Part shown: positions 1 to 64,000 of the stretch, piece after piece
How the letters are laid out: every line of letters starts with the position of its first letter
Numbering within the stretch: the stretch's first letter is position 1
Assembly: GCA_038317055.1 (NCBI GenBank)
Contig: JBBQBA010000002.1
Coordinates: 6,106-70,105 of the forward strand
DNA length: 64,000 nucleotides
Source of the DNA: Candidatus Saccharimonadales bacterium
GTDB taxonomy: Bacteria; Patescibacteriota; Saccharimonadia; Saccharimonadales; DATKHC01
Direction of reading: 5' to 3'
Translations under genes and position numbers: made by a program
Notes under the pieces: generated by a model
Told to the model about the DNA's origin: nothing
What the model saw: only the letters and a program-made list of their open reading frames with translations
Database searches by the model: none

Positions 1-1948
1 TGGTCAAATAGGAATCGCCAGGGAAATAGCTGGTATAAATATTAGTGCATTCAAATCACCAGATTGGTATTTAAAGACAAAAGACTTGAATCTTACAAAA
101 GGCTCTACAAGCTTAGAGGTAAAGAATGAAATCCCAGATCTTGTTACTCGATTTATGGCACAAGTTATTACCGGAATTCAAGTTAAGCCATCTTCACCAA
201 AAATACAATCATATTTAAATCGAGTTGGAATTAGATCTATTAATAATATCGTAGATTTTACTAATTATTTAATGATGCTATCCGCGCAACCTCTTCATGC
301 TTATGATTTAGATAAGTTGAAGAAGCTTGATGGTGGTGAAAAAGCTTCAATAATTGTTCGAAAACCTCATGAAAATGAGGAGTTAGTACTCTTAAACACA
401 AAGTCAATTAAGCTAAACGAAAACGATATAGTTATAGCATCCGGAACTAAAGCAATTGGACTTGGTGGCGTCATGGGTGGAGCAGATGTTGAAGTTGACA
501 CTACTACAAAGAATATAGTGATTGAATGTGCTAACTTTGATATGTATTCAATTCGAAGAACTTCTATGGACCACGGTATATTTTCTGATGCTGTTACAAG
601 ATTTAACAAAGGTCAATCACCACTACAAAATGACAAAATACTGGCTGAAATTGTAAGTGAAATTCTTGAAGATGCTGGTGGCGAAGCCGAAGCACCCATA
701 GATATGCAATCAGTCTTGCCTCAACCGGTCGTAGTATCGGTTAAAACTGAATTTATAAATAAGCGTTTAGGTCTGAAAATTGATGGTGAGAGAATGGCTA
801 ATATGCTTAAAAATGTTGAATTTGAAGTTGAACTGTATGGTAGTGAACTTAAGATAAGAGTACCGTTCTGGCGGACCGATATTCATATAGCTGAAGATGT
901 CGTAGAAGAAATTGGCCGTTTATATGGCTATGATAATTTAGTTCTTGAACTTCCAAAAAGACCGATAAAAGCTGCTACAAAGAATGAAATTATAAGTTTT
1001 AAATCGAACATCAGAGATATATTAGTAAAAGCCGGTGCTAATGAAGTCCTAACTTATAACTTTGTCGGAGATCAATTATTCACAAAAGTAGGTCAAGATA
1101 AAAATTTAGCATATCAAATTGCAAATCCACTAAACCCAGACCTTCAATATTACCGAACTAGCTTACTCCCAAGTCTACTTGAGAAAGTACATCCAAATAT
1201 TAAGGCAGGGTTTGAAGAATTTTGCTTATATGAAATCAACAAAGTTCATCTTAAAAATAATAAAGATAGATTAGAACCTGAATTACCTGCTGAACCTTAT
1301 AGGCTAGCTATGGTCTTTGCCGTTGATGACAAACGCGCAAAGTCAGATTACGCTGGTGCGCCATATTACCAAGTAAGATATTACCTGGATTACCTTTTAT
1401 ATGCGTTAGGAATTAATTATGAACTGAAGCCGATTGAACAAGAGCAAATTACCGATGAAGCTAAACAATTGCTTAAACCTTTTGAACCAATTAGAACAGG
1501 TAATGTCGTAGTTGGTGACGAAATAATTGGCTACGTAGGCGAACCAACTTCTGCAATCCGAACTGCTCTTAAGTTACCTAAGTTTTCGGCAATGATTGAA
1601 CTGGATTTAATAACGTTAATAAATCATTCAAAAGAAATGAATTATTCGAAAATATCTAATTTCCCATTCCTTGAACAAGATGTTTGTTTTAAATTACCGG
1701 TAAATGTTACTTATCTTGAACTTTATAGCTTACTAGAAGTTGAACTTAGTAAGCTAGACCAAAATTTTCATGTTCTGTTGACCCCACTGGATATATTTCA
1801 AAAGGATGATGATAAGGCAAACAAACAGATAACTTATAGATTACATATTAGTTCGTATGAAAAGACACTTAAAACAAGTGAGATTAATGAATTAATAATT
1901 TCACTCGGAGTCGTTGCTAGAGATCGATTTGGAGCTGAAATAATCTAA
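1..1948 (+). CDS. pheT: Phenylalanine--tRNA ligase beta subunit, 5' end outside window
   Basis: The frame is open from position 2 (GQIGIAREIAGINISAF...), so the listed ORF 86..1948 is only the first in-frame TTG. The B3/4-B5-like core (LHAYDLDKL, GVMGG, RVPFWRTDI, EEIGRLYGYDN) and the C-terminal FDX-ACB-like end are typical of PheT. Confidence 0.9.
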   Translation, partial: GQIGIAREIAGINISAFKSPDWYLKTKDLNLTKGSTSLEVKNEIPDLVTRFMAQVITGIQVKPSSPKIQSYLNRVGIRSINNIVDFTNYLMMLSAQPLHAYDLDKLKKLDGGEKASIIVRKPHENEELVLLNTKSIKLNENDIVIASGTKAIGLGGVMGGADVEVDTTTKNIVIECANFDMYSIRRTSMDHGIFSDAVTRFNKGQSPLQNDKILAEIVSEILEDAGGEAEAPIDMQSVLPQPVVVSVKTEFINKRLGLKIDGERMANMLKNVEFEVELYGSELKIRVPFWRTDIHIAEDVVEEIGRLYGYDNLVLELPKRPIKAATKNEIISFKSNIRDILVKAGANEVLTYNFVGDQLFTKVGQDKNLAYQIANPLNPDLQYYRTSLLPSLLEKVHPNIKAGFEEFCLYEINKVHLKNNKDRLEPELPAEPYRLAMVFAVDDKRAKSDYAGAPYYQVRYYLDYLLYALGINYELKPIEQEQITDEAKQLLKPFEPIRTGNVVVGDEIIGYVGEPTSAIRTALKLPKFSAMIELDLITLINHSKEMNYSKISNFPFLEQDVCFKLPVNVTYLELYSLLEVELSKLDQNFHVLLTPLDIFQKDDDKANKQITYRLHISSYEKTLKTSEINELIISLGVVARDRFGAEII

Positions 1949-2235
1949 TCTAGATAACCTTCGTTGCTAATTAAACAAATTATAGAAATTTAGTACTTTA
2001 TAAAGTATTTTGACCTATTGACCAAGCTATTTATATAAACTATACTTTTCAATGCTTTGTGGGGTATTTTATGTCCTCGCAAATGCACATTGACAGGTGC
2101 GAAAGTCATACAATATCCATAAACTCATTTTGTTAAAACAATTATTATTTTTGTATGCTTATGTAGCTATTATTTTGACTTACCCTCTTTACCCTCCTTA
2201 CAACCAAATACAACCATAGAAAAGAGGTGAGCTAG

Positions 2236-2382
2236 TTGAAACCAACTAGTAAGCAAAAAGCCGATATGTGGCACATAACCAATGACAAGAAAGTAAAGTG
2301 CGGCCATTGTGGTGCAACAAGTTATATAGGTGGAAACACCAAAGATGGCTGGGTTTGCTGCCACTGCGGCAGAAGACACTAA
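2236..2382 (+). CDS. Small zinc-ribbon protein (48 aa), absent from the ORF track
   Basis: Hand translation gives MKPTSKQKADMWHITNDKKVKCGHCGATSYIGGNTKDGWVCCHCGRRH. The TTG start at 2236 follows an in-frame TAG, with Shine-Dalgarno AAAGAGGTGA at 2221-2230 and a 5-nt spacer. ATG 2266 is an alternative start. There are two CxxC pairs, and a terminator lies directly downstream. Confidence 0.45.
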   Translation: MKPTSKQKADMWHITNDKKVKCGHCGATSYIGGNTKDGWVCCHCGRRH

Positions 2383-2417
2383 TGAATTAAAGATACACGG
2401 AGACGATTGCACCTGTC

Positions 2418-2465
2418 CGTCTCCCAAAGTACACACAAATCTATGTTTTTTGGGAGACGTTTTTT
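2418..2465 (+). terminator. Intrinsic terminator with a competing upstream hairpin
   Basis: CGTCTCCCAAA (2418-2428) pairs with TTTGGGAGACG (2449-2459) in an 11-bp stem with a 20-nt loop, followed by T6 (2460-2465). GGAGACG (2399-2405) can instead pair with 2418-2424. Confidence 0.5.
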
Positions 2466-2504
2466 GTAAAAATAATAAACGCAAGTTATACTACGAGGAC
2501 TTAT

Positions 2505-3056
2505 ATGGCTACAACAAAACTTAGAGACAGAGCGTTTGCATTATCTTTAGCAATTTTATTTGCTTTTACTGCACTTGCAACTTCGGTTGCAGTTATAGTG
2601 TCTATAGTCTCGAGTAATAACGCAGCTAAGAAAACCGCCACCGCTACTAAAACTTCTACTGCACAAAAATGTACTACTAATTGTTTAGCAGGCAAGCCAC
2701 TTGCCGGATTCACTCCAGTAGATAACGTGCCTACGCTTCAAATTATTGATACTAAAGTTGGTACAGGTGCAGTCGCAAAATCTAACTCTACCGTTAGCGT
2801 TCTATATACCGGAGCAGTCGCAAGTACCGGAATAGTGTTCCAGAGTTCTCTTGATAGCGGGCCACAACCGGTTTCTATTCCATTAGGTCAAGTTATACCT
2901 GGCTGGCAGCAAGGTATTCCTGGTATGAAAATTGGTGGCGTGAGACGACTAGTTATTCCAGCATCACTTGCTTATGGTGCAAACCCTCCAGCAGGTTCTG
3001 GAATTCCAGCAAACGCACCATTAGTTTTTGATATTACTCTCTTGAGCGTTAAGTAA
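2505..3056 (+). CDS. Membrane-anchored FKBP-type peptidyl-prolyl cis-trans isomerase
   Basis: An N-terminal hydrophobic helix and Ala/Thr linker precede an FKBP core (VSVLYTG...F.SS, GQVIPGWQQGIPGMKIGGVRRLVIPASLAYG, LVFDITLLSV). A GAGGA Shine-Dalgarno lies upstream. Confidence 0.85.
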   Translation: MATTKLRDRAFALSLAILFAFTALATSVAVIVSIVSSNNAAKKTATATKTSTAQKCTTNCLAGKPLAGFTPVDNVPTLQIIDTKVGTGAVAKSNSTVSVLYTGAVASTGIVFQSSLDSGPQPVSIPLGQVIPGWQQGIPGMKIGGVRRLVIPASLAYGANPPAGSGIPANAPLVFDITLLSVK

Positions 3057-3168
3057 GAATAGCGTAAATTAGCAGCAAAAAACACAACATCTGGTGGTAT
3101 TGCATATATACCTAACACCACATATACTTAAGTAACAACACAACAAATAACATAAATCGGAGCCAAAA

Positions 3169-3417
3169 ATGGTCAAAAATATAACTATATTTACTACTAA
3201 CACCTGTGCATATTGCGGCATGGTCAAAAAGTATCTTAAAGTAAAGGGTGTAACCTACGATGAAGTCAATCTTGACGAAAAACCGGAACGTCAAGCTGAA
3301 GCTTTTGAATTGAGCGGGCAATTAACAGTTCCCGTTACGGTCGTAACCAAAGTTGATGATTCTAGAGAGATTGTAGTTGGTTATAATTTACAGAAACTAG
3401 CTCCAGCTCTTATTTAA
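3169..3417 (+). CDS. Glutaredoxin-like (NrdH/YruB-type) small redox protein
   Basis: 82 aa with a CAYC active-site motif after the first beta strand (ITIFTTNTCAYCGMVKKYL) and TVPV later. The gene ends 1 nt before trxB. Confidence 0.8.
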   Translation: MVKNITIFTTNTCAYCGMVKKYLKVKGVTYDEVNLDEKPERQAEAFELSGQLTVPVTVVTKVDDSREIVVGYNLQKLAPALI

Positions 3418-3418
3418 T

Positions 3419-4414
3419 ATGAGTGATGTGCCTAGTGGCGAGATCCACGATCTCTTAATAATTGGAGCTGGTCCTGCAGCTCTCTCTGCTGCCGTATATA
3501 CTACTAGGGAGGATATCGATACGGTTTTATATGAAAAGGGCGCAATAGGCGGCCTTGCTGCGGTTACGGACCTTATAGATAACTACCCGGGCTTTGATAA
3601 AGGAGTAACTGGATTAGATCTTTCAGATGATCTAAGACGTCATGCTGAAAGATTTGGTGCAGATATTAGATTAGGTGAAGTTAATTCCCTAAAAGATGAA
3701 GGTCTATATAAACATCTTGTAACTACCGATGGTGATATATATGCAAAAACTGTTTTAATATCCACAGGAAGTGATTATAAAAAGTTAGGTATTCCTGGCG
3801 AACAGGAGTTTTATGCGAGAGGAGTACATTCTTGTGCCACTTGTGACGGGGCTTTTTATAGAGACAAAAAACTAGTTGTGGTCGGAGGTGGAAATTCAGC
3901 CGTTCAAGACGGAATGTTTCTAACTAAGTTTGCAACTCATATAGATATGCTCGTTCGAAGTGATAAGCTACGTGCCTCAGATATTTTACAAAAGGAACTT
4001 GCTAAAAACGACAAAATTACTGTCCACTTTAATACTACAACTGATGAAATTATTGGCGAGAATAATAAAGTTACAAAAGTTATTGGTACAGATAAAGCTT
4101 CCTCTAAAAAAGTTGAATTTATTACCGATGGAGTATTTGTATTAATTGGTTTAAATCCTAACACTCAATTTTTAAATGGAAGTAATGTTGGATTAAGTGA
4201 AATTGGAGCGATTACTACAAGCATCAATCTAGAAACTAACATTCCTGGTGTTTTTTGTGCTGGAGACGTAAGAGATGGTGCAACGCTTCAAATTGCTAGT
4301 GCAGTAGGTGAAGGTGCTAAGGCTGCTATGATGATAAGAGAATATTTAGACTCTCATAAAAATGAGTATCCAGAAAAAATTGGTACACCAGCAAGTGAAG
4401 CTTTAACTTCTTAA
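3419..4414 (+). CDS. trxB: Thioredoxin-disulfide reductase
   Basis: FAD motif LLIIGAGPAALSAAVY, redox-active CATCDG, NADPH motif VVVGGGNSAVQDG, and C-terminal GVFCAGDV. Confidence 0.9.
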   Translation: MSDVPSGEIHDLLIIGAGPAALSAAVYTTREDIDTVLYEKGAIGGLAAVTDLIDNYPGFDKGVTGLDLSDDLRRHAERFGADIRLGEVNSLKDEGLYKHLVTTDGDIYAKTVLISTGSDYKKLGIPGEQEFYARGVHSCATCDGAFYRDKKLVVVGGGNSAVQDGMFLTKFATHIDMLVRSDKLRASDILQKELAKNDKITVHFNTTTDEIIGENNKVTKVIGTDKASSKKVEFITDGVFVLIGLNPNTQFLNGSNVGLSEIGAITTSINLETNIPGVFCAGDVRDGATLQIASAVGEGAKAAMMIREYLDSHKNEYPEKIGTPASEALTS

Positions 4415-4479
4415 TAAAATTATATTAGCATTTTGAAAAAAACACCACTTATGTTATAATTTAACTAATAAATAAGTAT

Positions 4480-4504
4480 GCGCTTGTTTTAAAGGCGCTT
4501 TTTT
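4480..4504 (+). terminator. Hairpin plus T-tract between trxB and typA
   Basis: GCGCTT (4480-4485) pairs with AAGGCGC (4493-4498, one G-U pair) around a 7-nt loop, followed by T6 (4499-4504). It lies downstream of a TTGAAA-16-TATAAT promoter-like match (4433-4460), so it could be the trxB terminator or a typA leader element. Confidence 0.4.
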
Positions 4505-4513
4505 AATTTCATT

Positions 4514-6349
4514 ATGACAAGAACACTTCAAGACCCCACCAAGATTAGAAACATAGCAATTATTGCTCACGTTGATCACGGCAAGACAACTCTTGTTGAT
4601 GGTCTATTAAAACAGTCCCAAACCTTTCGAGATAATCAAGCTGAAATGACACAAGATTTGATTATGGATAGTGGTGATCAAGAACGAGAACGAGGCATTA
4701 CAATTACTGCTAAAGTAACAGCAGTTCAGCACGGTGATTACCGAATAAACATTATCGATACTCCTGGACATGCAGATTTCTCTGGTGAAGTTGAACGAAC
4801 CTTAAATATGGCTGACGGTTGTATTTTGGTTGTTGATGCTCAAGAAGGACCAATGCCTCAAACTAAATTTGTCTTATCAAAAGCGCTTGTTAATAACTTA
4901 AAACCAATAGTTATTATAAATAAGGTAGATAAAGATGCTCGTCGTATCGATGAGGTTGAAGACGAACTTGCAGATTTATTCTTAGAACTAGCGGTGCATG
5001 AAGATCAACTACATTACCCAGTATATTACGCAGTTGGACGAAGCGGTAAAGCCTGGGAAAAACCACCTATAAGTCCTGATGATGATGGTGATCTAGAGGT
5101 TATTTTTAATGCAATAATCGAAAAAACCCCGGCTCCGGATGTAGAATTAGATAATCCATTTCAAATGCTGGTTACTGCGTTATCGTGGGATAGTTTCAAG
5201 GGTAAATATGCAATAGGAAGAATTAATCAGGGCCGAGTTAAAACTGGCGATCAAGTTACACTTTGTAAAAAAGACGGTACATTCGCAAAAGCAAAGATAG
5301 ATAATATATTTATGAGTCACGGTCTCGCAAAGTCAGAGATAGAAGAGGGTGTAGCGGGTGATATAGTTCAACTTACTGGTGTCAGTGATGCTAAAATAGG
5401 CGAGACTATTGCTGACGCCGACAATCCTGAAGCACTACCAGTAATTGAAATCGAAGCTCCAACGCTCCAAATATTTTTAGGACCTAACACTTCACCATTT
5501 AAGGGAAAAGAAGGCGATTTAACTACAAGCCGGCAAATTGGCGAGAGACTAACTAAGGAGCTAGAAACAAATGTTGGCCTTAAAGTACAAGATGAAGGAA
5601 TTGGATTCTTAGTGTCTGGTCGTGGTGAACTTCATCTAAGTGTATTAATCGAGACTATGCGTCGAGAAGGCTATGAATTTGAAGTTGGCCGACCCCAAGT
5701 TGTTACAAGAGAAGAGAATGGTAAGACTATGGAACCTGTGGAAGAGTTAATTATTGAAGTTACACCTGAACATGTTGGTGCAGTCCAAATGGAACTTGGT
5801 GCAAGACGGGCAAATCTTCAGGAGCAATTTACGAACTCAAGGGGAGTAACTAAACTTGTCTATAAGATACCAACTCGAGCGCTACTTGGAGTAAGAAATA
5901 TTTTGATGACAGCTACAAAGGGTACTGTTATCATGAACTCATTAATTATTGGATATGAAGAACTTGGTGATTCCCTAAAACAACTTCGAAATGGTGTTCT
6001 TATTGCTTTTGAGAGAGGTATTACAACTCCATACGCATTAGAAAATGCAGAAAAAAGAGGTGTAAGTTTTGTAGGACCAGCAGTTGAGGTCTATGCTGGA
6101 CAAATAGTTGGTCTAAATAGCCGACAAGAGGATATGGAAATAAATGTCTGTAAGGCAAAACACTTAACTAACATGCGAAGTAGTTCAAGTGATGGCACAG
6201 TTCAACTTACGCCGCCTACAATATTTAGTCTAGAAGAAAATATAGATTTCATAGAAAAAGACGAGCTACTAGAAGTTACTCCAAAATCACTTAGACTTCG
6301 TAAACGTGAACTAGATCCAACTAAACGAAAAAGACAAATTACTCTTTAA
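4514..6349 (+). CDS. typA: Translational GTPase TypA/BipA
   Basis: IRNIAIIAHVDHGKTTLVD, DTPGHADF and NKVD G-motifs with full-length TypA architecture (611 aa). Confidence 0.95.
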   Translation: MTRTLQDPTKIRNIAIIAHVDHGKTTLVDGLLKQSQTFRDNQAEMTQDLIMDSGDQERERGITITAKVTAVQHGDYRINIIDTPGHADFSGEVERTLNMADGCILVVDAQEGPMPQTKFVLSKALVNNLKPIVIINKVDKDARRIDEVEDELADLFLELAVHEDQLHYPVYYAVGRSGKAWEKPPISPDDDGDLEVIFNAIIEKTPAPDVELDNPFQMLVTALSWDSFKGKYAIGRINQGRVKTGDQVTLCKKDGTFAKAKIDNIFMSHGLAKSEIEEGVAGDIVQLTGVSDAKIGETIADADNPEALPVIEIEAPTLQIFLGPNTSPFKGKEGDLTTSRQIGERLTKELETNVGLKVQDEGIGFLVSGRGELHLSVLIETMRREGYEFEVGRPQVVTREENGKTMEPVEELIIEVTPEHVGAVQMELGARRANLQEQFTNSRGVTKLVYKIPTRALLGVRNILMTATKGTVIMNSLIIGYEELGDSLKQLRNGVLIAFERGITTPYALENAEKRGVSFVGPAVEVYAGQIVGLNSRQEDMEINVCKAKHLTNMRSSSSDGTVQLTPPTIFSLEENIDFIEKDELLEVTPKSLRLRKRELDPTKRKRQITL

Positions 6350-6590
6350 TACTTGATCGTTTAGATGGTTTTGGGCTAGTTACTCCCACAGTAATTAAAA
6401 AAGTTAATACTACTATTATGACAACTAACTCAAATTCCCATACATATTGGGGGTTTAAGTAGGTTAAAAGCATTAAACTAACAAGAACCAGTACAAATAG
6501 GAAACTAGCAAAAAAACCTTGCCAAATAACCGGCCGAACTCCCCATCTAGTTTTTTTGTCAAACCAGGGTTCTTTTGAGAGCATATTCAT
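6339..6590 (-). CDS. Small membrane protein, hypothetical
   Basis: I shortened the listed ORF 6339..6647 to the ATG at 6590, 2 nt after the stop of the upstream gene. There are two predicted hydrophobic helices. The gene converges on and overlaps the typA stop by 11 nt. Confidence 0.5.
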   Translation of the reverse strand: MNMLSKEPWFDKKTRWGVRPVIWQGFFASFLFVLVLVSLMLLTYLNPQYVWEFELVVIIVVLTFLITVGVTSPKPSKRSSIKE

Positions 6591-6592
6591 TT

Positions 6593-6988
6593 TTAATTTT
6601 TTATTTCTGGATATTTGTCTGGGTGTTGTTCTAGGTAGTAAACCCATTCATTTGTCGCAGGGATATCTACTTCATCTATAAATATACCCTCATTAAACGA
6701 ACCGCTTTTTTCGCGTTTTGCGTCTTGTGCTGCAGCAAGTTCTTCTTTAGTAATTCCGCACGCATAAAGAAGTGAATCAATAACTTCCTGTAAGTCAACT
6801 AAACTATCTAAGGGCTTGCCTTTTTCAATTCTTAGTTCTTCGACTTCTTCGTCGATTTTTTTAATTAATTCATTTTTCAGTTCTTCTATACTCAATTTTC
6901 TAGTAACTGCTTGTTCACCAGCAGCTTGCATTGAACTTAGGATTTTATCCCTAACTAACTTACTGTATTTAAACTTTCTCATTTCCAT
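6593..6988 (-). CDS. MazG-like all-alpha NTP pyrophosphohydrolase family protein
   Basis: The N-terminal YSKLVRDKI signature and EE..E acidic helices (DEEVEELRIE, LVDLQEVIDSL) are typical of the phosphoribosyl-ATP pyrophosphohydrolase-like/MazG superfamily. Confidence 0.6.
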   Translation of the reverse strand: MEMRKFKYSKLVRDKILSSMQAAGEQAVTRKLSIEELKNELIKKIDEEVEELRIEKGKPLDSLVDLQEVIDSLLYACGITKEELAAAQDAKREKSGSFNEGIFIDEVDIPATNEWVYYLEQHPDKYPEIKN

Positions 6989-7058
6989 GTTTTTTAATTC
7001 TACCAGATTACTAGTTCTATAAGGTAATAGATTACTTAGTCACTGAAGATAGTTGTAT

Positions 7059-8084
7059 TTAAGCAGTTGCTAGTTTTTTCTTTTTTCTAATATGAAAGTC
7101 TGCTAAAGCTGTTTTACGAAGATGACGATACATTATGTAGCCCGGAATAATTGGTAACCAATAACTAATTAATCTGTAAATAAGAACCGTTACTAAAGAC
7201 AAATCTGCATCCAGACCAAAGAATACTAGTCCACCATATAAACCAGCTTCAGCTCCACCTAGACCCCCTGGGGTTGGAACTAAGCTACCGACTATATTTC
7301 CCAAAGTATATGACAGTATGGCCTCAGAATAAGTTAAATCCAATCCAACCGACCGACCACACAAATAAAGTGTCGTAATTCCAGTTAGAGAACCTAATCC
7401 ATTAAAGATAATACCGCCAAATACTTTGAGAGGGCTATTTTTATAATCTTTAAAGTTAGTCCAGAATTCTTTTCCGGTTTTTTTAATACGATCTATAAAT
7501 CTTTTTGAGTGAATAAGGTACCAAAAGATAAAACCTATAATTAGGATCACTATTGCAATCATTGACCAACGAATATTGTGAGATTTAGTTGATATGTTGG
7601 TGAGTGAACTAAGGTTACTTAAAAGTGCGAATCCAATGATAAATACAAATGCAATACTACTAGTAGTTGCATTAAGCGCCATAGTTGATCCAGCCGTAGT
7701 AACGCTCTTTGTTTCTCTAGATAGGTAGTATGTATTAACGGTTAACGAGCCTATGCTCATCGGTAAAAGCTTACTAATAAATGCGGATGCGGTTTCAACT
7801 TGTAGAGTAAGCCAATATTTAAGTTTCACAGGTGTAATAACACAGTATTTCCAGGCTAGTATTGGAAATCCAATAATAAAAACAATCACAGCCAAGAGCA
7901 GTATCACTTTATTTGCAGATTCTGCCGCGTGAAGACTATCTTTGAGGTTTGAAAGCTGCGGAATAAATACCCATAAAACAAGTCCAATAACTACAATTGT
8001 TATTAGGAAAGTTGAGTTAACTACGAAAAACTTCTTCATTCGACCGCGGTTAAAATATTTAGAATTTTCATTCTTATCAGACAT
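7059..8084 (-). CDS. UPF0104 / lysyl-phosphatidylglycerol-synthase-TM-like (flippase-like) membrane protein
   Basis: About 8 hydrophobic segments, a basic N-terminus, and the conserved C-terminal PTPGGLGGAEAGLYGGLVFFG motif of the family. Confidence 0.7.
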   Translation of the reverse strand: MSDKNENSKYFNRGRMKKFFVVNSTFLITIVVIGLVLWVFIPQLSNLKDSLHAAESANKVILLLAVIVFIIGFPILAWKYCVITPVKLKYWLTLQVETASAFISKLLPMSIGSLTVNTYYLSRETKSVTTAGSTMALNATTSSIAFVFIIGFALLSNLSSLTNISTKSHNIRWSMIAIVILIIGFIFWYLIHSKRFIDRIKKTGKEFWTNFKDYKNSPLKVFGGIIFNGLGSLTGITTLYLCGRSVGLDLTYSEAILSYTLGNIVGSLVPTPGGLGGAEAGLYGGLVFFGLDADLSLVTVLIYRLISYWLPIIPGYIMYRHLRKTALADFHIRKKKKLATA

Positions 8085-8116
8085 CTACAAGTAAGTGTAT
8101 ATTAGAGTTCCAAAAA

Positions 8117-8794
8117 TTATAAGGAATTATATCCTGGAAAGTAATCCATTATAACCTGGTTATTACCATAATCCTTAGTTATGTCGTCTACTATACGTTC
8201 GACCATAATTTGAGGTCCAGAAATAAAAAACAAAGACAATGGACTAGCTCCATCTTGAAATTTATTGGCTACCCAATCACTACTTGGACTATTCTCAGTT
8301 GTGATAGGTTTGTAATCAAGTTTATAATACTTGAATATTTCTTCAAAAATAAAATCATAGTCATTCTTAACTATATAATTCAATGTTATTTCACGTTGCT
8401 CATTTTTATCGCTCAACCATTTGATAATACTCCGAACCGGCGTTATACCTATTCCGCCACTAATGAAAACTAATGGTATGGATTTATCTATAGGAAGCAC
8501 AAAATCACCAATTGGCTCAGACATTAATACTTCATCGCCAGCTTTTAGATTTATTAACCTGTCCTTAAATTGGCTTAGTGGTTTATTAAGTTTAGTAGTT
8601 ATCATTAAATGAGACTCGGAAGGTGATGATGACAATGTAAACCATCGATTATCGCCGATAGATGAGTTGTGTTCATCGGGGAATGTTAATTCTATATATT
8701 GACCAGCCAAATAATCAAATTCTGGTTCGGGTGTAAAATATAAACTTACAATATTTGGTGTTATAAATTCATTGTGAGAAAAAACTGATTTCAT
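8117..8794 (-). CDS. Ferredoxin-NADP reductase-like FAD/NAD(P)-binding oxidoreductase
   Basis: RWFTLSSSP (RxY[ST]-type FAD motif), the GDEV..PIGDF barrel end, and the FISGGIGITPVRSI NAD(P) motif. Confidence 0.75.
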   Translation of the reverse strand: MKSVFSHNEFITPNIVSLYFTPEPEFDYLAGQYIELTFPDEHNSSIGDNRWFTLSSSPSESHLMITTKLNKPLSQFKDRLINLKAGDEVLMSEPIGDFVLPIDKSIPLVFISGGIGITPVRSIIKWLSDKNEQREITLNYIVKNDYDFIFEEIFKYYKLDYKPITTENSPSSDWVANKFQDGASPLSLFFISGPQIMVERIVDDITKDYGNNQVIMDYFPGYNSL

Positions 8795-8800
8795 AAAAAA

Positions 8801-9487
8801 CTATTTAATATCATTTATCAGCTGTACAAGTTTTTGAGGGCTGTCTGTAGTAAGCTCTATATCTGGATAATATTTAAGATAATGTCTTGCAAGTCGCTCT
8901 GAATTAATGGAATAAAGTATAATTTTTAATTTCTCACGCTTAGCTGCTCGATATACATATTTATTCATACCAAGATAATGGATGTCGATACCCTGAAAGC
9001 CGTTTTTTTTGGCTGTTTTTATAGCGCTTAGCCCTCTAAATATCTCAACTAAATAACAATCAATGTTCATAGATAATTCACGAAATTTTTTTAATTCTTT
9101 TTCATTAAAAGATATAACCGTTGGTGGATTACTGAATCTAAATTTTTGAAGTTCTTTAGTTAGTAGTTTTGCCCAATTGCCGCCTTTACCTTCAATATAT
9201 AAAGGCATATCTCCAGCCGAAGAAATTATCTCAGCTAAAGTTGGTATTAATGCACCATTTTTAAGCTGTACTTTTCTTAACTCACTAAGATTTAGTGACT
9301 CAACTGGTTTATTAATTCCCGCTAGGCGTTTTAAATCGAAATCATGAAAGACCACTAATTTGCCGTCTTTTGATATGTGAATATCAACTTCAGCAGCAAT
9401 AACTTTTAAAGCCCTAGATTGCTCAATTGCTTCAATACTATTTTCCGGTGCTAATTTAGCACCTCCACGATGACTAATAATTTTCAT
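8801..9487 (-). CDS. Glycerophosphodiester phosphodiesterase family protein
   Basis: IISHRGG..APENSIEAI, EVDIHISKDGKLVVFHDFDLKR. Confidence 0.85.
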   Translation of the reverse strand: MKIISHRGGAKLAPENSIEAIEQSRALKVIAAEVDIHISKDGKLVVFHDFDLKRLAGINKPVESLNLSELRKVQLKNGALIPTLAEIISSAGDMPLYIEGKGGNWAKLLTKELQKFRFSNPPTVISFNEKELKKFRELSMNIDCYLVEIFRGLSAIKTAKKNGFQGIDIHYLGMNKYVYRAAKREKLKIILYSINSERLARHYLKYYPDIELTTDSPQKLVQLINDIK

Positions 9488-9551
9488 AAGTAACTAGGTT
9501 CTAGTGTACAATAATCTTGAAATAATATATCTGTAAATTTCGGAGATAAGA

Positions 9552-10085
9552 ATGCAAGATTACGAAAAATTATATAATTTTGGAGAAACTAACAGTTATA
9601 TATATACAATTTGTGAAATTCCTAAAGGTTCAAGCCATAAGGTTGAGTTTAATCGTGAGAAAAAACTTTTTGAGCTAGATCGAGTTGAACCAAATATCTT
9701 CGCTAAACCAGCAAGTTATGGTTTTATCCCACAAACAACGGACGAAGATAATGATCCTCTAGACACTTTAATTCTTACAGAAGAACCTGTACCAATAGGT
9801 GTAGTAGTAAAAGCTAAAGTTGTTGGCGTTCTAAATTTTGTAGATCAGGGTGAGAATGATCACAAGATTATTTGTGTACCCGAAGATGACCGAAACGAAG
9901 GCAGTACCATTAAAGACATTAATGATGTTAACGAGCAGTTAAAACAACAAATAGAACATCACTTTTCGCACTACAAAGACCTTAAGCGACCTGGTACTAC
10001 AGATGTACAAGGTTGGGGTGATGCTGCTGCAGCCTGGGTTGTAATTGCGGATTGTGTAAATCGATACAATCAAAATAAAACTTAG
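9552..10085 (+). CDS. ppa: Inorganic pyrophosphatase (family I)
   Basis: EIPKGS..K.E, YGFIPQT..EDNDPLD and DHKIICVP motifs. Confidence 0.9.
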   Translation: MQDYEKLYNFGETNSYIYTICEIPKGSSHKVEFNREKKLFELDRVEPNIFAKPASYGFIPQTTDEDNDPLDTLILTEEPVPIGVVVKAKVVGVLNFVDQGENDHKIICVPEDDRNEGSTIKDINDVNEQLKQQIEHHFSHYKDLKRPGTTDVQGWGDAAAAWVVIADCVNRYNQNKT

Positions 10086-10087
10086 TA

Positions 10088-10669
10088 ATGGATCGAATAC
10101 TACCGAAGGATGCAATATTAATTCCTGAATCTGCTAAAAGGGTTTTTAAAGGTGAGATTTTTGACGTTTACCAATGGGACCAAAAACTATATGACGGCAA
10201 TTTGGCTACTTTTGAAATGCTAAAAAGACCAGATACAGCAATAATTCTAGCCGTTAAAGATAACGAAATATTATACGTAAAAGATACTCAACCACCGAAT
10301 ACTATAAGAATTCAGCTACCTGGCGGAAGAGTTGATGCAGGAGAAACGTGGGAACAGGCTGCTAGGCGCGAACTTGTAGAAGAAACTGGTATGACTTTTA
10401 AGAATTGGCGTTTGATTGATGTAGTACAACCATTAGTAAAGATGGAATGGTTTGTTGCACTATATATTGCTTGGAATTTTGAATCTCAATCTAGAACTAA
10501 TTCAGGTCCAGGTGAAAAAATTGAAGTTAAATCTGGTCCAATTAAAAATGTGCTACAAGAACTTAAAGATAATGGCTCTGATTATTTGCCACAATCAGTA
10601 AAAGATGTTAAAGTAGTAGAAGAATTACTAAGCATTGAGGCATATAATGGAAAAACCCAAATCAAATGA
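10088..10669 (+). CDS. NUDIX hydrolase
   Basis: Nudix box LPGGRVDAGETWEQAARRELVEETG. Confidence 0.85.
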   Translation: MDRILPKDAILIPESAKRVFKGEIFDVYQWDQKLYDGNLATFEMLKRPDTAIILAVKDNEILYVKDTQPPNTIRIQLPGGRVDAGETWEQAARRELVEETGMTFKNWRLIDVVQPLVKMEWFVALYIAWNFESQSRTNSGPGEKIEVKSGPIKNVLQELKDNGSDYLPQSVKDVKVVEELLSIEAYNGKTQIK

Positions 10670-10910
10670 GTTACCAAAAGTATCTTTAGATTCATTGTTC
10701 CTTTTAACACAAGATGAAAAAAGTACAATTTTTAAGCTTGCGTCATTAAATGCTATTGAATTAACATCCGATATCGTTAATCCACAACCTGCAATTAATG
10801 AACTTGCTGAGACCGGACAACATATTTTTGATGCCGATAAACTACATCCTATTGATCCAACCTTATTAAGAGACGCAAAATTAGCAGAAGAAATCCAAAG
10901 AGAATCGTAA
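10647..10910 (+). CDS. Hypothetical small protein
   Basis: An ORF with no recognisable motif. The start is uncertain (10635 or 10647), and it overlaps the NUDIX stop. Confidence 0.4.
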   Translation: MEKPKSNELPKVSLDSLFLLTQDEKSTIFKLASLNAIELTSDIVNPQPAINELAETGQHIFDADKLHPIDPTLLRDAKLAEEIQRES

Positions 10911-10929
10911 GGGTAAAATTTATATTCTC

Positions 10930-10958
10930 TTGCTATACCTATTAAGCTTATCTACAAT
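10930..10958 (+). promoter_or_regulatory. Sigma70-like promoter upstream of gap
   Basis: TTGCTA (10930-10935), 17-nt spacer, TACAAT (10953-10958), 44 nt upstream of the gap ATG. Confidence 0.35.
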
Positions 10959-11002
10959 ATAGACATAAATATCATAATCTAAATAAATAGGGATATATTT
11001 CT

Positions 11003-12499
11003 ATGAAAACAAGGGTGGCAATTAATGGTTTTGGCAGAATAGGTCGTAATGCTTTTAAGGTAGCATTCGACCGTGATGATCTTGAAATAGTTGCGATTAA
11101 TGATTTAACAGATACAAAGACCTTGGCTCACCTACTTAAGCATGACAGTAATTATGGCGCTTATAAATATGATGTTGGTTCAGACGATACAGGAATTATC
11201 GTAAATGGCCAGCATGTGGCAGTTCTTGCTGAAAAAGAACCTTCAAATCTTCCATGGAAAGATCAAAATATTGATGTAGTAATAGAATCAACCGGATTTT
11301 TTGTCGACCCTGAAAAAGCTATAGCTCACATAACAGCTGGTGCAAAAAAGGTTGTACTATCAGCGCCCGCCAAAGGTGAAGGTGCAACAACGATAGTCCT
11401 CGGTGTAAACGAAGATAAACTAGCTACAGCTTCAGATATTATTTCGAATGCGTCGTGTACAACAAACTGTATAACTCCTGTTGCAGCAGTAGTTGAAGCA
11501 GAATTTGGTATTGAAAAAGCTATGATGACTACAGTTCATAGTTATACTGCTAGCCAAAAGCTCCAAGATGCCCCTGCTAAAGATTTAAGAGAAGCACGAA
11601 ATGCAGCTGAAAATATTGTTCCAACTACTACGGGCGCATCTAAAGCCGCTGCAAAAGCTTTACCTGCGCTAGAAGGAATATTCGGAGGAATGTCGATTCG
11701 TGTACCTACTCCTGTTGTATCGCTTAGCGATTTCGTAATTATCACAAAGAAACCAGTAACAGTTGATTTAGTGAATGATGCCTTTAAGAAAGCTGCCGGT
11801 CAGCCTTTTTATCAAGGTATACTTGCAGTTTCTGACGAAGAATTAGTAAGCAGTGACTATATTGGTAATAGCCACTCAGCAATTGTGGACATGAAATTGA
11901 CAGCTGTTGTTGGTGGAAATATGCTCAAGGTTGTCGCTTGGTATGACAATGAGTGGGGATATAGTAATCGATTGGTTGAAGTAGTAGCAGATGTTGGCAA
12001 ACTACTTAACAAAGCATCCGAAACCGGAACAGTTAGTCCAGTAACTACTCCTGACGCAATTTCGGCACCAACACCAAATGTTTCTACGCCAGTAACACCT
12101 GCAAATACCGTAGTACCAAGTACAACACCTCCTCCTGTGACAAATACAGTAGTAGATAAACCAGATATGGCAAATTCACCATCAAATGGATCTATTATGG
12201 ATACTCATGAATCAATAGTTGTTCAACCAATAGAAGGAAACTCAGCTAATCAAACTGTTCCCGGGAATATAGCACCTCATGTTGAGCCAACAATAATTAA
12301 GCCAACTGCACCTATTACCCCTGGTACCTTGAATGAAGTGTCTAAATCAATTGATACTCCAGCTACACCTCAAGATGTTGGTCGTTCGACTCTAACATCG
12401 CCTCCTAGTCCAAGTGCTGCGTTAAACCCGACTCCTCCTGGCCCGACTGACGCACCTGATCCAATTTATCCGCTACCCTCAAAAGCCGCCAACCAATAA
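11003..12499 (+). CDS. gap: Type I glyceraldehyde-3-phosphate dehydrogenase with a ~160-aa Pro/Thr/Ser-rich C-terminal extension
   Basis: INGFGRIGR, the SNASCTTNC catalytic motif and WYDNEWGYSNR. The canonical end (...VADVGKLLNKA, about aa 335) is followed in frame by a low-complexity tail that runs to aa 498. Confidence 0.9.
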   Translation: MKTRVAINGFGRIGRNAFKVAFDRDDLEIVAINDLTDTKTLAHLLKHDSNYGAYKYDVGSDDTGIIVNGQHVAVLAEKEPSNLPWKDQNIDVVIESTGFFVDPEKAIAHITAGAKKVVLSAPAKGEGATTIVLGVNEDKLATASDIISNASCTTNCITPVAAVVEAEFGIEKAMMTTVHSYTASQKLQDAPAKDLREARNAAENIVPTTTGASKAAAKALPALEGIFGGMSIRVPTPVVSLSDFVIITKKPVTVDLVNDAFKKAAGQPFYQGILAVSDEELVSSDYIGNSHSAIVDMKLTAVVGGNMLKVVAWYDNEWGYSNRLVEVVADVGKLLNKASETGTVSPVTTPDAISAPTPNVSTPVTPANTVVPSTTPPPVTNTVVDKPDMANSPSNGSIMDTHESIVVQPIEGNSANQTVPGNIAPHVEPTIIKPTAPITPGTLNEVSKSIDTPATPQDVGRSTLTSPPSPSAALNPTPPGPTDAPDPIYPLPSKAANQ

Positions 12500-12504
12500 A
12501 TCAG

Positions 12505-12951
12505 ATGATTATTTATCTAGGAAGCGACCACAATGGTTTTCATTTAAAGAATTCTATTAAATCATTCCTAAAAAAGCAGAATTATAATTTTGAAGATGAT
12601 GGTGACGAAAAATTAGATCTAAATGATGATTTCCCGGTTTTTGCTAGCAAAGTAGTGAACTCAATATTATCTAGTCAAGACGAAGATCCGAGGGGTATAT
12701 TAATCTGTGGAAGTGGCCAAGGTATGTGTATGGCTGCGAATAGATTTAAAGGTATTCGAGCATGTCTTGCTTGGGATGATGAATCAGCTAGAGCATCACG
12801 GAATGACGACAACAGTAATATACTTTGTATTCCTGCCAGAATTTTAAAAGAAGAAAAATCGATTTCAATAATTGAGACTTGGTTATCCACGCCTTTTTCG
12901 ACAATGCCACGATTCATTAGGCGATTAAAAGAAATGGATGAGTTAAATTAG
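12505..12951 (+). CDS. rpiB: Ribose-5-phosphate isomerase B
   Basis: GSDHNGF..K, GILICGSGQGMCMAANRFKGIRA. Confidence 0.9.
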   Translation: MIIYLGSDHNGFHLKNSIKSFLKKQNYNFEDDGDEKLDLNDDFPVFASKVVNSILSSQDEDPRGILICGSGQGMCMAANRFKGIRACLAWDDESARASRNDDNSNILCIPARILKEEKSISIIETWLSTPFSTMPRFIRRLKEMDELN

Positions 12952-12952
12952 T

Positions 12953-13588
12953 ATGGCTATAGTTTGTCCTACAGTTACTGCACCAGATCCACATGTTTTC
13001 AGAACTCAACTTGAACGCATACAATCATTCAGTCAACGAATTCATATTGATTTAGCAGATGGTATTTTTGCCCCAAAACTTCTGGATGTATCAGGTATTT
13101 GGATACCGCCACATATGGCTGTAGATATTCATCTAATGTACAATCGTCCACTTGAAATACTAGAATCGGTAATTGCTCTAAAACCTCAACTTGTTATTAT
13201 TCATGCTGAGTCCGACGGAAATTTTCAGCGAGTCGTTGAAGCCTTGCGTACTGCAAATATCAAAATTGGTGTAGCACTTCTTGCATCTACTTATGTAGAG
13301 GTAATATTATCAGAAATTGAATCGATTGATCATATATTAATCTTTTCGGGGAACTTGGGTCATTTTGGTGGCCAAGCTGATCTCAACTTGTTAAGTAAAG
13401 TCAAAAAGATTATAGCTCAAAATAAACCTATAGAAATAGGCTGGGATGGTGGAATAAATGAAGGAAACGTAAGACAACTAGCCGAGGGTGGAGTTGATGT
13501 ATTAAATGTTGGTGGAGCTATACAGCGAGCTGATAATCCTGTAGATGCTTATGCTAAACTTAATTTAGCGTTAATAGATGGACAATAA
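12953..13588 (+). CDS. rpe: Ribulose-phosphate 3-epimerase-like protein
   Basis: IHIDLADGIFAP corresponds to the HvDvMDGhFVP motif. Also DIHLM, IIHAES and GWDGGIN. The protein is divergent, and its position between rpiB and tkt supports the call. Confidence 0.7.
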   Translation: MAIVCPTVTAPDPHVFRTQLERIQSFSQRIHIDLADGIFAPKLLDVSGIWIPPHMAVDIHLMYNRPLEILESVIALKPQLVIIHAESDGNFQRVVEALRTANIKIGVALLASTYVEVILSEIESIDHILIFSGNLGHFGGQADLNLLSKVKKIIAQNKPIEIGWDGGINEGNVRQLAEGGVDVLNVGGAIQRADNPVDAYAKLNLALIDGQ

Positions 13589-14438
13589 CTTGAGTATTGA
13601 AGAGTTAAAATTACAAGCTAATACTATACGAGAAGATATTATTCGTATGCTCGAGCATGCTGGTAGTGGTCACAGCGCAGGACCTCTAGGTCTAGCTGAT
13701 ATATTTACAGCTTTGTATTTTGAAATACTTAAGCAAGATCCAAAAAACCCCGAATGGGACGAACGAGATATCTTATTATTGTCAAATGGCCATTGTGTAC
13801 CCGTTAGATATGCAGCAATGGCAAATGCAGGATATTTTGATCGAAAGGAACTACTTACTCTAAGAAAATTTGGAAGTAGACTCCAAGGTCATCCCGAAAG
13901 ACAACGGCTACCTGGACTTGAGAATACAAGCGGTCCGCTTGGATGTGGATTATCTCAGGCGAGCGGAATGGCATTAGCTATGAGAATGGATGGAATTAAA
14001 ACAAGACAAGTATACGTCGTAATGGGCGACGGTGAACTGGATGAAGGGAACATTTGGGAAGCCGCAATGTTAGCTAGTAAATACAAACTGAATAATATAA
14101 CAGCATTTATAGATAGAAATAACATACAAATAGATGGTACAACCGATGATGTTATGCCGCTTGAGGATTTAAGGGCTAAGTGGGAAGCATTTGGCTGGTT
14201 TGTTCTCGAGATTGATGGAAATAATATAGAGGCAGTTATTGAAGCGGCAAAGTTTGCAAAAGCTATTGAAAACTCTCCGGTTATGATTATCGCTCACACT
14301 ATTCCTGGTATGGGTGTCGATTTTATGGAAAATGATTTTCACTGGCATGGTTCTCCACCAGATCCTAAACAAGCAAAAATAGCTCTGAAGGAACTACGTA
14401 CATTGGGCGGAAAGATTAGGAGTGAAGCAGATGACTGA
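13578..14438 (+). CDS. Transketolase, N-terminal (TPP-binding) subunit
   Basis: GSGHSAGPLG, GHPE, GPLGCGLSQA, GDGELDEGNIWEA. The gene overlaps the rpe stop by 11 nt. Confidence 0.9.
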   Translation: MDNNLSIEELKLQANTIREDIIRMLEHAGSGHSAGPLGLADIFTALYFEILKQDPKNPEWDERDILLLSNGHCVPVRYAAMANAGYFDRKELLTLRKFGSRLQGHPERQRLPGLENTSGPLGCGLSQASGMALAMRMDGIKTRQVYVVMGDGELDEGNIWEAAMLASKYKLNNITAFIDRNNIQIDGTTDDVMPLEDLRAKWEAFGWFVLEIDGNNIEAVIEAAKFAKAIENSPVMIIAHTIPGMGVDFMENDFHWHGSPPDPKQAKIALKELRTLGGKIRSEADD

Positions 14439-15393
14439 TTTACATTTAGCTGATATTCACGAAGAATTAAAGGAAGAACCTATCCGAAAAGGTTTTGGTA
14501 GAGGTTTACTTGAAGCCGGAAAACTAAGTCAAAATGTTGTAGCAGCTTGTGCAGATTTAACTGATTCAACTCAAATGAGTTTATTTAAAGAAGCTTTTCC
14601 AGATAGATTTGTTGAAATTGGGGTTGCTGAACAAAATTTAGTTACTGTCGGATCAGGTCTTGCAGCAATGGGTAAAATTCCGTTCGTCAGTAGCTACGCA
14701 GCGTTTAGTCCAGGTAGAAATTGGGAACAAATTAGAACTACAATTTCTCTTAATAATCGGCCAGTCAAAATTATTGGATCACATGCAGGAGTTAGCGTAG
14801 GTCCGGATGGCGCAACTCACCAAATGCTTGAAGATATTGGGTTGATGCGTGTACTACCGAATATGGTTGTTATTGCTCCTTGTGATTCGGTTGAAGCAGA
14901 AAAAGCCACACTAGCAATGGCTAAAGATAATCGACCAAATTATATGCGACTTGCAAGAGAGGCTACTCCAATTATTACCACTGACAAAACACCTTTTGAA
15001 ATAGGTAAAAGTTACATATTTTGGACTGGCGACGATATATCGCTTATTGCAACTGGTACTATGACATATCAAGCTATGGCTGCAGCGGCAAAACTCCAAA
15101 AAGAAGGTATTAATGTTGAAGTAGTCCATGTTCCAACTATAAAACCGCTCGATGAAGAGACTATTTTAAAAAGCGTTAAAAAGACTAACAAAGTTATTAC
15201 TATTGAAGAAGGACAGATAATAGGCGGATTAGGTGGAGCAATAGCAGAACTACTTGGTGAAAAACTACCTACAAAAATGAAAAGAATAGGAATGCAAGAT
15301 CGGTTTGGTGAATCTGGTAAACCGGAGGAATTATTGGAACATTTCGGATTAGATGCCAAAGCAATTGTTAAAGCTGTCAAAGAGTTTATTTAA
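14431..15393 (+). CDS. Transketolase, C-terminal (pyrimidine-binding) subunit
   Basis: GVAEQNLV, GPDGATHQMLEDIGLMR. I prefer ATG 14431 (AGGAG 8 nt upstream) over the listed GTG 14422. ATGACTGA overlaps the stop of the N-terminal subunit. Confidence 0.9.
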   Translation: MTDLHLADIHEELKEEPIRKGFGRGLLEAGKLSQNVVAACADLTDSTQMSLFKEAFPDRFVEIGVAEQNLVTVGSGLAAMGKIPFVSSYAAFSPGRNWEQIRTTISLNNRPVKIIGSHAGVSVGPDGATHQMLEDIGLMRVLPNMVVIAPCDSVEAEKATLAMAKDNRPNYMRLAREATPIITTDKTPFEIGKSYIFWTGDDISLIATGTMTYQAMAAAAKLQKEGINVEVVHVPTIKPLDEETILKSVKKTNKVITIEEGQIIGGLGGAIAELLGEKLPTKMKRIGMQDRFGESGKPEELLEHFGLDAKAIVKAVKEFI

Positions 15394-15440
15394 ATACACC
15401 TTGGCTTATAAGTACTTATGCTTATATAATTGAGCCAAGA

Positions 15441-16349
15441 ATGTTAACGTTGCAACAAACCAGAGATAATTGTGCCAAAGCTAGAGCCGCAATGGTTAGA
15501 GCACGTGAGCAGCATTTTGCTTTTGGTGCTTTTAATATGGATAATCAGGAAACTCTGATTGCAGCTATACAAGCGGCAGTAGCCAAAAACGCACCAATAC
15601 TTGTTGAAGTCAGCCAGGGCGAAGTTGACGCAATGGGCTTAAATAACGTACGATCTTTGGTCGATAACTACAAAACAAATCATGGAATTGAAATATACAT
15701 TAATCTCGATCATTCGCCAACTGTTGAAGCATGCAAAGCAGCAATAGACGCGGGATTTGAGTTTATTCATATAGATATTAGTCAAGCCAATCATGAAGCT
15801 ACCGATGAACAGATTATCGAAAGCACAAAAGAAGTGGTTGAATATGCAAAATTTACAGGAGCTCTTGTTGAGAGTGAACCACATTATTTTGGTGGAAGTT
15901 CGAACGTTCATACTGAGAATATAGACTACGAAAAAATAAAAAAGACTTTTTCAACACCAGCTGGCTCAAAGCAATTCGTTGATAGTACCGGAATAGACAC
16001 TTTCGCTGCTGCAGTAGGCAATCTACATGGAACTTATCCAGTTCCAAAACAACTTGATATTGAACTTTTGAAACAAATCCGTGAGGCTGTTTGTTGTAAC
16101 ATCTCATTACATGGTGGTAGCGGTACGCCAGGGCATTTTTTTGTTAGTGCTGTTGAAATAGGTGTAACTAAGATAAACATTAATACAGACATGCGTGTAG
16201 CGTTTAGAAAGACATTGGAACAACAATTAAAAGATAATCCTACTGAATATGCTGTGGTAAAATTAATGCCAAAGGTGATTGAGGCTGTTCAGGCAATAGT
16301 TTCCGAAAAATTAGATATGTTTAATTCAGCCGGTAAGGCACAACCGTAA
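15441..16349 (+). CDS. fba: Class II fructose/ketose-bisphosphate aldolase
   Basis: FGAFNM, INLDHS, HIDIS, GNLHG, SLHGGSG, KININTD. Confidence 0.85.
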   Translation: MLTLQQTRDNCAKARAAMVRAREQHFAFGAFNMDNQETLIAAIQAAVAKNAPILVEVSQGEVDAMGLNNVRSLVDNYKTNHGIEIYINLDHSPTVEACKAAIDAGFEFIHIDISQANHEATDEQIIESTKEVVEYAKFTGALVESEPHYFGGSSNVHTENIDYEKIKKTFSTPAGSKQFVDSTGIDTFAAAVGNLHGTYPVPKQLDIELLKQIREAVCCNISLHGGSGTPGHFFVSAVEIGVTKININTDMRVAFRKTLEQQLKDNPTEYAVVKLMPKVIEAVQAIVSEKLDMFNSAGKAQP

Positions 16350-16363
16350 AGGGAAGAGGTGGG

Positions 16364-17362
16364 ATGGATCAATTTGACGTAATTAGTATTGGCGATATCG
16401 TAATAGATGCATTCGTAAAATTAATCGATGAAAACGCACATACATATTCAAATGAAGACGGTAAATGGCTAGCAATGCCATTTGGTACAAAAGTACCTTT
16501 TGACCATGCTGAAGTAATTGCGGGTGTTGGTAACGCACCAAATGCAGCAGTAAGTTTTGCAAGACTTGGTCTTAAATCCTCAATTGTCACAAATATTGGT
16601 GGAGATAAATACGGAACCGAAATAGTTCATGCGCTGCATAAGAATAAAGTGGACACACGATTCGTAAGAGTTAATCCTGGTAAAATCAGTAACTATCACT
16701 ACGTTCTTTGGTATAAAGAAGAAAGAACAATACTTATTAAACACGAAGTATATGATTATCATTGGCCACACATAATTCCCAAGGAAAAACCTAAGTGGGT
16801 ATATTTTAGTTCAGTAAGTAAAAATGCTATCGAATATCATGATCAGGTTGCGGATTGGCTTACTGTTAATCCTGATATCAAACTGGCATTTCAACCAGGT
16901 ACTTTTCAAATGGAAGCAGGTGTTGAAAGGTTAAAACGAATTTATCACCGTACTGAAGTATTAATTCTGAACCGAGAAGAAGCCGTACTTGTATCAGGAG
17001 GTGACTACGATAATCTTCACGGACTTCTAGATAAACTTCATGCACTTGGACCTAAAACTGTTGTTATTACGGATGGACCAAAGGGAGCCTATGCCAGTGA
17101 TGGTGATAAGCGTCTCAAAATGCCATTATATCCAGATCCTAAGCCGCCATATGAACGAACAGGTGCCGGTGATGCATTTGCCTCAACATTTGTTGCAGCG
17201 CTTATAAAGGGAAATACTCTTGAAGGTGCGCTTCAATGGGCTCCAATTAATTCAATGGATGTCGTTCAGTTTGTCGGAGCTCAAGCTGGTTTATTGGATG
17301 AAGCAGCATTATCACAGCTTCTTAGCAAAGCACCTGAGTGGTATAAGGCTGAACCATTTTAA
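16364..17362 (+). CDS. PfkB-family carbohydrate kinase
   Basis: N-terminal GD.V.D, GG...N, and the C-terminal TGAGDAFASTFVAAL signature. Substrate is unknown. Confidence 0.8.
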   Translation: MDQFDVISIGDIVIDAFVKLIDENAHTYSNEDGKWLAMPFGTKVPFDHAEVIAGVGNAPNAAVSFARLGLKSSIVTNIGGDKYGTEIVHALHKNKVDTRFVRVNPGKISNYHYVLWYKEERTILIKHEVYDYHWPHIIPKEKPKWVYFSSVSKNAIEYHDQVADWLTVNPDIKLAFQPGTFQMEAGVERLKRIYHRTEVLILNREEAVLVSGGDYDNLHGLLDKLHALGPKTVVITDGPKGAYASDGDKRLKMPLYPDPKPPYERTGAGDAFASTFVAALIKGNTLEGALQWAPINSMDVVQFVGAQAGLLDEAALSQLLSKAPEWYKAEPF

Positions 17363-17369
17363 TCTAGGA

Positions 17370-18068
17370 TTATTTTTTAGTTTTTTTAGCTAAATCTTCT
17401 TTTTGTATTATTTTCTCACGCTCATTCCAAAGTTCGGCGTTCAGTTCCATATTTGCAATCGCACTTAATATCATAGGTATTGAAGATTCAACATCTGATA
17501 TTTGAGCTTCTCTATTGGGCAAGTAGTTATTGGCATAATCTTCTTGTTGTTCTATAGACCGCGAATAATGACCGGCAAATTTTTGAATACCAGCTCTCTC
17601 ATTAGCCCCGACAGCAAAATATGTGTCATATGTAGTTTCCCATATTGTACTTTCTGTTCGTAAAGTAACTCTTTTAGAAGGGTCAGTCTCACCAACTATA
17701 TCTGCCTTAAACGGCTCAAAAAAGTATACTAACCGGAAACCTGCTGTTTGGATTTTTTCTTCGTCACTTGATTTATTCGGTGCAATTGAGCTATTTGGAA
17801 CCCTATCAAGCCGTACACCCAATTTTCCACCTTGTTCAATTATAAGCTTTTCTTTATATACAGTGGGAACTCTTTCTATATATACGGTCGCATGATCTGT
17901 TCGAAAATCTAAGGAAATTAAATTAAAAACATCGATAACTTTATTTAAACGACCTGTAAGTTCATCATCTTTTGTGGTAATAACTTCGCCAATTCGAAGA
18001 AATTCTTCGTGCGTAAGTATTTCTATACGTGCTTCGGGTAGACCTAGTCTTAATGACTCTAAATCCAT
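17370..18068 (-). CDS. Hypothetical protein (232 aa)
   Basis: A long ORF with no recognisable motif. It converges on the pfkB stop with a 7-nt gap. Confidence 0.5.
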   Translation of the reverse strand: MDLESLRLGLPEARIEILTHEEFLRIGEVITTKDDELTGRLNKVIDVFNLISLDFRTDHATVYIERVPTVYKEKLIIEQGGKLGVRLDRVPNSSIAPNKSSDEEKIQTAGFRLVYFFEPFKADIVGETDPSKRVTLRTESTIWETTYDTYFAVGANERAGIQKFAGHYSRSIEQQEDYANNYLPNREAQISDVESSIPMILSAIANMELNAELWNEREKIIQKEDLAKKTKK

Positions 18069-18161
18069 AAGTTACTCCGTAAATTATGAATATATAATAA
18101 AACAAATATCAGAATAAATCAAGTAATGGATTAAAATATTGACGGTTATATAAATATTTAA

Positions 18162-18905
18162 TTAAGTCTTTAGACCAGTAGCAATACTTTTAGCATCTGT
18201 ATATGCAGTTTTGTTGTCGCTATGAGCAGTTTTTATTTGGCTAAGGTCTCCACTTAGCACAGCGTGATTTGAATTATAATCTGTTGGTTGAAGACTGAGT
18301 ACACTTGATTCAATTCCTCTAGCAATAGTTTGAGCTGAATTAGTTTTTGCTTTCATGTCATTAAGGTCAGATTGTAGTGTGCTCACGTCTTTTCCGGCAG
18401 TTTGAGCTGTTGTAATTTTAGTCTGTAACTGTGTAGCAAGTGTAGTTAGTTTGGTATCAGTTGATTGCTCACCATCGGCAGCTGTTACGAGTCGAGTTTT
18501 TGGTAGAACTAATGCGTATACCCGATAGTCACTAAAAATGCTTTGAACATCAGTTCTAGCAGCACTTAGTGTAGTTTCGCCGTTTAGGCTGGTCTGAAGT
18601 GCTGTTAATCCGCTAATCTCATTATTAATCTCGTTTTGTAGATATGATTTATCACTCGCAGATAATTTAGTAGTAGTACTAATTTTACTTGAAGCTGAGT
18701 TTAAAGATGTTAATCTGCGATTAATCTCAGCAGAACCCTTCGTTTTAAGTGTAGCTAGATCAGCTGTTTGTGCCTCAGATCGAGCTGCAGATTTAGCGGT
18801 TCCTGTTGTAGTTGAAGCTGCGTAGGTTGAACCGTTAGCGATAACTAATGTTGCTAAACCAGTTAAAGTAGCGCTAGCCACTAGGCTTCGATTAAATTTA
18901 TTCAT
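18162..18905 (-). CDS. Secreted Ser/Thr/Ala-rich helical protein, hypothetical
   Basis: A signal-peptide-like N-terminus (SLVASATLTGLATLVIANGSTYAAS) is followed by heptad-like low-complexity sequence rich in T, S, A, L and Q. Confidence 0.6.
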   Translation of the reverse strand: MNKFNRSLVASATLTGLATLVIANGSTYAASTTTGTAKSAARSEAQTADLATLKTKGSAEINRRLTSLNSASSKISTTTKLSASDKSYLQNEINNEISGLTALQTSLNGETTLSAARTDVQSIFSDYRVYALVLPKTRLVTAADGEQSTDTKLTTLATQLQTKITTAQTAGKDVSTLQSDLNDMKAKTNSAQTIARGIESSVLSLQPTDYNSNHAVLSGDLSQIKTAHSDNKTAYTDAKSIATGLKT

Positions 18906-19062
18906 AACCTTTATTATAACTCCTATATTTAGGTTTAATAAATATAATTTAGACGAAATAAATGTAATTTAGCTGAATTATTAAAGATTATGTACTTGTC
19001 GTCTATATTATATTCTAACTGCTTATTTTTAATATTTAAACGTGTTATGCTTAAGACTAGAT

Positions 19063-20325
19063 ATGTCTGGGTTTATATCGGCCTTATTAGCAAAAGAAAA
19101 AACAGCGATAAGAACAACCTTAGCAAAACTTGAACAAGCTAGTGGGGAAAATTCTATTGATTCTAGATTAATCTCCGAAATAGTCATTAAGTCTAAGGCA
19201 AAAATCAAACAACTAGGTTTAGATGCTGATGATACCACCCCAGAAGAACTTTATTCGTCTCTTAATAATCTTGCACAGTTGCATGATAGTTTTTTAGCAA
19301 AAGCACTCGGAGGCATCGATCCTTCTGATACTAGCGAAATGCTTCCTAAAATAACTAAATTTACAAATAATATTGCTAAAACTAAAACTGTTTGGGGAAT
19401 TAAACATGCTGTAGCAAAAAGACAAATAAAGCTTTTACCACCTAAACTTTTAATGAAGAAATTGGGTTACCGATCAATTGACTCTATGCTAAAAAGAGAA
19501 AATATAGACGATCTATTTGCGGGAATAAGAGTTGTTGAATCAAACGAATATATAGGTAAATTCTTTAATAGCTTTACTAAATTAAGACCTAGTGATTTTG
19601 AATCTAGAAAAATGTCCGTTCGACAGTTGTCGCATAAGAAATGGCAAAAAATAACCGGTGAATATGTAAATCGAACACGATCTAACTTAGTCGAACTTAA
19701 AGAAATGGGTTCTGTAATTGTACTTTCTATACCGGTTGAAAAGTTAAAAGGTACAACAATTACAGTTCTCCCATTAATACTTCATGAATTAAATGATATA
19801 CACCTTTATTCTAGTTTTTTTAAATACGAACAAGTTCAGCACGATTTTGGTCAAATTTTTAGCAACGCACTTCAGAACAAACCAATCTCGAATGTTAATA
19901 TGGCAGGATTGGACCTAAGTTGGAATATCGTAAGAGACCATTTTGGAAAACTTGCTAAGACTGGTTTGTCTGATATTTTTGAGCCACACATACAAAACGA
20001 TGACCTAGAAAAGCAATCTGTTGAGGAGAGTTTATATAAGCTGGAACCAGCCCTTCATTTTTGGTACCAAAACGATTCATTGGGACTACCTTATTCTAAT
20101 GGGGTTGTTTCATTTAATTTGATGGACGTAGCAACAAATCTTGTGAATAATTTAAGTTTTGGTTTAAATAGTACGAAATATTTAGCCGGAAGTCTTTGGG
20201 ATGAACTGCTAACACGCTATCTAAATGAAGAGCCACTACACGACCAAGTACTCCAGCAATTAGATAATCAAAATGTTGAAGATGAATTTAGTGATAAGGG
20301 AATATCGGGAGCTGCATTTGCCTGA
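19063..20325 (+). CDS. Hypothetical protein (~420 aa), partner of the LOG-like gene
   Basis: No motif recognised. I prefer ATG 19063 over the listed GTG 19042, but neither has a clear Shine-Dalgarno. Its TGA stop shares its last base with the ATG of the next gene. Confidence 0.6.
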   Translation: MSGFISALLAKEKTAIRTTLAKLEQASGENSIDSRLISEIVIKSKAKIKQLGLDADDTTPEELYSSLNNLAQLHDSFLAKALGGIDPSDTSEMLPKITKFTNNIAKTKTVWGIKHAVAKRQIKLLPPKLLMKKLGYRSIDSMLKRENIDDLFAGIRVVESNEYIGKFFNSFTKLRPSDFESRKMSVRQLSHKKWQKITGEYVNRTRSNLVELKEMGSVIVLSIPVEKLKGTTITVLPLILHELNDIHLYSSFFKYEQVQHDFGQIFSNALQNKPISNVNMAGLDLSWNIVRDHFGKLAKTGLSDIFEPHIQNDDLEKQSVEESLYKLEPALHFWYQNDSLGLPYSNGVVSFNLMDVATNLVNNLSFGLNSTKYLAGSLWDELLTRYLNEEPLHDQVLQQLDNQNVEDEFSDKGISGAAFA

Positions 20326-20963
20326 TGAGAATTCTACCAAATAACAAAGTATCTTTCTCTATTTGCGTTTCAGGTGCGGCTGAAGGAAGAACTGTAAAAG
20401 AAGATTCTAAGCTTGCCTCTAGACTTGGAACAGCAATCGCAAAGTCAGGTCAAGTGTTACTGACAGGTGCAACTGTTGGCTTACCGTATTACGCAGCTGT
20501 TGCAGCATATAAGGCAGGTGGTAAAAGTATTGGTTTTTCACCCGCTGTATCGCTACGTGAACATTTACGAAAATATAGACTACCTTATAATTGTTTTGAT
20601 TTTATAAATTTTACCGGTATGAATTATGTTGGTAGAGACCTATATTTAGTACAGTCTAGTGATGCAATAATCACGATTGGTGGAAGGTTTGGTTCGCTAC
20701 ATGAATTTACATCAGCATTAGAGTCAAAAAAACCTTGTGGTGTTTTACTAGGTAGTGATGGTGCTGCAGATTTAATACCTGAATTAATGGATAAATTAGA
20801 TGCTCCAAAAAAAGATCTAGTTGTTTATAGTAATAACCCAGAAGATCTTGTTGAAAAAGTCATAGCTCTGTTAAAAGAAAAAAATAAAGATATTCAAAAA
20901 CAAATTGAAAACTATAACGAATTTTGGTTTCTTGATGATAGTGGTCACAGTCATAACGGATAA
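20325..20963 (+). CDS. TIGR00725 / LOG (SLOG)-family Rossmann-fold nucleotide-binding protein
   Basis: ICVSGAA, LLTGATVGLPYYAAVAA, and IITIGGRFGSLHEFTSAL (LOG-type GGxxG[ST]xxE motif). Confidence 0.7.
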   Translation: MRILPNNKVSFSICVSGAAEGRTVKEDSKLASRLGTAIAKSGQVLLTGATVGLPYYAAVAAYKAGGKSIGFSPAVSLREHLRKYRLPYNCFDFINFTGMNYVGRDLYLVQSSDAIITIGGRFGSLHEFTSALESKKPCGVLLGSDGAADLIPELMDKLDAPKKDLVVYSNNPEDLVEKVIALLKEKNKDIQKQIENYNEFWFLDDSGHSHNG

Positions 20964-21070
20964 AATATAAAATTATTAACCGACAAAGCCAATTTAAGAT
21001 TCGGAATATGAAGTGATTTTTCCTTCGCGTATTTTAATTATGCCTCTGTCCAAGCTAAACTTAAATATAT

Positions 21071-23035
21071 ATGACCAAATTTAATCTTAAATCTGATTAT
21101 AAACCGACCGGTGATCAACCTAATGCGATTTATGATATTACAAAAAATTTGGCCGATAATGTCAAAGAACAAGTACTTCTTGGCGTAACTGGTTCAGGTA
21201 AAACCTTCACAATGGCAAATGTTATTCAAAATATTCAAAAACCAACACTAGTATTGAGTCATAACAAAACTCTAGCTGCTCAACTTTATAGTGAATTCAA
21301 AAGTTTCTTTCCTGAAAATGCAGTTCATTACTTTGTAAGTTATTTCGATTATTATCAACCAGAAGCATATATAGCCAGATCAGACACTTATATTGAAAAA
21401 GATAGTCAAATAAATGAGGAAATTGACCGCCTTCGACACGCTGCAACTGATGCACTACTTACCCGAAAAGATGTGATTATAGTTGCGAGTGTAAGCTGTA
21501 TTTATGGAATTGGATCAGTTGATGACTACAATGAACTCGCCGTTAGGGTTAAGGTAAAAGAGCGAAAAGTCAGAGACAAAATGCTAAGACAACTAACCGA
21601 TATACAATATCAACGCAATGATATTGATTTTCATCGAAGCACCTTTAGGGCTCGTGGTGATGTTGTTGATATTTTTCCGGCAGGTGAAGAAGTTGCATAT
21701 CGTGTTGAGTTTTTTGGTGATGTGATTGATCGTATAACAAAGATAAATCCACTAACTGGAGAAATAATTAGTAATATGGATGAGCTAACGGTCTTTCCTG
21801 GTAGCCATTATGTTACGCCTTTTGATAAATTAAAATCGGCACTAGGAGAAATTCAAATAGAGTTAGGTGATCGACTAAATCAATTTAAAAAAGAAGGTAA
21901 ATTACTAGAGGCTCAGAGACTTGAGCAACGTACTAAGTTTGATCTTGAAATGATGGAGGAGACTGGGTTTGTTAAAGGAATAGAAAATTATTCAAGATAT
22001 TTAACTAACCGAGAACCTGGCGAGCAACCAGCTACTCTTCTAGATTATTTTCCTGATGACTACCTTATGGTAGTTGATGAATCTCATATGACAATGCCAC
22101 AGATTCGCGGAATGTATAATGGTGATCGTGCTCGTAAAGAGTCACTCGTGGAATATGGTTTTCGATTACCAAGTGCCTTAGATAACCGACCCTTAACTTT
22201 TACTGAATTTGAAAAGCATATAAATAAAGCAGTTTATGTAAGTGCAACTCCAGCGGCATACGAACTAACTCATAGTCCTGAACCCGTACAACAAGTTATT
22301 CGCCCAACAGGATTAATTGATCCTAAAATTGAAGTGCGACCGACTACAAATCAAATAGATGACCTTATTAACGAAATTCGAGAAACCACAAAAAAACATC
22401 AAAGAGTTTTGGTCACTACTCTTACTAAACGTATGTCTGAAGATTTAACTGAATATTTAAAAGAAATAAATATTAAAGTAACATATTTACATAGTGATGT
22501 TGATACGCTTGATCGTACTGACATACTTAGAGATTTAAGGCTCGGTGTATACGATGTGGTAGTAGGAATAAACCTACTTCGTGAAGGACTTGATCTACCT
22601 GAAGTAAGTCTAGTAGCAATAATTGACGCTGATAAAGAGGGTTTTTTAAGATCAGAACAAGCTTTAATACAAACTGTTGGTCGAGCGGCACGACACGTTG
22701 AAGGTAGGGTAATAATGTACGCAGACAACATGACTGGAAGTATGGAACGAACAATAAGTGAAACCAATCGTCGTCGTAAAATTCAAGAACAATACAATAC
22801 TAAACATAATATAACTCCTACGGGTATAACAAAATCTATCGAAAAGGGAATGCGTCCAGATTTACCTGAAGATGCTAAAACTGCGAAACTTAATCTTAAG
22901 AAAATACCTAAAGATGAGTATGGCCAACTGATTAAAGATCTAAACGGTCAAATGGAGCTTGCGGCTGCAAACCTACAGTTTGAACAAGCCGCAGAACTTA
23001 GGGACATTATTGCCGATATTAAAGCTAAACTTTAG
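21071..23035 (+). CDS. uvrB: Excinuclease ABC subunit B
   Basis: [10 protein letters not shown], the beta-hairpin region [14 protein letters not shown], and the C-terminal UVR domain ([10 protein letters not shown]). Confidence 0.95.
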
Positions 23036-23325
23036 ATTTGTGATATATCTCATTGATCCCATTATGTGTTTCCTCTATAAATAGTTAATCTAAAAGGGGG
23101 AGCAAAACATAAGTAGGTCAGAAATAGAATCTAAAGTTCAAAGACAATTGTTTCGAGTACAGAGTAACAATCCAATAGAGTTTACACCTGAAGACATTGT
23201 TGTTCGTGATCCTAGATTTGGCCAAAACAGTTCATATAGATCAGTCCAATAATGGTGAACAACTTGCGGCTTAGATCTAATCTCGATGGTTTTAAATATC
23301 TTGAGGTGATATAATTTTTATAAGA

Positions 23326-23619
23326 ATGGCGAAAATAACAGAGGATGATGTATTAATATTGGCAAAACTTTCGCGTTTGCAGTTTGCAGACGACGAGTTT
23401 AGTGTGATAGCCAAAGAAATCGAAGCAATATTAGGATATGTTGCCCAGCTTCAATCAGTCGACTTATCTGAATATAATCCTACTTATCAGGTTACCGGAT
23501 TAAAAAATGTTATGCGTGCTGATGAGCCTTTTGATTATGGAATAAGTCCTGAAGAATTACTTAAAAATGCACCCGCTACAGAAAAAGGATACATAAAAGT
23601 TCGAAGGGTTCTAGAATGA
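23326..23619 (+). CDS. gatC: Asp/Glu-tRNA amidotransferase subunit C
   Basis: 97 aa, LAKLSRLQF..DE. The stop overlaps the gatA start (ATGA). Confidence 0.9.
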   Translation: MAKITEDDVLILAKLSRLQFADDEFSVIAKEIEAILGYVAQLQSVDLSEYNPTYQVTGLKNVMRADEPFDYGISPEELLKNAPATEKGYIKVRRVLE

Positions 23620-25040
23620 GCAACTGGCCAAGTATCGCTGATCTTGCACAACAAGTTAAGGACGGAAAAATTACGGCAACAGAGTTAGTTGAAAGATCAC
23701 TAAAAACTATTGAAGAAAAGAAAGATTTTAATGCAGTAATTGCTGTAGTTGATGAGCGAGCAAGAAAACGTGCTAATCAAATTGACGAAGATGTAGCAAG
23801 CGGAAAGAAACTAGGTAAATTAGCTGGTGTTCCTTTTATCGCTAAAGATAATTTACTTACCTTTGGTTCGGAAACTACGGCTGCTAGCAATATTCTCAAA
23901 GGTTTTAATGCACCTTATCAAGCTACTGTAATTGAGTTAATTGAAAACGAAGGTGGTATATGTGTAGCTAAAGCAAATCTAGATGCTTTCGCACACGGAG
24001 CAAGTACGGAGAATAGCGACTTTATGATAACAAAAAACCCTAATGACCCAAAAAAAGTTCCTGGTGGAAGTAGTGGTGGTCCTGCGGCGGCAGTAATTTT
24101 AGAACTTGCACCATTTGCACTCGGAACTGATACGGGTGGATCTATAAGACAACCAGCTTCTTTTTGTGGTGCAGTAGGTTACAAACCGACATATGGACTA
24201 GTTTCTAGAAATGGAGCTGTAGCAATGGCAAGTAGCACGGATGTAATTGGACCGATTACGACTTCCGTAGTTGATTCAGCGTATATTCTAGATATCATTT
24301 CAGGTAAAGACAGATATGACAGTACAACGATCGATCGAGACAAAGTTTCATATAATGAAATTGATAGTCCAAGTAAAGATATTGTCGTTGGTATTATTAA
24401 AGAAAATAAAGGTGATGGTGTTGATCTTGGTGTTCAGAAATCGATCGATAATGCGATCGAGGCAATTGAGAAAGAAGGAATTAAAACTGTAGAAATTAGT
24501 CTTCCTTCGATTTCACTCGCACTTGCTTGTTATTACATTGTTTGTCCAGCGGAAGTTAGCAGTAACCTGAGTCGTTATGATGGACAGAGGTATGGATTTT
24601 CAAAGAAAGATGCTAAGAATTTAGAAGAAAGTTATATCTGGTCTAGAAGTGAAGGTTTTGGTAAAGAGGCTAAGCGAAGAATTATGCTTGGTACATATGT
24701 ACTCAGCAGTGGTTATTATGACGCTTATTATAAACAAGCTCAAAAACTTAGGACTAAACTAATACAGGAATTTGATGATGCTTTTTCTAAATGTGATTTT
24801 CTAATTGGTCCTACTTCACCAACTGTAGCATTTGAAATTGGTGGTAAAATTAGTGATCCTTTGCAGATGTACATGTCTGATGTCATGACCGTCGGTGCAA
24901 GTTTAGTTGGAATTCCTGCTATAAGTATTCCGGCTGGTGAAAGTGACAATCTACCAGTAGGTTTACAAATCATGGCACAGCAGAAACACGATCGAGATCT
25001 TCTGAGCATATCGAAATTTATTGAAGGGCTTCTAGTATGA
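23616..25040 (+). CDS. gatA: Asp/Glu-tRNA amidotransferase subunit A
   Basis: Amidase signature GGSSGGPAAAV, GTDTGGSIRQPA. Confidence 0.95.
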   Translation: MSNWPSIADLAQQVKDGKITATELVERSLKTIEEKKDFNAVIAVVDERARKRANQIDEDVASGKKLGKLAGVPFIAKDNLLTFGSETTAASNILKGFNAPYQATVIELIENEGGICVAKANLDAFAHGASTENSDFMITKNPNDPKKVPGGSSGGPAAAVILELAPFALGTDTGGSIRQPASFCGAVGYKPTYGLVSRNGAVAMASSTDVIGPITTSVVDSAYILDIISGKDRYDSTTIDRDKVSYNEIDSPSKDIVVGIIKENKGDGVDLGVQKSIDNAIEAIEKEGIKTVEISLPSISLALACYYIVCPAEVSSNLSRYDGQRYGFSKKDAKNLEESYIWSRSEGFGKEAKRRIMLGTYVLSSGYYDAYYKQAQKLRTKLIQEFDDAFSKCDFLIGPTSPTVAFEIGGKISDPLQMYMSDVMTVGASLVGIPAISIPAGESDNLPVGLQIMAQQKHDRDLLSISKFIEGLLV

Positions 25041-25465
25041 GTGGTAACTTAGCTTTAGCAATTTCATTTCTTTTTATCATTGGAGTTGGAATATTTGTAT
25101 ATAAATATTCACCGCGAAAATTGAAACAAGCTGGTTTTGTAAAAGGATGGAAAACCGCTCAACAATATTGTAAAGACAAAGCGACTTGGCCAAATGCACT
25201 TGAAGAAGCTGATAAATTATTGCGTTCGGCACTTAAAAAACGTAAATTCAAAGGAAAAAGTATGGGTGAGAAAATGGTATCAGCCCAGAGATTATTTACT
25301 GATAACGATTCGCTTTGGTATGCACATAATCTTTATAAGAAAGTAATTGCACCAGATAGCAAGAAACGACTTAAAGAATCTGAAGTAAAGGACGCACTGG
25401 TTGGTTTTAGACAAGCACTAAGAGATTTAGGAGCTCTTCCAAAAGATGGAAAAAACAAAGCTTAA
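25037..25465 (+). CDS. Single-pass membrane protein inserted between gatA and gatB, hypothetical
   Basis: An N-terminal TM helix (LALAISFLFIIGVGIFVY) is followed by a Lys-rich soluble part. ATGA overlaps gatA, and there is a 20-nt overlap with gatB. Confidence 0.6.
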   Translation: MSGNLALAISFLFIIGVGIFVYKYSPRKLKQAGFVKGWKTAQQYCKDKATWPNALEEADKLLRSALKKRKFKGKSMGEKMVSAQRLFTDNDSLWYAHNLYKKVIAPDSKKRLKESEVKDALVGFRQALRDLGALPKDGKNKA

Positions 25466-26894
25466 AGGCTACATCCCAACAATAGGAATTGAATGTCATG
25501 TTCAATTAAAGACTAAAACCAAGTTATTTGCGGCCGTTGACGTTGCTGATTTTGAAGCTAAACCAAATACCCACATTTCCCAAATATGTCTAGGCATGCC
25601 CGGTGCACTACCTGTTCTCAATATAAAAGCAGTCGAGCTCGCAGCCCGGGCTGCAGTAACATTAAATACTACTCCTCAAGCATTCAGTAAGTTTGATCGT
25701 AAACACTATTTTTATCCAGATTTACCGAAAGGTTATCAGATAAGTCAATTTGAAGAACCTATAATATTAGGTGGATTTGTAGACATTAAAGTAAGCGGTA
25801 AACCTAAAAGAGTAAATATAACTAGAGCTCATCTTGAAGAAGATGCAGGTAAGACTCTTCATCCATCAGGTGCTGACTATAGCCTAGTAGACCTTAATCG
25901 TGCAGGTACACCACTTCTTGAGATTGTTTCGGAACCAGATATGCACTCAGCTGAAGAGGCAAGAGCATTCGCACATGAATTATATTTGTTAATGAGATAC
26001 GCTGAAATATCTGAAGCAGATTTATATCAGGGAAATATGCGGTTTGACGTAAATGTCAGTGTCAGCAAGGGCACCACAGAACTAGGTATAAGAACAGAAA
26101 CTAAAAACCTAAATTCATTTCGAAGTGTTGAAAAAGCTGTTGAATATGAAGTAAAAAGACAAATTGAACTCCTTGAAAAAGATACTCGTATAGTTCAAGA
26201 AACCAGGGGCTGGGACGACACTAGACAGAAGACTTTCTCACAAAGAAGTAAAGAGGATGCGCATGATTATAGATACTTCCCGGACCCAGACATACCACCA
26301 TTAGATTTATCTCAGAATTTTATGGATGACGCTGTCAAAAATATGCCTAAACTACCAGGTGAAATTCGAATTAAACTCAAAGAATTAAATCTAGATGATT
26401 CAACCGTCGAGACTCTTGTCGAAGAAATAAAGGCTGGAAAATTTACGCTAAATATTCTAGATAATCATGGAGCAAAGATAGCTAAACGAGTCGCTAACTG
26501 GTTAACAACTGATGTTCAAGCGATGATTGCTGAAGGTAATCTTACTTGGGATACGGTGAAGTTAGATGAGTTATCTTTTGTTAATTTAGCCGAGTTAACA
26601 CTTCAAGCTAAGATAAGTTCCACAAATGCTAAAATAATTCTTGACGAGATTGTAACTATAGGTGGTAAGCCTAGTGAAATAGCCGAAACAAAGAAACTAT
26701 TACAATTATCAGATGAAACTGGGTTGAATGAAATTGTGAAAAAAGTTATGTCTGAAAATCCACAAGCCGTTCAAGATTTCAAGGATGGTCAAGAAAAAGC
26801 TATTGGTTTCTTAGTAGGTCAAGTAATGAAGTTATCTAAAGGACAAGCTAACCCTGGTATAAGCCAAAAACTAATTAGAGAAAATATTAAGTAA
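25446..26894 (+). CDS. gatB: Asp/Glu-tRNA amidotransferase subunit B
   Basis: IGIECHVQL, GMPGALPVLN, YFYPDLPKGYQISQ, and a C-terminal GatB/YqeY domain. Confidence 0.95.
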   Translation: MEKTKLKGYIPTIGIECHVQLKTKTKLFAAVDVADFEAKPNTHISQICLGMPGALPVLNIKAVELAARAAVTLNTTPQAFSKFDRKHYFYPDLPKGYQISQFEEPIILGGFVDIKVSGKPKRVNITRAHLEEDAGKTLHPSGADYSLVDLNRAGTPLLEIVSEPDMHSAEEARAFAHELYLLMRYAEISEADLYQGNMRFDVNVSVSKGTTELGIRTETKNLNSFRSVEKAVEYEVKRQIELLEKDTRIVQETRGWDDTRQKTFSQRSKEDAHDYRYFPDPDIPPLDLSQNFMDDAVKNMPKLPGEIRIKLKELNLDDSTVETLVEEIKAGKFTLNILDNHGAKIAKRVANWLTTDVQAMIAEGNLTWDTVKLDELSFVNLAELTLQAKISSTNAKIILDEIVTIGGKPSEIAETKKLLQLSDETGLNEIVKKVMSENPQAVQDFKDGQEKAIGFLVGQVMKLSKGQANPGISQKLIRENIK

Positions 26895-26945
26895 ATACCT
26901 CTAATCAAATTACACGATAGTACAAAGAATTTCAGATACAAACTA

Positions 26946-26974
26946 TTGAAAAAAAGTATATAAAGTGTTAAAAT
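26946..26974 (+). promoter_or_regulatory. Promoter-like element that would give a leaderless mRNA
   Basis: TTGAAA (26946-26951), 17-nt spacer, TAAAAT (26969-26974). The ATG of the next ORF lies 7 nt after the -10, and there is no Shine-Dalgarno. Confidence 0.3.
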
Positions 26975-26980
26975 ATATGA

Positions 26981-28054
26981 ATGGAAACCCCAGATTTTGG
27001 TGATAAAATAACTTTTATACACGAAAGGTTTAAACCTTTTGAAGTGCCAGTTAATTCAGTTGATTTTATACCTTGCATGAGTGGACCAAGATACGCCGAA
27101 GTACTCATACAACATCAAAATACGCTACATAATTATCCTGATGGTGTAATAGGTGCCCCTAATTCAGAAGAATTTGTTGAGATTGCAAATCGTGGTATCA
27201 CTAGGATAATACAAGAACGAGATATTGAAGAAATTGAAGCTACCAGTGCTTTACTTACTAAATATGGTAGTTCGTTGAGGGAACAATTTATTCAAAGCAA
27301 ATTTCATCCAGATGCGACAGCATATATGGCATGGGTCAGTAAGCTAAGAGTACTTGCTGGGTATTCTGAAGATATGCAACCGAGTGTTGTCAATGTTCGA
27401 ATGCAAGATGGGTCAATTTTTAATTCAAAACGAGATTTTTGGCAAAAATTATATATAGATACAATTCCGGATGTTGCTTTTCAAAATAAATTTTTCAATG
27501 ACTATTTATTTAGTAGTTCTAGGCCGATTGAAAATAAAGACACGGTAATGTTAGGTAATTACATTAAGAATTTGAATTTATATTCGACTGAAGACGTATT
27601 CTTTAATGTACGTTTACTGAGCTCACCGTCAATGCTCAGAAAAGTAGCAGTAAGTCAGATAGAACAAATACTTTCTCAAGCTTCATCTGCAGGATGGGAA
27701 AGAGCCAGGGAAGTAAAAGAAATGTTAGATAAAGTAAGTGATTCTAATTCGATTAATGAGGATAACGTTGTTAACTGGTTGGGTAACCGGGTGATAGAAA
27801 AACTAAATCATCTTGTACGTAAGCTAACTAACCAACGATATGAATCTTTTAATATAGATGATGTACACCAATCTCCGCTTGCTACACGCATGATTATGGA
27901 TTATGTTTTTATGCTAGACGAGAATCCACCCGATGGAAGGGACCGTGTAAATTACCTTATGGTTGGCCAGATTGCCGCAAAGTTACTTCAACAAGCTGCA
28001 AAGCTACCAGAACAAGAAGCAGATATGCTTCAATTTCGTAGATCAACAGATTAG
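26981..28054 (+). CDS. Hypothetical cytoplasmic protein (357 aa)
   Basis: A long ORF with no signal peptide and no recognisable motif. Confidence 0.55.
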   Translation: METPDFGDKITFIHERFKPFEVPVNSVDFIPCMSGPRYAEVLIQHQNTLHNYPDGVIGAPNSEEFVEIANRGITRIIQERDIEEIEATSALLTKYGSSLREQFIQSKFHPDATAYMAWVSKLRVLAGYSEDMQPSVVNVRMQDGSIFNSKRDFWQKLYIDTIPDVAFQNKFFNDYLFSSSRPIENKDTVMLGNYIKNLNLYSTEDVFFNVRLLSSPSMLRKVAVSQIEQILSQASSAGWERAREVKEMLDKVSDSNSINEDNVVNWLGNRVIEKLNHLVRKLTNQRYESFNIDDVHQSPLATRMIMDYVFMLDENPPDGRDRVNYLMVGQIAAKLLQQAAKLPEQEADMLQFRRSTD

Positions 28055-28107
28055 TAGCTAACCTCTTAACCTTTTGTATATGGATAACTGGTGTATAATT
28101 ACTAAAT

Positions 28108-28398
28108 ATGACAATTGTTACAGTATCGAATACCGAGCAATCGCTTTTGATAATTTTGAGTATATTCTTGGCAATGTTTTTGCTGCTAAGTATTATTGCT
28201 TTAGTTTGGATACTTCAAATTCTTAGTGAGTTGAAAAAAATAATAAAACGCGCAGAAGAACTTGCAAAAGAAACTGAAGGATCTATAAATGCTTTTTTTC
28301 AAAAAACAGGACCTGCAATTTCAGTAGTTAGATTATTATCGAATATGAGTGAGTCAGTGTTTAATACTAAGAAGAAGCATAAGAAGGAGGACGATTAG
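28108..28398 (+). CDS. Small membrane protein (DUF948-like: N-terminal TM plus coiled coil)
   Basis: One TM helix followed by a charged helix. The stop abuts the start of the YtxH-like gene, a pairing commonly seen with DUF948. Confidence 0.5.
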   Translation: MTIVTVSNTEQSLLIILSIFLAMFLLLSIIALVWILQILSELKKIIKRAEELAKETEGSINAFFQKTGPAISVVRLLSNMSESVFNTKKKHKKEDD

Positions 28399-28803
28399 AT
28401 GGGTAAAAAAGAACGTAATTTAGCATTAGGAGCCGCAGCAGGAGCAGCAGCTGGTTATCTTGCTGGTATTTTAACCGCAAAAAAATCAGGTAAAGAAACA
28501 CGAAAAGATATTGCTGATGCGACAATTAAAGCAAAGAAGCAAGCTGAAAAAACCATTAAAGGACTACATACAACTTTAGTTGAAATGTTAAAAGACAGTG
28601 AAGACCTGCTAAAATCTACGAAATCAGGCGCAAAAGAAGGTTTTAATAAAGCGCTAGAGAATGCAAAAGCAGCTCGCGATAATACGAGAGAAGTTTTAAG
28701 TGCAATTCATGAAGGTGACGCTGATGATAAGGATCTTTCAAAAGCTATTACAGAAGCAAATAAAGCCATAGAACATCTAAAGGCTTATTTAACTAAATCC
28801 TAA
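28399..28803 (+). CDS. YtxH-domain protein
   Basis: The N-terminal LALGAAAGAAAGYLAGILTAKKSGKETRKDI is typical of YtxH. The rest is Lys/Ala/Glu-rich helical sequence. Confidence 0.7.
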   Translation: MGKKERNLALGAAAGAAAGYLAGILTAKKSGKETRKDIADATIKAKKQAEKTIKGLHTTLVEMLKDSEDLLKSTKSGAKEGFNKALENAKAARDNTREVLSAIHEGDADDKDLSKAITEANKAIEHLKAYLTKS

Positions 28804-28879
28804 TTAGATTATATTTTAAAATTTAGCCAATAGAACTAATATTGGTTACAATAAATACAAACAGGAGGTGATATATATA

Positions 28880-31800
28880 GTGTCTAGCAAGTCTAGTCTA
28901 AATGCCAGTGATTATGTGCATTTGCACAATCATACTGAATACAGCCTCCTAGATGGTTTAACTAAAATTAACCCATTACTTGAATACGTTGCCGAACAGA
29001 AAATGGAAGCAATTGCTATAACCGATCACGGTACATTGTCTGGTGCAATTGAATTTTATAAATCTGCAAAAAATAATTCCATAAAACCTATTATTGGAAT
29101 TGAGACCTACGTAGCTGCACGTAAACATACCGATAAAGACGCAGTCAAGGACAAAAATAGATTTCATTTGATTCTCCTTGCTATGAATAATACGGGCTAT
29201 AAAAACCTAATGGAGCTCTCATCAATAGCTAATTTGGATGGTTTTTATTATTTTCCTAGAGTCGACCATGATCTTATAGAAAAATTCAATGAAGGCATTA
29301 TTTGTTTGAGTGGTTGTATGGGCGGCGAAGTTGGTGACGCCTTAAAACAAGGTCAAGTTAAACAAGCAACTGAAATTGCAAGTTGGTATAAGAAAATATT
29401 TGGTGATAGATATTATCTAGAAATACAAGACAGTGGACATCCTAAAAATCCTATGCACAGTAAAGATCAGGGCGATATCAACGACCAAGTGCTAAAAATA
29501 GCCAAAGAATTAGATATTCCTGTTGTTCTGACATGTGACGCACATTATTTAAAACACGAAGACCAAGAGGCCCATGAAATTTTATTGTGTGTCGGGACGG
29601 CATCATATTTGAGTCAAACTAATAGAATGTCCTTAAAGGACTATCCGCTACATGTTATACCGCCAAAAGAGATAATTGCACGATGGGGAGACACAAATCC
29701 TGAAGTAATTACGAATACAAAAAAAATTGCCGATAGATGTAGTGTAAATATAGAATTTGATAAGATTCTAATACCAAAATATGAGACCGCAAAAGGCGAA
29801 ACTGAAAGTACAGTACTACATAAACTCGTATTTCAAGGTTTGGCATGGCGCTATAGTAATGTAGCAAAAGAAAAAGCTTCAAAAATGTCAATAAAAGATG
29901 CTCGTTTAACTTTAACTGAAGAAGTGTTAACGAGAGTAGATTACGAATTAGAAACTATTGATAAAATGGGATTCAATGGATACTTTTTAATAGTTCAAGA
30001 TTTTATAAATTGGGGTAAAGACCAAGGTATTATTTTTGGACCAGGTCGTGGTTCCGCTGCAGGTTCTATAGTTTCTTATGCAACGAGAATTACTGAAATT
30101 GAACCTCTTAAATACAATTTAATGTTTGAGCGATTCTTAAATCCAGGACGAATAAGTATGCCTGATATTGATATTGATATTCAAGATTCTAGACGTGATG
30201 AAGTTATTAAATACTGTATAGAAAAATATGGAACTGAAAGAGTTGCAAACATTGTCACTTTTGGAAGAATGGCAGCAAGAAATGCAGTGAGAGATGTATC
30301 AAGAGTTCTAGAAGTACCTTATTCAGAAGCTGATAGATTAGCCAAGATGATCCCCCCTCCTATTCAGGGAAGACATATTCCGTTAAAAAAATCGATTGAA
30401 GATGACCCAGACTTAAAACATGAATATTCAACAAACGAAACTGCCAAGAAAGTTTTTGATCTAGCAATGCAACTTGAAGGTACAATACGTAGTCATGGTG
30501 TTCATGCTGCGGGTGTAGTTATTGCTCCTGCTGAAATAGTTAAATATTCGCCTCTAGAAATGGCACAAAAAGGAGTAGTTACTACACAGTTTTCGATGGG
30601 CCCCATTGAAGACCTTGGTTTGTTAAAAATGGATTTTCTTGGATTATCAAACCTCACAGTAATTAATAACGCCCTTAGAATAATTCGTAAAGTGGACAAT
30701 GAGGAAATAAGCCTGAACGACATTTCAAATGATGATACTAAAACTTTTGAACTTTTACAAAAAGCCGATACAACGGGCGTATTTCAGTTAGAGTCTGGTG
30801 GAATGAAAAGATATCTTAAAGAATTAAAACCAACTCTTTTTGACGACATTATCGCAATAGGAGCACTATATCGACCTGGTCCAATGTCGGAAATACCACG
30901 CTTTATTGAAGGTAAAAATCATCCATCCAAGGTTAAATTTTTACATAAATCATTAGAACCAATTCTTAAAGATACTTACGGGGTTATGGTTTATCAGGAA
31001 CAAATCATTAAAATACTACAACTTGTTGCTGGATACACACCCGGAGAGGCTGATTTAGTTAGAAAAGCAATTGGTAAAAAGAAACGTGACATTATGGAAG
31101 CAGAAGAACCTAAATTTATTGAGGGTTGTATTAAGCAAGGACTTTCCAGTGTTGATGCTAAAAAACTTTGGGATCAAATACAACCATTTGCTGATTATTC
31201 ATTTAATAAGGCACATGCAACTTGTTACGCTCAAATATCTTATTGGACAGCTTATTTAAAAGCCCATCATCCTTCAGCGTTTATGGCTGCACTAATGACT
31301 AGTGATTTTGATAATACAGATAGGTTATCGATCGAGATATCTGAATGTCAGCACATGGGACTCAACGTACTATTACCGGATATAAATGAATCATTTTATG
31401 AATTTGCAGTTGTACCAGATAGTAAACAGATTAGGTTTGGGTTAATTGCTATTAAAAATGTTGGCTCAAGTGCGGTCGATGACATCCTAAAAGCCAGAGA
31501 AGATGGAAATTTTAAGAATTTAGAAGATTTCTTTGGTAGAGTTAACCCACGGGTAGTAAATAGAAAAACATTAGAAAGTTTAATTAAGTCTGGTGCCTTT
31601 GATAGATTTGGAGAAAGAAATTATTTATTTAATAATTTAGAAATTTTACTAGCTTATTCAAGTAAACTTAATAAAGATAGAAACAGTGGTCAAACAGATT
31701 TATTCGCTGATTTAGAGGGTGTAACGACATTACCTAATGTTGAACTTAAGCTAAATGAAACTAGTATTGTTGCTACTCAACAAGAAAAATTATTTTGGGA

Positions 31801-32491
31801 AAGAGAATTACTAGGAATTTACTTGAGTGAACATCCATTGGATGCATATAAAGAAATTCTTGCAGAAAAAACTGTACCAATTAATAAGATTGAACCAGAG
31901 CATCATAATAAATCCGCAACAGTCGGTGGAGCTATTAGTGCAATTAGATCAATTACTACAAAAAATGGTCAGAAAATGGCATTCGTAAAAATAGAAGACC
32001 AATATGGCGAGATCGAGTTAGTATTTTTCCCGTCAGTTTATCAATCATATGCTGATAAATTGGTTAGGGATAAGGTATATATTGCCACTGGTAAATTATC
32101 TACCAAAGACAGAAGCGGTAATCTTACATCTGAGCCTAAAATACTTGTAGATAGTATGCTTGAAATAGATTCGGAAGAAGTTGCAAATTTTAAACCTAAA
32201 AAAATTAGAAAACCTAAAATTAAATCCGTATTGCCAACTACATCGGATGCTAGGGATGAGATAACAGAAAAAAGACTATTTATTCGACTAGCAGATAGTC
32301 AAAATCAGGAGCTACTGAAAACACTTAAACAAACTATTGATGATAATGATGGACCAACGGATGTATTATTAGTACTAGGAACTGCCAAAGATAAACAAGT
32401 AATAAAATTACCTATGAAAATTAATTACGACGAAGATAGTAAATCTAAACTGACAGAGTTAGTTGGAGCAGAGAATATCAAACTTCACTAA
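28880..32491 (+). CDS. dnaE: DNA polymerase III alpha subunit
   Basis: PHP domain (VHLHNHTEYSLLDG), GPGRGSAAGS, PDIDIDI and the OB fold. I prefer the GTG at 28880 because the listed GTG 28868 overlaps the AGGAGG Shine-Dalgarno (28863-28868). Confidence 0.95.
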   Translation: MSSKSSLNASDYVHLHNHTEYSLLDGLTKINPLLEYVAEQKMEAIAITDHGTLSGAIEFYKSAKNNSIKPIIGIETYVAARKHTDKDAVKDKNRFHLILLAMNNTGYKNLMELSSIANLDGFYYFPRVDHDLIEKFNEGIICLSGCMGGEVGDALKQGQVKQATEIASWYKKIFGDRYYLEIQDSGHPKNPMHSKDQGDINDQVLKIAKELDIPVVLTCDAHYLKHEDQEAHEILLCVGTASYLSQTNRMSLKDYPLHVIPPKEIIARWGDTNPEVITNTKKIADRCSVNIEFDKILIPKYETAKGETESTVLHKLVFQGLAWRYSNVAKEKASKMSIKDARLTLTEEVLTRVDYELETIDKMGFNGYFLIVQDFINWGKDQGIIFGPGRGSAAGSIVSYATRITEIEPLKYNLMFERFLNPGRISMPDIDIDIQDSRRDEVIKYCIEKYGTERVANIVTFGRMAARNAVRDVSRVLEVPYSEADRLAKMIPPPIQGRHIPLKKSIEDDPDLKHEYSTNETAKKVFDLAMQLEGTIRSHGVHAAGVVIAPAEIVKYSPLEMAQKGVVTTQFSMGPIEDLGLLKMDFLGLSNLTVINNALRIIRKVDNEEISLNDISNDDTKTFELLQKADTTGVFQLESGGMKRYLKELKPTLFDDIIAIGALYRPGPMSEIPRFIEGKNHPSKVKFLHKSLEPILKDTYGVMVYQEQIIKILQLVAGYTPGEADLVRKAIGKKKRDIMEAEEPKFIEGCIKQGLSSVDAKKLWDQIQPFADYSFNKAHATCYAQISYWTAYLKAHHPSAFMAALMTSDFDNTDRLSIEISECQHMGLNVLLPDINESFYEFAVVPDSKQIRFGLIAIKNVGSSAVDDILKAREDGNFKNLEDFFGRVNPRVVNRKTLESLIKSGAFDRFGERNYLFNNLEILLAYSSKLNKDRNSGQTDLFADLEGVTTLPNVELKLNETSIVATQQEKLFWERELLGIYLSEHPLDAYKEILAEKTVPINKIEPEHHNKSATVGGAISAIRSITTKNGQKMAFVKIEDQYGEIELVFFPSVYQSYADKLVRDKVYIATGKLSTKDRSGNLTSEPKILVDSMLEIDSEEVANFKPKKIRKPKIKSVLPTTSDARDEITEKRLFIRLADSQNQELLKTLKQTIDDNDGPTDVLLVLGTAKDKQVIKLPMKINYDEDSKSKLTELVGAENIKLH

Positions 32492-33393
32492 CGTATGAAG
32501 CCAATAGTTTGACCTAGACTAGCTACTCCGATAAGTATTGAAACTAGTGCAATATCTAGAAACGGATGCTTAACAATTAGATCTTCACTTTCGAGCGCCC
32601 ATTTTCTAATTATTAATCCATGTCTAAGTATTAGGAAACATCCTACAATACCAATTGCTAGACCAGCAATAAAAACAGTAATTTTATTATTGCTGTTTGT
32701 TATAGACTCTGCTCGTACCACCGTTTGATTACTTGGTTCAGACAATGACGCGCTAGTAAATGATTGAGGAGATTTTTGAGTCGGGATTATAGCGCCTGCT
32801 TCCTGAGTTGCACCATATAGAGCCACTACTATAGTTTGAGGTCCTTGACCCTGGAAATCAGGGGTCTTGGCAATTCCGAAGCCAACATTGTTAAAACTTT
32901 TGTTTATCATATTAGCTTTATGTCCAGCGCTGCTCACCCAAGCTCCAAATAATTGTGATGAAGATGAAAATCCATATGCAAGATTTTCACCAGCAGTCTG
33001 AAATTGGAAACCTGTAGTTTTAATAATCTGCCATGGTGTTTGGCCATTTGGACTTATAGGAGACCAATAATTTCTCACCGCCATGTCATTTGCTTTTTCC
33101 TGTGCGGCTGTTGTTAGTTGTGGATTTATCTGTAGGGGTGACAGACCTGCCGATTTACGTAGTTCATTTGTCTTATTAAAAATTGCTGGACTGGAAATAC
33201 TAGCTGAAGTAACAGGCGTCACTGGTTTATTAAGAAGTATAGATATACTAAAGGCAACTCCGATAATAACAATCACCAAAACTGGTAAATAAGGCCAATA
33301 GACCTTTAGATACTTGCCACTATGTTTGTGGTGCAGTCCATGCTGTTTTTTATATCTAGTTTGTAATTGTCCGGGTCTTTTTTTCTTTGCCAT
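32488..33393 (-). CDS. Membrane-anchored CAP/SCP (PR-1-like) domain protein
   Basis: An N-terminal TM, a CAP core (NELRKSAGLSPL, GENLAYG, HKANMIN..FNNVGFG), an S/T linker and two C-terminal TM helices. There is a 4-nt convergent overlap with dnaE. Confidence 0.75.
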   Translation of the reverse strand: MAKKKRPGQLQTRYKKQHGLHHKHSGKYLKVYWPYLPVLVIVIIGVAFSISILLNKPVTPVTSASISSPAIFNKTNELRKSAGLSPLQINPQLTTAAQEKANDMAVRNYWSPISPNGQTPWQIIKTTGFQFQTAGENLAYGFSSSSQLFGAWVSSAGHKANMINKSFNNVGFGIAKTPDFQGQGPQTIVVALYGATQEAGAIIPTQKSPQSFTSASLSEPSNQTVVRAESITNSNNKITVFIAGLAIGIVGCFLILRHGLIIRKWALESEDLIVKHPFLDIALVSILIGVASLGQTIGFIR

Positions 33394-33455
33394 TTTTTTA
33401 TTCGTTTACTCTATAAAGATTATACTATGAAATAATTTATAAATAAACTTAAGTG

Positions 33456-33959
33456 TTAATAGTCAAAGTATCGAAAAGCGTATATTGTCATTGCTGCTGC
33501 CTGAACTACGTTAAAAGATTCTTTTTTACCTAACATTGGAATTGAAACAATAGAATCTACCTCATTAAGTATTTCTTCCTCTATTCCTTCAACTTCTCTG
33601 CCAACTATAAGTGCAATTTTATTTGTTATTTTAAACTTATTTATATCTATTGCATTCTCAGCTTGCTCTAATGCAACTATTTGATACTTTTTGCGCTTCA
33701 ATAAATTTAATACTTCATTAATTGACTCTTCATGTACCCATTCAATATATTTTTCTGCTCCGAGGGAAGTTTTTTTGATTTTTCTATCTACTCTATCTCG
33801 TATATATGGAAGTCTTTTGTCTAATTTATACTTTGGGTAAGGAGTATAACCGGATAAATAAACGGTTTTTACTCCTAAACCATCAGCGGTCCTAAGTAAG
33901 GAACCAACATTGTTGCAACTTCTAAGGTTGTGAGCAATTAAAACTATTTCATTAGTCAT
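33456..33959 (-). CDS. SpoU/TrmH-family RNA 2'-O-methyltransferase
   Basis: HNLRSCNNVGSLLRTADG, ALIVGREVEGI, IPMLGKKESFNVVQAAAM. Confidence 0.8.
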   Translation of the reverse strand: MTNEIVLIAHNLRSCNNVGSLLRTADGLGVKTVYLSGYTPYPKYKLDKRLPYIRDRVDRKIKKTSLGAEKYIEWVHEESINEVLNLLKRKKYQIVALEQAENAIDINKFKITNKIALIVGREVEGIEEEILNEVDSIVSIPMLGKKESFNVVQAAAMTIYAFRYFDY

Positions 33960-34025
33960 CTTGAATATATGATAACAGCCTTACTTCTCCTTTAGAGAAA
34001 GCACTGCTTATGGTTTAATAGATGC

Positions 34026-35627
34026 ATGACCGAGAATCTTAGACAGGACGATGAAGCTAATACTCTACGACGAGCAAGAATATTAGGACTACAGTATGTC
34101 GATACCTCCAAAATTGAAAACAAGCAAATCAACAGAGATCTATTATCTGTCGGTGATCTTTATCAGTTACGTGTCACTCCGATAACCTTTGATGCGCACA
34201 ATATACTGTTTGGTATTACTAATACAACTTCATCGAATACACTCTCACATATAAAACAAAATTTTCCAGACTATAACGTGACTTTCGCGCTAATTTCTGA
34301 TCCTGGATATAAAGATTACATGCGTCTATACGATCCACCTAAAGAAGTTGTGTACCATGACATAACCATAAATAAGACAAACGTTGCCGAACAGGTAAGT
34401 TCTATATCTAGTATTTTAGAGCAGGTGAAGGCTGATGACATTTTAGCTTATCTCGTTGAGCAAGCTCATAAGTTAAATGCTTCAGATATACATGTCGAAA
34501 CTGAACAGGGTTCAGCCAGAGTTAGACTTCGAATAGATGGGGTACTTCACCCGGTAGCACAACTAAACATGGATAAGTACAGAACCCTAATTGGTGCTAT
34601 AGCAAATGCTGGAAATATTTCTACTTCATCTGATGAAGCCCAACAAGGACATATTACACAGATAGTAAAAATGGCAAATGGTTCTGAAGTAAATATAAAT
34701 ATAAGACTTGAGAGCACTCCGACGATTAACGGAATGGACGTAGTAATGCGTTTATTTAATATGGACGCGAAAATGTTTACATTAGATCGACTTGGACTTT
34801 CAGCAACCGAGCGAGCAGTGGTCGATGACATTATTAAAAAGCCTAGCGGTCTAGTTTTAGTAGTCGGTCCAACTGGTTCTGGTAAGACCACTACACTCTA
34901 TTCAATCCTAAATACCCTATCTAGTCCTGAAAGAAAAATTATAACCATAGAAGACCCAGTTGAATTTCAATTTCCGGGAGTTACCCAAATATCCGTAAAA
35001 TCTTCTAATAGTGTAGAAACCAACTTTGCTGAAAAATTACGAGCAGTACTAAGATTAGACCCTGACATAGTTATGGTGGGTGAGATTAGAGATAATGATA
35101 CAGCTAAGACCGCATTACAGGCAGCTCTAACGGGTCATTTAGTTTTATCTACTTTCCATGCCTCATCAGCTTCAGCGGCTCTCACAAGGTTACTTGATAT
35201 TATTGGTGAGAATCCACTTTTTATTTCTTCAATACGTTTGGTTATGGCTCAAAGATTAATCAGGAGGTTGGATGATAGTCTTAAGGTTGCATATATCCCA
35301 AACGAAAAAGAGTTGAGTTTAATTAGGGAAGTAGTAGATAGTTTGCCGTCAACTGTTCCAAAACCTAGTCTTGAAAATATACAAATATATAAGCAAGGAG
35401 CATCGACTGAAAATCCATATGGTTTTAAAGGGCAATTGGCAATTAGGGAACAATTTTTAATGTCAGGCGAAATATTAAAATTACTCCAAACAACAAAAGT
35501 ATCAACTACCCAACAAATCGAACAAGCCGCCGTTAACAGTGGAATGTTAACGATGCTGCAAGACGGAATTTTAAAAGTTCTTGCGGGTGACACTACTCTT
35601 GAAGAAATATTTAGAGTAGTAGGTTAA
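34026..35627 (+). CDS. GspE/PilB-type secretion/pilus assembly ATPase (Cys-less variant)
   Basis: An N-terminal T2SSE_N-like region, Walker A GPTGSGKTTT, Walker B DPDIVMVGEIRD, and His box GHLVLSTFHA. Confidence 0.85.
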   Translation: MTENLRQDDEANTLRRARILGLQYVDTSKIENKQINRDLLSVGDLYQLRVTPITFDAHNILFGITNTTSSNTLSHIKQNFPDYNVTFALISDPGYKDYMRLYDPPKEVVYHDITINKTNVAEQVSSISSILEQVKADDILAYLVEQAHKLNASDIHVETEQGSARVRLRIDGVLHPVAQLNMDKYRTLIGAIANAGNISTSSDEAQQGHITQIVKMANGSEVNINIRLESTPTINGMDVVMRLFNMDAKMFTLDRLGLSATERAVVDDIIKKPSGLVLVVGPTGSGKTTTLYSILNTLSSPERKIITIEDPVEFQFPGVTQISVKSSNSVETNFAEKLRAVLRLDPDIVMVGEIRDNDTAKTALQAALTGHLVLSTFHASSASAALTRLLDIIGENPLFISSIRLVMAQRLIRRLDDSLKVAYIPNEKELSLIREVVDSLPSTVPKPSLENIQIYKQGASTENPYGFKGQLAIREQFLMSGEILKLLQTTKVSTTQQIEQAAVNSGMLTMLQDGILKVLAGDTTLEEIFRVVG

Positions 35628-35628
35628 A

Positions 35629-36762
35629 CTACCTTATTACGTTCGCAATTGCAGGAACAATACCTTTATCAAAAACTGATGGAATTATCTTATCTGCGCT
35701 TGGATTTTTAACAAGTGCAGCTAGTGCTTCAGCGGCTGCTATCTTATGGCTGTCAGTTATATGTTCTACTTGATTGTCAAGAGCACCTCTGAATATACCT
35801 GGAAAAGCTAATACATTATTTACCTGATTAGGAAAATCGCTCCTACCAGTTGCTATTACTAAAGCACCAGCTTTTTTTGCAACATCAGGCATAATTTCAG
35901 GGTTAGGATTAGCAAGTGCAAAAATAATTGGATCTTTAGCCATTGAAGCTATATTTGCTGAATTTAACATGTTTGCCTTTGATACTCCAATAATTATATC
36001 GGCACCTATTATTGCATCACTTAATTTAGTCCCTGAATTATTAATAGTGTTTAATGTTGAAAGAAATTTCTTATGTTTATTTAGATCAGTTCTCGATTTA
36101 TTAATTACACCCTTACTATCTACGGCAATAATTTCTGGTTTTGCATATTTATAAAGTAGTTTTGCGACAGCCACACCGGCTGCACCTGCTCCAATTAAAA
36201 CTATTCGACAATCACTCAATTTTTTATTAGTTACTTTCATGGCATTTATTAAGCCTGCTAGTACGACCACAGCCGTACCATGCTGATCATCATGCATTAC
36301 CGGAATTTTGAGGGCTTTTTTAAGTCTATCTTCAACTTCAAAACAAATTGGTGCAGCAATATCTTCTAAATTAATTGCGCCAAAACTAGGAGAAATTGCC
36401 AAAATCGTATCAACTATTTCGTCTGCAGTATGTACATTAAGAATAATTGGAACTGCATCTATATCCGCAAAATTCTTAAACAACATACATTTACCTTCCA
36501 TTACAGGAAGAGAACCAAGTGGACCAATATCACCTAGACCAAGAACTGCTGAACCGTCACTTATAACTGCTACATTGTTATTGAGCCATGTGTAATCTCT
36601 AGCCCTGTCTTCATGTTTAGAAACATAATCTGATACTGCTCCAACGCCAGGTGTGTAATAAATACTTAGCTTATCTTGTGAATCAAGTTTATCTTTAAGC
36701 TTTATCGATATTTTGCCTTTTATTTGTTTATGTAACTGTATTGATTGTTTATTTATATCCAT
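35629..36762 (-). CDS. NAD(P)-dependent malic enzyme (short form)
   Basis: YTPGVG, VISDGSAVLGLGDIGP, MHDDQHGTA, GAGAAGVA, ANPNPEI. Confidence 0.9.
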   Translation of the reverse strand: MDINKQSIQLHKQIKGKISIKLKDKLDSQDKLSIYYTPGVGAVSDYVSKHEDRARDYTWLNNNVAVISDGSAVLGLGDIGPLGSLPVMEGKCMLFKNFADIDAVPIILNVHTADEIVDTILAISPSFGAINLEDIAAPICFEVEDRLKKALKIPVMHDDQHGTAVVVLAGLINAMKVTNKKLSDCRIVLIGAGAAGVAVAKLLYKYAKPEIIAVDSKGVINKSRTDLNKHKKFLSTLNTINNSGTKLSDAIIGADIIIGVSKANMLNSANIASMAKDPIIFALANPNPEIMPDVAKKAGALVIATGRSDFPNQVNNVLAFPGIFRGALDNQVEHITDSHKIAAAEALAALVKNPSADKIIPSVFDKGIVPAIANVIR

Positions 36763-36815
36763 AAAACTATTGTACTTTATTTAATTCTTAATTAACGTTT
36801 CAACCAACCCTACTA

Positions 36816-37319
36816 TTATTGATTAGGTGGTGGTAGATCATTAATATCAATGCTGTCATCAAGTTTCCAAAGCTCAGCTTCTGTCCTTCTTGCCCGTCTA
36901 GTCACATCAATAGTAATATTTTTTCTGATTTCAAAGACATCTAATTGGTCAATTCTTTCAAAGCTAGCTTTACTAAAAGTCATATTAGTGAATCCACAGT
37001 CCCTAATTAAACCAAGTACTGAAACTGCAGCTTGCTCAATAGCATATCCATCCGTTAATACAGATGCTTTTCCTATCCATTCAACACCTAATATACCAAC
37101 TTCTGCATATGTATCTTGTCTAGTTGTCTTTATTGGTTGTGCAGCTATTAAGTTAGGTGGAGGATCTTCTATAAGTTTTTGCTGCCAAATGGCTGTAAGT
37201 GCTTTGCCTCGTTTTTTCTGATTATCAATAATTCGAAATCTTGGGTCATCAAATTCAAAAATAACAGAGCATGCTATTAGGGGTTCTGTTTCATTATTTT
37301 TTGGCAATTTTTCACTCAT
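36816..37319 (-). CDS. Hypothetical protein
   Basis: An ORF with no recognisable motif. The start is uncertain (ATG 37319 or TTG 37367). Confidence 0.45.
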   Translation of the reverse strand: MSEKLPKNNETEPLIACSVIFEFDDPRFRIIDNQKKRGKALTAIWQQKLIEDPPPNLIAAQPIKTTRQDTYAEVGILGVEWIGKASVLTDGYAIEQAAVSVLGLIRDCGFTNMTFSKASFERIDQLDVFEIRKNITIDVTRRARRTEAELWKLDDSIDINDLPPPNQ

Positions 37320-37518
37320 CAATTTAAAGATATCATAGCCTGCAATACTAAGAAACCACAAGTACAATGAACATTAATACGACCTTATAATTAGCAATAA
37401 AAGTAGCACTTATTTATTAAATATAATATGAGGATAAATGTTGTTATTTGATATTCCAAAACTAGGTAAGTTATGTTATACTTTACGAAATTAGTTAATT
37501 ATTGGGCAGGTTATTTAA

Positions 37519-38043
37519 GTGTCTCACACTACAGTTGATCAAATTAATAAGAAATACATGAAACCGCAAGTTGTTGATGTTCATAGTGGTGATACTGTTA
37601 GAGTTCATCAAAAAATTCGTGAAGGTAATAAAGAAAGAACTCAGGTTTTTCAGGGATTAGTCATTCGAGTTGATCGTGGCAGTAGCCATACTCATAGAAT
37701 TACTGTTCGAAGAATATCAAGTGGTGTTGGTGTTGAAAAGAGCTTTTTACTACATAGCCCACTAGTTCTTAAGGTTGAAGTAACCAAAAGAAGTAAAGTT
37801 AGAAGAAACTATCTTTCATACATGCGCGCACTGACCGGAAAAGCTACAAGACTTTCAGGAGTGGACTTTGACAGTCAGACCGTTAACACGATTCCTGAAA
37901 TAAAGCCCGAAGTAGAAACTGAAGTAGAAGATATAAGTAGTGAAGCTATAAATACAGAAGAGCCAAAAGAATCAAAAGAAACAGAAACGAAAACAGAATC
38001 TAAAAATGATAGAGATTCACCGGAAACAGAACCTAAACAATAG
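37519..38043 (+). CDS. rplS: 50S ribosomal protein L19 with an acidic C-terminal extension
   Basis: GDTVRVH.KI.EG.KER.Q.F.G.VI, RRIS.GVGVE..F..HSP. About 62 extra Glu/Thr/Lys-rich residues follow about aa 112. Confidence 0.9.
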   Translation: MSHTTVDQINKKYMKPQVVDVHSGDTVRVHQKIREGNKERTQVFQGLVIRVDRGSSHTHRITVRRISSGVGVEKSFLLHSPLVLKVEVTKRSKVRRNYLSYMRALTGKATRLSGVDFDSQTVNTIPEIKPEVETEVEDISSEAINTEEPKESKETETKTESKNDRDSPETEPKQ

Positions 38044-38078
38044 TACTACAAGCAATTTTCAACTATCATTAGCTCAAT

Positions 38079-38648
38079 ATGGCTAATGATTTTTTAATTG
38101 TTGGATTAGATGAAGTGGGCAGGGGTTGTTTGGCGGGGCCAGTTGTTGCTGGAGCTGTAATATTAGGCAAACCAATTGTTGGTCTTATGGATTCGAAAAA
38201 ACTGAATAAAGTGAAAAGACAAAAATTGGACATAATTATAAGACGTGATGCAATAGCATTTGGAATAGGTATAACTAGTATTGAAGACGTAAATATGCAT
38301 GGCTTAACTTGGTCTATTTCTCATGCTATGAAAAATGCTCTCAATTCAATTAATATTAAATTTGATAAAATAATTATTGACGGTAATTATAATTTTCTAC
38401 CAAAAGAAAGTAATGTTGAATTGATTATAAAAGCAGATAATACAATACCAGCCGTAAGTGCAGCAAGTATTATCGCAAAAACCCACAGAGATAACTTGAT
38501 GATTAATTTGTCAAAAGAGTTTCCGGAATATGGCTTTGAAAAACATGTCGGATATGGAACGAAACTTCATTTCGAAATGATCAATAAATATGGTCCCTGT
38601 ATTCAACACAGAATGTTTTATAAACCATTAGCTAGATATGTAGTTTAG
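38079..38648 (+). CDS. rnhB: Ribonuclease HII
   Basis: GLDEVGRGCLAGPVVAGAV, DSKKL, ASIIAK. Confidence 0.9.
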   Translation: MANDFLIVGLDEVGRGCLAGPVVAGAVILGKPIVGLMDSKKLNKVKRQKLDIIIRRDAIAFGIGITSIEDVNMHGLTWSISHAMKNALNSINIKFDKIIIDGNYNFLPKESNVELIIKADNTIPAVSAASIIAKTHRDNLMINLSKEFPEYGFEKHVGYGTKLHFEMINKYGPCIQHRMFYKPLARYVV

Positions 38649-41253
38649 TCGTTTGTTCAAAAAACGTTTTAACTTCGTTAAGTGATCTTGTACGCCATGC
38701 ACTCTGGAACTCCATTATTTCTAGGCCTTGCTTATACGATCTATCCATTGATGGGTTTAGTAACGGCTTAAAAAACTTCTTATATTCATGTATGAAAGTA
38801 TCTTCACTAAACGAGCGGGCTGCATAAATTGGCATCCTATAAAAAGACAAATCATTTCCTAGATTTTTTTCTAACCATTTCCAGTTATCTTTAAGCCATT
38901 CCCAGGTTTGATGTTTAGAATAACGGTTCATAAAACTAAATGCGATCCAATATGTCACGTCTTGAAGCCTAACATTATCTGACTTTATTTGATCAAGTGA
39001 ATTTTTTATTAGACCAGGCTGTTTAAAGGCAGTTAAAGCTCCAACTAGAGTGGTACGTTCTTCACTCATAGTTGATTGATTATGAAGTTTTAATAATTTA
39101 TCATATTCTTTTTTTCCACCTAATCGAGCTACCGTTCCGAATACTGTTCCACGCAAGTCAGGATCAAGAATTCCTCTTTTAACTTCTCCAGGTCTTGGCG
39201 AGGCACGCAGATCTGAACTAACATCATTTACTTCTTTAATATTTTTAAATATATCTAAACAATATTTAACAATTTTAGGTTCATCAGCTGCTGCTGCCAT
39301 GCTTAGTATTATCGGACGTAGTAATCTATCAAAATGACTGTCAACTTTTTTACGTTTTATACCAAGTCTTTTTAATTCAACACTAACCAGTTCTCTAATA
39401 TAGGGTTTCATGTCTTCTCGCAAAGCTTCGTCATCCATTACTGCTCTAATACTACCGATTGAAGAAGAAATGATATCCCAAACAGCAAAATTATCTTCGT
39501 TCTTAAAGAAAGTAAGGAAATGTAGCGCTTCTGCGGTATCAAATTTACCAGCTTTCGCGGTTTCAAATACATCGCTCAATATACCCAGTCTATCGATTGG
39601 TTTTAACTTTCCTCGTTTAATTAGTTCTCCTAATTTTTCAAGGTGAGTTGGGTTATATATAGTTCTATAAAAACCTGTTTGACCCATATTTAATTTAAAG
39701 TCACTGTAAGTTTCCTTAAAAATTTTATGTCGAACATTTAAATCTTTAGAAAACTTGTTATTACTTGGAAATAAAGCAACCGGCCAAATGGTGTCGTCGC
39801 TTATTTTGGCTTTTGGATTAATAAAGAATCTTTGTTGAGCAAGAGTAATATTTTTATCGGTAACATTACACTCTACCATCGGGAAACCAGAAGATGTTGT
39901 CCATTTGTGCATGAAGTTTTTGACAGGTTTTTTCGATACATCCTCAAGCGCTTTCCATAAATCTATCGTATCAGTATTTGAATATGCATGTTTTTCTAAA
40001 TAATATCTTAGCCCAAGTTTAAAGTTTTCTGGTCCGACAAATTGATGAAGCATATGAATAACACTTGCCCCTTTTGAATAACTTATTGCATCGAAAATAG
40101 TTCTAATTTCATCTGGGTGTTTGACCTGAACTTCTATAGGGTGAGTATTTTCAAGTGCATCCAAGCTAAGTGCTTGATGTTGTTCGTCAACAGCAAACTG
40201 TATCCATAATTGCCACTCTGGAAATATTGTGTCAATTGCTAGATATTCCATCCAACTTGCAAAGCCTTCATTTAGCCATAAATCTGTCCACCAGCGCATT
40301 GTTACTAGGTTACCAAACCATTGATGTGCGAGTTCATGTGCAACTACCAACGCAACATATTGTTTACTAGCTAGTGAAGTATTACTAGGGTCAACTAATA
40401 GTGCCTGTTCTCGAAATGTGATACAACCCCAATTTTCCATAGCACCAGCGGAAAAGTCAGGAAGTGCAATAAGATCGCATTTATCGAGCGGATAGTCTAT
40501 ACCAAAGTACTGATTATAAAAATCTAGGCATTTAACCGCTACATCTAATGCAAAATCTACATATTCAACTTTATCTTGAGTAGCATATGTTCGAACTACT
40601 ACACCTTTTTTGGTTTTAGCTTCTTTGTACTTTATGTCTCCGAGCACAAATGCCAATAGATATGTACTCATTTTAGGTGTTGTTTCAAAAGTTGTAGTTT
40701 TTTTCGATTTTTCAATAACTTCTGTAGCTATATTCGTATTAGCAATTACTGTATCTACTTTATTTGTAGTCATTATTAAATCAAAAGTTGCTTTGGCGGC
40801 TGGTTCATCGATGCATGGGAAGACTTCTCTTGCATGATGGCTTTCAAATTGTGTAGCTAGTAGTTCTTTGTCTTTGCCATTTTGTTTATAGAAACTAGGA
40901 TACATACCATTCATTTGGCGAGTTATTTTTCCTGTAAAACTTAGTTCTATTGTGTATCTACCAGATCGAAGTTTATCTGAACTATGAAGTCTTAATTCTT
41001 GTAATTTATCTTGTTGGTTGATTCTAGATATCTTAATATCATTTGTTGATTTCTTGTCAAGATAAGTAACGATAGCTTTAGTAATTTTAAGACCAGATTG
41101 ATGAAAAACTAATCTTTGACTTGTAGGCCCGATTTTTAGACCTTCGATAGTAACTTTGCCTTTGAAAGTTTTATTGGATTGGTCTGGCTCTAGACTAAGT
41201 AGATAGTGTTTAGGTTTGAATTGGTCATATAACTGTTTCACGGAAGTCTTCAT
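38632..41253 (-). CDS. pepN: M1-family zinc aminopeptidase (aminopeptidase N type with ERAP1-like C-terminal domain)
   Basis: GAMENWG exopeptidase motif and HELAHQWFGNLVT...WLNEGFA zincin motif. 873 aa. Confidence 0.9.
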   Translation of the reverse strand: MKTSVKQLYDQFKPKHYLLSLEPDQSNKTFKGKVTIEGLKIGPTSQRLVFHQSGLKITKAIVTYLDKKSTNDIKISRINQQDKLQELRLHSSDKLRSGRYTIELSFTGKITRQMNGMYPSFYKQNGKDKELLATQFESHHAREVFPCIDEPAAKATFDLIMTTNKVDTVIANTNIATEVIEKSKKTTTFETTPKMSTYLLAFVLGDIKYKEAKTKKGVVVRTYATQDKVEYVDFALDVAVKCLDFYNQYFGIDYPLDKCDLIALPDFSAGAMENWGCITFREQALLVDPSNTSLASKQYVALVVAHELAHQWFGNLVTMRWWTDLWLNEGFASWMEYLAIDTIFPEWQLWIQFAVDEQHQALSLDALENTHPIEVQVKHPDEIRTIFDAISYSKGASVIHMLHQFVGPENFKLGLRYYLEKHAYSNTDTIDLWKALEDVSKKPVKNFMHKWTTSSGFPMVECNVTDKNITLAQQRFFINPKAKISDDTIWPVALFPSNNKFSKDLNVRHKIFKETYSDFKLNMGQTGFYRTIYNPTHLEKLGELIKRGKLKPIDRLGILSDVFETAKAGKFDTAEALHFLTFFKNEDNFAVWDIISSSIGSIRAVMDDEALREDMKPYIRELVSVELKRLGIKRKKVDSHFDRLLRPIILSMAAAADEPKIVKYCLDIFKNIKEVNDVSSDLRASPRPGEVKRGILDPDLRGTVFGTVARLGGKKEYDKLLKLHNQSTMSEERTTLVGALTAFKQPGLIKNSLDQIKSDNVRLQDVTYWIAFSFMNRYSKHQTWEWLKDNWKWLEKNLGNDLSFYRMPIYAARSFSEDTFIHEYKKFFKPLLNPSMDRSYKQGLEIMEFQSAWRTRSLNEVKTFFEQTTKLHI

Positions 41254-41289
41254 TCATTTAATTCTAGCATGGGTTCTGGTCTACATTAG

Positions 41290-41318
41290 TTGCAATAAAC
41301 ACTACGCTGAGATATAAT
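41290..41318 (+). promoter_or_regulatory. Sigma70-like promoter of nusA
   Basis: TTGCAA (41290-41295), exactly 17 nt, TATAAT (41313-41318). Confidence 0.5.
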
Positions 41319-41330
41319 TACTATGTTCAG

Positions 41331-41355
41331 GTCGGCCAATCGGGTCGGCTTTTTT
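41331..41355 (+). terminator. Weak intrinsic terminator-like hairpin in the nusA leader
   Basis: GTCGGCC (41331-41337) pairs with GGTCGGC (41343-41349): 7 bp including two G-U pairs, with a 5-nt loop, followed by T6 (41350-41355). It lies between the promoter and the nusA ATG. Confidence 0.4.
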
Positions 41356-41382
41356 CATAAAAACCCGGAAAGGAAATTATTT

Positions 41383-42600
41383 ATGGAACTTGATATGAAA
41401 CAGCTAGCAATAGCTATAAAATCAATTGCTGAAGAAAAAAATCTGCCTGAAGATGTAGTTCAAGACGCGGTAGAACAAGCACTTGCAGCCGCCTATAGAC
41501 GTGATTATGGTGAACGTGAACAAGAAGTCCGAGTAACCATGAATCTTAATACTGGTCAAGTTGACGCATTCGTAACAAAAACAGTTGTAGACAATGTTGA
41601 AGACGAAGTTGTAGAGATAACTCTTGCTGATGCGAAAAAAATAAATCCTGAAGTAAAAGTTGATGAGACAGTTGAAGTACATGAACAAATTACTCAGTTT
41701 GGACGTGTAGCTGCTCAAACCGCTAAGCAAGTTATATTACAAAGACTACGTGAGGCTGAGCGCGAAATTATAATGAATGAATATGAAGATAAAATTGGGA
41801 CTGTTATTAACGGTATCGTTGCTCGAGTAGAAGGCCGAATAGTTAGAGTCGATCTTGGAAAAGCTCAAGGAATTATGCCTCAAAGTGAACAGATACAAAA
41901 TGAACGATATTATCCAGGTCAAAGAATTAAAGTTTTTCTTAAAGATGTTGAAAGAGGCTTTCGTGGGCCACAATTAGTTGTTTCTCGTGGGAGCACCCAA
42001 TTTATTGAATGGTTATTTCGTGCTGAAGTTCCTGAAATGGAATCTGGCGCTGTTGAAATCAAAGGTATTGCGCGAGAAGGTGGTGTAAGAACTAAACTTG
42101 CTGTAACTAGTACAGTACCTGGTGTTGATCCTGTTGGAACTTTCGTTGGTGGACATGGTACACGTGTAAACGCAGTTATGAGTGAAGTCGGTGATCAGGA
42201 AAAGATTGACATAGTTGTTTGGGATGGAGAAACTATACCCTATATAACTAATGCGTTAAGTCCTACTAAAGTAACTAAAGTAGTTCTAAATGAAACAAAT
42301 AAAAAAGCTGAAGTGTTTGTACCTGAAGATCAGTTAAGTGTTGCTATTGGTAAGAATGGCCAAAATGTCCGATTAGCTAGTAAGCTTACTGGTTACGATA
42401 TTGATATAACTTCTGACGAACAAGCATCAGTTGCACCGGATATTCAAGACGAGAAACCATCATCGGACACAAAAGTTGAAGCAAAGCCTGAGGACAAACC
42501 TGTAACTCAAAAGCTAAAGAAAAAAGAACAATTAGAAAGTAGTTTACTTGATGCCATCAATGAACATGGCGAAGAAGTAGAGACAACAGAAGATAAATAA
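41383..42600 (+). CDS. nusA: Transcription termination/antitermination factor NusA
   Basis: N-terminal domain, S1 (GIVARVEGRIVRVDLG) and two KH domains (GPVGACVG-like VDPVGTFVGGHGTRV, AIGKNGQNVRLASKLTG), plus an acidic tail. I prefer ATG 41383 (GGAAAGGAAA upstream). The listed start 41323 falls in the leader. Confidence 0.9.
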   Translation: MELDMKQLAIAIKSIAEEKNLPEDVVQDAVEQALAAAYRRDYGEREQEVRVTMNLNTGQVDAFVTKTVVDNVEDEVVEITLADAKKINPEVKVDETVEVHEQITQFGRVAAQTAKQVILQRLREAEREIIMNEYEDKIGTVINGIVARVEGRIVRVDLGKAQGIMPQSEQIQNERYYPGQRIKVFLKDVERGFRGPQLVVSRGSTQFIEWLFRAEVPEMESGAVEIKGIAREGGVRTKLAVTSTVPGVDPVGTFVGGHGTRVNAVMSEVGDQEKIDIVVWDGETIPYITNALSPTKVTKVVLNETNKKAEVFVPEDQLSVAIGKNGQNVRLASKLTGYDIDITSDEQASVAPDIQDEKPSSDTKVEAKPEDKPVTQKLKKKEQLESSLLDAINEHGEEVETTEDK

Positions 42601-42604
42601 TCCC

Positions 42605-42880
42605 CTAAGGGTGAAGACCTCGCATTCCATCACCTATGTAATTAAAAATTGTTTGATCGTTTTTTGATACTGCCCAGAATCCAATACCTATAAAAGCTGT
42701 TAATCCAATAGCTATCTTTGCACTTTGAATTCTTTGATGCCAATTATATGAATTTTCTGGATTAAGATGATCTAAATATAATTCGGTTTCTTCGATTAAT
42801 TTCTCTGGACCTTGACTTAAGAAGACCTGTGCATCATAAACGCCATCTTTAGAGTATCTTTTGTTCGTAGGTATATCCAT
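42605..42880 (-). CDS. Small single-pass membrane protein, hypothetical
   Basis: 91 aa with one hydrophobic helix (IAIGLTAFIGIGFWAV). Confidence 0.5.
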   Translation of the reverse strand: MDIPTNKRYSKDGVYDAQVFLSQGPEKLIEETELYLDHLNPENSYNWHQRIQSAKIAIGLTAFIGIGFWAVSKNDQTIFNYIGDGMRGLHP

Positions 42881-42970
42881 TTGACCATCCCGATTAATTT
42901 ACAGACTGTTATTTAACCATAAAGTTATACATCAAGCAAAGTTCAAAATAATAATGAATTACTCTATAAA

Positions 42971-42997
42971 TTAGCACTCTTGACTCACGAGTGCTAA
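42971..42997. promoter_or_regulatory. CIRCE operator (HrcA binding site), perfect consensus
   Basis: TTAGCACTC-TTGACTCAC-GAGTGCTAA equals the consensus TTAGCACTC-N9-GAGTGCTAA. The spacer contains TTGACT (42980-42985), and TATTAT (43002-43007) follows after 16 nt. The site is 64 nt upstream of the clpC ATG. Confidence 0.85.
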
Positions 42998-43060
42998 ATG
43001 ATATTATGTATATAGTGATATTTCAAAATAATTCACAAGAAAAGGTGGTTAATAAAACTT

Positions 43061-45541
43061 ATGATACCTAATTCACCAGATTTTCAAGATTTCATTAATC
43101 ATTTAACTGATAATGCACTGCAAAGCCTAAAACACGCAGATGCAATAGCTCGTGGTTTTGGAAGTGCTTATATTGGTACAGAACACTTACTTTTAGGAGT
43201 TTTAGCTCAAGAAACGTCAATGGGTGCAAAAATTTTAGAAGGTGCTGGAGTTACACTAGATCGAGCTAGATTAGCTCTTAATTTAACACCGAAGACACTT
43301 GTAATAAATCCAGCGACTAAGAATCTAAGTGAAACAGCTAAGCTCACTCTAAAGATGGCTCAAGAATTTGCACAAGATTATAACCAGGAATTTACTGGAA
43401 CAGAACATATTATTTTTAGCATTCTAAGTCAAAAAAATGCACGTGCAACCATACTACTTAGAGACATGAGTGTGGATGTAGATAATTTAACAAATGAAGT
43501 TCAACAATTTCTTGATCGTCAAAACTATGACGATTCTAGTGAATATGCAACTGAAGGTCGTAGACATACTAAACGTCAACGTAAAACTACCCTAGATTTC
43601 TATGGCGTCGATATGACACAACAAGCTCGTGCCGGTAAACTTGATCCTGTAGTTGGTCGTGAAGCTCAGATTCGTCGTGTAGTTACTATTTTGAATAGAA
43701 GAACAAAAAATAATCCAGTTTTAATTGGTGAACCTGGTGTTGGTAAAACCGCTATAGCTGAGGGTTTAGCTCAAAGAATAATCTCAGAAGATGTTCCTGA
43801 TTCATTAATAGATAAGCGAATAGTAATGCTTGATCTTGCCGGAATGATAGCTGGGACTAAATACCGTGGTGAGTTCGAAGAACGTCTTAAAAAAGTCATG
43901 AACGAACTTGAAAATGATAACAATACAATTTTATTTATTGATGAGTTACATTTAATAGTCGGCGCTGGTGCTGCAGAAGGTGCTATGGATGCTGGTAATA
44001 TTTTAAAGCCGGCTCTAGCCAGGGGTAAAATACAAGTAATCGGTGCGACAACTACTGATGAATATACTAAACATATAGAAAAAGATGCTGCGCTAGAGCG
44101 TCGTTTCCAACCAATACAAGTACCAGAAGCTACACTTCCAGAATCAATCGCCATTTTAAAAGGACTTCGCAAACATTATGAAGAATTTCACGGAGTAAAA
44201 ATAAGTGATGAAGTAATTGAAGATACAGTAAATTTTGCACACAGATATGTGAATGATCGTTACATGCCAGACAAAGCAATAGATCTATTAGATGAGACTT
44301 CAGCATATATTCGAATCGACAAAGGTAAAACGCCACCAGATGTAAGACGACTTCAGAAGGAACTAAAACTAGTAAACACAAGAATTGATGAGGCCGTAGA
44401 AGCTGAGAATTATGAAAACGCTGCTAAGTATAAAACGCGTGCTAGCCAGATTAATGACGATCTTAAAAAGCTACAAGCTGGTAATAAGGGCCGAAGTAAA
44501 CTCAGTTTAACAAGTGATGATGTAGCAGAAGTAGTAGCTAGAATGACAGGAGTTCCAGTTAAGAAAGTAATTCGATCAGAAGCTAAATACTTATTAAACC
44601 TCGAGAAAACCATCGGTAAACACGTTATAGGCCAATCTGAAGCTGTTGAATCGGTCGCAAAAGCAATTAGGCGTAATCGTGTTGGTGTTGGTAGTGGCAA
44701 AAGACCAATCGGTTCATTCGTTTTTTTGGGACCCACTGGTGTAGGAAAAACTGAACTAGCAAGAGTACTCGCTAAAGAATTCTTTGGTGGTGAATCAGCA
44801 TTAATTAAGATCGACATGAGCGAGTTCGGTGAAAGACATACTGTAGCCCGACTTGTTGGTGCACCAGCTGGTTATGTTGGATATGATGAAGGTGGACAAT
44901 TAACAGATAAAATTAGAAGACAACCCTATAGTTTAGTATTGTTTGATGAAATAGAAAAAGCTCACCCAGAAGTATTTAATATGCTACTACAAATTCTAGA
45001 AGATGGTGTTCTGACAGACGCTAAAGGAAGACAAATCGACTTTACAAATACTATAGTTATCATGACTAGTAATATCGGTGCAGATAAACTCCAAAAAGAA
45101 GCTTCTCTAGGATTTCAGGCATCGGCACCAGATGAGTTAAAAGATCTAGATAACTTACATGCAGCAAATAAAGACAAAGTTCAAGATGATCTAAAAAAGA
45201 TGATGCGACCAGAACTTCTTAATCGAATAGATAAAATTATTGTTTTCCGAGCTCTGACTAAAGCCGACATCTTAAGAATTATGGATCTTCAAATTGATGA
45301 ACTTAAACAAAGACTTATTAAACATGGCATTTCAATTAAATTAACTGAATCAGGCAAAAAGTACTTATTGGATAAAGGTTATGATGCCCATAATGGGGTT
45401 AGACCTCTTAGGCGACTTATACAAGACACAATAGAAGATGAAGTAGCTTCAAATATTTTAGATGACAAACTTCCTAAGGGCAGTATAATTCAAGTTAGTG
45501 CGCAGAAAGATAAGCTAAACTACAAAACATTAACTGAATAA
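43061..45541 (+). CDS. clpC: ATP-dependent Clp protease ATP-binding subunit ClpC
   Basis: Two Clp_N repeats, AAA-1 (GEPGVGKTA), a UVR-like linker ([10 protein letters not shown]), AAA-2 (GPTGVGKTE), and the C-terminal D2-small domain. Confidence 0.9.
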
Positions 45542-45548
45542 GGAAAAT

Positions 45549-46535
45549 ATGAAAAAACCTAGGTCAAAAGGATTAGGCCTATTAATAACTATACTTGTAG
45601 TCATTGGCTTAGTTTTTATTGGCTGGGCAAATCGATTTAATATATATAATGAACTCAGACTTTACGGATACAATCCACCAGCTTCGATAGTACAGCTTGC
45701 TGATCAAACAACCATGACACCATATGCGCGTAAATTATTTTATGTTTATCATCCAGCCGTTCAAAACAGCGAAAATTTTAATCAAAATTGTAAAGTAGCG
45801 GAACAAGCTGAAGTACTTGGTTGTACGGTTATATATAAAGGAATTTATTTATATAACGTTCAAGAACCTGAGCTTAATGGAGTCGAACAAGTTACTGCGG
45901 CTCATGAAACTCTACATGCAATATATTCACAACTAAGTGCTTCTAATAAAAAACATGTAGATAGTATGGTTATGTCAGCTTATTCACAGCTCTCATCAAC
46001 TAATCCAACACTTAAAACCGAATATGATTTATATGTTAAATCGGAGGGAGTAAGTTCAATTCCAAATGAAATGCATTCGATTCTAGGTACTACTGTTGCG
46101 ACCCTACCATCCGATCTAGAAGCTTATTACAAAAAATACTTTACAGACCGACAAACTATAGTGAATTATTATAATACTTATGAGGCAGCTTTCACTCAAA
46201 GGCAACAGGCAGTAAAAACTGACGACATCCAATTAAATTCTTGGCAAGCTACTATAACGGCAAATAGACAAACATTACAAACTCAAGGTCAGGCGTTACA
46301 AGCTCAACAAGCTCAGTTAAATTCACTTCGATCATCTAATCAAATTGCCGCTTACAATGCTGGTGTTAGTTCTTATAATCAGGCCGTAGATAGTTATGAT
46401 AATTTAGTTGAACAAACAAAATCTCTAATTTCCCAATATAATGCGCTAATAGTTAGTAGAAACGCGATAGCAGTACAAGAAAACAATCTAATTAAATCAA
46501 TAAGCAGTCAACCAAGTACTATAACTACTCAGTAA
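45549..46535 (+). CDS. Membrane-anchored hypothetical protein with an HExxH motif and a Gln-rich coiled coil
   Basis: An N-terminal TM (LGLLITILVVIGLVFIGW), AAHETLHAIY (HExxH at nt 45903-45917), and a C-terminal Q/N/A-rich heptad region. It sits 8 nt after clpC and 28 nt before radA. Confidence 0.6.
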   Translation: MKKPRSKGLGLLITILVVIGLVFIGWANRFNIYNELRLYGYNPPASIVQLADQTTMTPYARKLFYVYHPAVQNSENFNQNCKVAEQAEVLGCTVIYKGIYLYNVQEPELNGVEQVTAAHETLHAIYSQLSASNKKHVDSMVMSAYSQLSSTNPTLKTEYDLYVKSEGVSSIPNEMHSILGTTVATLPSDLEAYYKKYFTDRQTIVNYYNTYEAAFTQRQQAVKTDDIQLNSWQATITANRQTLQTQGQALQAQQAQLNSLRSSNQIAAYNAGVSSYNQAVDSYDNLVEQTKSLISQYNALIVSRNAIAVQENNLIKSISSQPSTITTQ

Positions 46536-46563
46536 CTGGTAAAATAATATACAAAGAGAGATT

Positions 46564-47907
46564 ATGGCAAAAAAAGGTAGTATTCAATATGTATGTAGTA
46601 ACTGTGGTGCATCTAGCAGCAGTTGGAGTGGTCGTTGTTACAATTGCGGGGAATGGAATACGCTTCAAGAACAGACCTTACTGGGAAGCTCTGAAACTTC
46701 TAAAGGACGAAAACTTCAAGTTGCCACAGTTCTAACAAGTCTTAAAAACGATTTACCAAGAATGGTATCCGGAATTGATGAAGTAGATAAAGTTATTGGT
46801 GGCGGATTAGTTGCTGGCAGTGTAATACTTTTAGCTGGTCAGCCGGGAATTGGCAAAAGCACGCTACTTATGCAACTTGCTAATGCTTTAGCAGCTAAAA
46901 ACAAAGTTTTATATGTCAGCGGTGAAGAATCAGCCCATCAGGTGAGTATGAGAGCAAGCCGACTGGGTGCTGGTTCCAAAAATCTCGAAATTGCGAATTC
47001 TAATTCTACAGATGATATTGTTGCAACAATTAACGAAGACGACTATAGATTAGTCATCGTTGATTCGATCCAAACACTCACTTGTACTGGCGTAACATCA
47101 GCCGCCGGTAGCGTAAATCAAATCACAAACTCTACTTATTTATTAAGTGCAGCCGCTAAACGGACCAATACAGCAGTTATTTTAGTTGGACATGTGACGA
47201 AAGAAGGGAATATAGCTGGTCCTAAATTACTTGAACACATGGTTGACGTAGTCTTACAAATAGAGGGGGATCGGTACGGTGGATTTAAGGTATTACGAGC
47301 TTCAAAAAATCGCTATGGTTCAATAGAAGAAGCTGGCATTTTTGAAATGGTAGAAGAAGGTTTTCGAGTTGTTGAAAACCCATCAGCTGCCCTGTTATCC
47401 GAAAGACAAGTGAGTGATGGTTCCGTAGTACTTGCGACTATGGAAGGAAGTCGGCCAATACTCGTCGAAGTCCAAGCTTTGGTTAATAAAACAAGCTATG
47501 GTTATCCAAAACGTACTGCAAGTGGCTTTGATCTAAATCGATTGAATCTACTAGTCGCTATGCTTGAAAAGCGAACCAAACTAAATCTTTCTGGAAGTGA
47601 CATATATATAAATATAGTTGGTGGTATAAAAATAAATGAACCAGCTGCCGATCTTGCTGTATGTATGGCAATTGCATCTGCCACAAAGGGCATGCAACTA
47701 AAAAGTGATGCTGTAGTATTTGGAGAAGTTGGACTCTCGGGCGAAGTAAGGCATGTACCATTTGTTGAAAAACGATTAGCTGAAGCAAGTAAGTTGGGTT
47801 TTGTTAGTACTATCGGACCGGTTTCAAAAGTTATAAAAAATAAATTATCTCATCATGGTGTAGCGAATGTTAGAAATGCGCTAAACTCATTCTTAGAGAA
47901 GGATTAA
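46564..47907 (+). CDS. radA: DNA repair protein RadA
   Basis: N-terminal Zn ribbon (CSNCG...CYNCGEW), Walker A GQPGIGKST, KNRYG, and a Lon-like C-terminal domain. Confidence 0.95.
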   Translation: MAKKGSIQYVCSNCGASSSSWSGRCYNCGEWNTLQEQTLLGSSETSKGRKLQVATVLTSLKNDLPRMVSGIDEVDKVIGGGLVAGSVILLAGQPGIGKSTLLMQLANALAAKNKVLYVSGEESAHQVSMRASRLGAGSKNLEIANSNSTDDIVATINEDDYRLVIVDSIQTLTCTGVTSAAGSVNQITNSTYLLSAAAKRTNTAVILVGHVTKEGNIAGPKLLEHMVDVVLQIEGDRYGGFKVLRASKNRYGSIEEAGIFEMVEEGFRVVENPSAALLSERQVSDGSVVLATMEGSRPILVEVQALVNKTSYGYPKRTASGFDLNRLNLLVAMLEKRTKLNLSGSDIYINIVGGIKINEPAADLAVCMAIASATKGMQLKSDAVVFGEVGLSGEVRHVPFVEKRLAEASKLGFVSTIGPVSKVIKNKLSHHGVANVRNALNSFLEKD

Positions 47908-47910
47908 ATT

Positions 47911-48627
47911 ATGCAAATTATCGAAATTATCTTACTAGTTATTATTCTAGGAATATTATTAGTAAAACAAAAACCAAAAATAACTAAATCTAAAACTGCC
48001 AGGAAAGTAATACTTGATACTTGTGCATTAATTGACGGAAGAATAGTTGATCTTAGTAACACTGGGTTTGTACCTGACCAATTAATAGTTCCTGAGTTCA
48101 TTATTAGCGAACTTCAAATGCTTGCAGACGGTAATGACTCACATAAAAGGGAGAGAGCTAGATTTGGACTTGATGTTGTTAAAGATCTTCAGGCAAGTAA
48201 ATATTGTTCTGTAATCGTTGATAGCTCCTTTATGAGCGATAATATGCCTACTGACGATAAATTGGTCGCACTAGCCATTAAACTAAACTGTCCACTTTAT
48301 ACTACAGATTTTAATCTGAATAAAGTTGCAGATATTAAAGGAGTAAAAGTACTTAATGTTAATGAACTCGCTCAAGAACTACGCCCATCTGTTCTTCCGG
48401 GAGAAAGAAAGAGCATTAAGATATTACAAAAAGGCAGCAACCCTTCACAAGGAGTTGGTTACATGGATGACGGCACTATGATAGTTATAGAGAACGGAGC
48501 TAGATTAATGGGCAAAACAGTAGAGGTTGAAATTGAAAGATCTTTTCAAACCGTTGCTGGAAAAATGTTGTTTGCTCAGTTAATCGACAAACCCAACTTT
48601 AAACCAAATATTCGCAGACGAAAATAA
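47911..48627 (+). CDS. PIN/TRAM-domain protein (YacL-like)
   Basis: An N-terminal TM, a PIN core (VILDTCALIDGRI, TDDKLVALA, TTDFNLNKVA) and a C-terminal TRAM (GVGYMDDGTMIVIENG). The clpC-radA-yacL order matches Firmicutes synteny. Confidence 0.8.
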   Translation: MQIIEIILLVIILGILLVKQKPKITKSKTARKVILDTCALIDGRIVDLSNTGFVPDQLIVPEFIISELQMLADGNDSHKRERARFGLDVVKDLQASKYCSVIVDSSFMSDNMPTDDKLVALAIKLNCPLYTTDFNLNKVADIKGVKVLNVNELAQELRPSVLPGERKSIKILQKGSNPSQGVGYMDDGTMIVIENGARLMGKTVEVEIERSFQTVAGKMLFAQLIDKPNFKPNIRRRK

Positions 48628-48661
48628 CCTACTGAGTATTTTTTATAATCAGCCAACTGTG

Positions 48662-51600
48662 TTATGGTCCACTGACTGTGATTTGAGTTACTGGACTTGA
48701 ATCTTGATCTGAGTTGTCTATAATCTGAATATTGTATTGACCAGGAGCACCTAAATTACTTCCGCTACAACTTTGAGAGGTAGTAGTACAATATGTTGTT
48801 CCGTTCGCCTGTACAGTGTACGGTCCACTTCCTCCGGTCCAACTAATTGTTGGATTGGAACCGGTTGTTGTTGGAGAAGTCATTGATGGTGTATTGATTA
48901 TTACTGACGCAGTATTTGCAGAATATAGAACACTGTCTACAACTTGCAATTGAATTGTATGTTGACTACCTAAATTATACGGGAAAGTACATTGTCCTGT
49001 CGCCGCACTTGCAGGACTAGATCCGTTTATATCTGGTGTAAAGCTACATGTTCCAGCAACTGACTTGCCGTCAATTAACACATTTATTTGTATTGGATAT
49101 TTATCGCTTGAAAGTGGGTGTGTGCCTTGCGCGACATTAACTCCTGCAGAACAAGTCGTACCATTACAAGTTATATTGGCAGATTGAAGGCTAATTGTTG
49201 GAAGTTGATCACCACATTGGTGTAATGTATCGTTTTGAGCAGTATTAAAGGTGCTTACAGTGCTGGGTTTATTTACAAAAGTATCAATCGAAAAGATATT
49301 AGAATTAGCCGTTGCACCAGCTCCCTTTTTTGCAAGTGTTGGCGTACAACTAGTAGCAAGATTTCCTGACACGATATCAATTGTGGCAGTTTTCCCGCTT
49401 AGTGAAGGGGGATTATACCATCCAGGATATATATCTTTACTTGGACTAGGTTCAACTGAACCAACACCTACGTGACCAGTCACAACATAAGCTGGGTCAG
49501 TTTTAATATCTGCAGGGGCAACCCAGTTATTTGGTTTAAGATCTTTATGTAGATAAGTCATCATTCCTCTAGCAAGTGGTTCAGTTAAGTACTCCATCCC
49601 ACCGGCAACTAAGGCGACCTGACGAGTATGATAACCGACCCAAGTTCCTACTGCGTATTGTGTAGAGAAGCTCATCATTAATCCATCGTAATTATCATTT
49701 GTTGTACCTGTCTTTACTGCAAAATCCCATCCGTTAGTATGCTGGAACTTATATGAAGCTGGTAAATAACTAGCATTTGGATCACTCAACATATTGTCGA
49801 CAATATATGAAGCATCTGGTTTAACTACCTGTTGAGGCTTTGGTTGAGTCCAGGTAAAAACGTTCTTATTGTTAGCATCAGTAATTTTTAGAATATAAGT
49901 TTGAGGAATGTAGTTCCCAAGTCTAGCATTTGTCGCAAACCCATTGACGTGTTCATCGAGTCTTAGGTATGCTCCGTCACCAATAGCGGCTGAAGCATAA
50001 CAAGGTGCTTTTTTAGTTAGTGCGGCATCATAAAAACAATTATAGCCGCTCTTTAGACCCATTTGCTCCGACAGATTGATTACTTTTGATTCCCCAGTAA
50101 TTAACATGGCTTTTACCGCCGGAACGTTTCTAGAACCAGCTAATGCATATCTCAGAGTTAGTGGTCCGGGATACTTGAAGTCATAGTCCTCTAAGCAATT
50201 ACCGGTGCCCTTAGGTGCTGGAAGAGTCTTATCGGTACATGGATAACCCGGAAGAGGGCCTTGCGTGTCATATAGTACTGAACCTGCTCCAGCATTATTA
50301 TTGTAGTTAATTAAACTAGTGTAGTCATATAACTTATAGCTAGATCCCGGATTAACTGGAATTGTGGCGTAGTTAATCTGACCATAACTCGGATTATTAA
50401 AGTCGACTCCACCAACTAATGCAGTAACTTGTCCAGTTGGAACATTTTCCACCACCATAGCTTCTTCATCACCAGCGTAATGCTTAACATTGGGTAAGTT
50501 TTTAGCTACTAAAGACTCAGCTTCTTGTTGTTGCGTGATATTCTCAGTTGTAATTACTTTCCATCCACCACGATTTACAGTGCTAGTACCAAATTGTTGC
50601 TGAAGTTGATTCTTGGCGGCTAATACAAAATAAGGAGATTGAATACCGGAATATTTAGACTGTTGTGGTTTTACTTCTGCCACAACATTTTCAGCAAGCG
50701 CAACTTTTTTCTGTGCACCAGTAATATAACCCTGTTTTTGCATTTCATTGAGTATGTATTCTGATCGTCCAGCTAGAGCTTGAGAATTAAAATTAGGACT
50801 ATATGGCGAATAATAGTCTGGTGATTGGGGAATTGCGGCAAGAAAAGCGGCTTGAGCGAGGTTAAGTTGCGACGCATTTATATGGAAATAATCCTGAGCA
50901 GCAGTTTGAACTCCATAATCTACACCTCCGTAGGGTGCAATATTAAGATAAGCTGCAAGAATGTCTGGCTTGGAATACTCACGTTCTAATTCTGATGCAA
51001 GTACAACTTCTTTAATCTTACGTATAATCGTTCGGTTATTAGTCCAATTTTCATTCAATTTAACCAGTTGCTGTGTAATTGTCGAACCACCTTGTAGCGC
51101 ACTGCCTGAACTGGTCGTATCATGATAAGCCGATCTAAGGATTGCTTTAACATCGAAAGCACCTTCATGATAAAAGTTTTTGTCTTCAATCGAAACGGTA
51201 GCATTCTTCATAAATGGTGATATGTCAGCTCCCGCAACAGGAACACGCTTAACGGCACTGTAATCTTGCCATAACACAGTTTTACCGGTGCTATCGTAAT
51301 AAGTGATGCTTCCACCTAAGTTTTGACCATATATATTGTTAATTTGTGGAAGATCTTTTCGTAGATATGCAAAAGCCCCTACAAGCAATATAAATAAAAC
51401 TACAACACCTATACCAAATACTTTGAGCGCCATAATAGCGCCTTCACGACTGAACCAATAATGATAAAGATTTGAAGGCTTCATTCTATATAAGAAACGC
51501 TTCATGTGAGTCTTGGGCATGCCCGCTAGTCGAGCAGCTTTATGGGTTTTCCAGGTATCTTTAAACCCCTTCATCTTTTGCGACATATTTTGATTTAATT

Positions 51601-51697
51601 TAATAGTCTGCCCACTTTTGGTTGTATATGTGTTACGACTGCGCCTACCAGTACTTGTACTCTTTGAACGAGAACTAGATTGTCTTGGTTTAGCCAT
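48662..51697 (-). CDS. Class A penicillin-binding protein (PBP1A type) with long terminal extensions
   Basis: Glycosyltransferase motifs (EDKNFYHEGAFD, GGSTITQQL, KIKE), a transpeptidase domain (SSYKLYDY = SxxK, SRN, KTGT), a ~90-aa basic N-terminal tail and a ~265-aa Cys-containing C-terminal region. Confidence 0.9.
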   Translation of the reverse strand: MAKPRQSSSRSKSTSTGRRSRNTYTTKSGQTIKLNQNMSQKMKGFKDTWKTHKAARLAGMPKTHMKRFLYRMKPSNLYHYWFSREGAIMALKVFGIGVVVLFILLVGAFAYLRKDLPQINNIYGQNLGGSITYYDSTGKTVLWQDYSAVKRVPVAGADISPFMKNATVSIEDKNFYHEGAFDVKAILRSAYHDTTSSGSALQGGSTITQQLVKLNENWTNNRTIIRKIKEVVLASELEREYSKPDILAAYLNIAPYGGVDYGVQTAAQDYFHINASQLNLAQAAFLAAIPQSPDYYSPYSPNFNSQALAGRSEYILNEMQKQGYITGAQKKVALAENVVAEVKPQQSKYSGIQSPYFVLAAKNQLQQQFGTSTVNRGGWKVITTENITQQQEAESLVAKNLPNVKHYAGDEEAMVVENVPTGQVTALVGGVDFNNPSYGQINYATIPVNPGSSYKLYDYTSLINYNNNAGAGSVLYDTQGPLPGYPCTDKTLPAPKGTGNCLEDYDFKYPGPLTLRYALAGSRNVPAVKAMLITGESKVINLSEQMGLKSGYNCFYDAALTKKAPCYASAAIGDGAYLRLDEHVNGFATNARLGNYIPQTYILKITDANNKNVFTWTQPKPQQVVKPDASYIVDNMLSDPNASYLPASYKFQHTNGWDFAVKTGTTNDNYDGLMMSFSTQYAVGTWVGYHTRQVALVAGGMEYLTEPLARGMMTYLHKDLKPNNWVAPADIKTDPAYVVTGHVGVGSVEPSPSKDIYPGWYNPPSLSGKTATIDIVSGNLATSCTPTLAKKGAGATANSNIFSIDTFVNKPSTVSTFNTAQNDTLHQCGDQLPTISLQSANITCNGTTCSAGVNVAQGTHPLSSDKYPIQINVLIDGKSVAGTCSFTPDINGSSPASAATGQCTFPYNLGSQHTIQLQVVDSVLYSANTASVIINTPSMTSPTTTGSNPTISWTGGSGPYTVQANGTTYCTTTSQSCSGSNLGAPGQYNIQIIDNSDQDSSPVTQITVSGP

Positions 51698-51832
51698 TAA
51701 TAGTTAAACACCTCTCGAATAAACGTATTCATTATAGTAAGTAATTATAGCAAAAACTTTCCTATTTCGCTTCAATAATCATGCCTTATAAATGTAAACT
51801 TATAAGAAAAGTTACGTTATACTGTCTAATAT

Positions 51833-53056
51833 ATGAGTAATATGACCCTTTCAGAAGAGTTAACTTGGCGTGGTTTTGTAAACCAAACTACTTACCCTAA
51901 GTTAGAAGATATTAACGTTGACAATTCAAAGTTCTATCACGGCTATGATGCTTCAGCTGATTCACTAACTATAGGAAATCTAGCTGCAGTAATGATGGAT
52001 AAATGCTTCATAAGACATGGACGAAATGGTGTCATATTAGCTGGAGGAGCAACAAGTTTAATTGGTGATCCAGGCGGCAAAGATAGTGAACGACCATTAC
52101 AGTCAGAAGAAACCATTCGTAAGAACGTAGCTAGTGTTAATTCTCAACTCAAAAGTCTTTTAGGCGAACAATTAGAATTTGTTAATAACCTAGATTGGTT
52201 TAGTGAGATGAACGTACTTACATTCTTAAGGGAGGTCGGTAAATACTTTTCCGTTACTCCATTAATCCAACGTGATTATATTTCAAAAAGAATTGGTGAG
52301 GGTGGTAGCGGCATAAGTTTTACCGAGCTTGGTTATACGCTATTACAGGGATACGATTACCTCGAGTTATTTGAAAAGTATAATGTCAGATTACAATTGT
52401 CGGGCAGTGACCAATGGGGTAATTCACTTTCAGGCGTGGAGTTGGTTAAAAAAGCCAAGAATCAAACAGTAAATGTTTTCACTTGTCCACTTATAGTTAA
52501 TAAGTCAACTGGTAAGAAATTTGGCAAAAGTGAATCAGGGGCAGTATGGCTAGATGTTAATAAGACTCCTGTTTTAGATTTCTACCAATTTTGGATTAAG
52601 CTAGATGATGCAGGAGTAGAGGGCTATTTAAAAGTTTTTACTGAACTAGATAAAGACTCAATTGACGAAGTAATAGTTAAACATAAATCAAACCCATCAG
52701 GAAGACACGCTCAAACTGTCCTTGCTGATGAAGTTACAAAACTAGTTCACGGTGAAGTTGAGGTCGAAAAAGCCCGTCAAGCAACTAAAGCACTAGTTAC
52801 GGGTGGAATGGATCACGATGGACTATCTCGGATAACAACAAAACTACCTATAACAATTATTGAGCTTTTAGTAAATTCCGAACTAGTATCATCAAAAAGT
52901 GAAGCACGCCGTTTGATCGAAAGCGGTGGTATATATGTGAATGGAACAGCATATTCAAAAGATGAGATTGAAGTTGAAGATTTTAAAGACAGCAAATTAA
53001 TATTAAGACGTGGAAAAGCAATTAATAATTCAGTGGTAATTGAGCTTGAAGCGTAA
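51833..53056 (+). CDS. tyrS: Tyrosine--tRNA ligase with TIGN in place of HIGH
   Basis: It aligns by eye along its full length to bacterial TyrRS (WRGFVNQTT, GGATSLIGDPGGK, GSDQWGN, KFGKSESG as the KMSKS loop, C-terminal S4 domain). The HIGH position reads TIGN (nt 51968-51979). Confidence 0.9.
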   Translation: MSNMTLSEELTWRGFVNQTTYPKLEDINVDNSKFYHGYDASADSLTIGNLAAVMMDKCFIRHGRNGVILAGGATSLIGDPGGKDSERPLQSEETIRKNVASVNSQLKSLLGEQLEFVNNLDWFSEMNVLTFLREVGKYFSVTPLIQRDYISKRIGEGGSGISFTELGYTLLQGYDYLELFEKYNVRLQLSGSDQWGNSLSGVELVKKAKNQTVNVFTCPLIVNKSTGKKFGKSESGAVWLDVNKTPVLDFYQFWIKLDDAGVEGYLKVFTELDKDSIDEVIVKHKSNPSGRHAQTVLADEVTKLVHGEVEVEKARQATKALVTGGMDHDGLSRITTKLPITIIELLVNSELVSSKSEARRLIESGGIYVNGTAYSKDEIEVEDFKDSKLILRRGKAINNSVVIELEA

Positions 53057-53080
53057 TCTGATATACTACTTTTTGTATCT

Positions 53081-53854
53081 ATGACAAAAACTAAAACATT
53101 AACCCGTAAAGCTGACCAATATAACGACCCAAACCATAATTATCTAGATTACTGGAAGGGTAGAGAATACGAAAATGCAGCTGAGGAAATTGCTATCAAG
53201 CGTTTTTTAAAAGGAAAACATTTTAAGCATGCAGTCGATGTAGGTGGTGGCTATGGACGACTATGTATTCTTTACGAGAATTATGCCGATAAAGTTACAT
53301 TAGCAGAACCCTCCGACCAACAATTGGATCTTGCTGCCGACTATTTAAAGAATAATCCTGAAATCGAGCGTAAAAAGCTTCAAGCCAACAATCTACCTTT
53401 TGAAGATGGTTCTATTGACCTACTGTCTATGATTAGAGTTATGCATCATTTACCAGATCCTATGCCAGAGTTTCGTGAATTTGCCAGGGTTTTATCGGAT
53501 GATGGATACTTCATATTAGAGATTGCAAATTATACTCATTTTGAAAATCGTATTAAACACATGTTACAGATGAAAAAATTTCCTGATGAACCAGTAGATA
53601 TTCGATCACGTAAAAATAAACGTGAAGAAGAAATTGCTTTCGTTAACCATAACCCCAGAACAGTCCTAAAGCAACTAGCTCATGTTAATCTCAAAGTTGA
53701 TAAAATTCTATCAGTATCTAATTTGCGTAGCCCTGGACTGAAAAAAATTATTCCTCGCTCGTTAATGCTTAAAGCGGAACAAGTTATGCAACCAACTTTA
53801 GCAAAATCTTACTTCGGCCCAAGCGTCTTTTTTCTTATAAAAAAAGCACATTAA
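53081..53854 (+). CDS. Class I SAM-dependent methyltransferase
   Basis: Motif I VDVGGGYGRL. Target unknown. Confidence 0.75.
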   Translation: MTKTKTLTRKADQYNDPNHNYLDYWKGREYENAAEEIAIKRFLKGKHFKHAVDVGGGYGRLCILYENYADKVTLAEPSDQQLDLAADYLKNNPEIERKKLQANNLPFEDGSIDLLSMIRVMHHLPDPMPEFREFARVLSDDGYFILEIANYTHFENRIKHMLQMKKFPDEPVDIRSRKNKREEEIAFVNHNPRTVLKQLAHVNLKVDKILSVSNLRSPGLKKIIPRSLMLKAEQVMQPTLAKSYFGPSVFFLIKKAH

Positions 53855-54036
53855 ACAAATTTTAGAATTTAAAACTTTGTAATCAAATAATTTTATTCAA
53901 ACGCAATATTCAGAGAACAAATAATTGATAACTTATGCATGAGTATTTTAATATTTTATCTCTAAAACAAACATTGCATTCAAGCATGTGCGTGTTAACA
54001 TGAAATAGTGAAGTAGTCAAAAATAAAAGGAAAACT

Positions 54037-55263
54037 ATGAAAAAAATTAAAATTATTCTAGGTAATGATAGAGGATTCGGCCATCACTACATCCTAGGAG
54101 TGATTGTCATCGCAGTATTAGCATTAGCTGGTGTCCGAGTTTATCAAGCTTCTCATGCTTCCCCAACTTCTGTACATAAATGTCTGGGTGATCCATCAGT
54201 ACAAATTGAAGCTCTACCGGCCGGTGGAACCTGGAACGGTAATGGAAAATGTTATAAATTAGCAAATGGAAATGGTATAGCAGTAAAAACTTCTGGAATT
54301 ACAATTGAAAACGCTACCATACTTGACCCTATAAGATTTAGAAAAAATGTTTGCGGTGATTGTTTACATATATCTCCGATTATCTCGGTATCCTATACAG
54401 CTAGTAACGTTACGCTCAGTAACTTAACTTTAGAAGGTAGTCGAAATATTACAGGATACCGTGGACGTCCATGGGTTGGTGAGGAAGGTATTAAATTAAA
54501 TGGTCCATATAACACGACGATTAACAATGTTATTACGGAAAATACTTTCGGAGATGGGCTAGAAGTTGGACTTGCTCCACACAAGAGCGTGACTACTAAT
54601 TTAATCGTAAATGGGCTTACAGTTTATAAAACTGGACGAGACGCAGTTACTCTAGCAGCAGCTGATCATGCAACTTTTAATAACATAAATCTAGTTGGTC
54701 CTGTTCCCTTTGAGGCTTGGGGATTTCAGAGCGACATACCATATGGTGTAAGTAATGTGACTGTCAATAATGCTACCGGGCCTGCCGGCGGTGTTTACAT
54801 GGACGAATTACTCCAAGGACCGGTTACTTTTAATAATGCTAATTTACCTGGTGTACTAATTACAGGCAGTGCAGCAGCAAGTTCAGGACAAACTGTTACT
54901 TTTAACGGTGGCAAAATAAATGAAAGATGCGATTCTCATCGAACTTCAGATATCGAAATGGATAGTAAAGTGTTAGTCAAGGCGAGCAGCCAGGTTGTTA
55001 AACCTGCAACGCTATCTTTAAATAATCTAACATTGGATCGTCAAACTTGTAACGTTGGCAAGTCGCCTAAATCTCCCGCATGGTTTGTTCAGCAAGGAGG
55101 TACTATAAACCTTTCAAACGTAAAATACGTCGCTCCTATCGGTGGGGTTGGTGACAATCAATCACATATTAAATTATCGAATGTCGTGCAAATCCCTTAC
55201 ACTTCTGGGGTACAAGGAACATACACCACACTAGACACTCCAGCAGCGCTAGACGGTAACTAA
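54037..55263 (+). CDS. Membrane-anchored/secreted right-handed parallel beta-helix repeat protein
   Basis: An N-terminal TM or signal anchor (YILGVIVIAVLALAGV), then repeated ~22-25-aa units with N[VI]T[LV].N patterns (ASNVTLSNLTLEG, NTTINNVITEN, TTNLIVNGLTVY, ATFNNINLVG, VSNVTVNNATG). These are typical of pectate-lyase-like or tailspike-like folds. Confidence 0.6.
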   Translation: MKKIKIILGNDRGFGHHYILGVIVIAVLALAGVRVYQASHASPTSVHKCLGDPSVQIEALPAGGTWNGNGKCYKLANGNGIAVKTSGITIENATILDPIRFRKNVCGDCLHISPIISVSYTASNVTLSNLTLEGSRNITGYRGRPWVGEEGIKLNGPYNTTINNVITENTFGDGLEVGLAPHKSVTTNLIVNGLTVYKTGRDAVTLAAADHATFNNINLVGPVPFEAWGFQSDIPYGVSNVTVNNATGPAGGVYMDELLQGPVTFNNANLPGVLITGSAAASSGQTVTFNGGKINERCDSHRTSDIEMDSKVLVKASSQVVKPATLSLNNLTLDRQTCNVGKSPKSPAWFVQQGGTINLSNVKYVAPIGGVGDNQSHIKLSNVVQIPYTSGVQGTYTTLDTPAALDGN

Positions 55264-55305
55264 ATAATTATAAAGTGTTTTCGAAAATACTTATGTAAAG
55301 TAATT

Positions 55306-55319
55306 ACATGTCAGTTTGG
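55306..55319. repeat. Left terminal inverted repeat
   Basis: ACATGTCAGTTTGG, the exact reverse complement of 55951-55964. Confidence 0.8.
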
Positions 55320-55332
55320 GTGAAGGCCAAAG

Positions 55333-55387
55333 GCCGGGGGTGAGGTTGTGTGAACTCATAGGAGTACGCAAAACCTCACCACCCGGC
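55333..55387 (-). other. GC-rich 15-bp hairpin with one bulged base, downstream of the cassette ORF
   Basis: GCCGGGGGTGAGGTT (55333-55347) pairs with AACCTCACC-A-CCCGGC (55372-55387) around a 24-nt loop. It starts 21 nt after the stop of the minus-strand ORF and has no clear U-tract. Confidence 0.5.
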
Positions 55388-55407
55388 GAACTTGGCTAGC
55401 CGAGTAC

Positions 55408-55836
55408 TTAGGCCGAATATGTATCTATGAAGGGCTTCTGATAAGCAGGATGCCTCGGTGGTCCCGTTAGAATGGTGACCTTGACGGTCCATTCACATGA
55501 TCCTTGTGGATGTTGGACACCGCAGGTATCTTGCTTATTAGGTAGCAGTGCATACAGATGAACTGAACCGAATTCCTTTTGAAACATATGGCTACCACGA
55601 CCACCTTGATTGCTAGTCCACGAAATGTGTACCTGCCACCATGATCCAGAAGAAGCCTTTGGCAATGTGACAATTGCTTCTTCGGACTGGTATTGGGTAC
55701 TGAAAGTGAACTGAACTGGTTGTGTGGCGGAGGGTTGAATCGAAGCAGCTTGAGCAGGATTTGCGTTTGACAGTAAGACGAACGACACAATTGATATTGT
55801 GGCAACAGACAGCAGTAATTTACGCATTATAATCAT
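55408..55836 (-). CDS. Small secreted protein, hypothetical (142 aa)
   Basis: AAAGGAGAG Shine-Dalgarno 3 nt before the ATG. The signal peptide ends ...LLSNANPAQA-AS. The mature part is rich in W, H and Q, with two Cys (CGVQHPQGSC). No recognisable family. Confidence 0.6.
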   Translation of the reverse strand: MIIMRKLLLSVATISIVSFVLLSNANPAQAASIQPSATQPVQFTFSTQYQSEEAIVTLPKASSGSWWQVHISWTSNQGGRGSHMFQKEFGSVHLYALLPNKQDTCGVQHPQGSCEWTVKVTILTGPPRHPAYQKPFIDTYSA

Positions 55837-55950
55837 GATCTCTCCTTTGTTGGTTTCAGATACTTGATATATTCATGCACCTACATTCCACTTCCTCTAG
55901 GATGCGGACAGCGAACTTTTATTTTGAAAGCTCATTGACCGCACCCTAAT

Positions 55951-55964
55951 CCAAACTGACATGT
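55951..55964. repeat. Right terminal inverted repeat
   Basis: CCAAACTGACATGT, the exact reverse complement of 55306-55319. Confidence 0.8.
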
Positions 55965-56278
55965 TAAGGTACCACCTGAGAAAATCTCTCAGAAGTAGTA
56001 ATATAAGTATAACATAAAAAAGGTAAAAAATCAAGAATAACTGTAACTTATATAGTGTCAGGTGAGCTTTGCTATAAATCAGTTGAAACGAAATTAGCCA
56101 GGTATAGAATTTAATTTATTGTAAACATCGTGGGTAATATTTAATATATTAAGGTGTTTTATTCTTTCATTTATTAATTCAGACACCAATTCAAAAGCTA
56201 ATCATTTTAATTATATCTGGTACAAATAATGTAACATGCTGTGATCTACTCGAGATTTTTGATTAATCTTTATTTGAT

Positions 56279-56767
56279 TTAATCTCTAAACACTAATTTC
56301 GTAAGAAATCCTGGCTTTCGATTAATTGGAAGTACAAGGATAGAATTAATATGTGCAAAATTGGCACCTATCGAATCATTGATAATTCTATCTCCGACCA
56401 TAGCAATGTGAGTAGGTTCAGTATCGGCAAATTTAATAATTTTTCTATAGTAACTACTTAGTGGTTTAAATGAAAATATAGTTGGGCGGATGACTTGGGT
56501 ATTGAAATGTTTGGTAATAGAATCGAGGTTTCGTCTCGAATTACTTCCAATAATGATTCTTATACCTGATTTATCTATTTTATTTAAGTGAATAATATAA
56601 TCTTTAGATAAAGTTGATTTTCGTTTAGGTACTAGTGTTTCGTCTATATCAAAAACAATGTGTGTTATACCAAGTTTAAATAGATCACTTGGTTTAATTT
56701 CTAAAACTGATGAAACGACGTAATTTGGATAAAATATCGATGATTTGTTAATTTTTCTCATGCTCAC
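56279..56767 (-). CDS. YqeG-family HAD-IIIA phosphatase
   Basis: IVFDIDETLVP (DxDxT), GSNS, MVGDRIINDS. Confidence 0.8.
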   Translation of the reverse strand: MSMRKINKSSIFYPNYVVSSVLEIKPSDLFKLGITHIVFDIDETLVPKRKSTLSKDYIIHLNKIDKSGIRIIIGSNSRRNLDSITKHFNTQVIRPTIFSFKPLSSYYRKIIKFADTEPTHIAMVGDRIINDSIGANFAHINSILVLPINRKPGFLTKLVFRD

Positions 56768-56882
56768 CTAATAATAACCTAGACAATAATATATGTTAAC
56801 GGAACTAAAATTATGAAGTTAAGAATTGTAAATCAATGATTACGGCCACTACATACAGATTAGTCTATACTTATGAATACAA

Positions 56883-58925
56883 ATGGATTTATCGGACAAA
56901 CTTACAGTATTATCTGGAATTGGCGAGGTAGTTGCGCGTAATTTTGCAACACTTGGTATAAATAATATTGAAGAACTACTTACGTATTTCCCTAGGAAAT
57001 ATAATGATTTTTCGCATGTTGTACCAATTAATAAAACGAAACCAGGTCCAGTCACTATCAAAGCAAAGATAACAAATGCAAGAAGTAGACGAGCACGTCA
57101 TGGTCTAAATATTACCGAGGGTATTGCTAGCGATGAAACAGGTAGTATTTACCTCGTTTGGTTTAATCAACCATATCGGGCCTCTAGTGTTAAAGAAGAT
57201 GCAGAATATTATATATCCGGTGAGTTTGGTTTGCACCATAAACGAATGAGTATGATAAATCCATCTGTTGAAATGGTAAGTAGTTTTCCGATTAATACAG
57301 CTCGAATTGTACCGGTATATAAAGAAACAAAAGGATTAAGTTCACTTCAGATAAGACGAGCAATCAAACCAGCTTTAGCATACCTAAGGCTTATTAATGA
57401 AAGTTTACCTAAATGGATGTTAGATGAATATAAATTAATGCCAGTTATACAGTCGATAGAAACTATGCATTTCCCGATATCAAATGAAGAATTATATGAA
57501 GCAAAACACCGAATTGCCTTTGAGGAAGTATTTGACTTAAGTTTAGCTGCCCTTATGAACAAAAATGAACTACTAAGTGAAAAAGCTCTTAGCATTAAGT
57601 TTAGCGAAAAATTAGCTAAGCAGTTTGTTAATAATCTTCCATTTAAACTAACTTCTGAGCAAAAAATAGTCGCTTGGCAAATTCTCCAAGATATTGAAAA
57701 AACGGTCCCAATGAATCGTCTACTTGAAGGAGATGTAGGTACTGGCAAAACAGTCGTAGCGACAATGGCTGCACATATGACTATGAACGAAGACCTACAG
57801 GTAGCTCTTATGGCTCCGACTGAGCTTCTTGCTCGACAACATGCCGACACTATTCATAAGATCTTAAAACCATTTAAATTAGACCACAAGGTTGGATTAT
57901 TAATAGGTAGTCATAAATTTGCTCAAAAAACTCAAGTTATTGAAAAACTAAATAGCGGTGAAATAGGTTTTATAATTGGTACACATAGTTTAATCCAAGA
58001 AAAAGTAAGTTTAAAAAAACTCGGACTAATTGTAATTGATGAACAACATCGGTTCGGTGTTAAACAGCGCCAAGCTTTAATGCTGAAAGCTGGGCATATG
58101 CCACATTTACTTTCTATGACCGCTACACCTATACCCAGATCGCTCCAGCTTACACTTTATGGTGACCTAGACATATCTGTAATAAGAAAAAAACCTTATA
58201 CCGACCTGGCGGTAAAAACCAAAATAATAACTCTTAACAAAAGAACAGAACTATATGAAAGCCTTATAAATATACTCAAGATTAAAAAACAGATATTTAT
58301 TGTATGCCCACTTATTTCTGATTCCGACAATATGCCTTTTCGATCTACCGAAAAAGTATTTAATGAACTTTCTAAGGGAGTATATAAAGATTTTAATGTA
58401 GGAATATTACACAGCAAATTAAAAACTGAAGATAAAGAGAAAGTCATGAAAGACTTTGTTGCACGCAAGATAGATGTCCTCGTGGCTACTACTATTATTG
58501 AAGTTGGTGTAAACATACCTAATGCTAGTGTAATGATTATTGAAAGTGCGGAGAGATTTGGTCTTGCTCAAGCCCATCAACTCAGGGGTAGAGTAGGACG
58601 AAATCATGAACAAGGCTATTGTTATTTGCTTCTTGACGACAATAATCAACCAAGTAGTCGACTCCGAGCACTCGAAACAACATCTGACGGATTTAAACTT
58701 GCTGAACTAGACTTAAAAATTAGAGGTCCAGGGGTAATTTACGGGGTTACACAGCACGGGCATGATGGCTTAGATCTAAAAGTAGCAAAATTAACTGACC
58801 AAGATTTAATAATCGAAGCTAGACGAGCGGCGACTGAGTTTATAGACAAAAAAGAAAATTTGTTACAATATGTACAGCTTAATAAAAGAGTAGAACGAAT
58901 AAGATCAGTTACTAACCTGAATTAA
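56883..58925 (+). CDS. recG: ATP-dependent DNA helicase RecG
   Basis: Wedge/OB domain, LPFKLTSEQ, GDVGTGKT, DEQHRFGV, MTATPIPRS, QLRGRVGR. Confidence 0.95.
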   Translation: MDLSDKLTVLSGIGEVVARNFATLGINNIEELLTYFPRKYNDFSHVVPINKTKPGPVTIKAKITNARSRRARHGLNITEGIASDETGSIYLVWFNQPYRASSVKEDAEYYISGEFGLHHKRMSMINPSVEMVSSFPINTARIVPVYKETKGLSSLQIRRAIKPALAYLRLINESLPKWMLDEYKLMPVIQSIETMHFPISNEELYEAKHRIAFEEVFDLSLAALMNKNELLSEKALSIKFSEKLAKQFVNNLPFKLTSEQKIVAWQILQDIEKTVPMNRLLEGDVGTGKTVVATMAAHMTMNEDLQVALMAPTELLARQHADTIHKILKPFKLDHKVGLLIGSHKFAQKTQVIEKLNSGEIGFIIGTHSLIQEKVSLKKLGLIVIDEQHRFGVKQRQALMLKAGHMPHLLSMTATPIPRSLQLTLYGDLDISVIRKKPYTDLAVKTKIITLNKRTELYESLINILKIKKQIFIVCPLISDSDNMPFRSTEKVFNELSKGVYKDFNVGILHSKLKTEDKEKVMKDFVARKIDVLVATTIIEVGVNIPNASVMIIESAERFGLAQAHQLRGRVGRNHEQGYCYLLLDDNNQPSSRLRALETTSDGFKLAELDLKIRGPGVIYGVTQHGHDGLDLKVAKLTDQDLIIEARRAATEFIDKKENLLQYVQLNKRVERIRSVTNLN

Positions 58926-58950
58926 ATACTCTAATATTATTCAAACTAAA

Positions 58951-59775
58951 ATGTATTCCGGAACAACCCTAACCCGCTTTTCTGGCAAAGTTATAGGTAC
59001 TCACCAGAAAATTGATCGAATTGCGAGAAAACAGCTCGCGATCTTGGTTAAAAATCGCGATATTTTTCCTGGTGTTACAAAGATATTAAATTTTGAGGGC
59101 AAGAATGGTCCGGATGCAATTAAGCGTAAGAGTCCAGCTAGAGATGAGCCATGGCACTATTACAGCCCATTTGACGATGAGGACTCTAGATTAATAGAGT
59201 TAATCAACGAACATTATAAAAACCTAGTTAATGAGCTTAGAAATAAGAATGACGAACGTATAGCTTTTGAAGCAGCTTGGCTTGCTCATGCCATGGTAGA
59301 TGGTTTGACTCCAGCTCATCACTATCCCTATGAACAAAAATTAGTTGAAATTAACGGAGGTGAAGGACTCGAGTCTCGGGATACAATTAGAAAAAAATGG
59401 ATACCAAAAGGTCCTACCCCTGGTGGAACTGTAAAAAATACCTGGAAGATGTGGGGACCTAAGGGGTTGATAAGTACACATAGTTACTTTGAATTTGGAG
59501 TTGCAATTTTGCTTGCGCCTCTGTCGGTTGAAGCTGCCGATATATCACCAGCAGAAATTAAAAATCTTCAAGAAAAAGGGATTATAGAAGTATTTAAGAA
59601 TACAGCGCGAGAAATAGCAGTATTAGACATTTACCACAATTATATTAGACGTGGATGGACCCCTAGATCGGCATATATTATCCGTCAAAAGCTATATCCA
59701 GCACTTGTAAAAACCGTTACTCTAGCTTGGTTTAGTGCTCTAATTGACGCAGAGATTGTTAAAGTTAAGAAATGA
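58951..59775 (+). CDS. Hypothetical protein with a zinc-dependent phospholipase C / P1-nuclease-like H-x3-D-x3-P-x-H motif
   Basis: AWLAHAMVDGLTPAHH has the same spacing as the HYxxDxxxPxH metal-binding motif of the PLC/S1-P1 superfamily. Nothing else was recognised. Confidence 0.45.
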   Translation: MYSGTTLTRFSGKVIGTHQKIDRIARKQLAILVKNRDIFPGVTKILNFEGKNGPDAIKRKSPARDEPWHYYSPFDDEDSRLIELINEHYKNLVNELRNKNDERIAFEAAWLAHAMVDGLTPAHHYPYEQKLVEINGGEGLESRDTIRKKWIPKGPTPGGTVKNTWKMWGPKGLISTHSYFEFGVAILLAPLSVEAADISPAEIKNLQEKGIIEVFKNTAREIAVLDIYHNYIRRGWTPRSAYIIRQKLYPALVKTVTLAWFSALIDAEIVKVKK

Positions 59776-60299
59776 GGATTATAGCTGGCAGTTTGGGGGG
59801 TAGAAACTTTGCTTCAACTGCTAAGGCTACTCATCCGATGAGTGAGAAAATGCGTGGAGCAATTTTTAGCTCACTTGGAGACATTGATGGACTAAGTTTT
59901 TTAGACGTTTGTTCAGGCTCGGGTGCAATTAGCTTTGAGGCTATCAGTAGAGGCGCAAAAAGTGTAGTGGCAATTGAATCAAATAAAAAAGCCCAGGGCG
60001 ATATATCGCTAAATATTAAGAAGTTAGACCTTGGTGACAAAATTAAACTAATTAGTGCAAATTTCTACTCTTGGCAACAATATAACTACGATAAATTCAA
60101 CATAGTAATTATAGATCCTCCCTATAATGATTCTCAGCTTTACCAAATAGCTTATCTTGAAACTAAGCTAGAAACAGATGGCATATTGATATTATCTTTG
60201 CCGCCAGACTCAGATTTACCGGAGTTTAATAATTTGAAATTATTGTCTGAAAAAGAATATGGTGATAGTAAGCTAGTTTTTTATAAGAATACTCTGTAA
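59772..60299 (+). CDS. rsmD: 16S rRNA (guanine966-N2)-methyltransferase RsmD
   Basis: RIIAGSLGGRNF, LDVCSGSGAISFEAISRGA, IIDPPY. ATGA overlaps the upstream gene. Confidence 0.85.
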   Translation: MRIIAGSLGGRNFASTAKATHPMSEKMRGAIFSSLGDIDGLSFLDVCSGSGAISFEAISRGAKSVVAIESNKKAQGDISLNIKKLDLGDKIKLISANFYSWQQYNYDKFNIVIIDPPYNDSQLYQIAYLETKLETDGILILSLPPDSDLPEFNNLKLLSEKEYGDSKLVFYKNTL

Positions 60300-60311
60300 A
60301 ATAGTTGCATT

Positions 60312-60397
60312 GGGCGAGTGGTGGAATTGGTAGACACGCATGCCTTAGGAGCATGTGCCGCAAGGTGTGAAGGTTCAAGTCCTTTCTCGCCCACCAA
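60312..60397 (+). tRNA. tRNA-Leu (anticodon UAG), CCA encoded
   Basis: The acceptor stem pairs GGGCGAG with CTCGCCC. The anticodon stem pairs CATGC with GCATG around the loop CTTAGGA (anticodon 60346-60348). There is a long variable arm, and the T-arm is GAAGG-TTCAAGT-CCTTT. The discriminator is A, followed by CCA. Confidence 0.9.
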
Positions 60398-60531
60398 TTA
60401 GAATATTAATATATGTAGTAATTTAAGATAATTATTTAATTTTACTTCGTAAATTAGCAAACCGTTTATGATATAATTTGGATTAATGATATTAGTTTAC
60501 TCTATGGGTAAATTAGAGGTTAAATAAAAAT

Positions 60532-63141
60532 ATGGTTGCACAGAGACTACCCACAACTGGCGGTGATAAAGGTAATTGGGGTAACATACTCAATGGCTTT
60601 CTTCTGCAATCTCATAATGCCGACGGAACTCTTCAGACTGGAGCAATAAGCCAAGCTAGTGGAATAGTTAAATCTCAAGTAGGATCATCTAATGGAGTAG
60701 CCGGACTTAATGCTTCGGGTACAGTTCCAACAACACAACTAGGTGCCGGTGCTGGTAGTACATCAAACTATTTAAGAGGCGATGGTACATGGGTAGTACC
60801 AAGTGGTGCTGGATCTACTGGAGCAACTGGTCCCTTAGGAGCAACTGGAGCAACTGGTGCAGGAATAACAGGAGCAACCGGACCTACAGGAATAGCTGGA
60901 TCTACTGGAGCAACTGGTCCCTTAGGAGCTACTGGAGCTCAAGGTACAACGGGCGCTACCGGCGCTGGAACAACCGGAGCTACAGGACCGAATGGATCTG
61001 CGGGTTCGACGGGTGCTACCGGCGCAGGAACTACTGGTGCTACTGGTTCAGTTGGTGCTACTGGGCCAGGAGGCGGTGCTACAGGGCCTATAGGATTTAC
61101 CGGAGCAACAGGTCCAATCGGAAATGATGGCGCTACAGGAGCTGGTACTACAGGAGCTACCGGACCTTCAGGAATAGCTGGTACAACTGGATCCACCGGT
61201 CCAGCTGGAGCTGGAACAACCGGAGCAACTGGGCCAAATGGTTCTACAGGAGCTACTGGACCTTCAGGAATAGCTGGTACAACTGGATCCACCGGTCCAG
61301 CTGGAGCTGGAACAACTGGAGCAACTGGACCAATAGGTGCAACTGGTCCTATCGGGTCTTCGGGGCCCACTGGAGCAACTGGTCCAGTAGACATTAAACT
61401 AAGTAACACTATTGGTGTATTAGGAGATTCGATTTCATCTAACTGTTGTTACCAATCAGGTGCATTAATGACCAGTTATGGTTATCTTACATGGGCACTT
61501 TGTATGGCGGGTGGGCATGCTCCAACTCTAAAATTTTTAGATGGAATTGCAGGCACTAGTAGTCTCAATTCAAACTGGCCGCAAAGAGTTTCAAGTATGA
61601 TCACAGCAAATCCTACAACTTGTATTGTGGAAATCGGTACTAACGATTGCGTGAATTCTCAACTTAGCGGAACTGTATCAACTGCAGTAGACCAAATTAT
61701 TAATGGTACAGGTCTAACCACTGGTTGTGGTATAAACCAAACAATCACTTCGCTCACAGCTGCTGGAATACAGGTAATTCTTAATACCATTCCTCCTCGG
61801 AATGCTCTCACAAACTCCCAACAACAAATCCATGACCAAGTAAATGCGTGGATACGTCAGCAAGATACGAGACCTGGTATTACAATATGCGACGCTGCAG
61901 CAGTACTTACTGATGTATCGATAGGAGTTTATACTAATTACAAACAGACATATGTTGGTACAACCACAGGCTTATCGGCTGGAACTATAACGACAATACC
62001 ACTAACTGGAACGACACCAAATACGATTGCTAAAGGGAAGATTATTATGGTGGGAAGTGGTGGGACTGCGCAGTATTTTTCTACATCTTCCTCAACTGCT
62101 GCAGCTGCTTCGTCTATTTCAGTTACCTCAGCGACTGCTTCAGTTGTCTCATCTGGCACTATTGTCACCGTCTCAGAATATACAAATGATGGTATACATC
62201 CGAATAACGCAGGTGCACAAGCGTGGGGAACTGCGCTCGCAACTATTTTCACTCAATTGTTTCCATCTGGCTCACTTGCAAGTACTTACGCTGATTCATT
62301 CAACCTCCTACCACAGACGACAGCATCCTGGGTACAGTTCGGCGGTACTGTACTTAATCCTGGAACAGGTGGATTTCCAAATGGTGGACTACCCGCAACA
62401 GCCCCACTTTGGTTGGCAGCACCTGCTGGTGTAAGTCTCGCATATATTCCCAGAACGGACGGAGTTCCTGGTAGTGCAATGAGAATTACAGTCGGATCGG
62501 GGAAATCTGGTACACTTGCGTTGTATTCAAAGTCACGAACTGTGGGTTCTGATTATACCGGTAAATCACTTACCACATTCCTTGAAATACTTTCAGTTAC
62601 AGGTACTGACGCTAACTTTAATGGTACTACCCCTGAAGGTCTTACTAGCTATATTAATGTTCAAGTTCCCGATTACTCTCAGGGCTATACGGGACTTGTT
62701 TTAGGTAACAATGATCCATACGTAATGCCTTCTTCCCCGATTATTATTCAGTCTCCACTTTATCTTCCGTCCGCTATTGCTTCTACATCAGTTGCCTATA
62801 CTACTGCTGGAGGACCATACACCACAATCTCAATAGGTGCATTTAAAACGTCTGTACCTCTCACAAACGGTCAAGTCCTCCTTCTTAGTAATGTTGGTAA
62901 TAACGCAGGTACTTATGTGACCGTGAACGGAAACCAATCAGCAGGTATAAGTACGATTAATGTTCAATCATTCACACCACTAATAAATATCGCCAGTGGT
63001 ATAACACTCTCCTATACAACACCACAGAAAATACCAGCGTGCGACTCATATGCAACGCCGACAGACGTATATATTACTATTAGCTTTAATGGGGGCGGTG
63101 TATACACATTTGGTAGAGTAGGAATTATACCTGTACAGTAA
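60532..63141 (+). CDS. Tail-fibre-like surface protein: conserved N-terminal module, interrupted collagen-like Gly-X-Y region, SGNH/GDSL hydrolase domain, beta-rich C-terminal domain
   Basis: The N-terminus has [11 protein letters not shown]...HNADGTL and [12 protein letters not shown], as in phage tail-fibre/minor-tail proteins. Residues 94-286 are GXT/GPX triplets. The SGNH blocks are IGVLGDSIS (I), EIGTNDC (III) and [13 protein letters not shown] (V). About 300 C-terminal residues have no recognisable match. Confidence 0.8.
60805..61389 (+). repeat. Coding triplet repeat (Gly-X-Y) with an internal 96-nt duplication
   Basis: GGNGCNACNGGN periodicity. 61150-61232 and 61246-61328 are 81/83 identical (period 96 nt, or 32 aa). 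The repeat opens spurious ORFs in other frames and on the minus strand. Confidence 0.85.
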
Positions 63142-63235
63142 TTTTTAGTTAAATCCCTGTCTTTGTTTACTCATAAAAAGCATTATTATAAAAACACTAA
63201 TAACTAATGTATAACATTTTTGTATTTATAAATTA

Positions 63236-64000
63236 TTAGAATGTACTGTAGTACTGGGTCTTTGTTGATTGACAGATTGATTGCAGAGAAGTATCAAGTG
63301 ATAGACATAGAATAGTGGCTTGTTTGTCACTGTGATAATAAGATACAAAGTCCTTTACAGCCCCAACAACGCAATTAGATTGTGCGTCAAAGTTTTGACC
63401 TAACATACAGGACGTTCTGGTTTGATCAACATTACTGCTACTATTTCCGGAAGCATCCCTCCCTAGACTCTGATAACAGGTGTCAACAAATTCAGAATCG
63501 ACAACACTACATTCTGTAAATACCTGAGAGAAATTATCACTTGCTACACGTAAGGCATGAGAAGTTTGCATTAAATAACATTGATTTTTATATTTAACGT
63601 CAACGGATGTACAGGGGAACATTGGATCACTAGCTTTAAAGAATGCAGTGTGATGATCGGGATTAACCTCATCCATTTCGTTCTCCATAAATACTCCACC
63701 ATAACATGATTGTCTCTCCCAATCATCGGTGAGTAAATCACAAGTTGAAAGCGAAACATACAGCTTACTGTCAGTTACGTCCATAATTCCATGTCCAATG
63801 CCGTGAACACAGTTATAGTGATAAAAGGAATATGGTTTAGATTTTTTAATACTTGCACAAATTGTTGGAATCTTAGCGTCAAGGTTTTTCGCACCGATTT
63901 TTGTAACTATAGACTCCATTACTCCATGGTAATAGCCCGACCAGCAAAAATTATCACCTTGTGAATATGCTATATCGACATTATTAACTTTGTCAGCCTC
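63236..64000 (-). CDS. Cysteine-repeat protein, hypothetical, 5' end outside window
   Basis: The frame stays open upstream of the listed ATG (63919) to the window edge (...EADKVNNVDIAYSQGDNFCWSGYYHGVMES...). It contains six paired-Cys units of the type C-x12-17-C[YVW].G (for example TCDLLTDDWERQSCYGG, ECSVVDSEFVDTCYQS) plus one further upstream motif C (FCWSG) whose partner, if any, lies outside the window. Confidence 0.6.
   Translation of the reverse strand, partial: EADKVNNVDIAYSQGDNFCWSGYYHGVMESIVTKIGAKNLDAKIPTICASIKKSKPYSFYHYNCVHGIGHGIMDVTDSKLYVSLSTCDLLTDDWERQSCYGGVFMENEMDEVNPDHHTAFFKASDPMFPCTSVDVKYKNQCYLMQTSHALRVASDNFSQVFTECSVVDSEFVDTCYQSLGRDASGNSSSNVDQTRTSCMLGQNFDAQSNCVVGAVKDFVSYYHSDKQATILCLSLDTSLQSICQSTKTQYYSTF

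What the first reader, a model, noticed from the sequence alone, without database searches (positions are those of the whole stretch)
55306..55964. 659-bp GC-shifted single-gene cassette bounded by perfect 14-bp terminal inverted repeats
ACATGTCAGTTTGG at 55306-55319 and its exact reverse complement at 55951-55964 bracket the whole segment between the beta-helix gene and the AT-rich spacer before yqeG. Read as 13-bp repeats, both ends are flanked by TTA (55304-55306 and 55964-55966), a possible 3-bp target duplication. That is weak evidence in AT-rich DNA.

Inside are one Shine-Dalgarno-preceded ORF for a 142-aa signal-peptide protein and a strong GC-rich hairpin, and nothing else. My hand counts give about 43-52% GC for four consecutive 60-nt lines inside, against about 33% in the first line of the adjacent yqeG gene and about 42% in a clpC line. 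The compositional step coincides with the repeats.

This is the architecture of a MITE-like mobile insertion cassette carrying a passenger gene, with no transposase of its own. The higher GC hints at foreign origin. Actinobacterial hosts of Saccharibacteria are GC-rich, but that link is pure speculation.

One caveat: a single 14-bp inverted repeat within 1 kb has a chance expectation of about 0.2 per 64-kb window. The coincidence with the gene and composition boundaries matters more than the repeat alone.
Basis: partly seen in the sequence, partly recalled or inferred. Interest (0 to 1): 0.6.

Follow-up and report, generated by a model that had tools for sequence, protein, structure and literature searches.

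The report
Foreign secreted-protein gene in Saccharibacteria islet
A small gene for a secreted protein, whose only known relatives sit in high-GC, probably actinomycete DNA, has been laterally inserted into a variable spot of a Saccharibacteria genome; the inverted repeats around it are real, but nothing shows that it is a jumping cassette.

Summary
A perfect 14-bp inverted repeat (55306-55319 / 55951-55964) brackets one 142-aa signal-peptide ORF and a very stable hairpin. The segment is compositionally foreign: GC3 is 0.40 against 0.23±0.03 for the other 47 genes (z 5.5), and a CAI-like index gives z -5.3.

The protein family is an orphan. Its only two relatives (58-61% identity) lie on 53-60% GC contigs whose IS256 and PadR genes best match Actinomycetota. 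RecG hits place the window in Saccharimonadia.

Seven relatives (RecG 51-85% identical) have the methyltransferase gene directly followed by recG. So about 3 kb of the window (53855-56863) is a lineage-specific islet, and the 659-bp segment is one piece of it.

The mobile-cassette reading has no positive support. I found no second copy of the ends in the window, in 1 Mb of related loci, in JGI metagenome contigs or in IMG/VR. There is no transposase in 64 kb, and the homologues carry no such repeats.

The repeat is still unlikely to be chance for this gene's flanks (0 of 3000 shuffles). In predicted RNA folds it closes a structure with long hairpins at both ends.

Verdict: an old, partly ameliorated lateral gene acquisition, plausibly host-derived. 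The role of the repeat is unresolved.

The parts
53855..56863 (.). Lineage-specific islet of about 3 kb between the methyltransferase stop codon and the conserved recG leader. It holds the beta-helix gene, the 142-aa gene and a YqeG-like phosphatase gene.
   Evidence: Relatives L010-L014, L017 and L097 have the methyltransferase gene 16-60 nt upstream of recG. The junction sequences align up to CATTAA on the left and from TCTATACTT...ATGG on the right. The islet has no terminal repeats and no second copy in the window.
54037..55263 (+). 408-aa protein with an N-terminal membrane anchor or signal sequence and a weak right-handed beta-helix signature. It converges on the 142-aa gene.
   Evidence: ORF. 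Pfam Beta_helix E 0.07, below threshold. No relatives in JGI metagenome contigs. GC3 0.257, CAI-like z -1.6.
55273..55311 (+). Two short AT-rich palindromes after the beta-helix stop codon. The second overlaps the first bases of the left repeat arm.
   Evidence: (I23).
55306..55319 (+). Left arm of the perfect 14-bp inverted repeat, ACATGTCAGTTTGG.
55327..55395 (.). Hairpin B: a stem of about 23 bp with a tetraloop (core 55333-55387), GC-rich, with no U-tract on either strand. It lies between the two convergent genes.
   Evidence: -42.7 kcal/mol for 70 nt, the most stable local fold in the window (next -28.3; mean -9.3±4.1). z -6.7 on both strands. The consensus terminator scan found no canonical terminator spanning this stem.
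55408..55836 (-). 142-aa ORF: a Sec-type signal peptide (probable cleavage after AQA, residues 28-30) followed by an all-beta mature domain of about 112 aa with two invariant cysteines (C105, C114).
   Evidence: Only two homologues, P0002 and P0003. dN/dS 0.13-0.16 against the homologues. Model pLDDT 66, pTM 0.60, seven strands. Weak Ig/FN3-like fold matches, E 0.025 or worse. Weak profile match to FN3 repeats, E 2.8e-4.
55840..55848 (-). Shine-Dalgarno sequence AAAGGAGAG, 3 nt before the ATG. DNA homology with the high-GC homologues starts about here.
55897..55949 (-). Hairpin A in the 5' leader: about 21 bp including G-U pairs, more stable on the sense strand. It lies 1 nt from the right repeat arm.
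   Evidence: Leader 55837-55975 folds at -44.7 kcal/mol (z -5.1) on the minus strand, against -28.6 (z -2.9) on the plus strand. It ranks 8th among local folds in the window.
55951..55964 (+). Right arm of the inverted repeat, CCAAACTGACATGT.
55965..56278 (.). Spacer between the yqeG-like gene and the segment, mostly AT-rich (about 23-30% GC beyond 56000). It carries the promoter-like sites for the 142-aa gene, outside the repeat-bounded segment.
   Evidence: Composition. Promoter-like TTGATT-17-TATACT with an upstream TG at 56034-56006 on the minus strand, and two weaker sites.
56279..56767 (-). YqeG-like HAD-IIIA phosphatase gene, part of the islet and compositionally host-like.
   Evidence: TIGR01668 E 1e-18, below cut-off; Pfam HAD families. 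Nearest relatives are 42-54% identical and the four loci examined are not syntenic. GC3 0.196, CAI-like z +0.7.

Best explanation
The 659-bp segment is a laterally acquired single-gene module, not a demonstrable transposable cassette.

**Origin.** A Saccharimonadia (Saccharibacteria) genome picked up a gene for a small Sec-secreted beta-sandwich protein. The donor was a much GC-richer lineage, most likely an actinomycete, the known host group of cultivated Saccharibacteria. The gene now sits inside a 3-kb lineage-specific islet that was inserted exactly between the methyltransferase stop codon and the recG leader. A close relative carries different DNA at that junction. The route of entry is an inference: uptake of foreign DNA, since Saccharibacteria are naturally competent (PMC10633639), followed by illegitimate integration.

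**After acquisition.** The gene has stayed intact under purifying selection. It has drifted part of the way towards host AT-richness.

**How it probably works (inferred).**
- It is transcribed from a host-like AT-rich promoter that lies outside the repeat.
- It is translated from a strong Shine-Dalgarno sequence, exported, and cleaved after AQA.
- The two exceptional hairpins and the 14-bp repeat are best read as the structured ends of this transcription unit. These are a 5' stem-loop, a 3' stem-loop acting as a U-tract-less bidirectional terminator or 3' barrier between the convergent genes, and possibly a closing helix.

**Status of the claims.** Shown: foreign composition, absence from relatives, high-GC homologues, purifying selection, exceptional fold stability. 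Inferred: donor identity, entry route, transcript ends, RNA role of the repeat, protein function.
For: **Composition.** GC3 z 5.5 and CAI-like z -5.3. This is the only such outlier among 48 genes.

**Homologues.**
- Only P0002 and P0003 were found among 5.8 billion clusters and 1.84 billion representatives. They lie on 53-60% GC contigs.
- There the gene's GC3 (0.59) is within its neighbours' range (0.58-0.86).
- Its upstream neighbours are conserved across contigs.

**Donor taxon.** The listed IS256 matches and all PadR matches are Actinomycetota.

**Recipient taxon.** The named closest RecG relatives are Saccharimonadia or Saccharibacteria.

**Islet.**
- Seven relatives have the methyltransferase gene next to recG, and the junctions are defined to the base.
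- L015 has unrelated DNA at the same place.

**Not an assembly chimera.** An independent Logan contig is 100% identical over 50408-56513. The gene is only 58-61% identical to the high-GC copies.

**Selection and amelioration.**
- dN/dS is 0.13-0.16.
- At 73 conserved degenerate codons, the window has A/T where both homologues have G/C 23 times. The reverse occurs 5 times.

**Structure.**
- Hairpin B is the most stable local fold in 64 kb.
- The leader hairpin is specific to the sense strand.
- The MFE and centroid folds of the whole unit both contain the 14-bp helix.
- Perfect stems of 9 bp or more are almost absent elsewhere in the window.
- The homologues' flanks are unstructured.

**Precedent.** Transfers of 0.5-5.7 kb between CPR and other bacteria are reported (PMC10031880).
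Against: **The repeat is hard to dismiss as chance.** 0 of 3000 flank shuffles reached 14 bp, and about 0.002 such gene-bracketing repeats are expected per window. Terminal inverted repeats with a matching 3-bp flank (TTA/TTA) are what a transposase would leave.

**The RNA-helix reading is untested.**
- No transcript ends are known.
- The left arm lies downstream of hairpin B. It would be absent from the mRNA if hairpin B terminates transcription.
- Folded alone, the 5' leader pairs the right arm locally instead.
- No related sequences exist for a covariation test.

**The donor assignment is indirect.**
- It rests on an IS and one regulator gene on a neighbouring stretch of one contig.
- The homologues are only about 60% identical, so the true donor is unsampled.
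- Co-occurrence is shown for relatives of the window, not for the window's own sample.

**Fold assignment of the protein is weak** (pLDDT 66; Foldseek E 0.025 or worse).
Confidence: 0.6

Rival explanations
1. Mobile insertion cassette (MIC) or MITE with a passenger gene. The 14-bp repeats are terminal inverted repeats recognised in trans by a transposase encoded elsewhere. The unit transposed into the beta-helix/yqeG intergenic region and duplicated TTA.
For: - Perfect 14-bp terminal repeats (18 of 21 matching when extended), with both arms intergenic and exactly one gene bracketed.
- This is improbable by chance for these flanks (combined).
- TTA on both sides if the repeat is read as 13 bp.
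- No transposase inside, a MITE-like size of 659 bp, strong fold potential, foreign composition, and a position in a variable islet.
- MICs with passenger genes are known (PMC5444012, PMC4337579).
Against: - The unit is single-copy. No related end occurs in the window beyond chance, in 1.08 Mb of related loci, in JGI metagenome contigs or in IMG/VR.
- No transposase or integrase was found in 64 kb.
- The homologues in high-GC contigs lack the repeats, and the adjacent IS256 has unrelated ends.
- The promoter-like sites lie outside the unit.
- Synonymous sites have drifted heavily towards A/T. I infer that an unselected relic pair of terminal repeats should not still be perfect over 28 nt.
- A 3-bp flank match has a chance of about 2-5% and allows several readings.
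Confidence: 0.2
2. The inverted repeat is a coincidence. The gene is foreign, but the repeat has no function at the DNA or RNA level.
For: - 36% of random 64-kb sequences contain a perfect inverted repeat of 14 bp or more within 1 kb. The window has a second one at 42842/43346 with one arm inside clpC.
- The finding was picked post hoc from a scan of unknown size.
- GC change-points do not pin the boundary to the repeats. The best right boundary is 55980, not 55964.
Against: - Position matters. About 0.002 gene-bracketing cases are expected per window, and 0 of 3000 flank shuffles reached 14 bp.
- The arms sit 1 nt and about 7 nt from the two strongest hairpins of the locus.
Confidence: 0.15
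3. Split palindrome. A native 14-bp hairpin between the convergent beta-helix and yqeG genes was broken at its tip, and foreign DNA was captured there. The two halves were left as flanking repeats.
For: The architecture would be identical to what is seen, and the site lies between convergent genes where terminator hairpins are expected.
Against: - Native perfect stems are almost absent in this genome. Only three stems of 9-10 bp occur in 64 kb, and none is longer.
- There is no A/T tract around the arms.
- No intact copy of such a hairpin occurs in any fetched locus.
Confidence: 0.04
4. Artefact or native gene: either a chimeric assembly joining high-GC DNA to a Saccharibacteria contig, or an ordinary resident gene with unusual amino-acid composition.
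For: High-GC organisms carrying homologues occur in the same kind of samples.
Against: - Both flanks are contiguous Saccharimonadia DNA in two assemblies that are identical over 6.1 kb.
- The gene is only 58-61% identical to the high-GC copies and has intermediate GC3.
- The anomaly is at synonymous sites, not only at GC1/GC2.
- The whole islet is missing in seven relatives.
Confidence: 0.01

Closest known systems
Small lateral gene transfers between CPR/Saccharibacteria and other bacteria (84 events of 518-5,730 bp in activated-sludge CPR genomes, PMC10031880; arginine deiminase system acquired by mammal-associated Saccharibacteria, PMC8764695)
   Same: - A sub-kilobase to few-kilobase foreign piece in a reduced episymbiont genome.
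- It is recognised by composition and by homologues in another phylum.
- Actinobacteria are the documented host group (PMC8406219, PMC10633639).
   Different: - The gene belongs to an orphan family with three known sequences.
- It encodes a secreted protein of unknown function rather than a metabolic or informational gene.
- It is about 60% identical to its nearest relatives, so the transfer is old or the donor is unsampled.
- It carries a terminal inverted repeat and two unusually long hairpins.
Mobile insertion cassettes and MITEs with passenger genes (MIC231 of Bacillus cereus, from my own knowledge; qnrS2 cassette in Aeromonas, PMC5444012; Tn3-type MICs in Xanthomonas, PMC4337579)
   Same: Short terminal inverted repeats, no transposase, one passenger gene, small size, and a possible short target duplication.
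   Different: No second copy, no cognate IS, no related ends anywhere searched, and no empty site. The repeats are only 14 bp, and their family cannot be assigned.
U-tract-less ('I-shaped') GC-rich hairpin terminators described in Actinobacteria, and bidirectional terminators between convergent genes (from my own knowledge)
   Same: Hairpin B is a long GC-rich stem without a U tail, lying between two convergent genes. It is atypical for the AT-rich recipient and typical in style for a high-GC donor.
   Different: Its stem of about 23 bp is far longer than usual terminators. Termination has not been shown. The sampled homologues have no equivalent hairpin.
Immunoglobulin/fibronectin-III-like secreted beta-sandwich domains
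   Same: - The mature part is all-beta with seven strands.
- The best fold matches are Ig-like domains of GH2 enzymes, CsgC, FN3 and cytokine-receptor domains.
- There is a weak profile match to FN3 repeats.
   Different: All matches are below significance (E 0.025 or worse; TM 0.5 or less). No Pfam, NCBIfam or PDB family matches. The conserved CxxxxxxxxC pair and the C-terminal DTYSA motif have no known counterpart.

Membership tests
Mobile insertion cassette / MITE | Terminal inverted repeats at both ends | tested here: met
   14 bp perfect, 18 of 21 matching when extended.
Mobile insertion cassette / MITE | Target-site duplication flanking the repeats | tested here: inconclusive
   TTA/TTA appears only if the repeat is read as 13 bp. 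A 3-bp match in AT-rich DNA has roughly a 2-5% chance, by my estimate from base composition.
Mobile insertion cassette / MITE | No transposase inside the element | tested here: met
   The only credible ORF is the 142-aa secreted protein.
Mobile insertion cassette / MITE | Several copies, or the same ends around other cargo, in the genome or in relatives | tested here: not met
   No further copy in the 64-kb window, in 1.08 Mb of loci, in JGI metagenome contigs or in IMG/VR. The rest of the genome was not available.
Mobile insertion cassette / MITE | A cognate autonomous IS with matching ends that could mobilise it | tested here: inconclusive
   No transposase among the ORFs of 150 aa or more in the window. 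The IS256 beside the L002 homologue has unrelated ends. ISfinder and the rest of the genome could not be searched.
Mobile insertion cassette / MITE | Empty site in a related genome or strain | not testable with these tools
   No relative carries the beta-helix or yqeG neighbours. Only the whole 3-kb islet is seen to be absent.
Laterally acquired gene / genomic islet | Composition and codon usage deviate from the resident genes | tested here: met
   GC3 z 5.5 and CAI-like z -5.3 for the 142-aa gene. The other two islet genes are host-like.
Laterally acquired gene / genomic islet | Absent from the syntenic position in related genomes | tested here: met
   The methyltransferase gene is directly followed by recG in L010-L014, L017 and L097.
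Laterally acquired gene / genomic islet | Closest homologues in a distant taxon | tested here: met
   The only homologues are on 53-60% GC contigs with Actinomycetota-like IS256 and PadR genes. With three sequences no tree test is possible.
Integron gene cassette | attC site 3' of a promoterless ORF, with RYYYAAC ... GTTRRRY core sites in that order | tested here: not met
   Read by eye. The flanks of hairpin B read GTTCGCC ... CCCAAAC on the coding strand. That is the wrong order, and the two are not complementary to each other.
Integron gene cassette | IntI tyrosine recombinase and attI nearby | tested here: not met
   No recombinase among the ORFs of 150 aa or more in the window.
Canonical intrinsic terminator (for hairpin B) | GC-rich stem followed by a U-tract | tested here: not met
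   The stem is present, but there is no run of T after it on either strand.
Known structured RNA families (Rfam), tRNA, tmRNA | Match to a covariance model | tested here: not met
   Only tRNA-Leu at 60312 in the window. In 55200-56300 the only match is a chance-level mir-981 hit, 18 bits against a gathering score of 51.

The most novel reading that the evidence does not exclude
The unit is a genuine transposase-less cassette bounded by terminal inverted repeats. On this reading it carried a host (actinomycete) extracellular-protein gene into its episymbiont's genome. As far as I know, that would make it the first mobile insertion cassette described in a CPR bacterium, and a physical vehicle for host-to-symbiont gene flow. 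The captured secreted beta-sandwich protein would then act at the host-symbiont interface.
Probability: 0.15. Interest if true: 0.65.

Novelty: new member of a known kind. Interest (0 to 1): 0.4.

Why it matters
Saccharibacteria live attached to actinomycete hosts, and for environmental lineages the host is usually unknown. This secreted-protein gene has its only relatives in actinomycete-like contigs from the same kinds of samples. That makes it a concrete, testable lead on two questions. One is host identity, which amounts to finding the donor. The other is which proteins act at the cell-cell interface.

The locus also marks the methyltransferase/recG junction as a place where these reduced genomes accept new DNA. 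If the inverted repeat proves to be a transposon end, it would show a mechanism for such gene flow. If it proves to be an RNA closing helix, it would be an example of how a foreign gene is packaged for expression in an AT-rich genome. As it stands, this is one more lateral acquisition, of moderate interest.

Tried and rejected
**Searches that found nothing**
- YqeG against genome contigs and the beta-helix protein against metagenome contigs: no relatives, so no empty site could be found that way.
- YqeG homologues: 42-54% identical, and the four loci examined sit in unrelated contexts (carotenoid genes, histidine kinases), so they are useless for synteny.
- Exact-protein look-ups of the 142-aa and beta-helix proteins: they returned only the same Logan contig.
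- Sample accessions in the paper library: no hits.
- The 142-aa protein against plasmids and phages and in Pfam and NCBIfam: no match.
- Repeat-end and hairpin patterns in IMG/VR and the repeat-end pattern in JGI contigs: no match.

**Identities considered and rejected**
- RNA gene (RNase P, tmRNA, riboswitch, intron): Rfam and ARAGORN were negative.
- Retron (a1/a2 repeats plus a long msd hairpin): no reverse transcriptase, the arms are 631 nt apart, and a protein gene lies between them.
- Integron cassette: the core sites are in the wrong order and there is no integrase.
- IS200/IS605-type element with subterminal hairpins: the two hairpins are unrelated in sequence and there is no TnpA.
- IS256 of the homologue contig as mobiliser: its ends are unrelated.

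**Structure work**
- The mature-domain model was better (pLDDT 66) but gave only sub-threshold fold matches.

**Islet ends**
- No terminal repeats were found for the 3-kb islet.
Full report
**1. What is in the sequence**

With three mismatches it extends to 21 nt.
- TTA lies at 55304-55306 and at 55964-55966.
- Between the arms is one credible ORF, 55408-55836 on the minus strand. It encodes 142 aa, is preceded by AAAGGAGAG, and has a textbook Sec signal peptide (MIIMRK, a 17-residue hydrophobic core, NANPAQA).
- There are two long hairpins, not one.
  - Hairpin B (core 55333-55387) lies between the ORF and the convergent beta-helix gene.
  - Hairpin A (55897-55949, sense strand) lies in the 5' leader, 1 nt from the right arm.

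**2. Composition**

- The segment is 46.3% GC in a 36.4% GC window.
- The shift is at synonymous sites. GC3 is 0.399 against 0.229±0.031 for 47 other genes (z 5.5).
- A CAI-like index built on the window's genes gives 0.552 against 0.710±0.030 (z -5.3).
- The two neighbouring islet genes are not outliers: z -1.6 for the beta-helix gene and +0.7 for the yqeG-like gene.
- Maximum-likelihood change-points fall at 55318 and 55980. They are close to the repeats but poorly resolved.

**3. The protein and its relatives**

- A word-indexed search of 5.8 billion protein clusters found two relatives. P0002 is 61% identical and P0003 is 58% identical.
- An exhaustive profile search of 1.84 billion representatives added only a marginal match (E 2.8e-4) to FN3 repeats of a eukaryotic receptor phosphatase.
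- Seventy-seven of 142 alignment columns are invariant. They include two cysteines and the C-terminal DTYSA.
- Pfam, NCBIfam, plasmid and phage searches were empty.
- The mature domain models as a seven-stranded all-beta protein (pLDDT 66, pTM 0.60).
- The best PDB matches are Ig/FN3-like domains, all below significance.
- My reading is a small exported beta-sandwich protein with a probable disulfide and unknown function. It plausibly binds something on a cell surface. That last step is inference.

**4. Who carries it**

- RecG of the window is 57-62% identical to proteins named Candidatus Saccharimonadia, Saccharimonadales or Saccharibacteria. It has unnamed relatives at 65-87%.
- The best named genome loci are Saccharimonadales and Saccharibacteria MAGs.
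- The homologues sit on contigs of 53-60% GC.
- On L002 the gene's GC3 (0.59) lies within its neighbours' range.
- Its two upstream genes are conserved across contigs L002, L003 and L005.
- The adjacent IS256 transposase has Actinomycetota plasmids as all 15 best matches listed, at 65-69% identity.
- A PadR gene on L002 matches only Streptomyces, Kitasatospora and Nonomuraea at the DNA level.
- So the gene looks at home in a probable actinomycete and foreign in the Saccharibacterium.
- L002 and L003 come from the same samples (JGI 3300059835, SRR35831303) as L010 and L011, which are Saccharimonadia relatives of the window. This is circumstantial. It fits the host-symbiont pairing known for cultivated Saccharibacteria (PMC10633639, PMC8406219).

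**5. The wider locus: a 3-kb islet**

- In relatives with RecG 72-75% identical (L010-L013), 78% (L097), 85% (L014) and 51% (L017), the 257-aa methyltransferase gene is followed by recG after 16-60 nt.
- In the window the two genes are 3,028 bp apart.
- Alignment of the junctions places the insertion right after the methyltransferase stop codon (53854). It ends before the conserved recG leader TCTATACTT...ATGG (from 56864).
- The inserted 3,009 bp hold the beta-helix gene, the 142-aa gene, a largely AT-rich spacer and a YqeG-like phosphatase gene.
- The islet has no terminal repeats and no second copy in the window.
- The closest relative (L015, RecG 87%) has an unrelated 86-aa membrane ORF upstream of recG, so the junction is a repeated site of gene gain.

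**6. Is the repeat more than chance?** There are two answers.

- Anywhere in the window: no. Markov simulations give 0.46 perfect repeats of 14 bp or more within 1 kb per 64 kb. 36% of simulations have at least one, and the window holds a second one with an arm inside clpC.
- At this position: probably yes.
  - A randomly placed pair brackets a whole gene with both arms intergenic 0.36% of the time. That gives about 0.002 expected per window.
  - Shuffling the gene's own two flanks gave 14 bp or more in 0 of 3000 trials and 13 bp or more in 0.1%.
- I therefore treat the repeat as probably non-random but of unresolved meaning.

**7. Tests of mobility.** All were negative or impossible.

- No related end occurs in the window beyond chance.
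- None occurs in 1.08 Mb of fetched loci.
- The consensus of the two ends has no match in 241 million JGI contigs or in IMG/VR.
- No ORF of 150 aa or more in the window is a transposase or recombinase. Their matches are housekeeping or ordinary families, and the remaining ones are identified through the syntenic loci.
- DNA similarity to the homologues runs only from about 25 nt upstream of the ATG to the stop codon.
- The homologues' flanks have no comparable repeats and no unusual structure (z between -1.2 and +1.0).
- No relative carries the islet, so a cassette-level empty site cannot be examined.

**8. Structure**

- Hairpin B is the most stable 70-nt fold in the whole window: -42.7 kcal/mol against -28.3 for the next, with a mean of -9.3±4.1.
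- Hairpin A ranks eighth. It is much more stable on the sense strand (z -5.1 against -2.9), which points to the RNA level.
- Perfect stems of 9 bp or more are otherwise nearly absent from this genome segment.
- Folding the whole unit (55296-55975, minus strand) puts the 14-bp helix in both the MFE and the centroid structure. Hairpins A and B lie directly next to it. The z-score is about -10 from only 20 shuffles.
- Neither hairpin has a U-tract.
- Promoter-like sites for the gene lie in the AT-rich spacer outside the right arm. The best is TTGATT-17-TATACT with an upstream TG at 56034-56006.

**9. Age and selection**

- Against the homologues dN/dS is 0.13-0.16, with dS saturated at 1.5-2.2. 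The gene is under purifying selection, and the sampled homologues are not the donor.
- At 73 conserved degenerate codons the window has A/T where both homologues have G/C 23 times. The reverse occurs 5 times. This directional drift fits amelioration towards the AT-rich host.
- I infer that, with that much synonymous change, 28 unselected bases would be unlikely to remain perfectly complementary. This favours either selection on pairing or a more recent transfer from an unsampled donor. It argues against a decaying relic of a transposon end.

**10. Assembly**

- An independent Logan contig from SRR19962015 is identical to the window over 50408-56513.
- The gene differs by about 40% from the high-GC copies, so a chimera is excluded for practical purposes.

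**11. Most likely account**

- A Saccharimonadia lineage acquired the gene after it split from relatives with 85% RecG identity. The source was a high-GC bacterium, probably an actinomycete of the kind it lives on.
- The gene landed in an islet at the methyltransferase/recG junction and has been kept under selection.
- I infer expression from a host-type promoter, with export by Sec.
- The long hairpins bound the transcript. I interpret hairpin B as a U-tract-less bidirectional terminator or 3' barrier, in the style reported for Actinobacteria (from my own knowledge).
- The repeat may close the mRNA ends. It may also be a transposon end or a coincidence. I put these readings at roughly 0.35, 0.2 and 0.3 respectively, with the remainder for other explanations such as a split native hairpin.
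- These are probabilities for the repeat alone. The confidences in the explanation sections rate whole accounts, so they differ. In particular, the lateral-acquisition account stands whether or not the repeat has a function.

**12. Comparison and verdict**

- The locus works like the small lateral transfers already described for CPR bacteria (PMC10031880, PMC8764695).
- It resembles a mobile insertion cassette in architecture (PMC5444012, PMC4337579). It fails the multi-copy criterion in everything that could be searched, and the cognate-IS test was inconclusive.
- It is a new member of a known kind. Interest is moderate because it offers a testable host link and an orphan secreted protein.

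Noticed in passing
window 53855-56863; L015:1-425: The methyltransferase/recG junction is a repeated site of gene gain. The window has a 3-kb, three-gene islet there. The closest relative (RecG 87%) has an unrelated 86-aa membrane ORF. Seven other relatives have nothing.
   Followed up: yes
window 56279-56767 (-): The YqeG-like HAD phosphatase in the islet has nearest relatives only 42-54% identical. The four loci examined are non-syntenic 39-46% GC contigs with carotenoid genes or histidine kinases. Its own composition is host-like. It may be an older acquisition.
   Followed up: partly
window 60532-63141 (+): An 869-aa protein with collagen triple-helix repeats and a GDSL lipase domain. Its 46% GC comes from GC2 of 0.62, and its GC3 is normal. 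The gene holds several of the most stable local folds in the window.
   Followed up: no
window 42842-42855 / 43346-43359: A second perfect 14-bp inverted repeat within 1 kb (GCCATCTTTAGAGT). The left arm lies upstream of clpC and the right arm inside it. It looks like chance.
   Followed up: no
L010:3664-4638: A relative carries a beta-lactamase-family gene between the TRAM-domain gene and the penicillin-binding-protein gene. It is absent from the window and from L013, another single-gene difference between these genomes.
   Followed up: no
L002:1-5700: In the high-GC contig the homologue sits in a run of small signal-peptide ORFs of unknown function (145-263 aa) next to an IS256. Its two upstream genes are conserved in L003 and in part in L005.
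   Followed up: partly
window 55171-55240 (-): A strong local fold (-26.2 kcal/mol in 70 nt) lies on the antisense strand inside the 3' end of the beta-helix gene. Several of the window's most stable folds cluster in 55170-55950.
   Followed up: no
window 32488-33393 (-): A CAP (cysteine-rich secretory protein) domain protein, another secreted protein in the window.
   Followed up: no

Follow-up and report, generated by a model that had tools for sequence, protein, structure and literature searches.

A soil Saccharibacteria (CPR) chromosome carries, directly behind a tRNA-Leu gene, an 869-aa open reading frame with an ATG start whose product resembles a phage fibre, which raises the question of how such a gene came to stand there. 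The gene is complete in the ORF listing of the 64,000-nt stretch that was analyzed here (the window). A preliminary description of the same DNA had proposed a four-part, phage-fibre-like protein at a tRNA integration site. Our analysis points to a complete phage-type receptor-binding fibre that is solitary after tRNA-Leu(TAG) and, on balance, most likely stems from a phage or other integrative element using this site, either as its remnant or by capture. The locus comprises the following features:

60312–60396, + strand: tRNA-Leu (anticodon TAG), detected by ARAGORN, the sole tRNA in the window
60397–60531, + strand: AT-rich intergenic region of 135 nt, read from the sequence
60532–63141, + strand: gene of the phage-type collagen-stalk esterase fibre, 869 aa, from the ORF listing
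60532–60810, + strand: N-terminal module, residues 1–93, from homologs P0075–P0079 and viral fibre matches
60811–61389, + strand: collagen-like stalk, residues 94–286, from Pfam Collagen and triplet analysis
61390–62262, + strand: SGNH/GDSL esterase domain, residues 287–577, from Pfam PF13472, phrog_6102 and AF2
62263–63138, + strand: C-terminal family domain, a beta-sandwich, residues 578–869, from HMMER, alignments, AF2 and BFVD
63236–64000, − strand: Cys-rich host gene, convergent, its frame open to base 64000 and running off the window end

All four parts of the protein, and its position directly after the tRNA, were confirmed by the ORF listing, Pfam, the triplet count and a residue check; the adjacency stands, and the gap between tRNA and gene measures 135 nt rather than the 134 first given. 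Both ends of the ORF agree with those of its relatives: the N-terminus aligns from its first residues with five homologs (P0075–P0079, 51–64% identity) that begin at the same position, and the C-terminus finishes as the family does. Codon usage is native and not atypical, with a GC3 of 0.24 against 0.227 ± 0.032 in the other 46 ORFs. The total GC of the gene is raised by its Gly, Ala, Thr and Pro codons (GC12 0.57); raised GC was rejected as a sign of foreign origin, since GC3 equals that of the host genes and the excess lies in GC12. The host-like GC3 in turn counts against a phage or element origin, in that the gene bears no compositional sign of recent foreign ancestry; a phage of this host is expected to match the host GC3.

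The 135-nt gap holds an extended −10-like element, TGATATAAT, at 60469–60477 and a Shine-Dalgarno-like AGAGG at 60515–60519, 12 nt ahead of the ATG. A −35 match is absent, and for this reason the candidate −10 did not appear in the consensus promoter scan. A private promoter and Shine-Dalgarno sequence, both putative in function, are plausible for the fibre gene. The hydropathy scan bore out the reported absence of an N-terminal signal peptide: no signal peptide or transmembrane segment is evident in the protein (maximum Kyte-Doolittle 19-residue mean 1.39), nor was LPXTG or any other export or anchoring signal found, the protein having neither a hydrophobic N-terminus nor a C-terminal anchor. 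The missing export signal fits what is expected of a virion protein. Exact look-ups of the fibre protein and of the downstream protein returned no identical record.

The N-terminal module consists of a head motif followed by a fibre unit that ends in NYLRGDGTW (residues 57–90, nt 60700–60801). This ~35-aa unit was found in fibre proteins of viral contigs at more than 100 IMG/VR loci, where it is often internal or repeated and in some proteins runs straight into collagen, as it does here; the viral protein L126 has the same junction, with FLRGDGSW followed by collagen. Residues 2–38 match the N-termini of gp186 of Streptomyces phage BRock and gp41 of LuckySocke (E 5e-5), both of which lie outside the tail module of those phages. 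Matches of the module to PHROGs are weak (E 1e-4 to 5e-6), and all those with an assigned function fall into the tail category; PDB gave no match for the module. The viral fibre proteins and the tail-category PHROGs agree with the initial view of these motifs as phage-fibre-like. Three homologs of the module, in the loci L074, L075 and L076, carry other distal domains behind it, and the visible contexts of these three contain no recognisable phage genes; the one in L075 lies near a tRNA-Leu.

The stalk is made of 60 Gly-X-Y triplets in eight runs of 5–11 triplets, parted by seven register breaks of 1–2 residues (TT, IT or T). Thr dominates at Y and Ala or Pro at X, and Pfam Collagen (PF01391) matches with an E-value of 6e-16 (58.3 bits against a cut-off of 27.2). 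Within the stalk lies a 96-nt tandem duplication (61143–61238 and 61239–61334, 95% identical). Assuming the standard 0.286 nm per residue, the stalk is predicted to form a rod of ~55 nm. Gly-X-Y stalks are common in phage fibres, and the collagen-like fibre or minor tail PHROGs 6320, 5073, 1806 and 30509 have one too, in matches that the repeat drives and from which shared ancestry of the protein as a whole does not follow. The highest PHROG "tail fiber" scores (6320 and 5073) reflect the collagen repeat and are therefore uninformative on phage origin. We also rejected the reading of these two PHROGs as a family of collagen and SGNH fusions: the SGNH segment alone fails to match either of them, and a collagen-only viral protein matches.

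The repeats likewise match the NCBIfam adhesin models Lcl, SclB and SclA (E 1e-9 to 3e-15) and BclA in PDB; the NCBIfam scores reach 38–56 bits against curated cut-offs of 325–500 and cover the repeat only. Bacterial Scl1/Scl2, Lcl and BclA resemble the fibre in presenting a globular distal domain on a Gly-X-Y triple-helix stalk. The fibre differs from those proteins in lacking a signal peptide and a cell-wall anchor, in NCBIfam scores far under the cut-offs and in flanking domains that are phage-related.

The distal part begins with an SGNH domain, matched by Pfam PF13472 Lipase_GDSL_2 over residues 296–461 (E 5.7e-15, 56.7 bits against a cut-off of 32.9) and by the lipase phrog_6102 (E 3e-16). 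Its catalytic blocks are complete, with S300 (GDS), G341, N371 (GTND) and D553/H556 (DGIHPN) all at alignment columns whose conservation among 69 family members is at least 90%; blocks I, III and V, recognized at the outset, are confirmed, and G341 adds block II. The AF2 model shows a confident SGNH core, for which Foldseek found acetyl-xylan esterase (Axe2), sialate O-acetylesterase and TesA in PDB (TM (target) 0.5–0.7); a single-sequence AF2 run of the fibre gave a pLDDT of 32 and was uninformative. A ~75-aa insert (residues ~464–537, nt 61921–62142), modelled at low confidence, interrupts the fold after the block III region and ahead of block V. The intact ORF and conserved catalytic residues, in a streamlined AT-rich genome, fit functional retention as well as a recent relic.

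The ~300 aa behind the esterase had been described as lacking a recognised match, a statement that does not hold. HMMER, alignments, AF2 and Foldseek identify the C-terminal ~290 aa as a conserved beta-sandwich that follows SGNH in a small phage family and carries the motif ..IPRTDGVPG..; Pfam and PDB gave no sequence match for it. This domain contains a ~95-aa insert (residues ~748–843, nt 62773–63060) common only to the proteins P0001 and P0002. A relation of the two inserts by internal duplication was rejected (local alignment z = 1.8; 28 of 500 shuffles reached its score).

Together, the SGNH and C-terminal domains (the esterase head) belong to one rare family, with 68 matches among 1.84 billion representatives in an exhaustive HMMER search and relatives only 24–39% identical to the fibre protein. 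In a Foldseek search of viral structures (BFVD), both domains aligned to actinophage "esterase" proteins (E 4e-21 to 4e-15), namely those of Gordonia phages Lambo and Clown, gp21 of Rhodococcus ReqiPine5 and that of Microbacterium Shocker. The closest relatives of the head, by structure and by sequence, are from phages of Actinobacteria on contigs with a GC of 0.56–0.61. A scan of JGI metagenomes with the head gave no close relative, and IMG/VR pattern scans with alignments A1, A2 and A5 gave no confirmed match or had no usable conserved stretch.

All six genomic contexts examined for the head family are phage structural modules. The gene lies between Phage_capsid_3 and NlpC/P60 with integrases nearby (P0007), beside Gp80, terminase and portal (P0009), after a GH25-LysM endolysin (P0003), after portal and structural genes (P0012) or after tail tube, tape measure and minor-tail-sized genes (P0016); the sixth, P0001, is a tailspike-like beta-helix fusion whose flanking genes have weak tail-fibre matches. 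In isolated phages, including Hum25 and Belphegor, the homolog is located in or beside the tail and lysis modules. The family appears to be virion-associated, and these six contexts, with the viral matches of the N-terminal module, support the original recognition of a phage-fibre-like protein. Judged by sequence and fold comparison, the phage link is real; its basis is the N-terminal motif together with the esterase head rather than the strong PHROG "tail fiber" scores.

The combination of a fibre with an SGNH esterase is documented for deacetylating phage tail fibres (PMC9569702, PMC8471582, PMC13123978), in line with the receptor-destroying design proposed earlier. The fibres and spikes of this kind in Pectobacterium phage Possum and Acinetobacter phage Aristophanes, and the receptor-binding enzymes of Klebsiella temperate phages, are likewise elongated, with a distal SGNH domain that has the complete Ser/Gly/Asn/His set. 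The Possum tail spike is among the structural matches of the fibre (rank 35), and by analogy the expected action would be O-acetyl removal from surface polysaccharide. Kinship in sequence to these enzymes is not detectable beyond the SGNH fold, and the present protein differs from them in its collagen-like stalk, two head inserts, family-specific beta-sandwich and a gene that lies outside a phage genome.

Closer counterparts are the actinophage esterases (Lambo gp5, Clown, ReqiPine5 gp21, Shocker, Arthrobacter Hum25 gp26, Gordonia Belphegor gp23) and their metagenomic relatives P0003–P0068, which have the same SGNH and beta-sandwich pair. These proteins and the fibre have in common the motifs ARTDG.PG and G.GT...GR..I.KV, and HMMER matches them with E-values down to 4e-32. 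The esterases and P0003–P0068 differ from the fibre in being stand-alone proteins of 380–730 aa, encoded in phage tail or lysis regions, that have no collagen stalk and lack the two inserts. The only proteins found to share both inserts and the full head are P0001 (1382 aa, metagenomic contig ERZ27300174 k141_30562) and the fragment P0002, with 32% identity over 554 aa (E 6e-45) and 38% over the C-terminal domain (E 4e-33). In P0001, a pectate-lyase-type beta-helix that matches tail-spike PHROGs replaces the N-terminal module and collagen, and the neighbours of the gene are tail-fibre-like and closely packed on the same strand.

As to how the gene reached this position, the tRNA-Leu is the last element of a conserved RecG, PLPC-like, RsmD and tRNA block and borders a variable region. 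In a relative (L002), the block and the tRNA are conserved, and immediately behind the tRNA come a large serine recombinase (Resolvase + Recombinase) and a Replic_Relax gene. Because the orthologous tRNA is followed there by a serine-recombinase element, the site is a genuine variable hotspot, and the suggestion that it serves for integration is strengthened. The Logan contig L001 is 100% identical to window positions 56501–60339 and breaks inside the tRNA-Leu; an exact look-up of RsmD led only to this 3.8-kb contig. A RecG–tRNA block identical to that of the window is present in SRR19962015.

At the locus studied, the island amounts to one ORF of ~2.8 kb, and the flanking gaps of 135 and 94 nt are too short for a gene. 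Twenty large upstream ORFs across 60 kb proved to be housekeeping genes or without match in a Pfam scan, with no sheath, tube, baseplate, capsid or terminase gene among them. Neither an integrase or recombinase nor any other phage gene was found in the window, where the fibre gene lies in no phage or prophage structural module. No direct repeat of the tRNA 3′ end (att) was present in the window even when 7 mismatches in 30 nt were allowed; exact matches extend to 9–11 nt at best, one 13/16 match falls inside the host gene, and a search for the repeat in L002 was also negative. Pfam and repeat searches therefore agree with the first reading, which had reported no integrase, phage gene or duplicated tRNA 3′ end. 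As the window holds no phage genes, we infer the phage or element origin of this copy from homology and position only.

On the other side of the fibre gene, the convergent neighbour has homologs at 56 metagenome loci (39–80% identity), none of which has a fibre, RsmD or RecG homolog within 10 kb. A full-length homolog (in L018, 366 aa) has an N-terminal transmembrane helix and lies among ordinary chromosomal genes; the downstream gene itself has no Pfam or PHROG match. On sequence grounds, it is a conserved host gene and the right-hand limit of a one-gene island. An ortholog of the fibre was found neither in JGI metagenomes nor in the 56 + 5 related loci, and a word-indexed protein search returned none, its candidate list probably flooded by T/S/G-rich words. 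The preliminary description had named, as evidence to the contrary, orthologs with a Sec signal that belong to the core genes of all relatives; no ortholog was found in the relatives.

For the favoured reading, a fibre left behind by or captured from a phage or integrative element, we propose a mechanism in which trimerisation, substrate, virion association and route of arrival are inferred. Three fibre chains would associate, with the N-terminal ~93 aa as the proximal or attachment end and the 60 triplets winding into a triple-helical rod of ~55 nm made flexible by the seven register breaks. The presumed substrate of the distal SGNH domain is a glycan on a cell surface, from which this domain would strip O-acetyl or comparable acyl groups, and the C-terminal beta-sandwich and two inserts may add binding specificity or trimer stability.

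We regard it as less likely that the fibre has been domesticated, i.e., that the epibiont expresses a phage-derived fibre to attach to, or remove acetyl groups from, its bacterial host's envelope or to remodel its own surface. The full-length ORF with both termini matching the family ends, its intact catalytic set, native codon usage and plausible private promoter and Shine-Dalgarno sequence all agree with such a role, but signals for export or anchoring, such as a signal peptide, a transmembrane segment or LPXTG, are absent from the protein. The position of the gene as the only one between host genes, and homologs of the N-terminal module in loci without recognisable phage genes, also suit domestication; against this, an ortholog occurs in no relative searched, and hence there is no sign of long-term retention. 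The closest relatives of the head come from actinophages, and cultured Saccharibacteria live as parasites on Actinobacteria; their documented attachment, however, is by type IV pili (PMC11880426), and the heavy over-sampling of actinophages in phage databases can explain the apparent actinobacterial link. More doubtful still is the specific proposal that the epibiont, with a swappable N-terminal module, a ~55-nm rod and an actinophage-type esterase head, recognises or de-acetylates its actinobacterial host. If true, the epibiont would exploit the same host surface chemistry as the phages of that host.

It is improbable that the gene is the outermost part of a more extensive prophage, tailocin or contractile-injection element whose remainder lies beyond base 64000. 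The window ends about 860 nt past the fibre gene, and the Logan assembly break inside the tRNA-Leu would fit strain variation or a repeat at the site, both of which would suit such an element. The tailocin reading nevertheless became unlikely once the flanks were known: the convergent neighbour is of a conserved chromosomal family without PHROG match and with 0 of 56 loci linked to fibre or phage genes, the 20 upstream ORFs scanned contain no virion genes, and a host gene between the fibre and the remaining virion module would be atypical. Least probable of all is an origin without phage ancestry, in which a collagen-like surface or exosporium-type protein of the ordinary cellular kind (Scl, Lcl or BclA style) happens to carry an esterase. 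The repeats do match NCBIfam Lcl, SclB and SclA and PDB BclA, the Thr-rich Y positions resemble BclA-type repeats and the genomic context is chromosomal; against this, the NCBIfam scores lie far under their cut-offs and on the repeat only, signal peptide and LPXTG are missing, and outside the repeat the protein matches viral ones (the N-terminal unit recurs in more than 100 viral contigs, and the head family lies in phage modules in 6/6 contexts).

Together, our results provide the first description of a small family that joins an SGNH esterase to an unnamed C-terminal beta-sandwich. To our knowledge, descriptions of phage-related genes in Saccharibacteria and other CPR bacteria are very few, and host recognition by these epibionts is only partly understood. 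If the solitary fibre is a relic, it would be a molecular fossil of a phage infecting this lineage and a handle on such phages and their receptor chemistry. If it has been retained for function, it would represent a phage receptor-binding protein repurposed for inter-bacterial parasitism.

The gene under study and its immediate flanks are arranged as follows:

60312-60396, + strand: tRNA-Leu(TAG), the sole tRNA in the 64-kb window (ARAGORN)
60532-63141, + strand: the 869-aa ORF with an ATG start (ORF listing)
63236 to beyond 64000, - strand: downstream neighbour ORF, convergent with the 869-aa ORF, its frame open to the window end

A spacer of 135 nt separates the tRNA from the ORF, and Pfam detected Collagen (E 6e-16) and Lipase_GDSL_2 (E 5.7e-15) in the encoded protein, both above the gathering scores. 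The collagen segment (residues 94-286) consists of 60 Gly-X-Y triplets in eight runs, split by seven TT/IT/T breaks of 1-2 residues each; Thr occupies the Y position in 31 of the 63 triplets counted. Within this region, window 61143-61334 is a 96-nt tandem duplication (copies 95% identical) encoding [32 protein letters not shown] and its copy; this suggests that the repeat has expanded recently and that the stalk may be polymorphic in length. The SGNH residues S300, G341, N371, D553 and H556 were all found, in columns at least 90% conserved across 69 relatives, and no hydrophobic N-terminus or transmembrane segment was detected (maximum KD19 1.39). The gene is complete at both ends, with an intact set of catalytic residues. 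The tRNA, ORF, collagen, SGNH blocks and missing export signal were all confirmed as the preliminary description had them.

A word-indexed search with the head of the protein (residues 287-869) returned no relatives; exhaustive HMMER recovered only 68 proteins among 1.84 billion representatives. Most are 380-730 aa long and combine SGNH with a C-terminal domain of about 180 aa carrying the motifs ..ARTDG.PG.WQQ.., ..GVLRTP.. and ..G.GT...GR..I.KV. The window protein aligns with this domain, and therefore its C-terminal region, earlier described as having no match, is a family domain, one for which no Pfam or PDB counterpart was found by sequence. The relative P0001 (1382 aa) is 32% identical to the window protein over 554 aa (E 6e-45). 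The window protein's two extra inserts recur only in P0001 and in the fragment P0002. AlphaFold2 modeling with the 69-sequence alignment (pTM 0.72) was confident for the SGNH core and a C-terminal beta-sandwich, and not for either insert. In a Foldseek search of viral predicted structures, both domains aligned to the "esterase" of Gordonia phages Lambo and Clown, to Rhodococcus phage ReqiPine5 gp21 and to Microbacterium phage Shocker; Pseudomonas phage GDSL lipases and several annotated tail fibres were also matched. Against the PDB, the SGNH core alone found matches (acetyl-xylan esterases, sialate O-acetylesterase, TesA).

Genomic contexts of head-family relatives
P0007: flanked by Phage_capsid_3 and NlpC/P60, integrases nearby
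P0009: adjoins Gp80, terminase and portal
P0003: downstream of a GH25-LysM endolysin
P0012: downstream of portal and structural genes
P0016: downstream of tail tube, tape measure and four minor-tail-sized genes
P0001: fusion with a pectate-lyase-type beta-helix matching tail-spike PHROGs; neighbours are weak tail-fibre matches

Among named phages, Arthrobacter phage Hum25 gp26 lies 3' of tail genes, endolysin and holin and 5' of an O-acetyltransferase and integrase, and Gordonia phage Belphegor gp23 has the major tail protein on one side and a head-to-tail adaptor on the other. The head family is phage-borne in all contexts examined, i.e., those tabulated and these two phages. In Hum25 (gp26-gp27, L157:6872-10111), the two-domain esterase is convergent with the adjoining O-acetyltransferase, near a tyrosine integrase; the pairing suggests virion deacetylation and lysogenic-conversion acetylation of one surface glycan.

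The N-terminal module (residues 1-93) has five homologs with 51-64% identity and the same start position. In P0078 it runs on into Gly-X-Y repeats, and in P0079 (L074:8291-10700, ERZ25039482 contig_68977) it is followed by classic fibre motifs and a beta-helix, across frameshifts that are probably errors of the long-read contig. The surroundings of the latter have a GC of 0.57 and encode a type I R-M system, Lsr2 and a DUF4082 protein. In P0075 (L075:7308-8361; GCA_035508755.1, DATJMK010000038.1), 63% identical to the window's module, the contig end cuts the gene where collagen would begin. A tRNA-Leu(CAA) lies about 690 nt 5' of its start, and a NUDIX gene separates the two; this is a second case of the module just downstream of a tRNA-Leu gene. 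As far as their flanks are visible, these three loci show no recognisable phage genes.

For residues 2-38, matches lie at the N-termini of Streptomyces phage BRock gp186 (L016:5794-6741) and LuckySocke gp41 (L017:4995-6392) with 51-59% identity (E 5e-5) and the common motif RLP...W..ILN.FLL..HN.DGTL; in these phages of ~113 kb, both genes lie in tRNA arrays, outside the tail modules. The true BRock gp186 start is probably the Met of MTRLPIP, because the annotated one overlaps a tRNA-Lys. The second half of the module is a unit, [14 protein letters not shown]...[12 protein letters not shown], found at >100 IMG/VR loci with 40-74% identity, in ORFs of 200-1950 aa where it is often repeated or internal. 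It co-occurs with collagen in 12 of 80 and in one locus (L126) leads straight into it. Against PHROG, the module scores weakly (E 1e-4 to 5e-6), and every matched family of assigned function is in the tail category; no PDB match was found. The whole protein also scored against the "tail fiber" PHROGs 6320 and 5073 (E ~1e-25); these scores are a product of the collagen repeat, as the SGNH segment alone gives no match and a collagen-only viral protein does. Every part of the protein outside the repeat has its likely affinities with proteins of phage fibres or tails.

The Pfam scan of the neighbours and large upstream ORFs (20 in all) gave housekeeping functions or no match: RecG, RsmD, TyrRS, RadA and a PBP1-type transglycosylase nearby, DnaE, PepN, ClpB, UvrB, BipA, PheT and a type IV pilus ATPase further upstream. 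The best relatives of RecG (55-58% identity) are in Patescibacteria/Saccharibacteria MAGs. The ATPase, of the T2SSE family (type IV pilus or type II secretion; window 34026-35627), is relevant because type IV pili are a documented attachment organelle of Saccharibacteria. No paralog of the fibre-like gene was found within the 64-kb window.

The RecG/PLPC-like/RsmD/tRNA-Leu(TAG) block is conserved in a related MAG (L002, JAZKJC010000002.1). There, a 513-aa large serine recombinase (Resolvase and Recombinase) overlaps the 3' end of the tRNA on the opposite strand, with a Replic_Relax gene and then unrelated cargo behind it (L002:13502-16462). The arrangement resembles an integrative element at the orthologous site, with no attR copy within the 8.4 kb available. 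Conserved synteny thus ends exactly at tRNA-Leu(TAG), a site into which mobile DNA inserts in this lineage. A Logan contig from a public short-read assembly (L001, SRR19962015_2229387) is 100% identical to window 56501-60339 and ends 28 nt into the tRNA, a break compatible with, and not proof of, an assembly-graph branch (strain variation or repeat) at the boundary.

On the other side, the neighbour ORF, listed at 227 aa as a minimum since its frame runs off the window, belongs to an unannotated family without Pfam or PHROG match, with 56 homologs (39-80% identity) on soil and rhizosphere metagenome contigs. A full-length homolog (L018:9665-10765) is a TM-anchored, Cys-rich protein of 366 aa among ordinary chromosomal genes. 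Homologs of the fibre-like protein, RsmD or RecG occurred within 10 kb in 0 of the 56 loci, and none of the ten scanned for tRNAs had a tRNA-Leu. Given these host-gene flanks, the gene forms an island of its own, about 2.8 kb long: on one side the conserved block ends, and on the other lies a conserved host gene that usually has different neighbours. No integrase or att-type repeat was found. Its total GC is 0.40-0.57 vs. roughly 0.36 for the genome, the excess lying at codon positions 1 and 2 (0.57) and stemming from Gly, Ala, Thr and Pro codons. GC3 is native (0.24 vs. 0.227 +/- 0.032 in 46 other ORFs), so composition gives no indication that the gene arrived recently from elsewhere; a phage infecting this host should resemble it in composition anyway.

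The protein would present a proximal module, a rod and a distal SGNH esterase with a binding domain, a layout documented for tail fibres that deacetylate (PMC9569702, PMC8471582, PMC13123978), and like a virion protein it has no export signal. Its gene is solitary, with host genes to either side, and lies at a tRNA site occupied by a recombinase element in a relative. On balance, we lean towards a solitary phage receptor-binding fibre gene, left by or captured from an element using this variable site. Prophages are known in Patescibacteria (10.1101/2024.03.08.584096). Domestication of the fibre by the epibiont is rather doubtful: the gene is intact with native codon usage, the N-terminal homologs lie in non-phage contexts and the head has actinophage affinity, cultured Saccharibacteria being parasites of Actinobacteria via type IV pili (PMC11880426), but the export signal and orthologs are missing and databases are biased towards actinophages. 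The interpretation in the preliminary description holds in part: the phage-fibre affinity stands for the non-repeat parts. A larger element extending beyond 64000 is unlikely, as a conserved host gene intervenes. The collagen repeat also matches bacterial adhesin models, far below their cut-offs, and a purely cellular collagen adhesin is quite improbable, as the parts outside the repeat have viral affinities that contradict it.

Our literature search turned up neither a solitary fibre gene nor a collagen-like fibre for Saccharibacteria. A phage SGNH-esterase fibre is of a known kind; what is unusual is that the gene occurs alone in a CPR chromosome, and expression together with binding to the host surface, if demonstrated, would make the finding considerably more significant.
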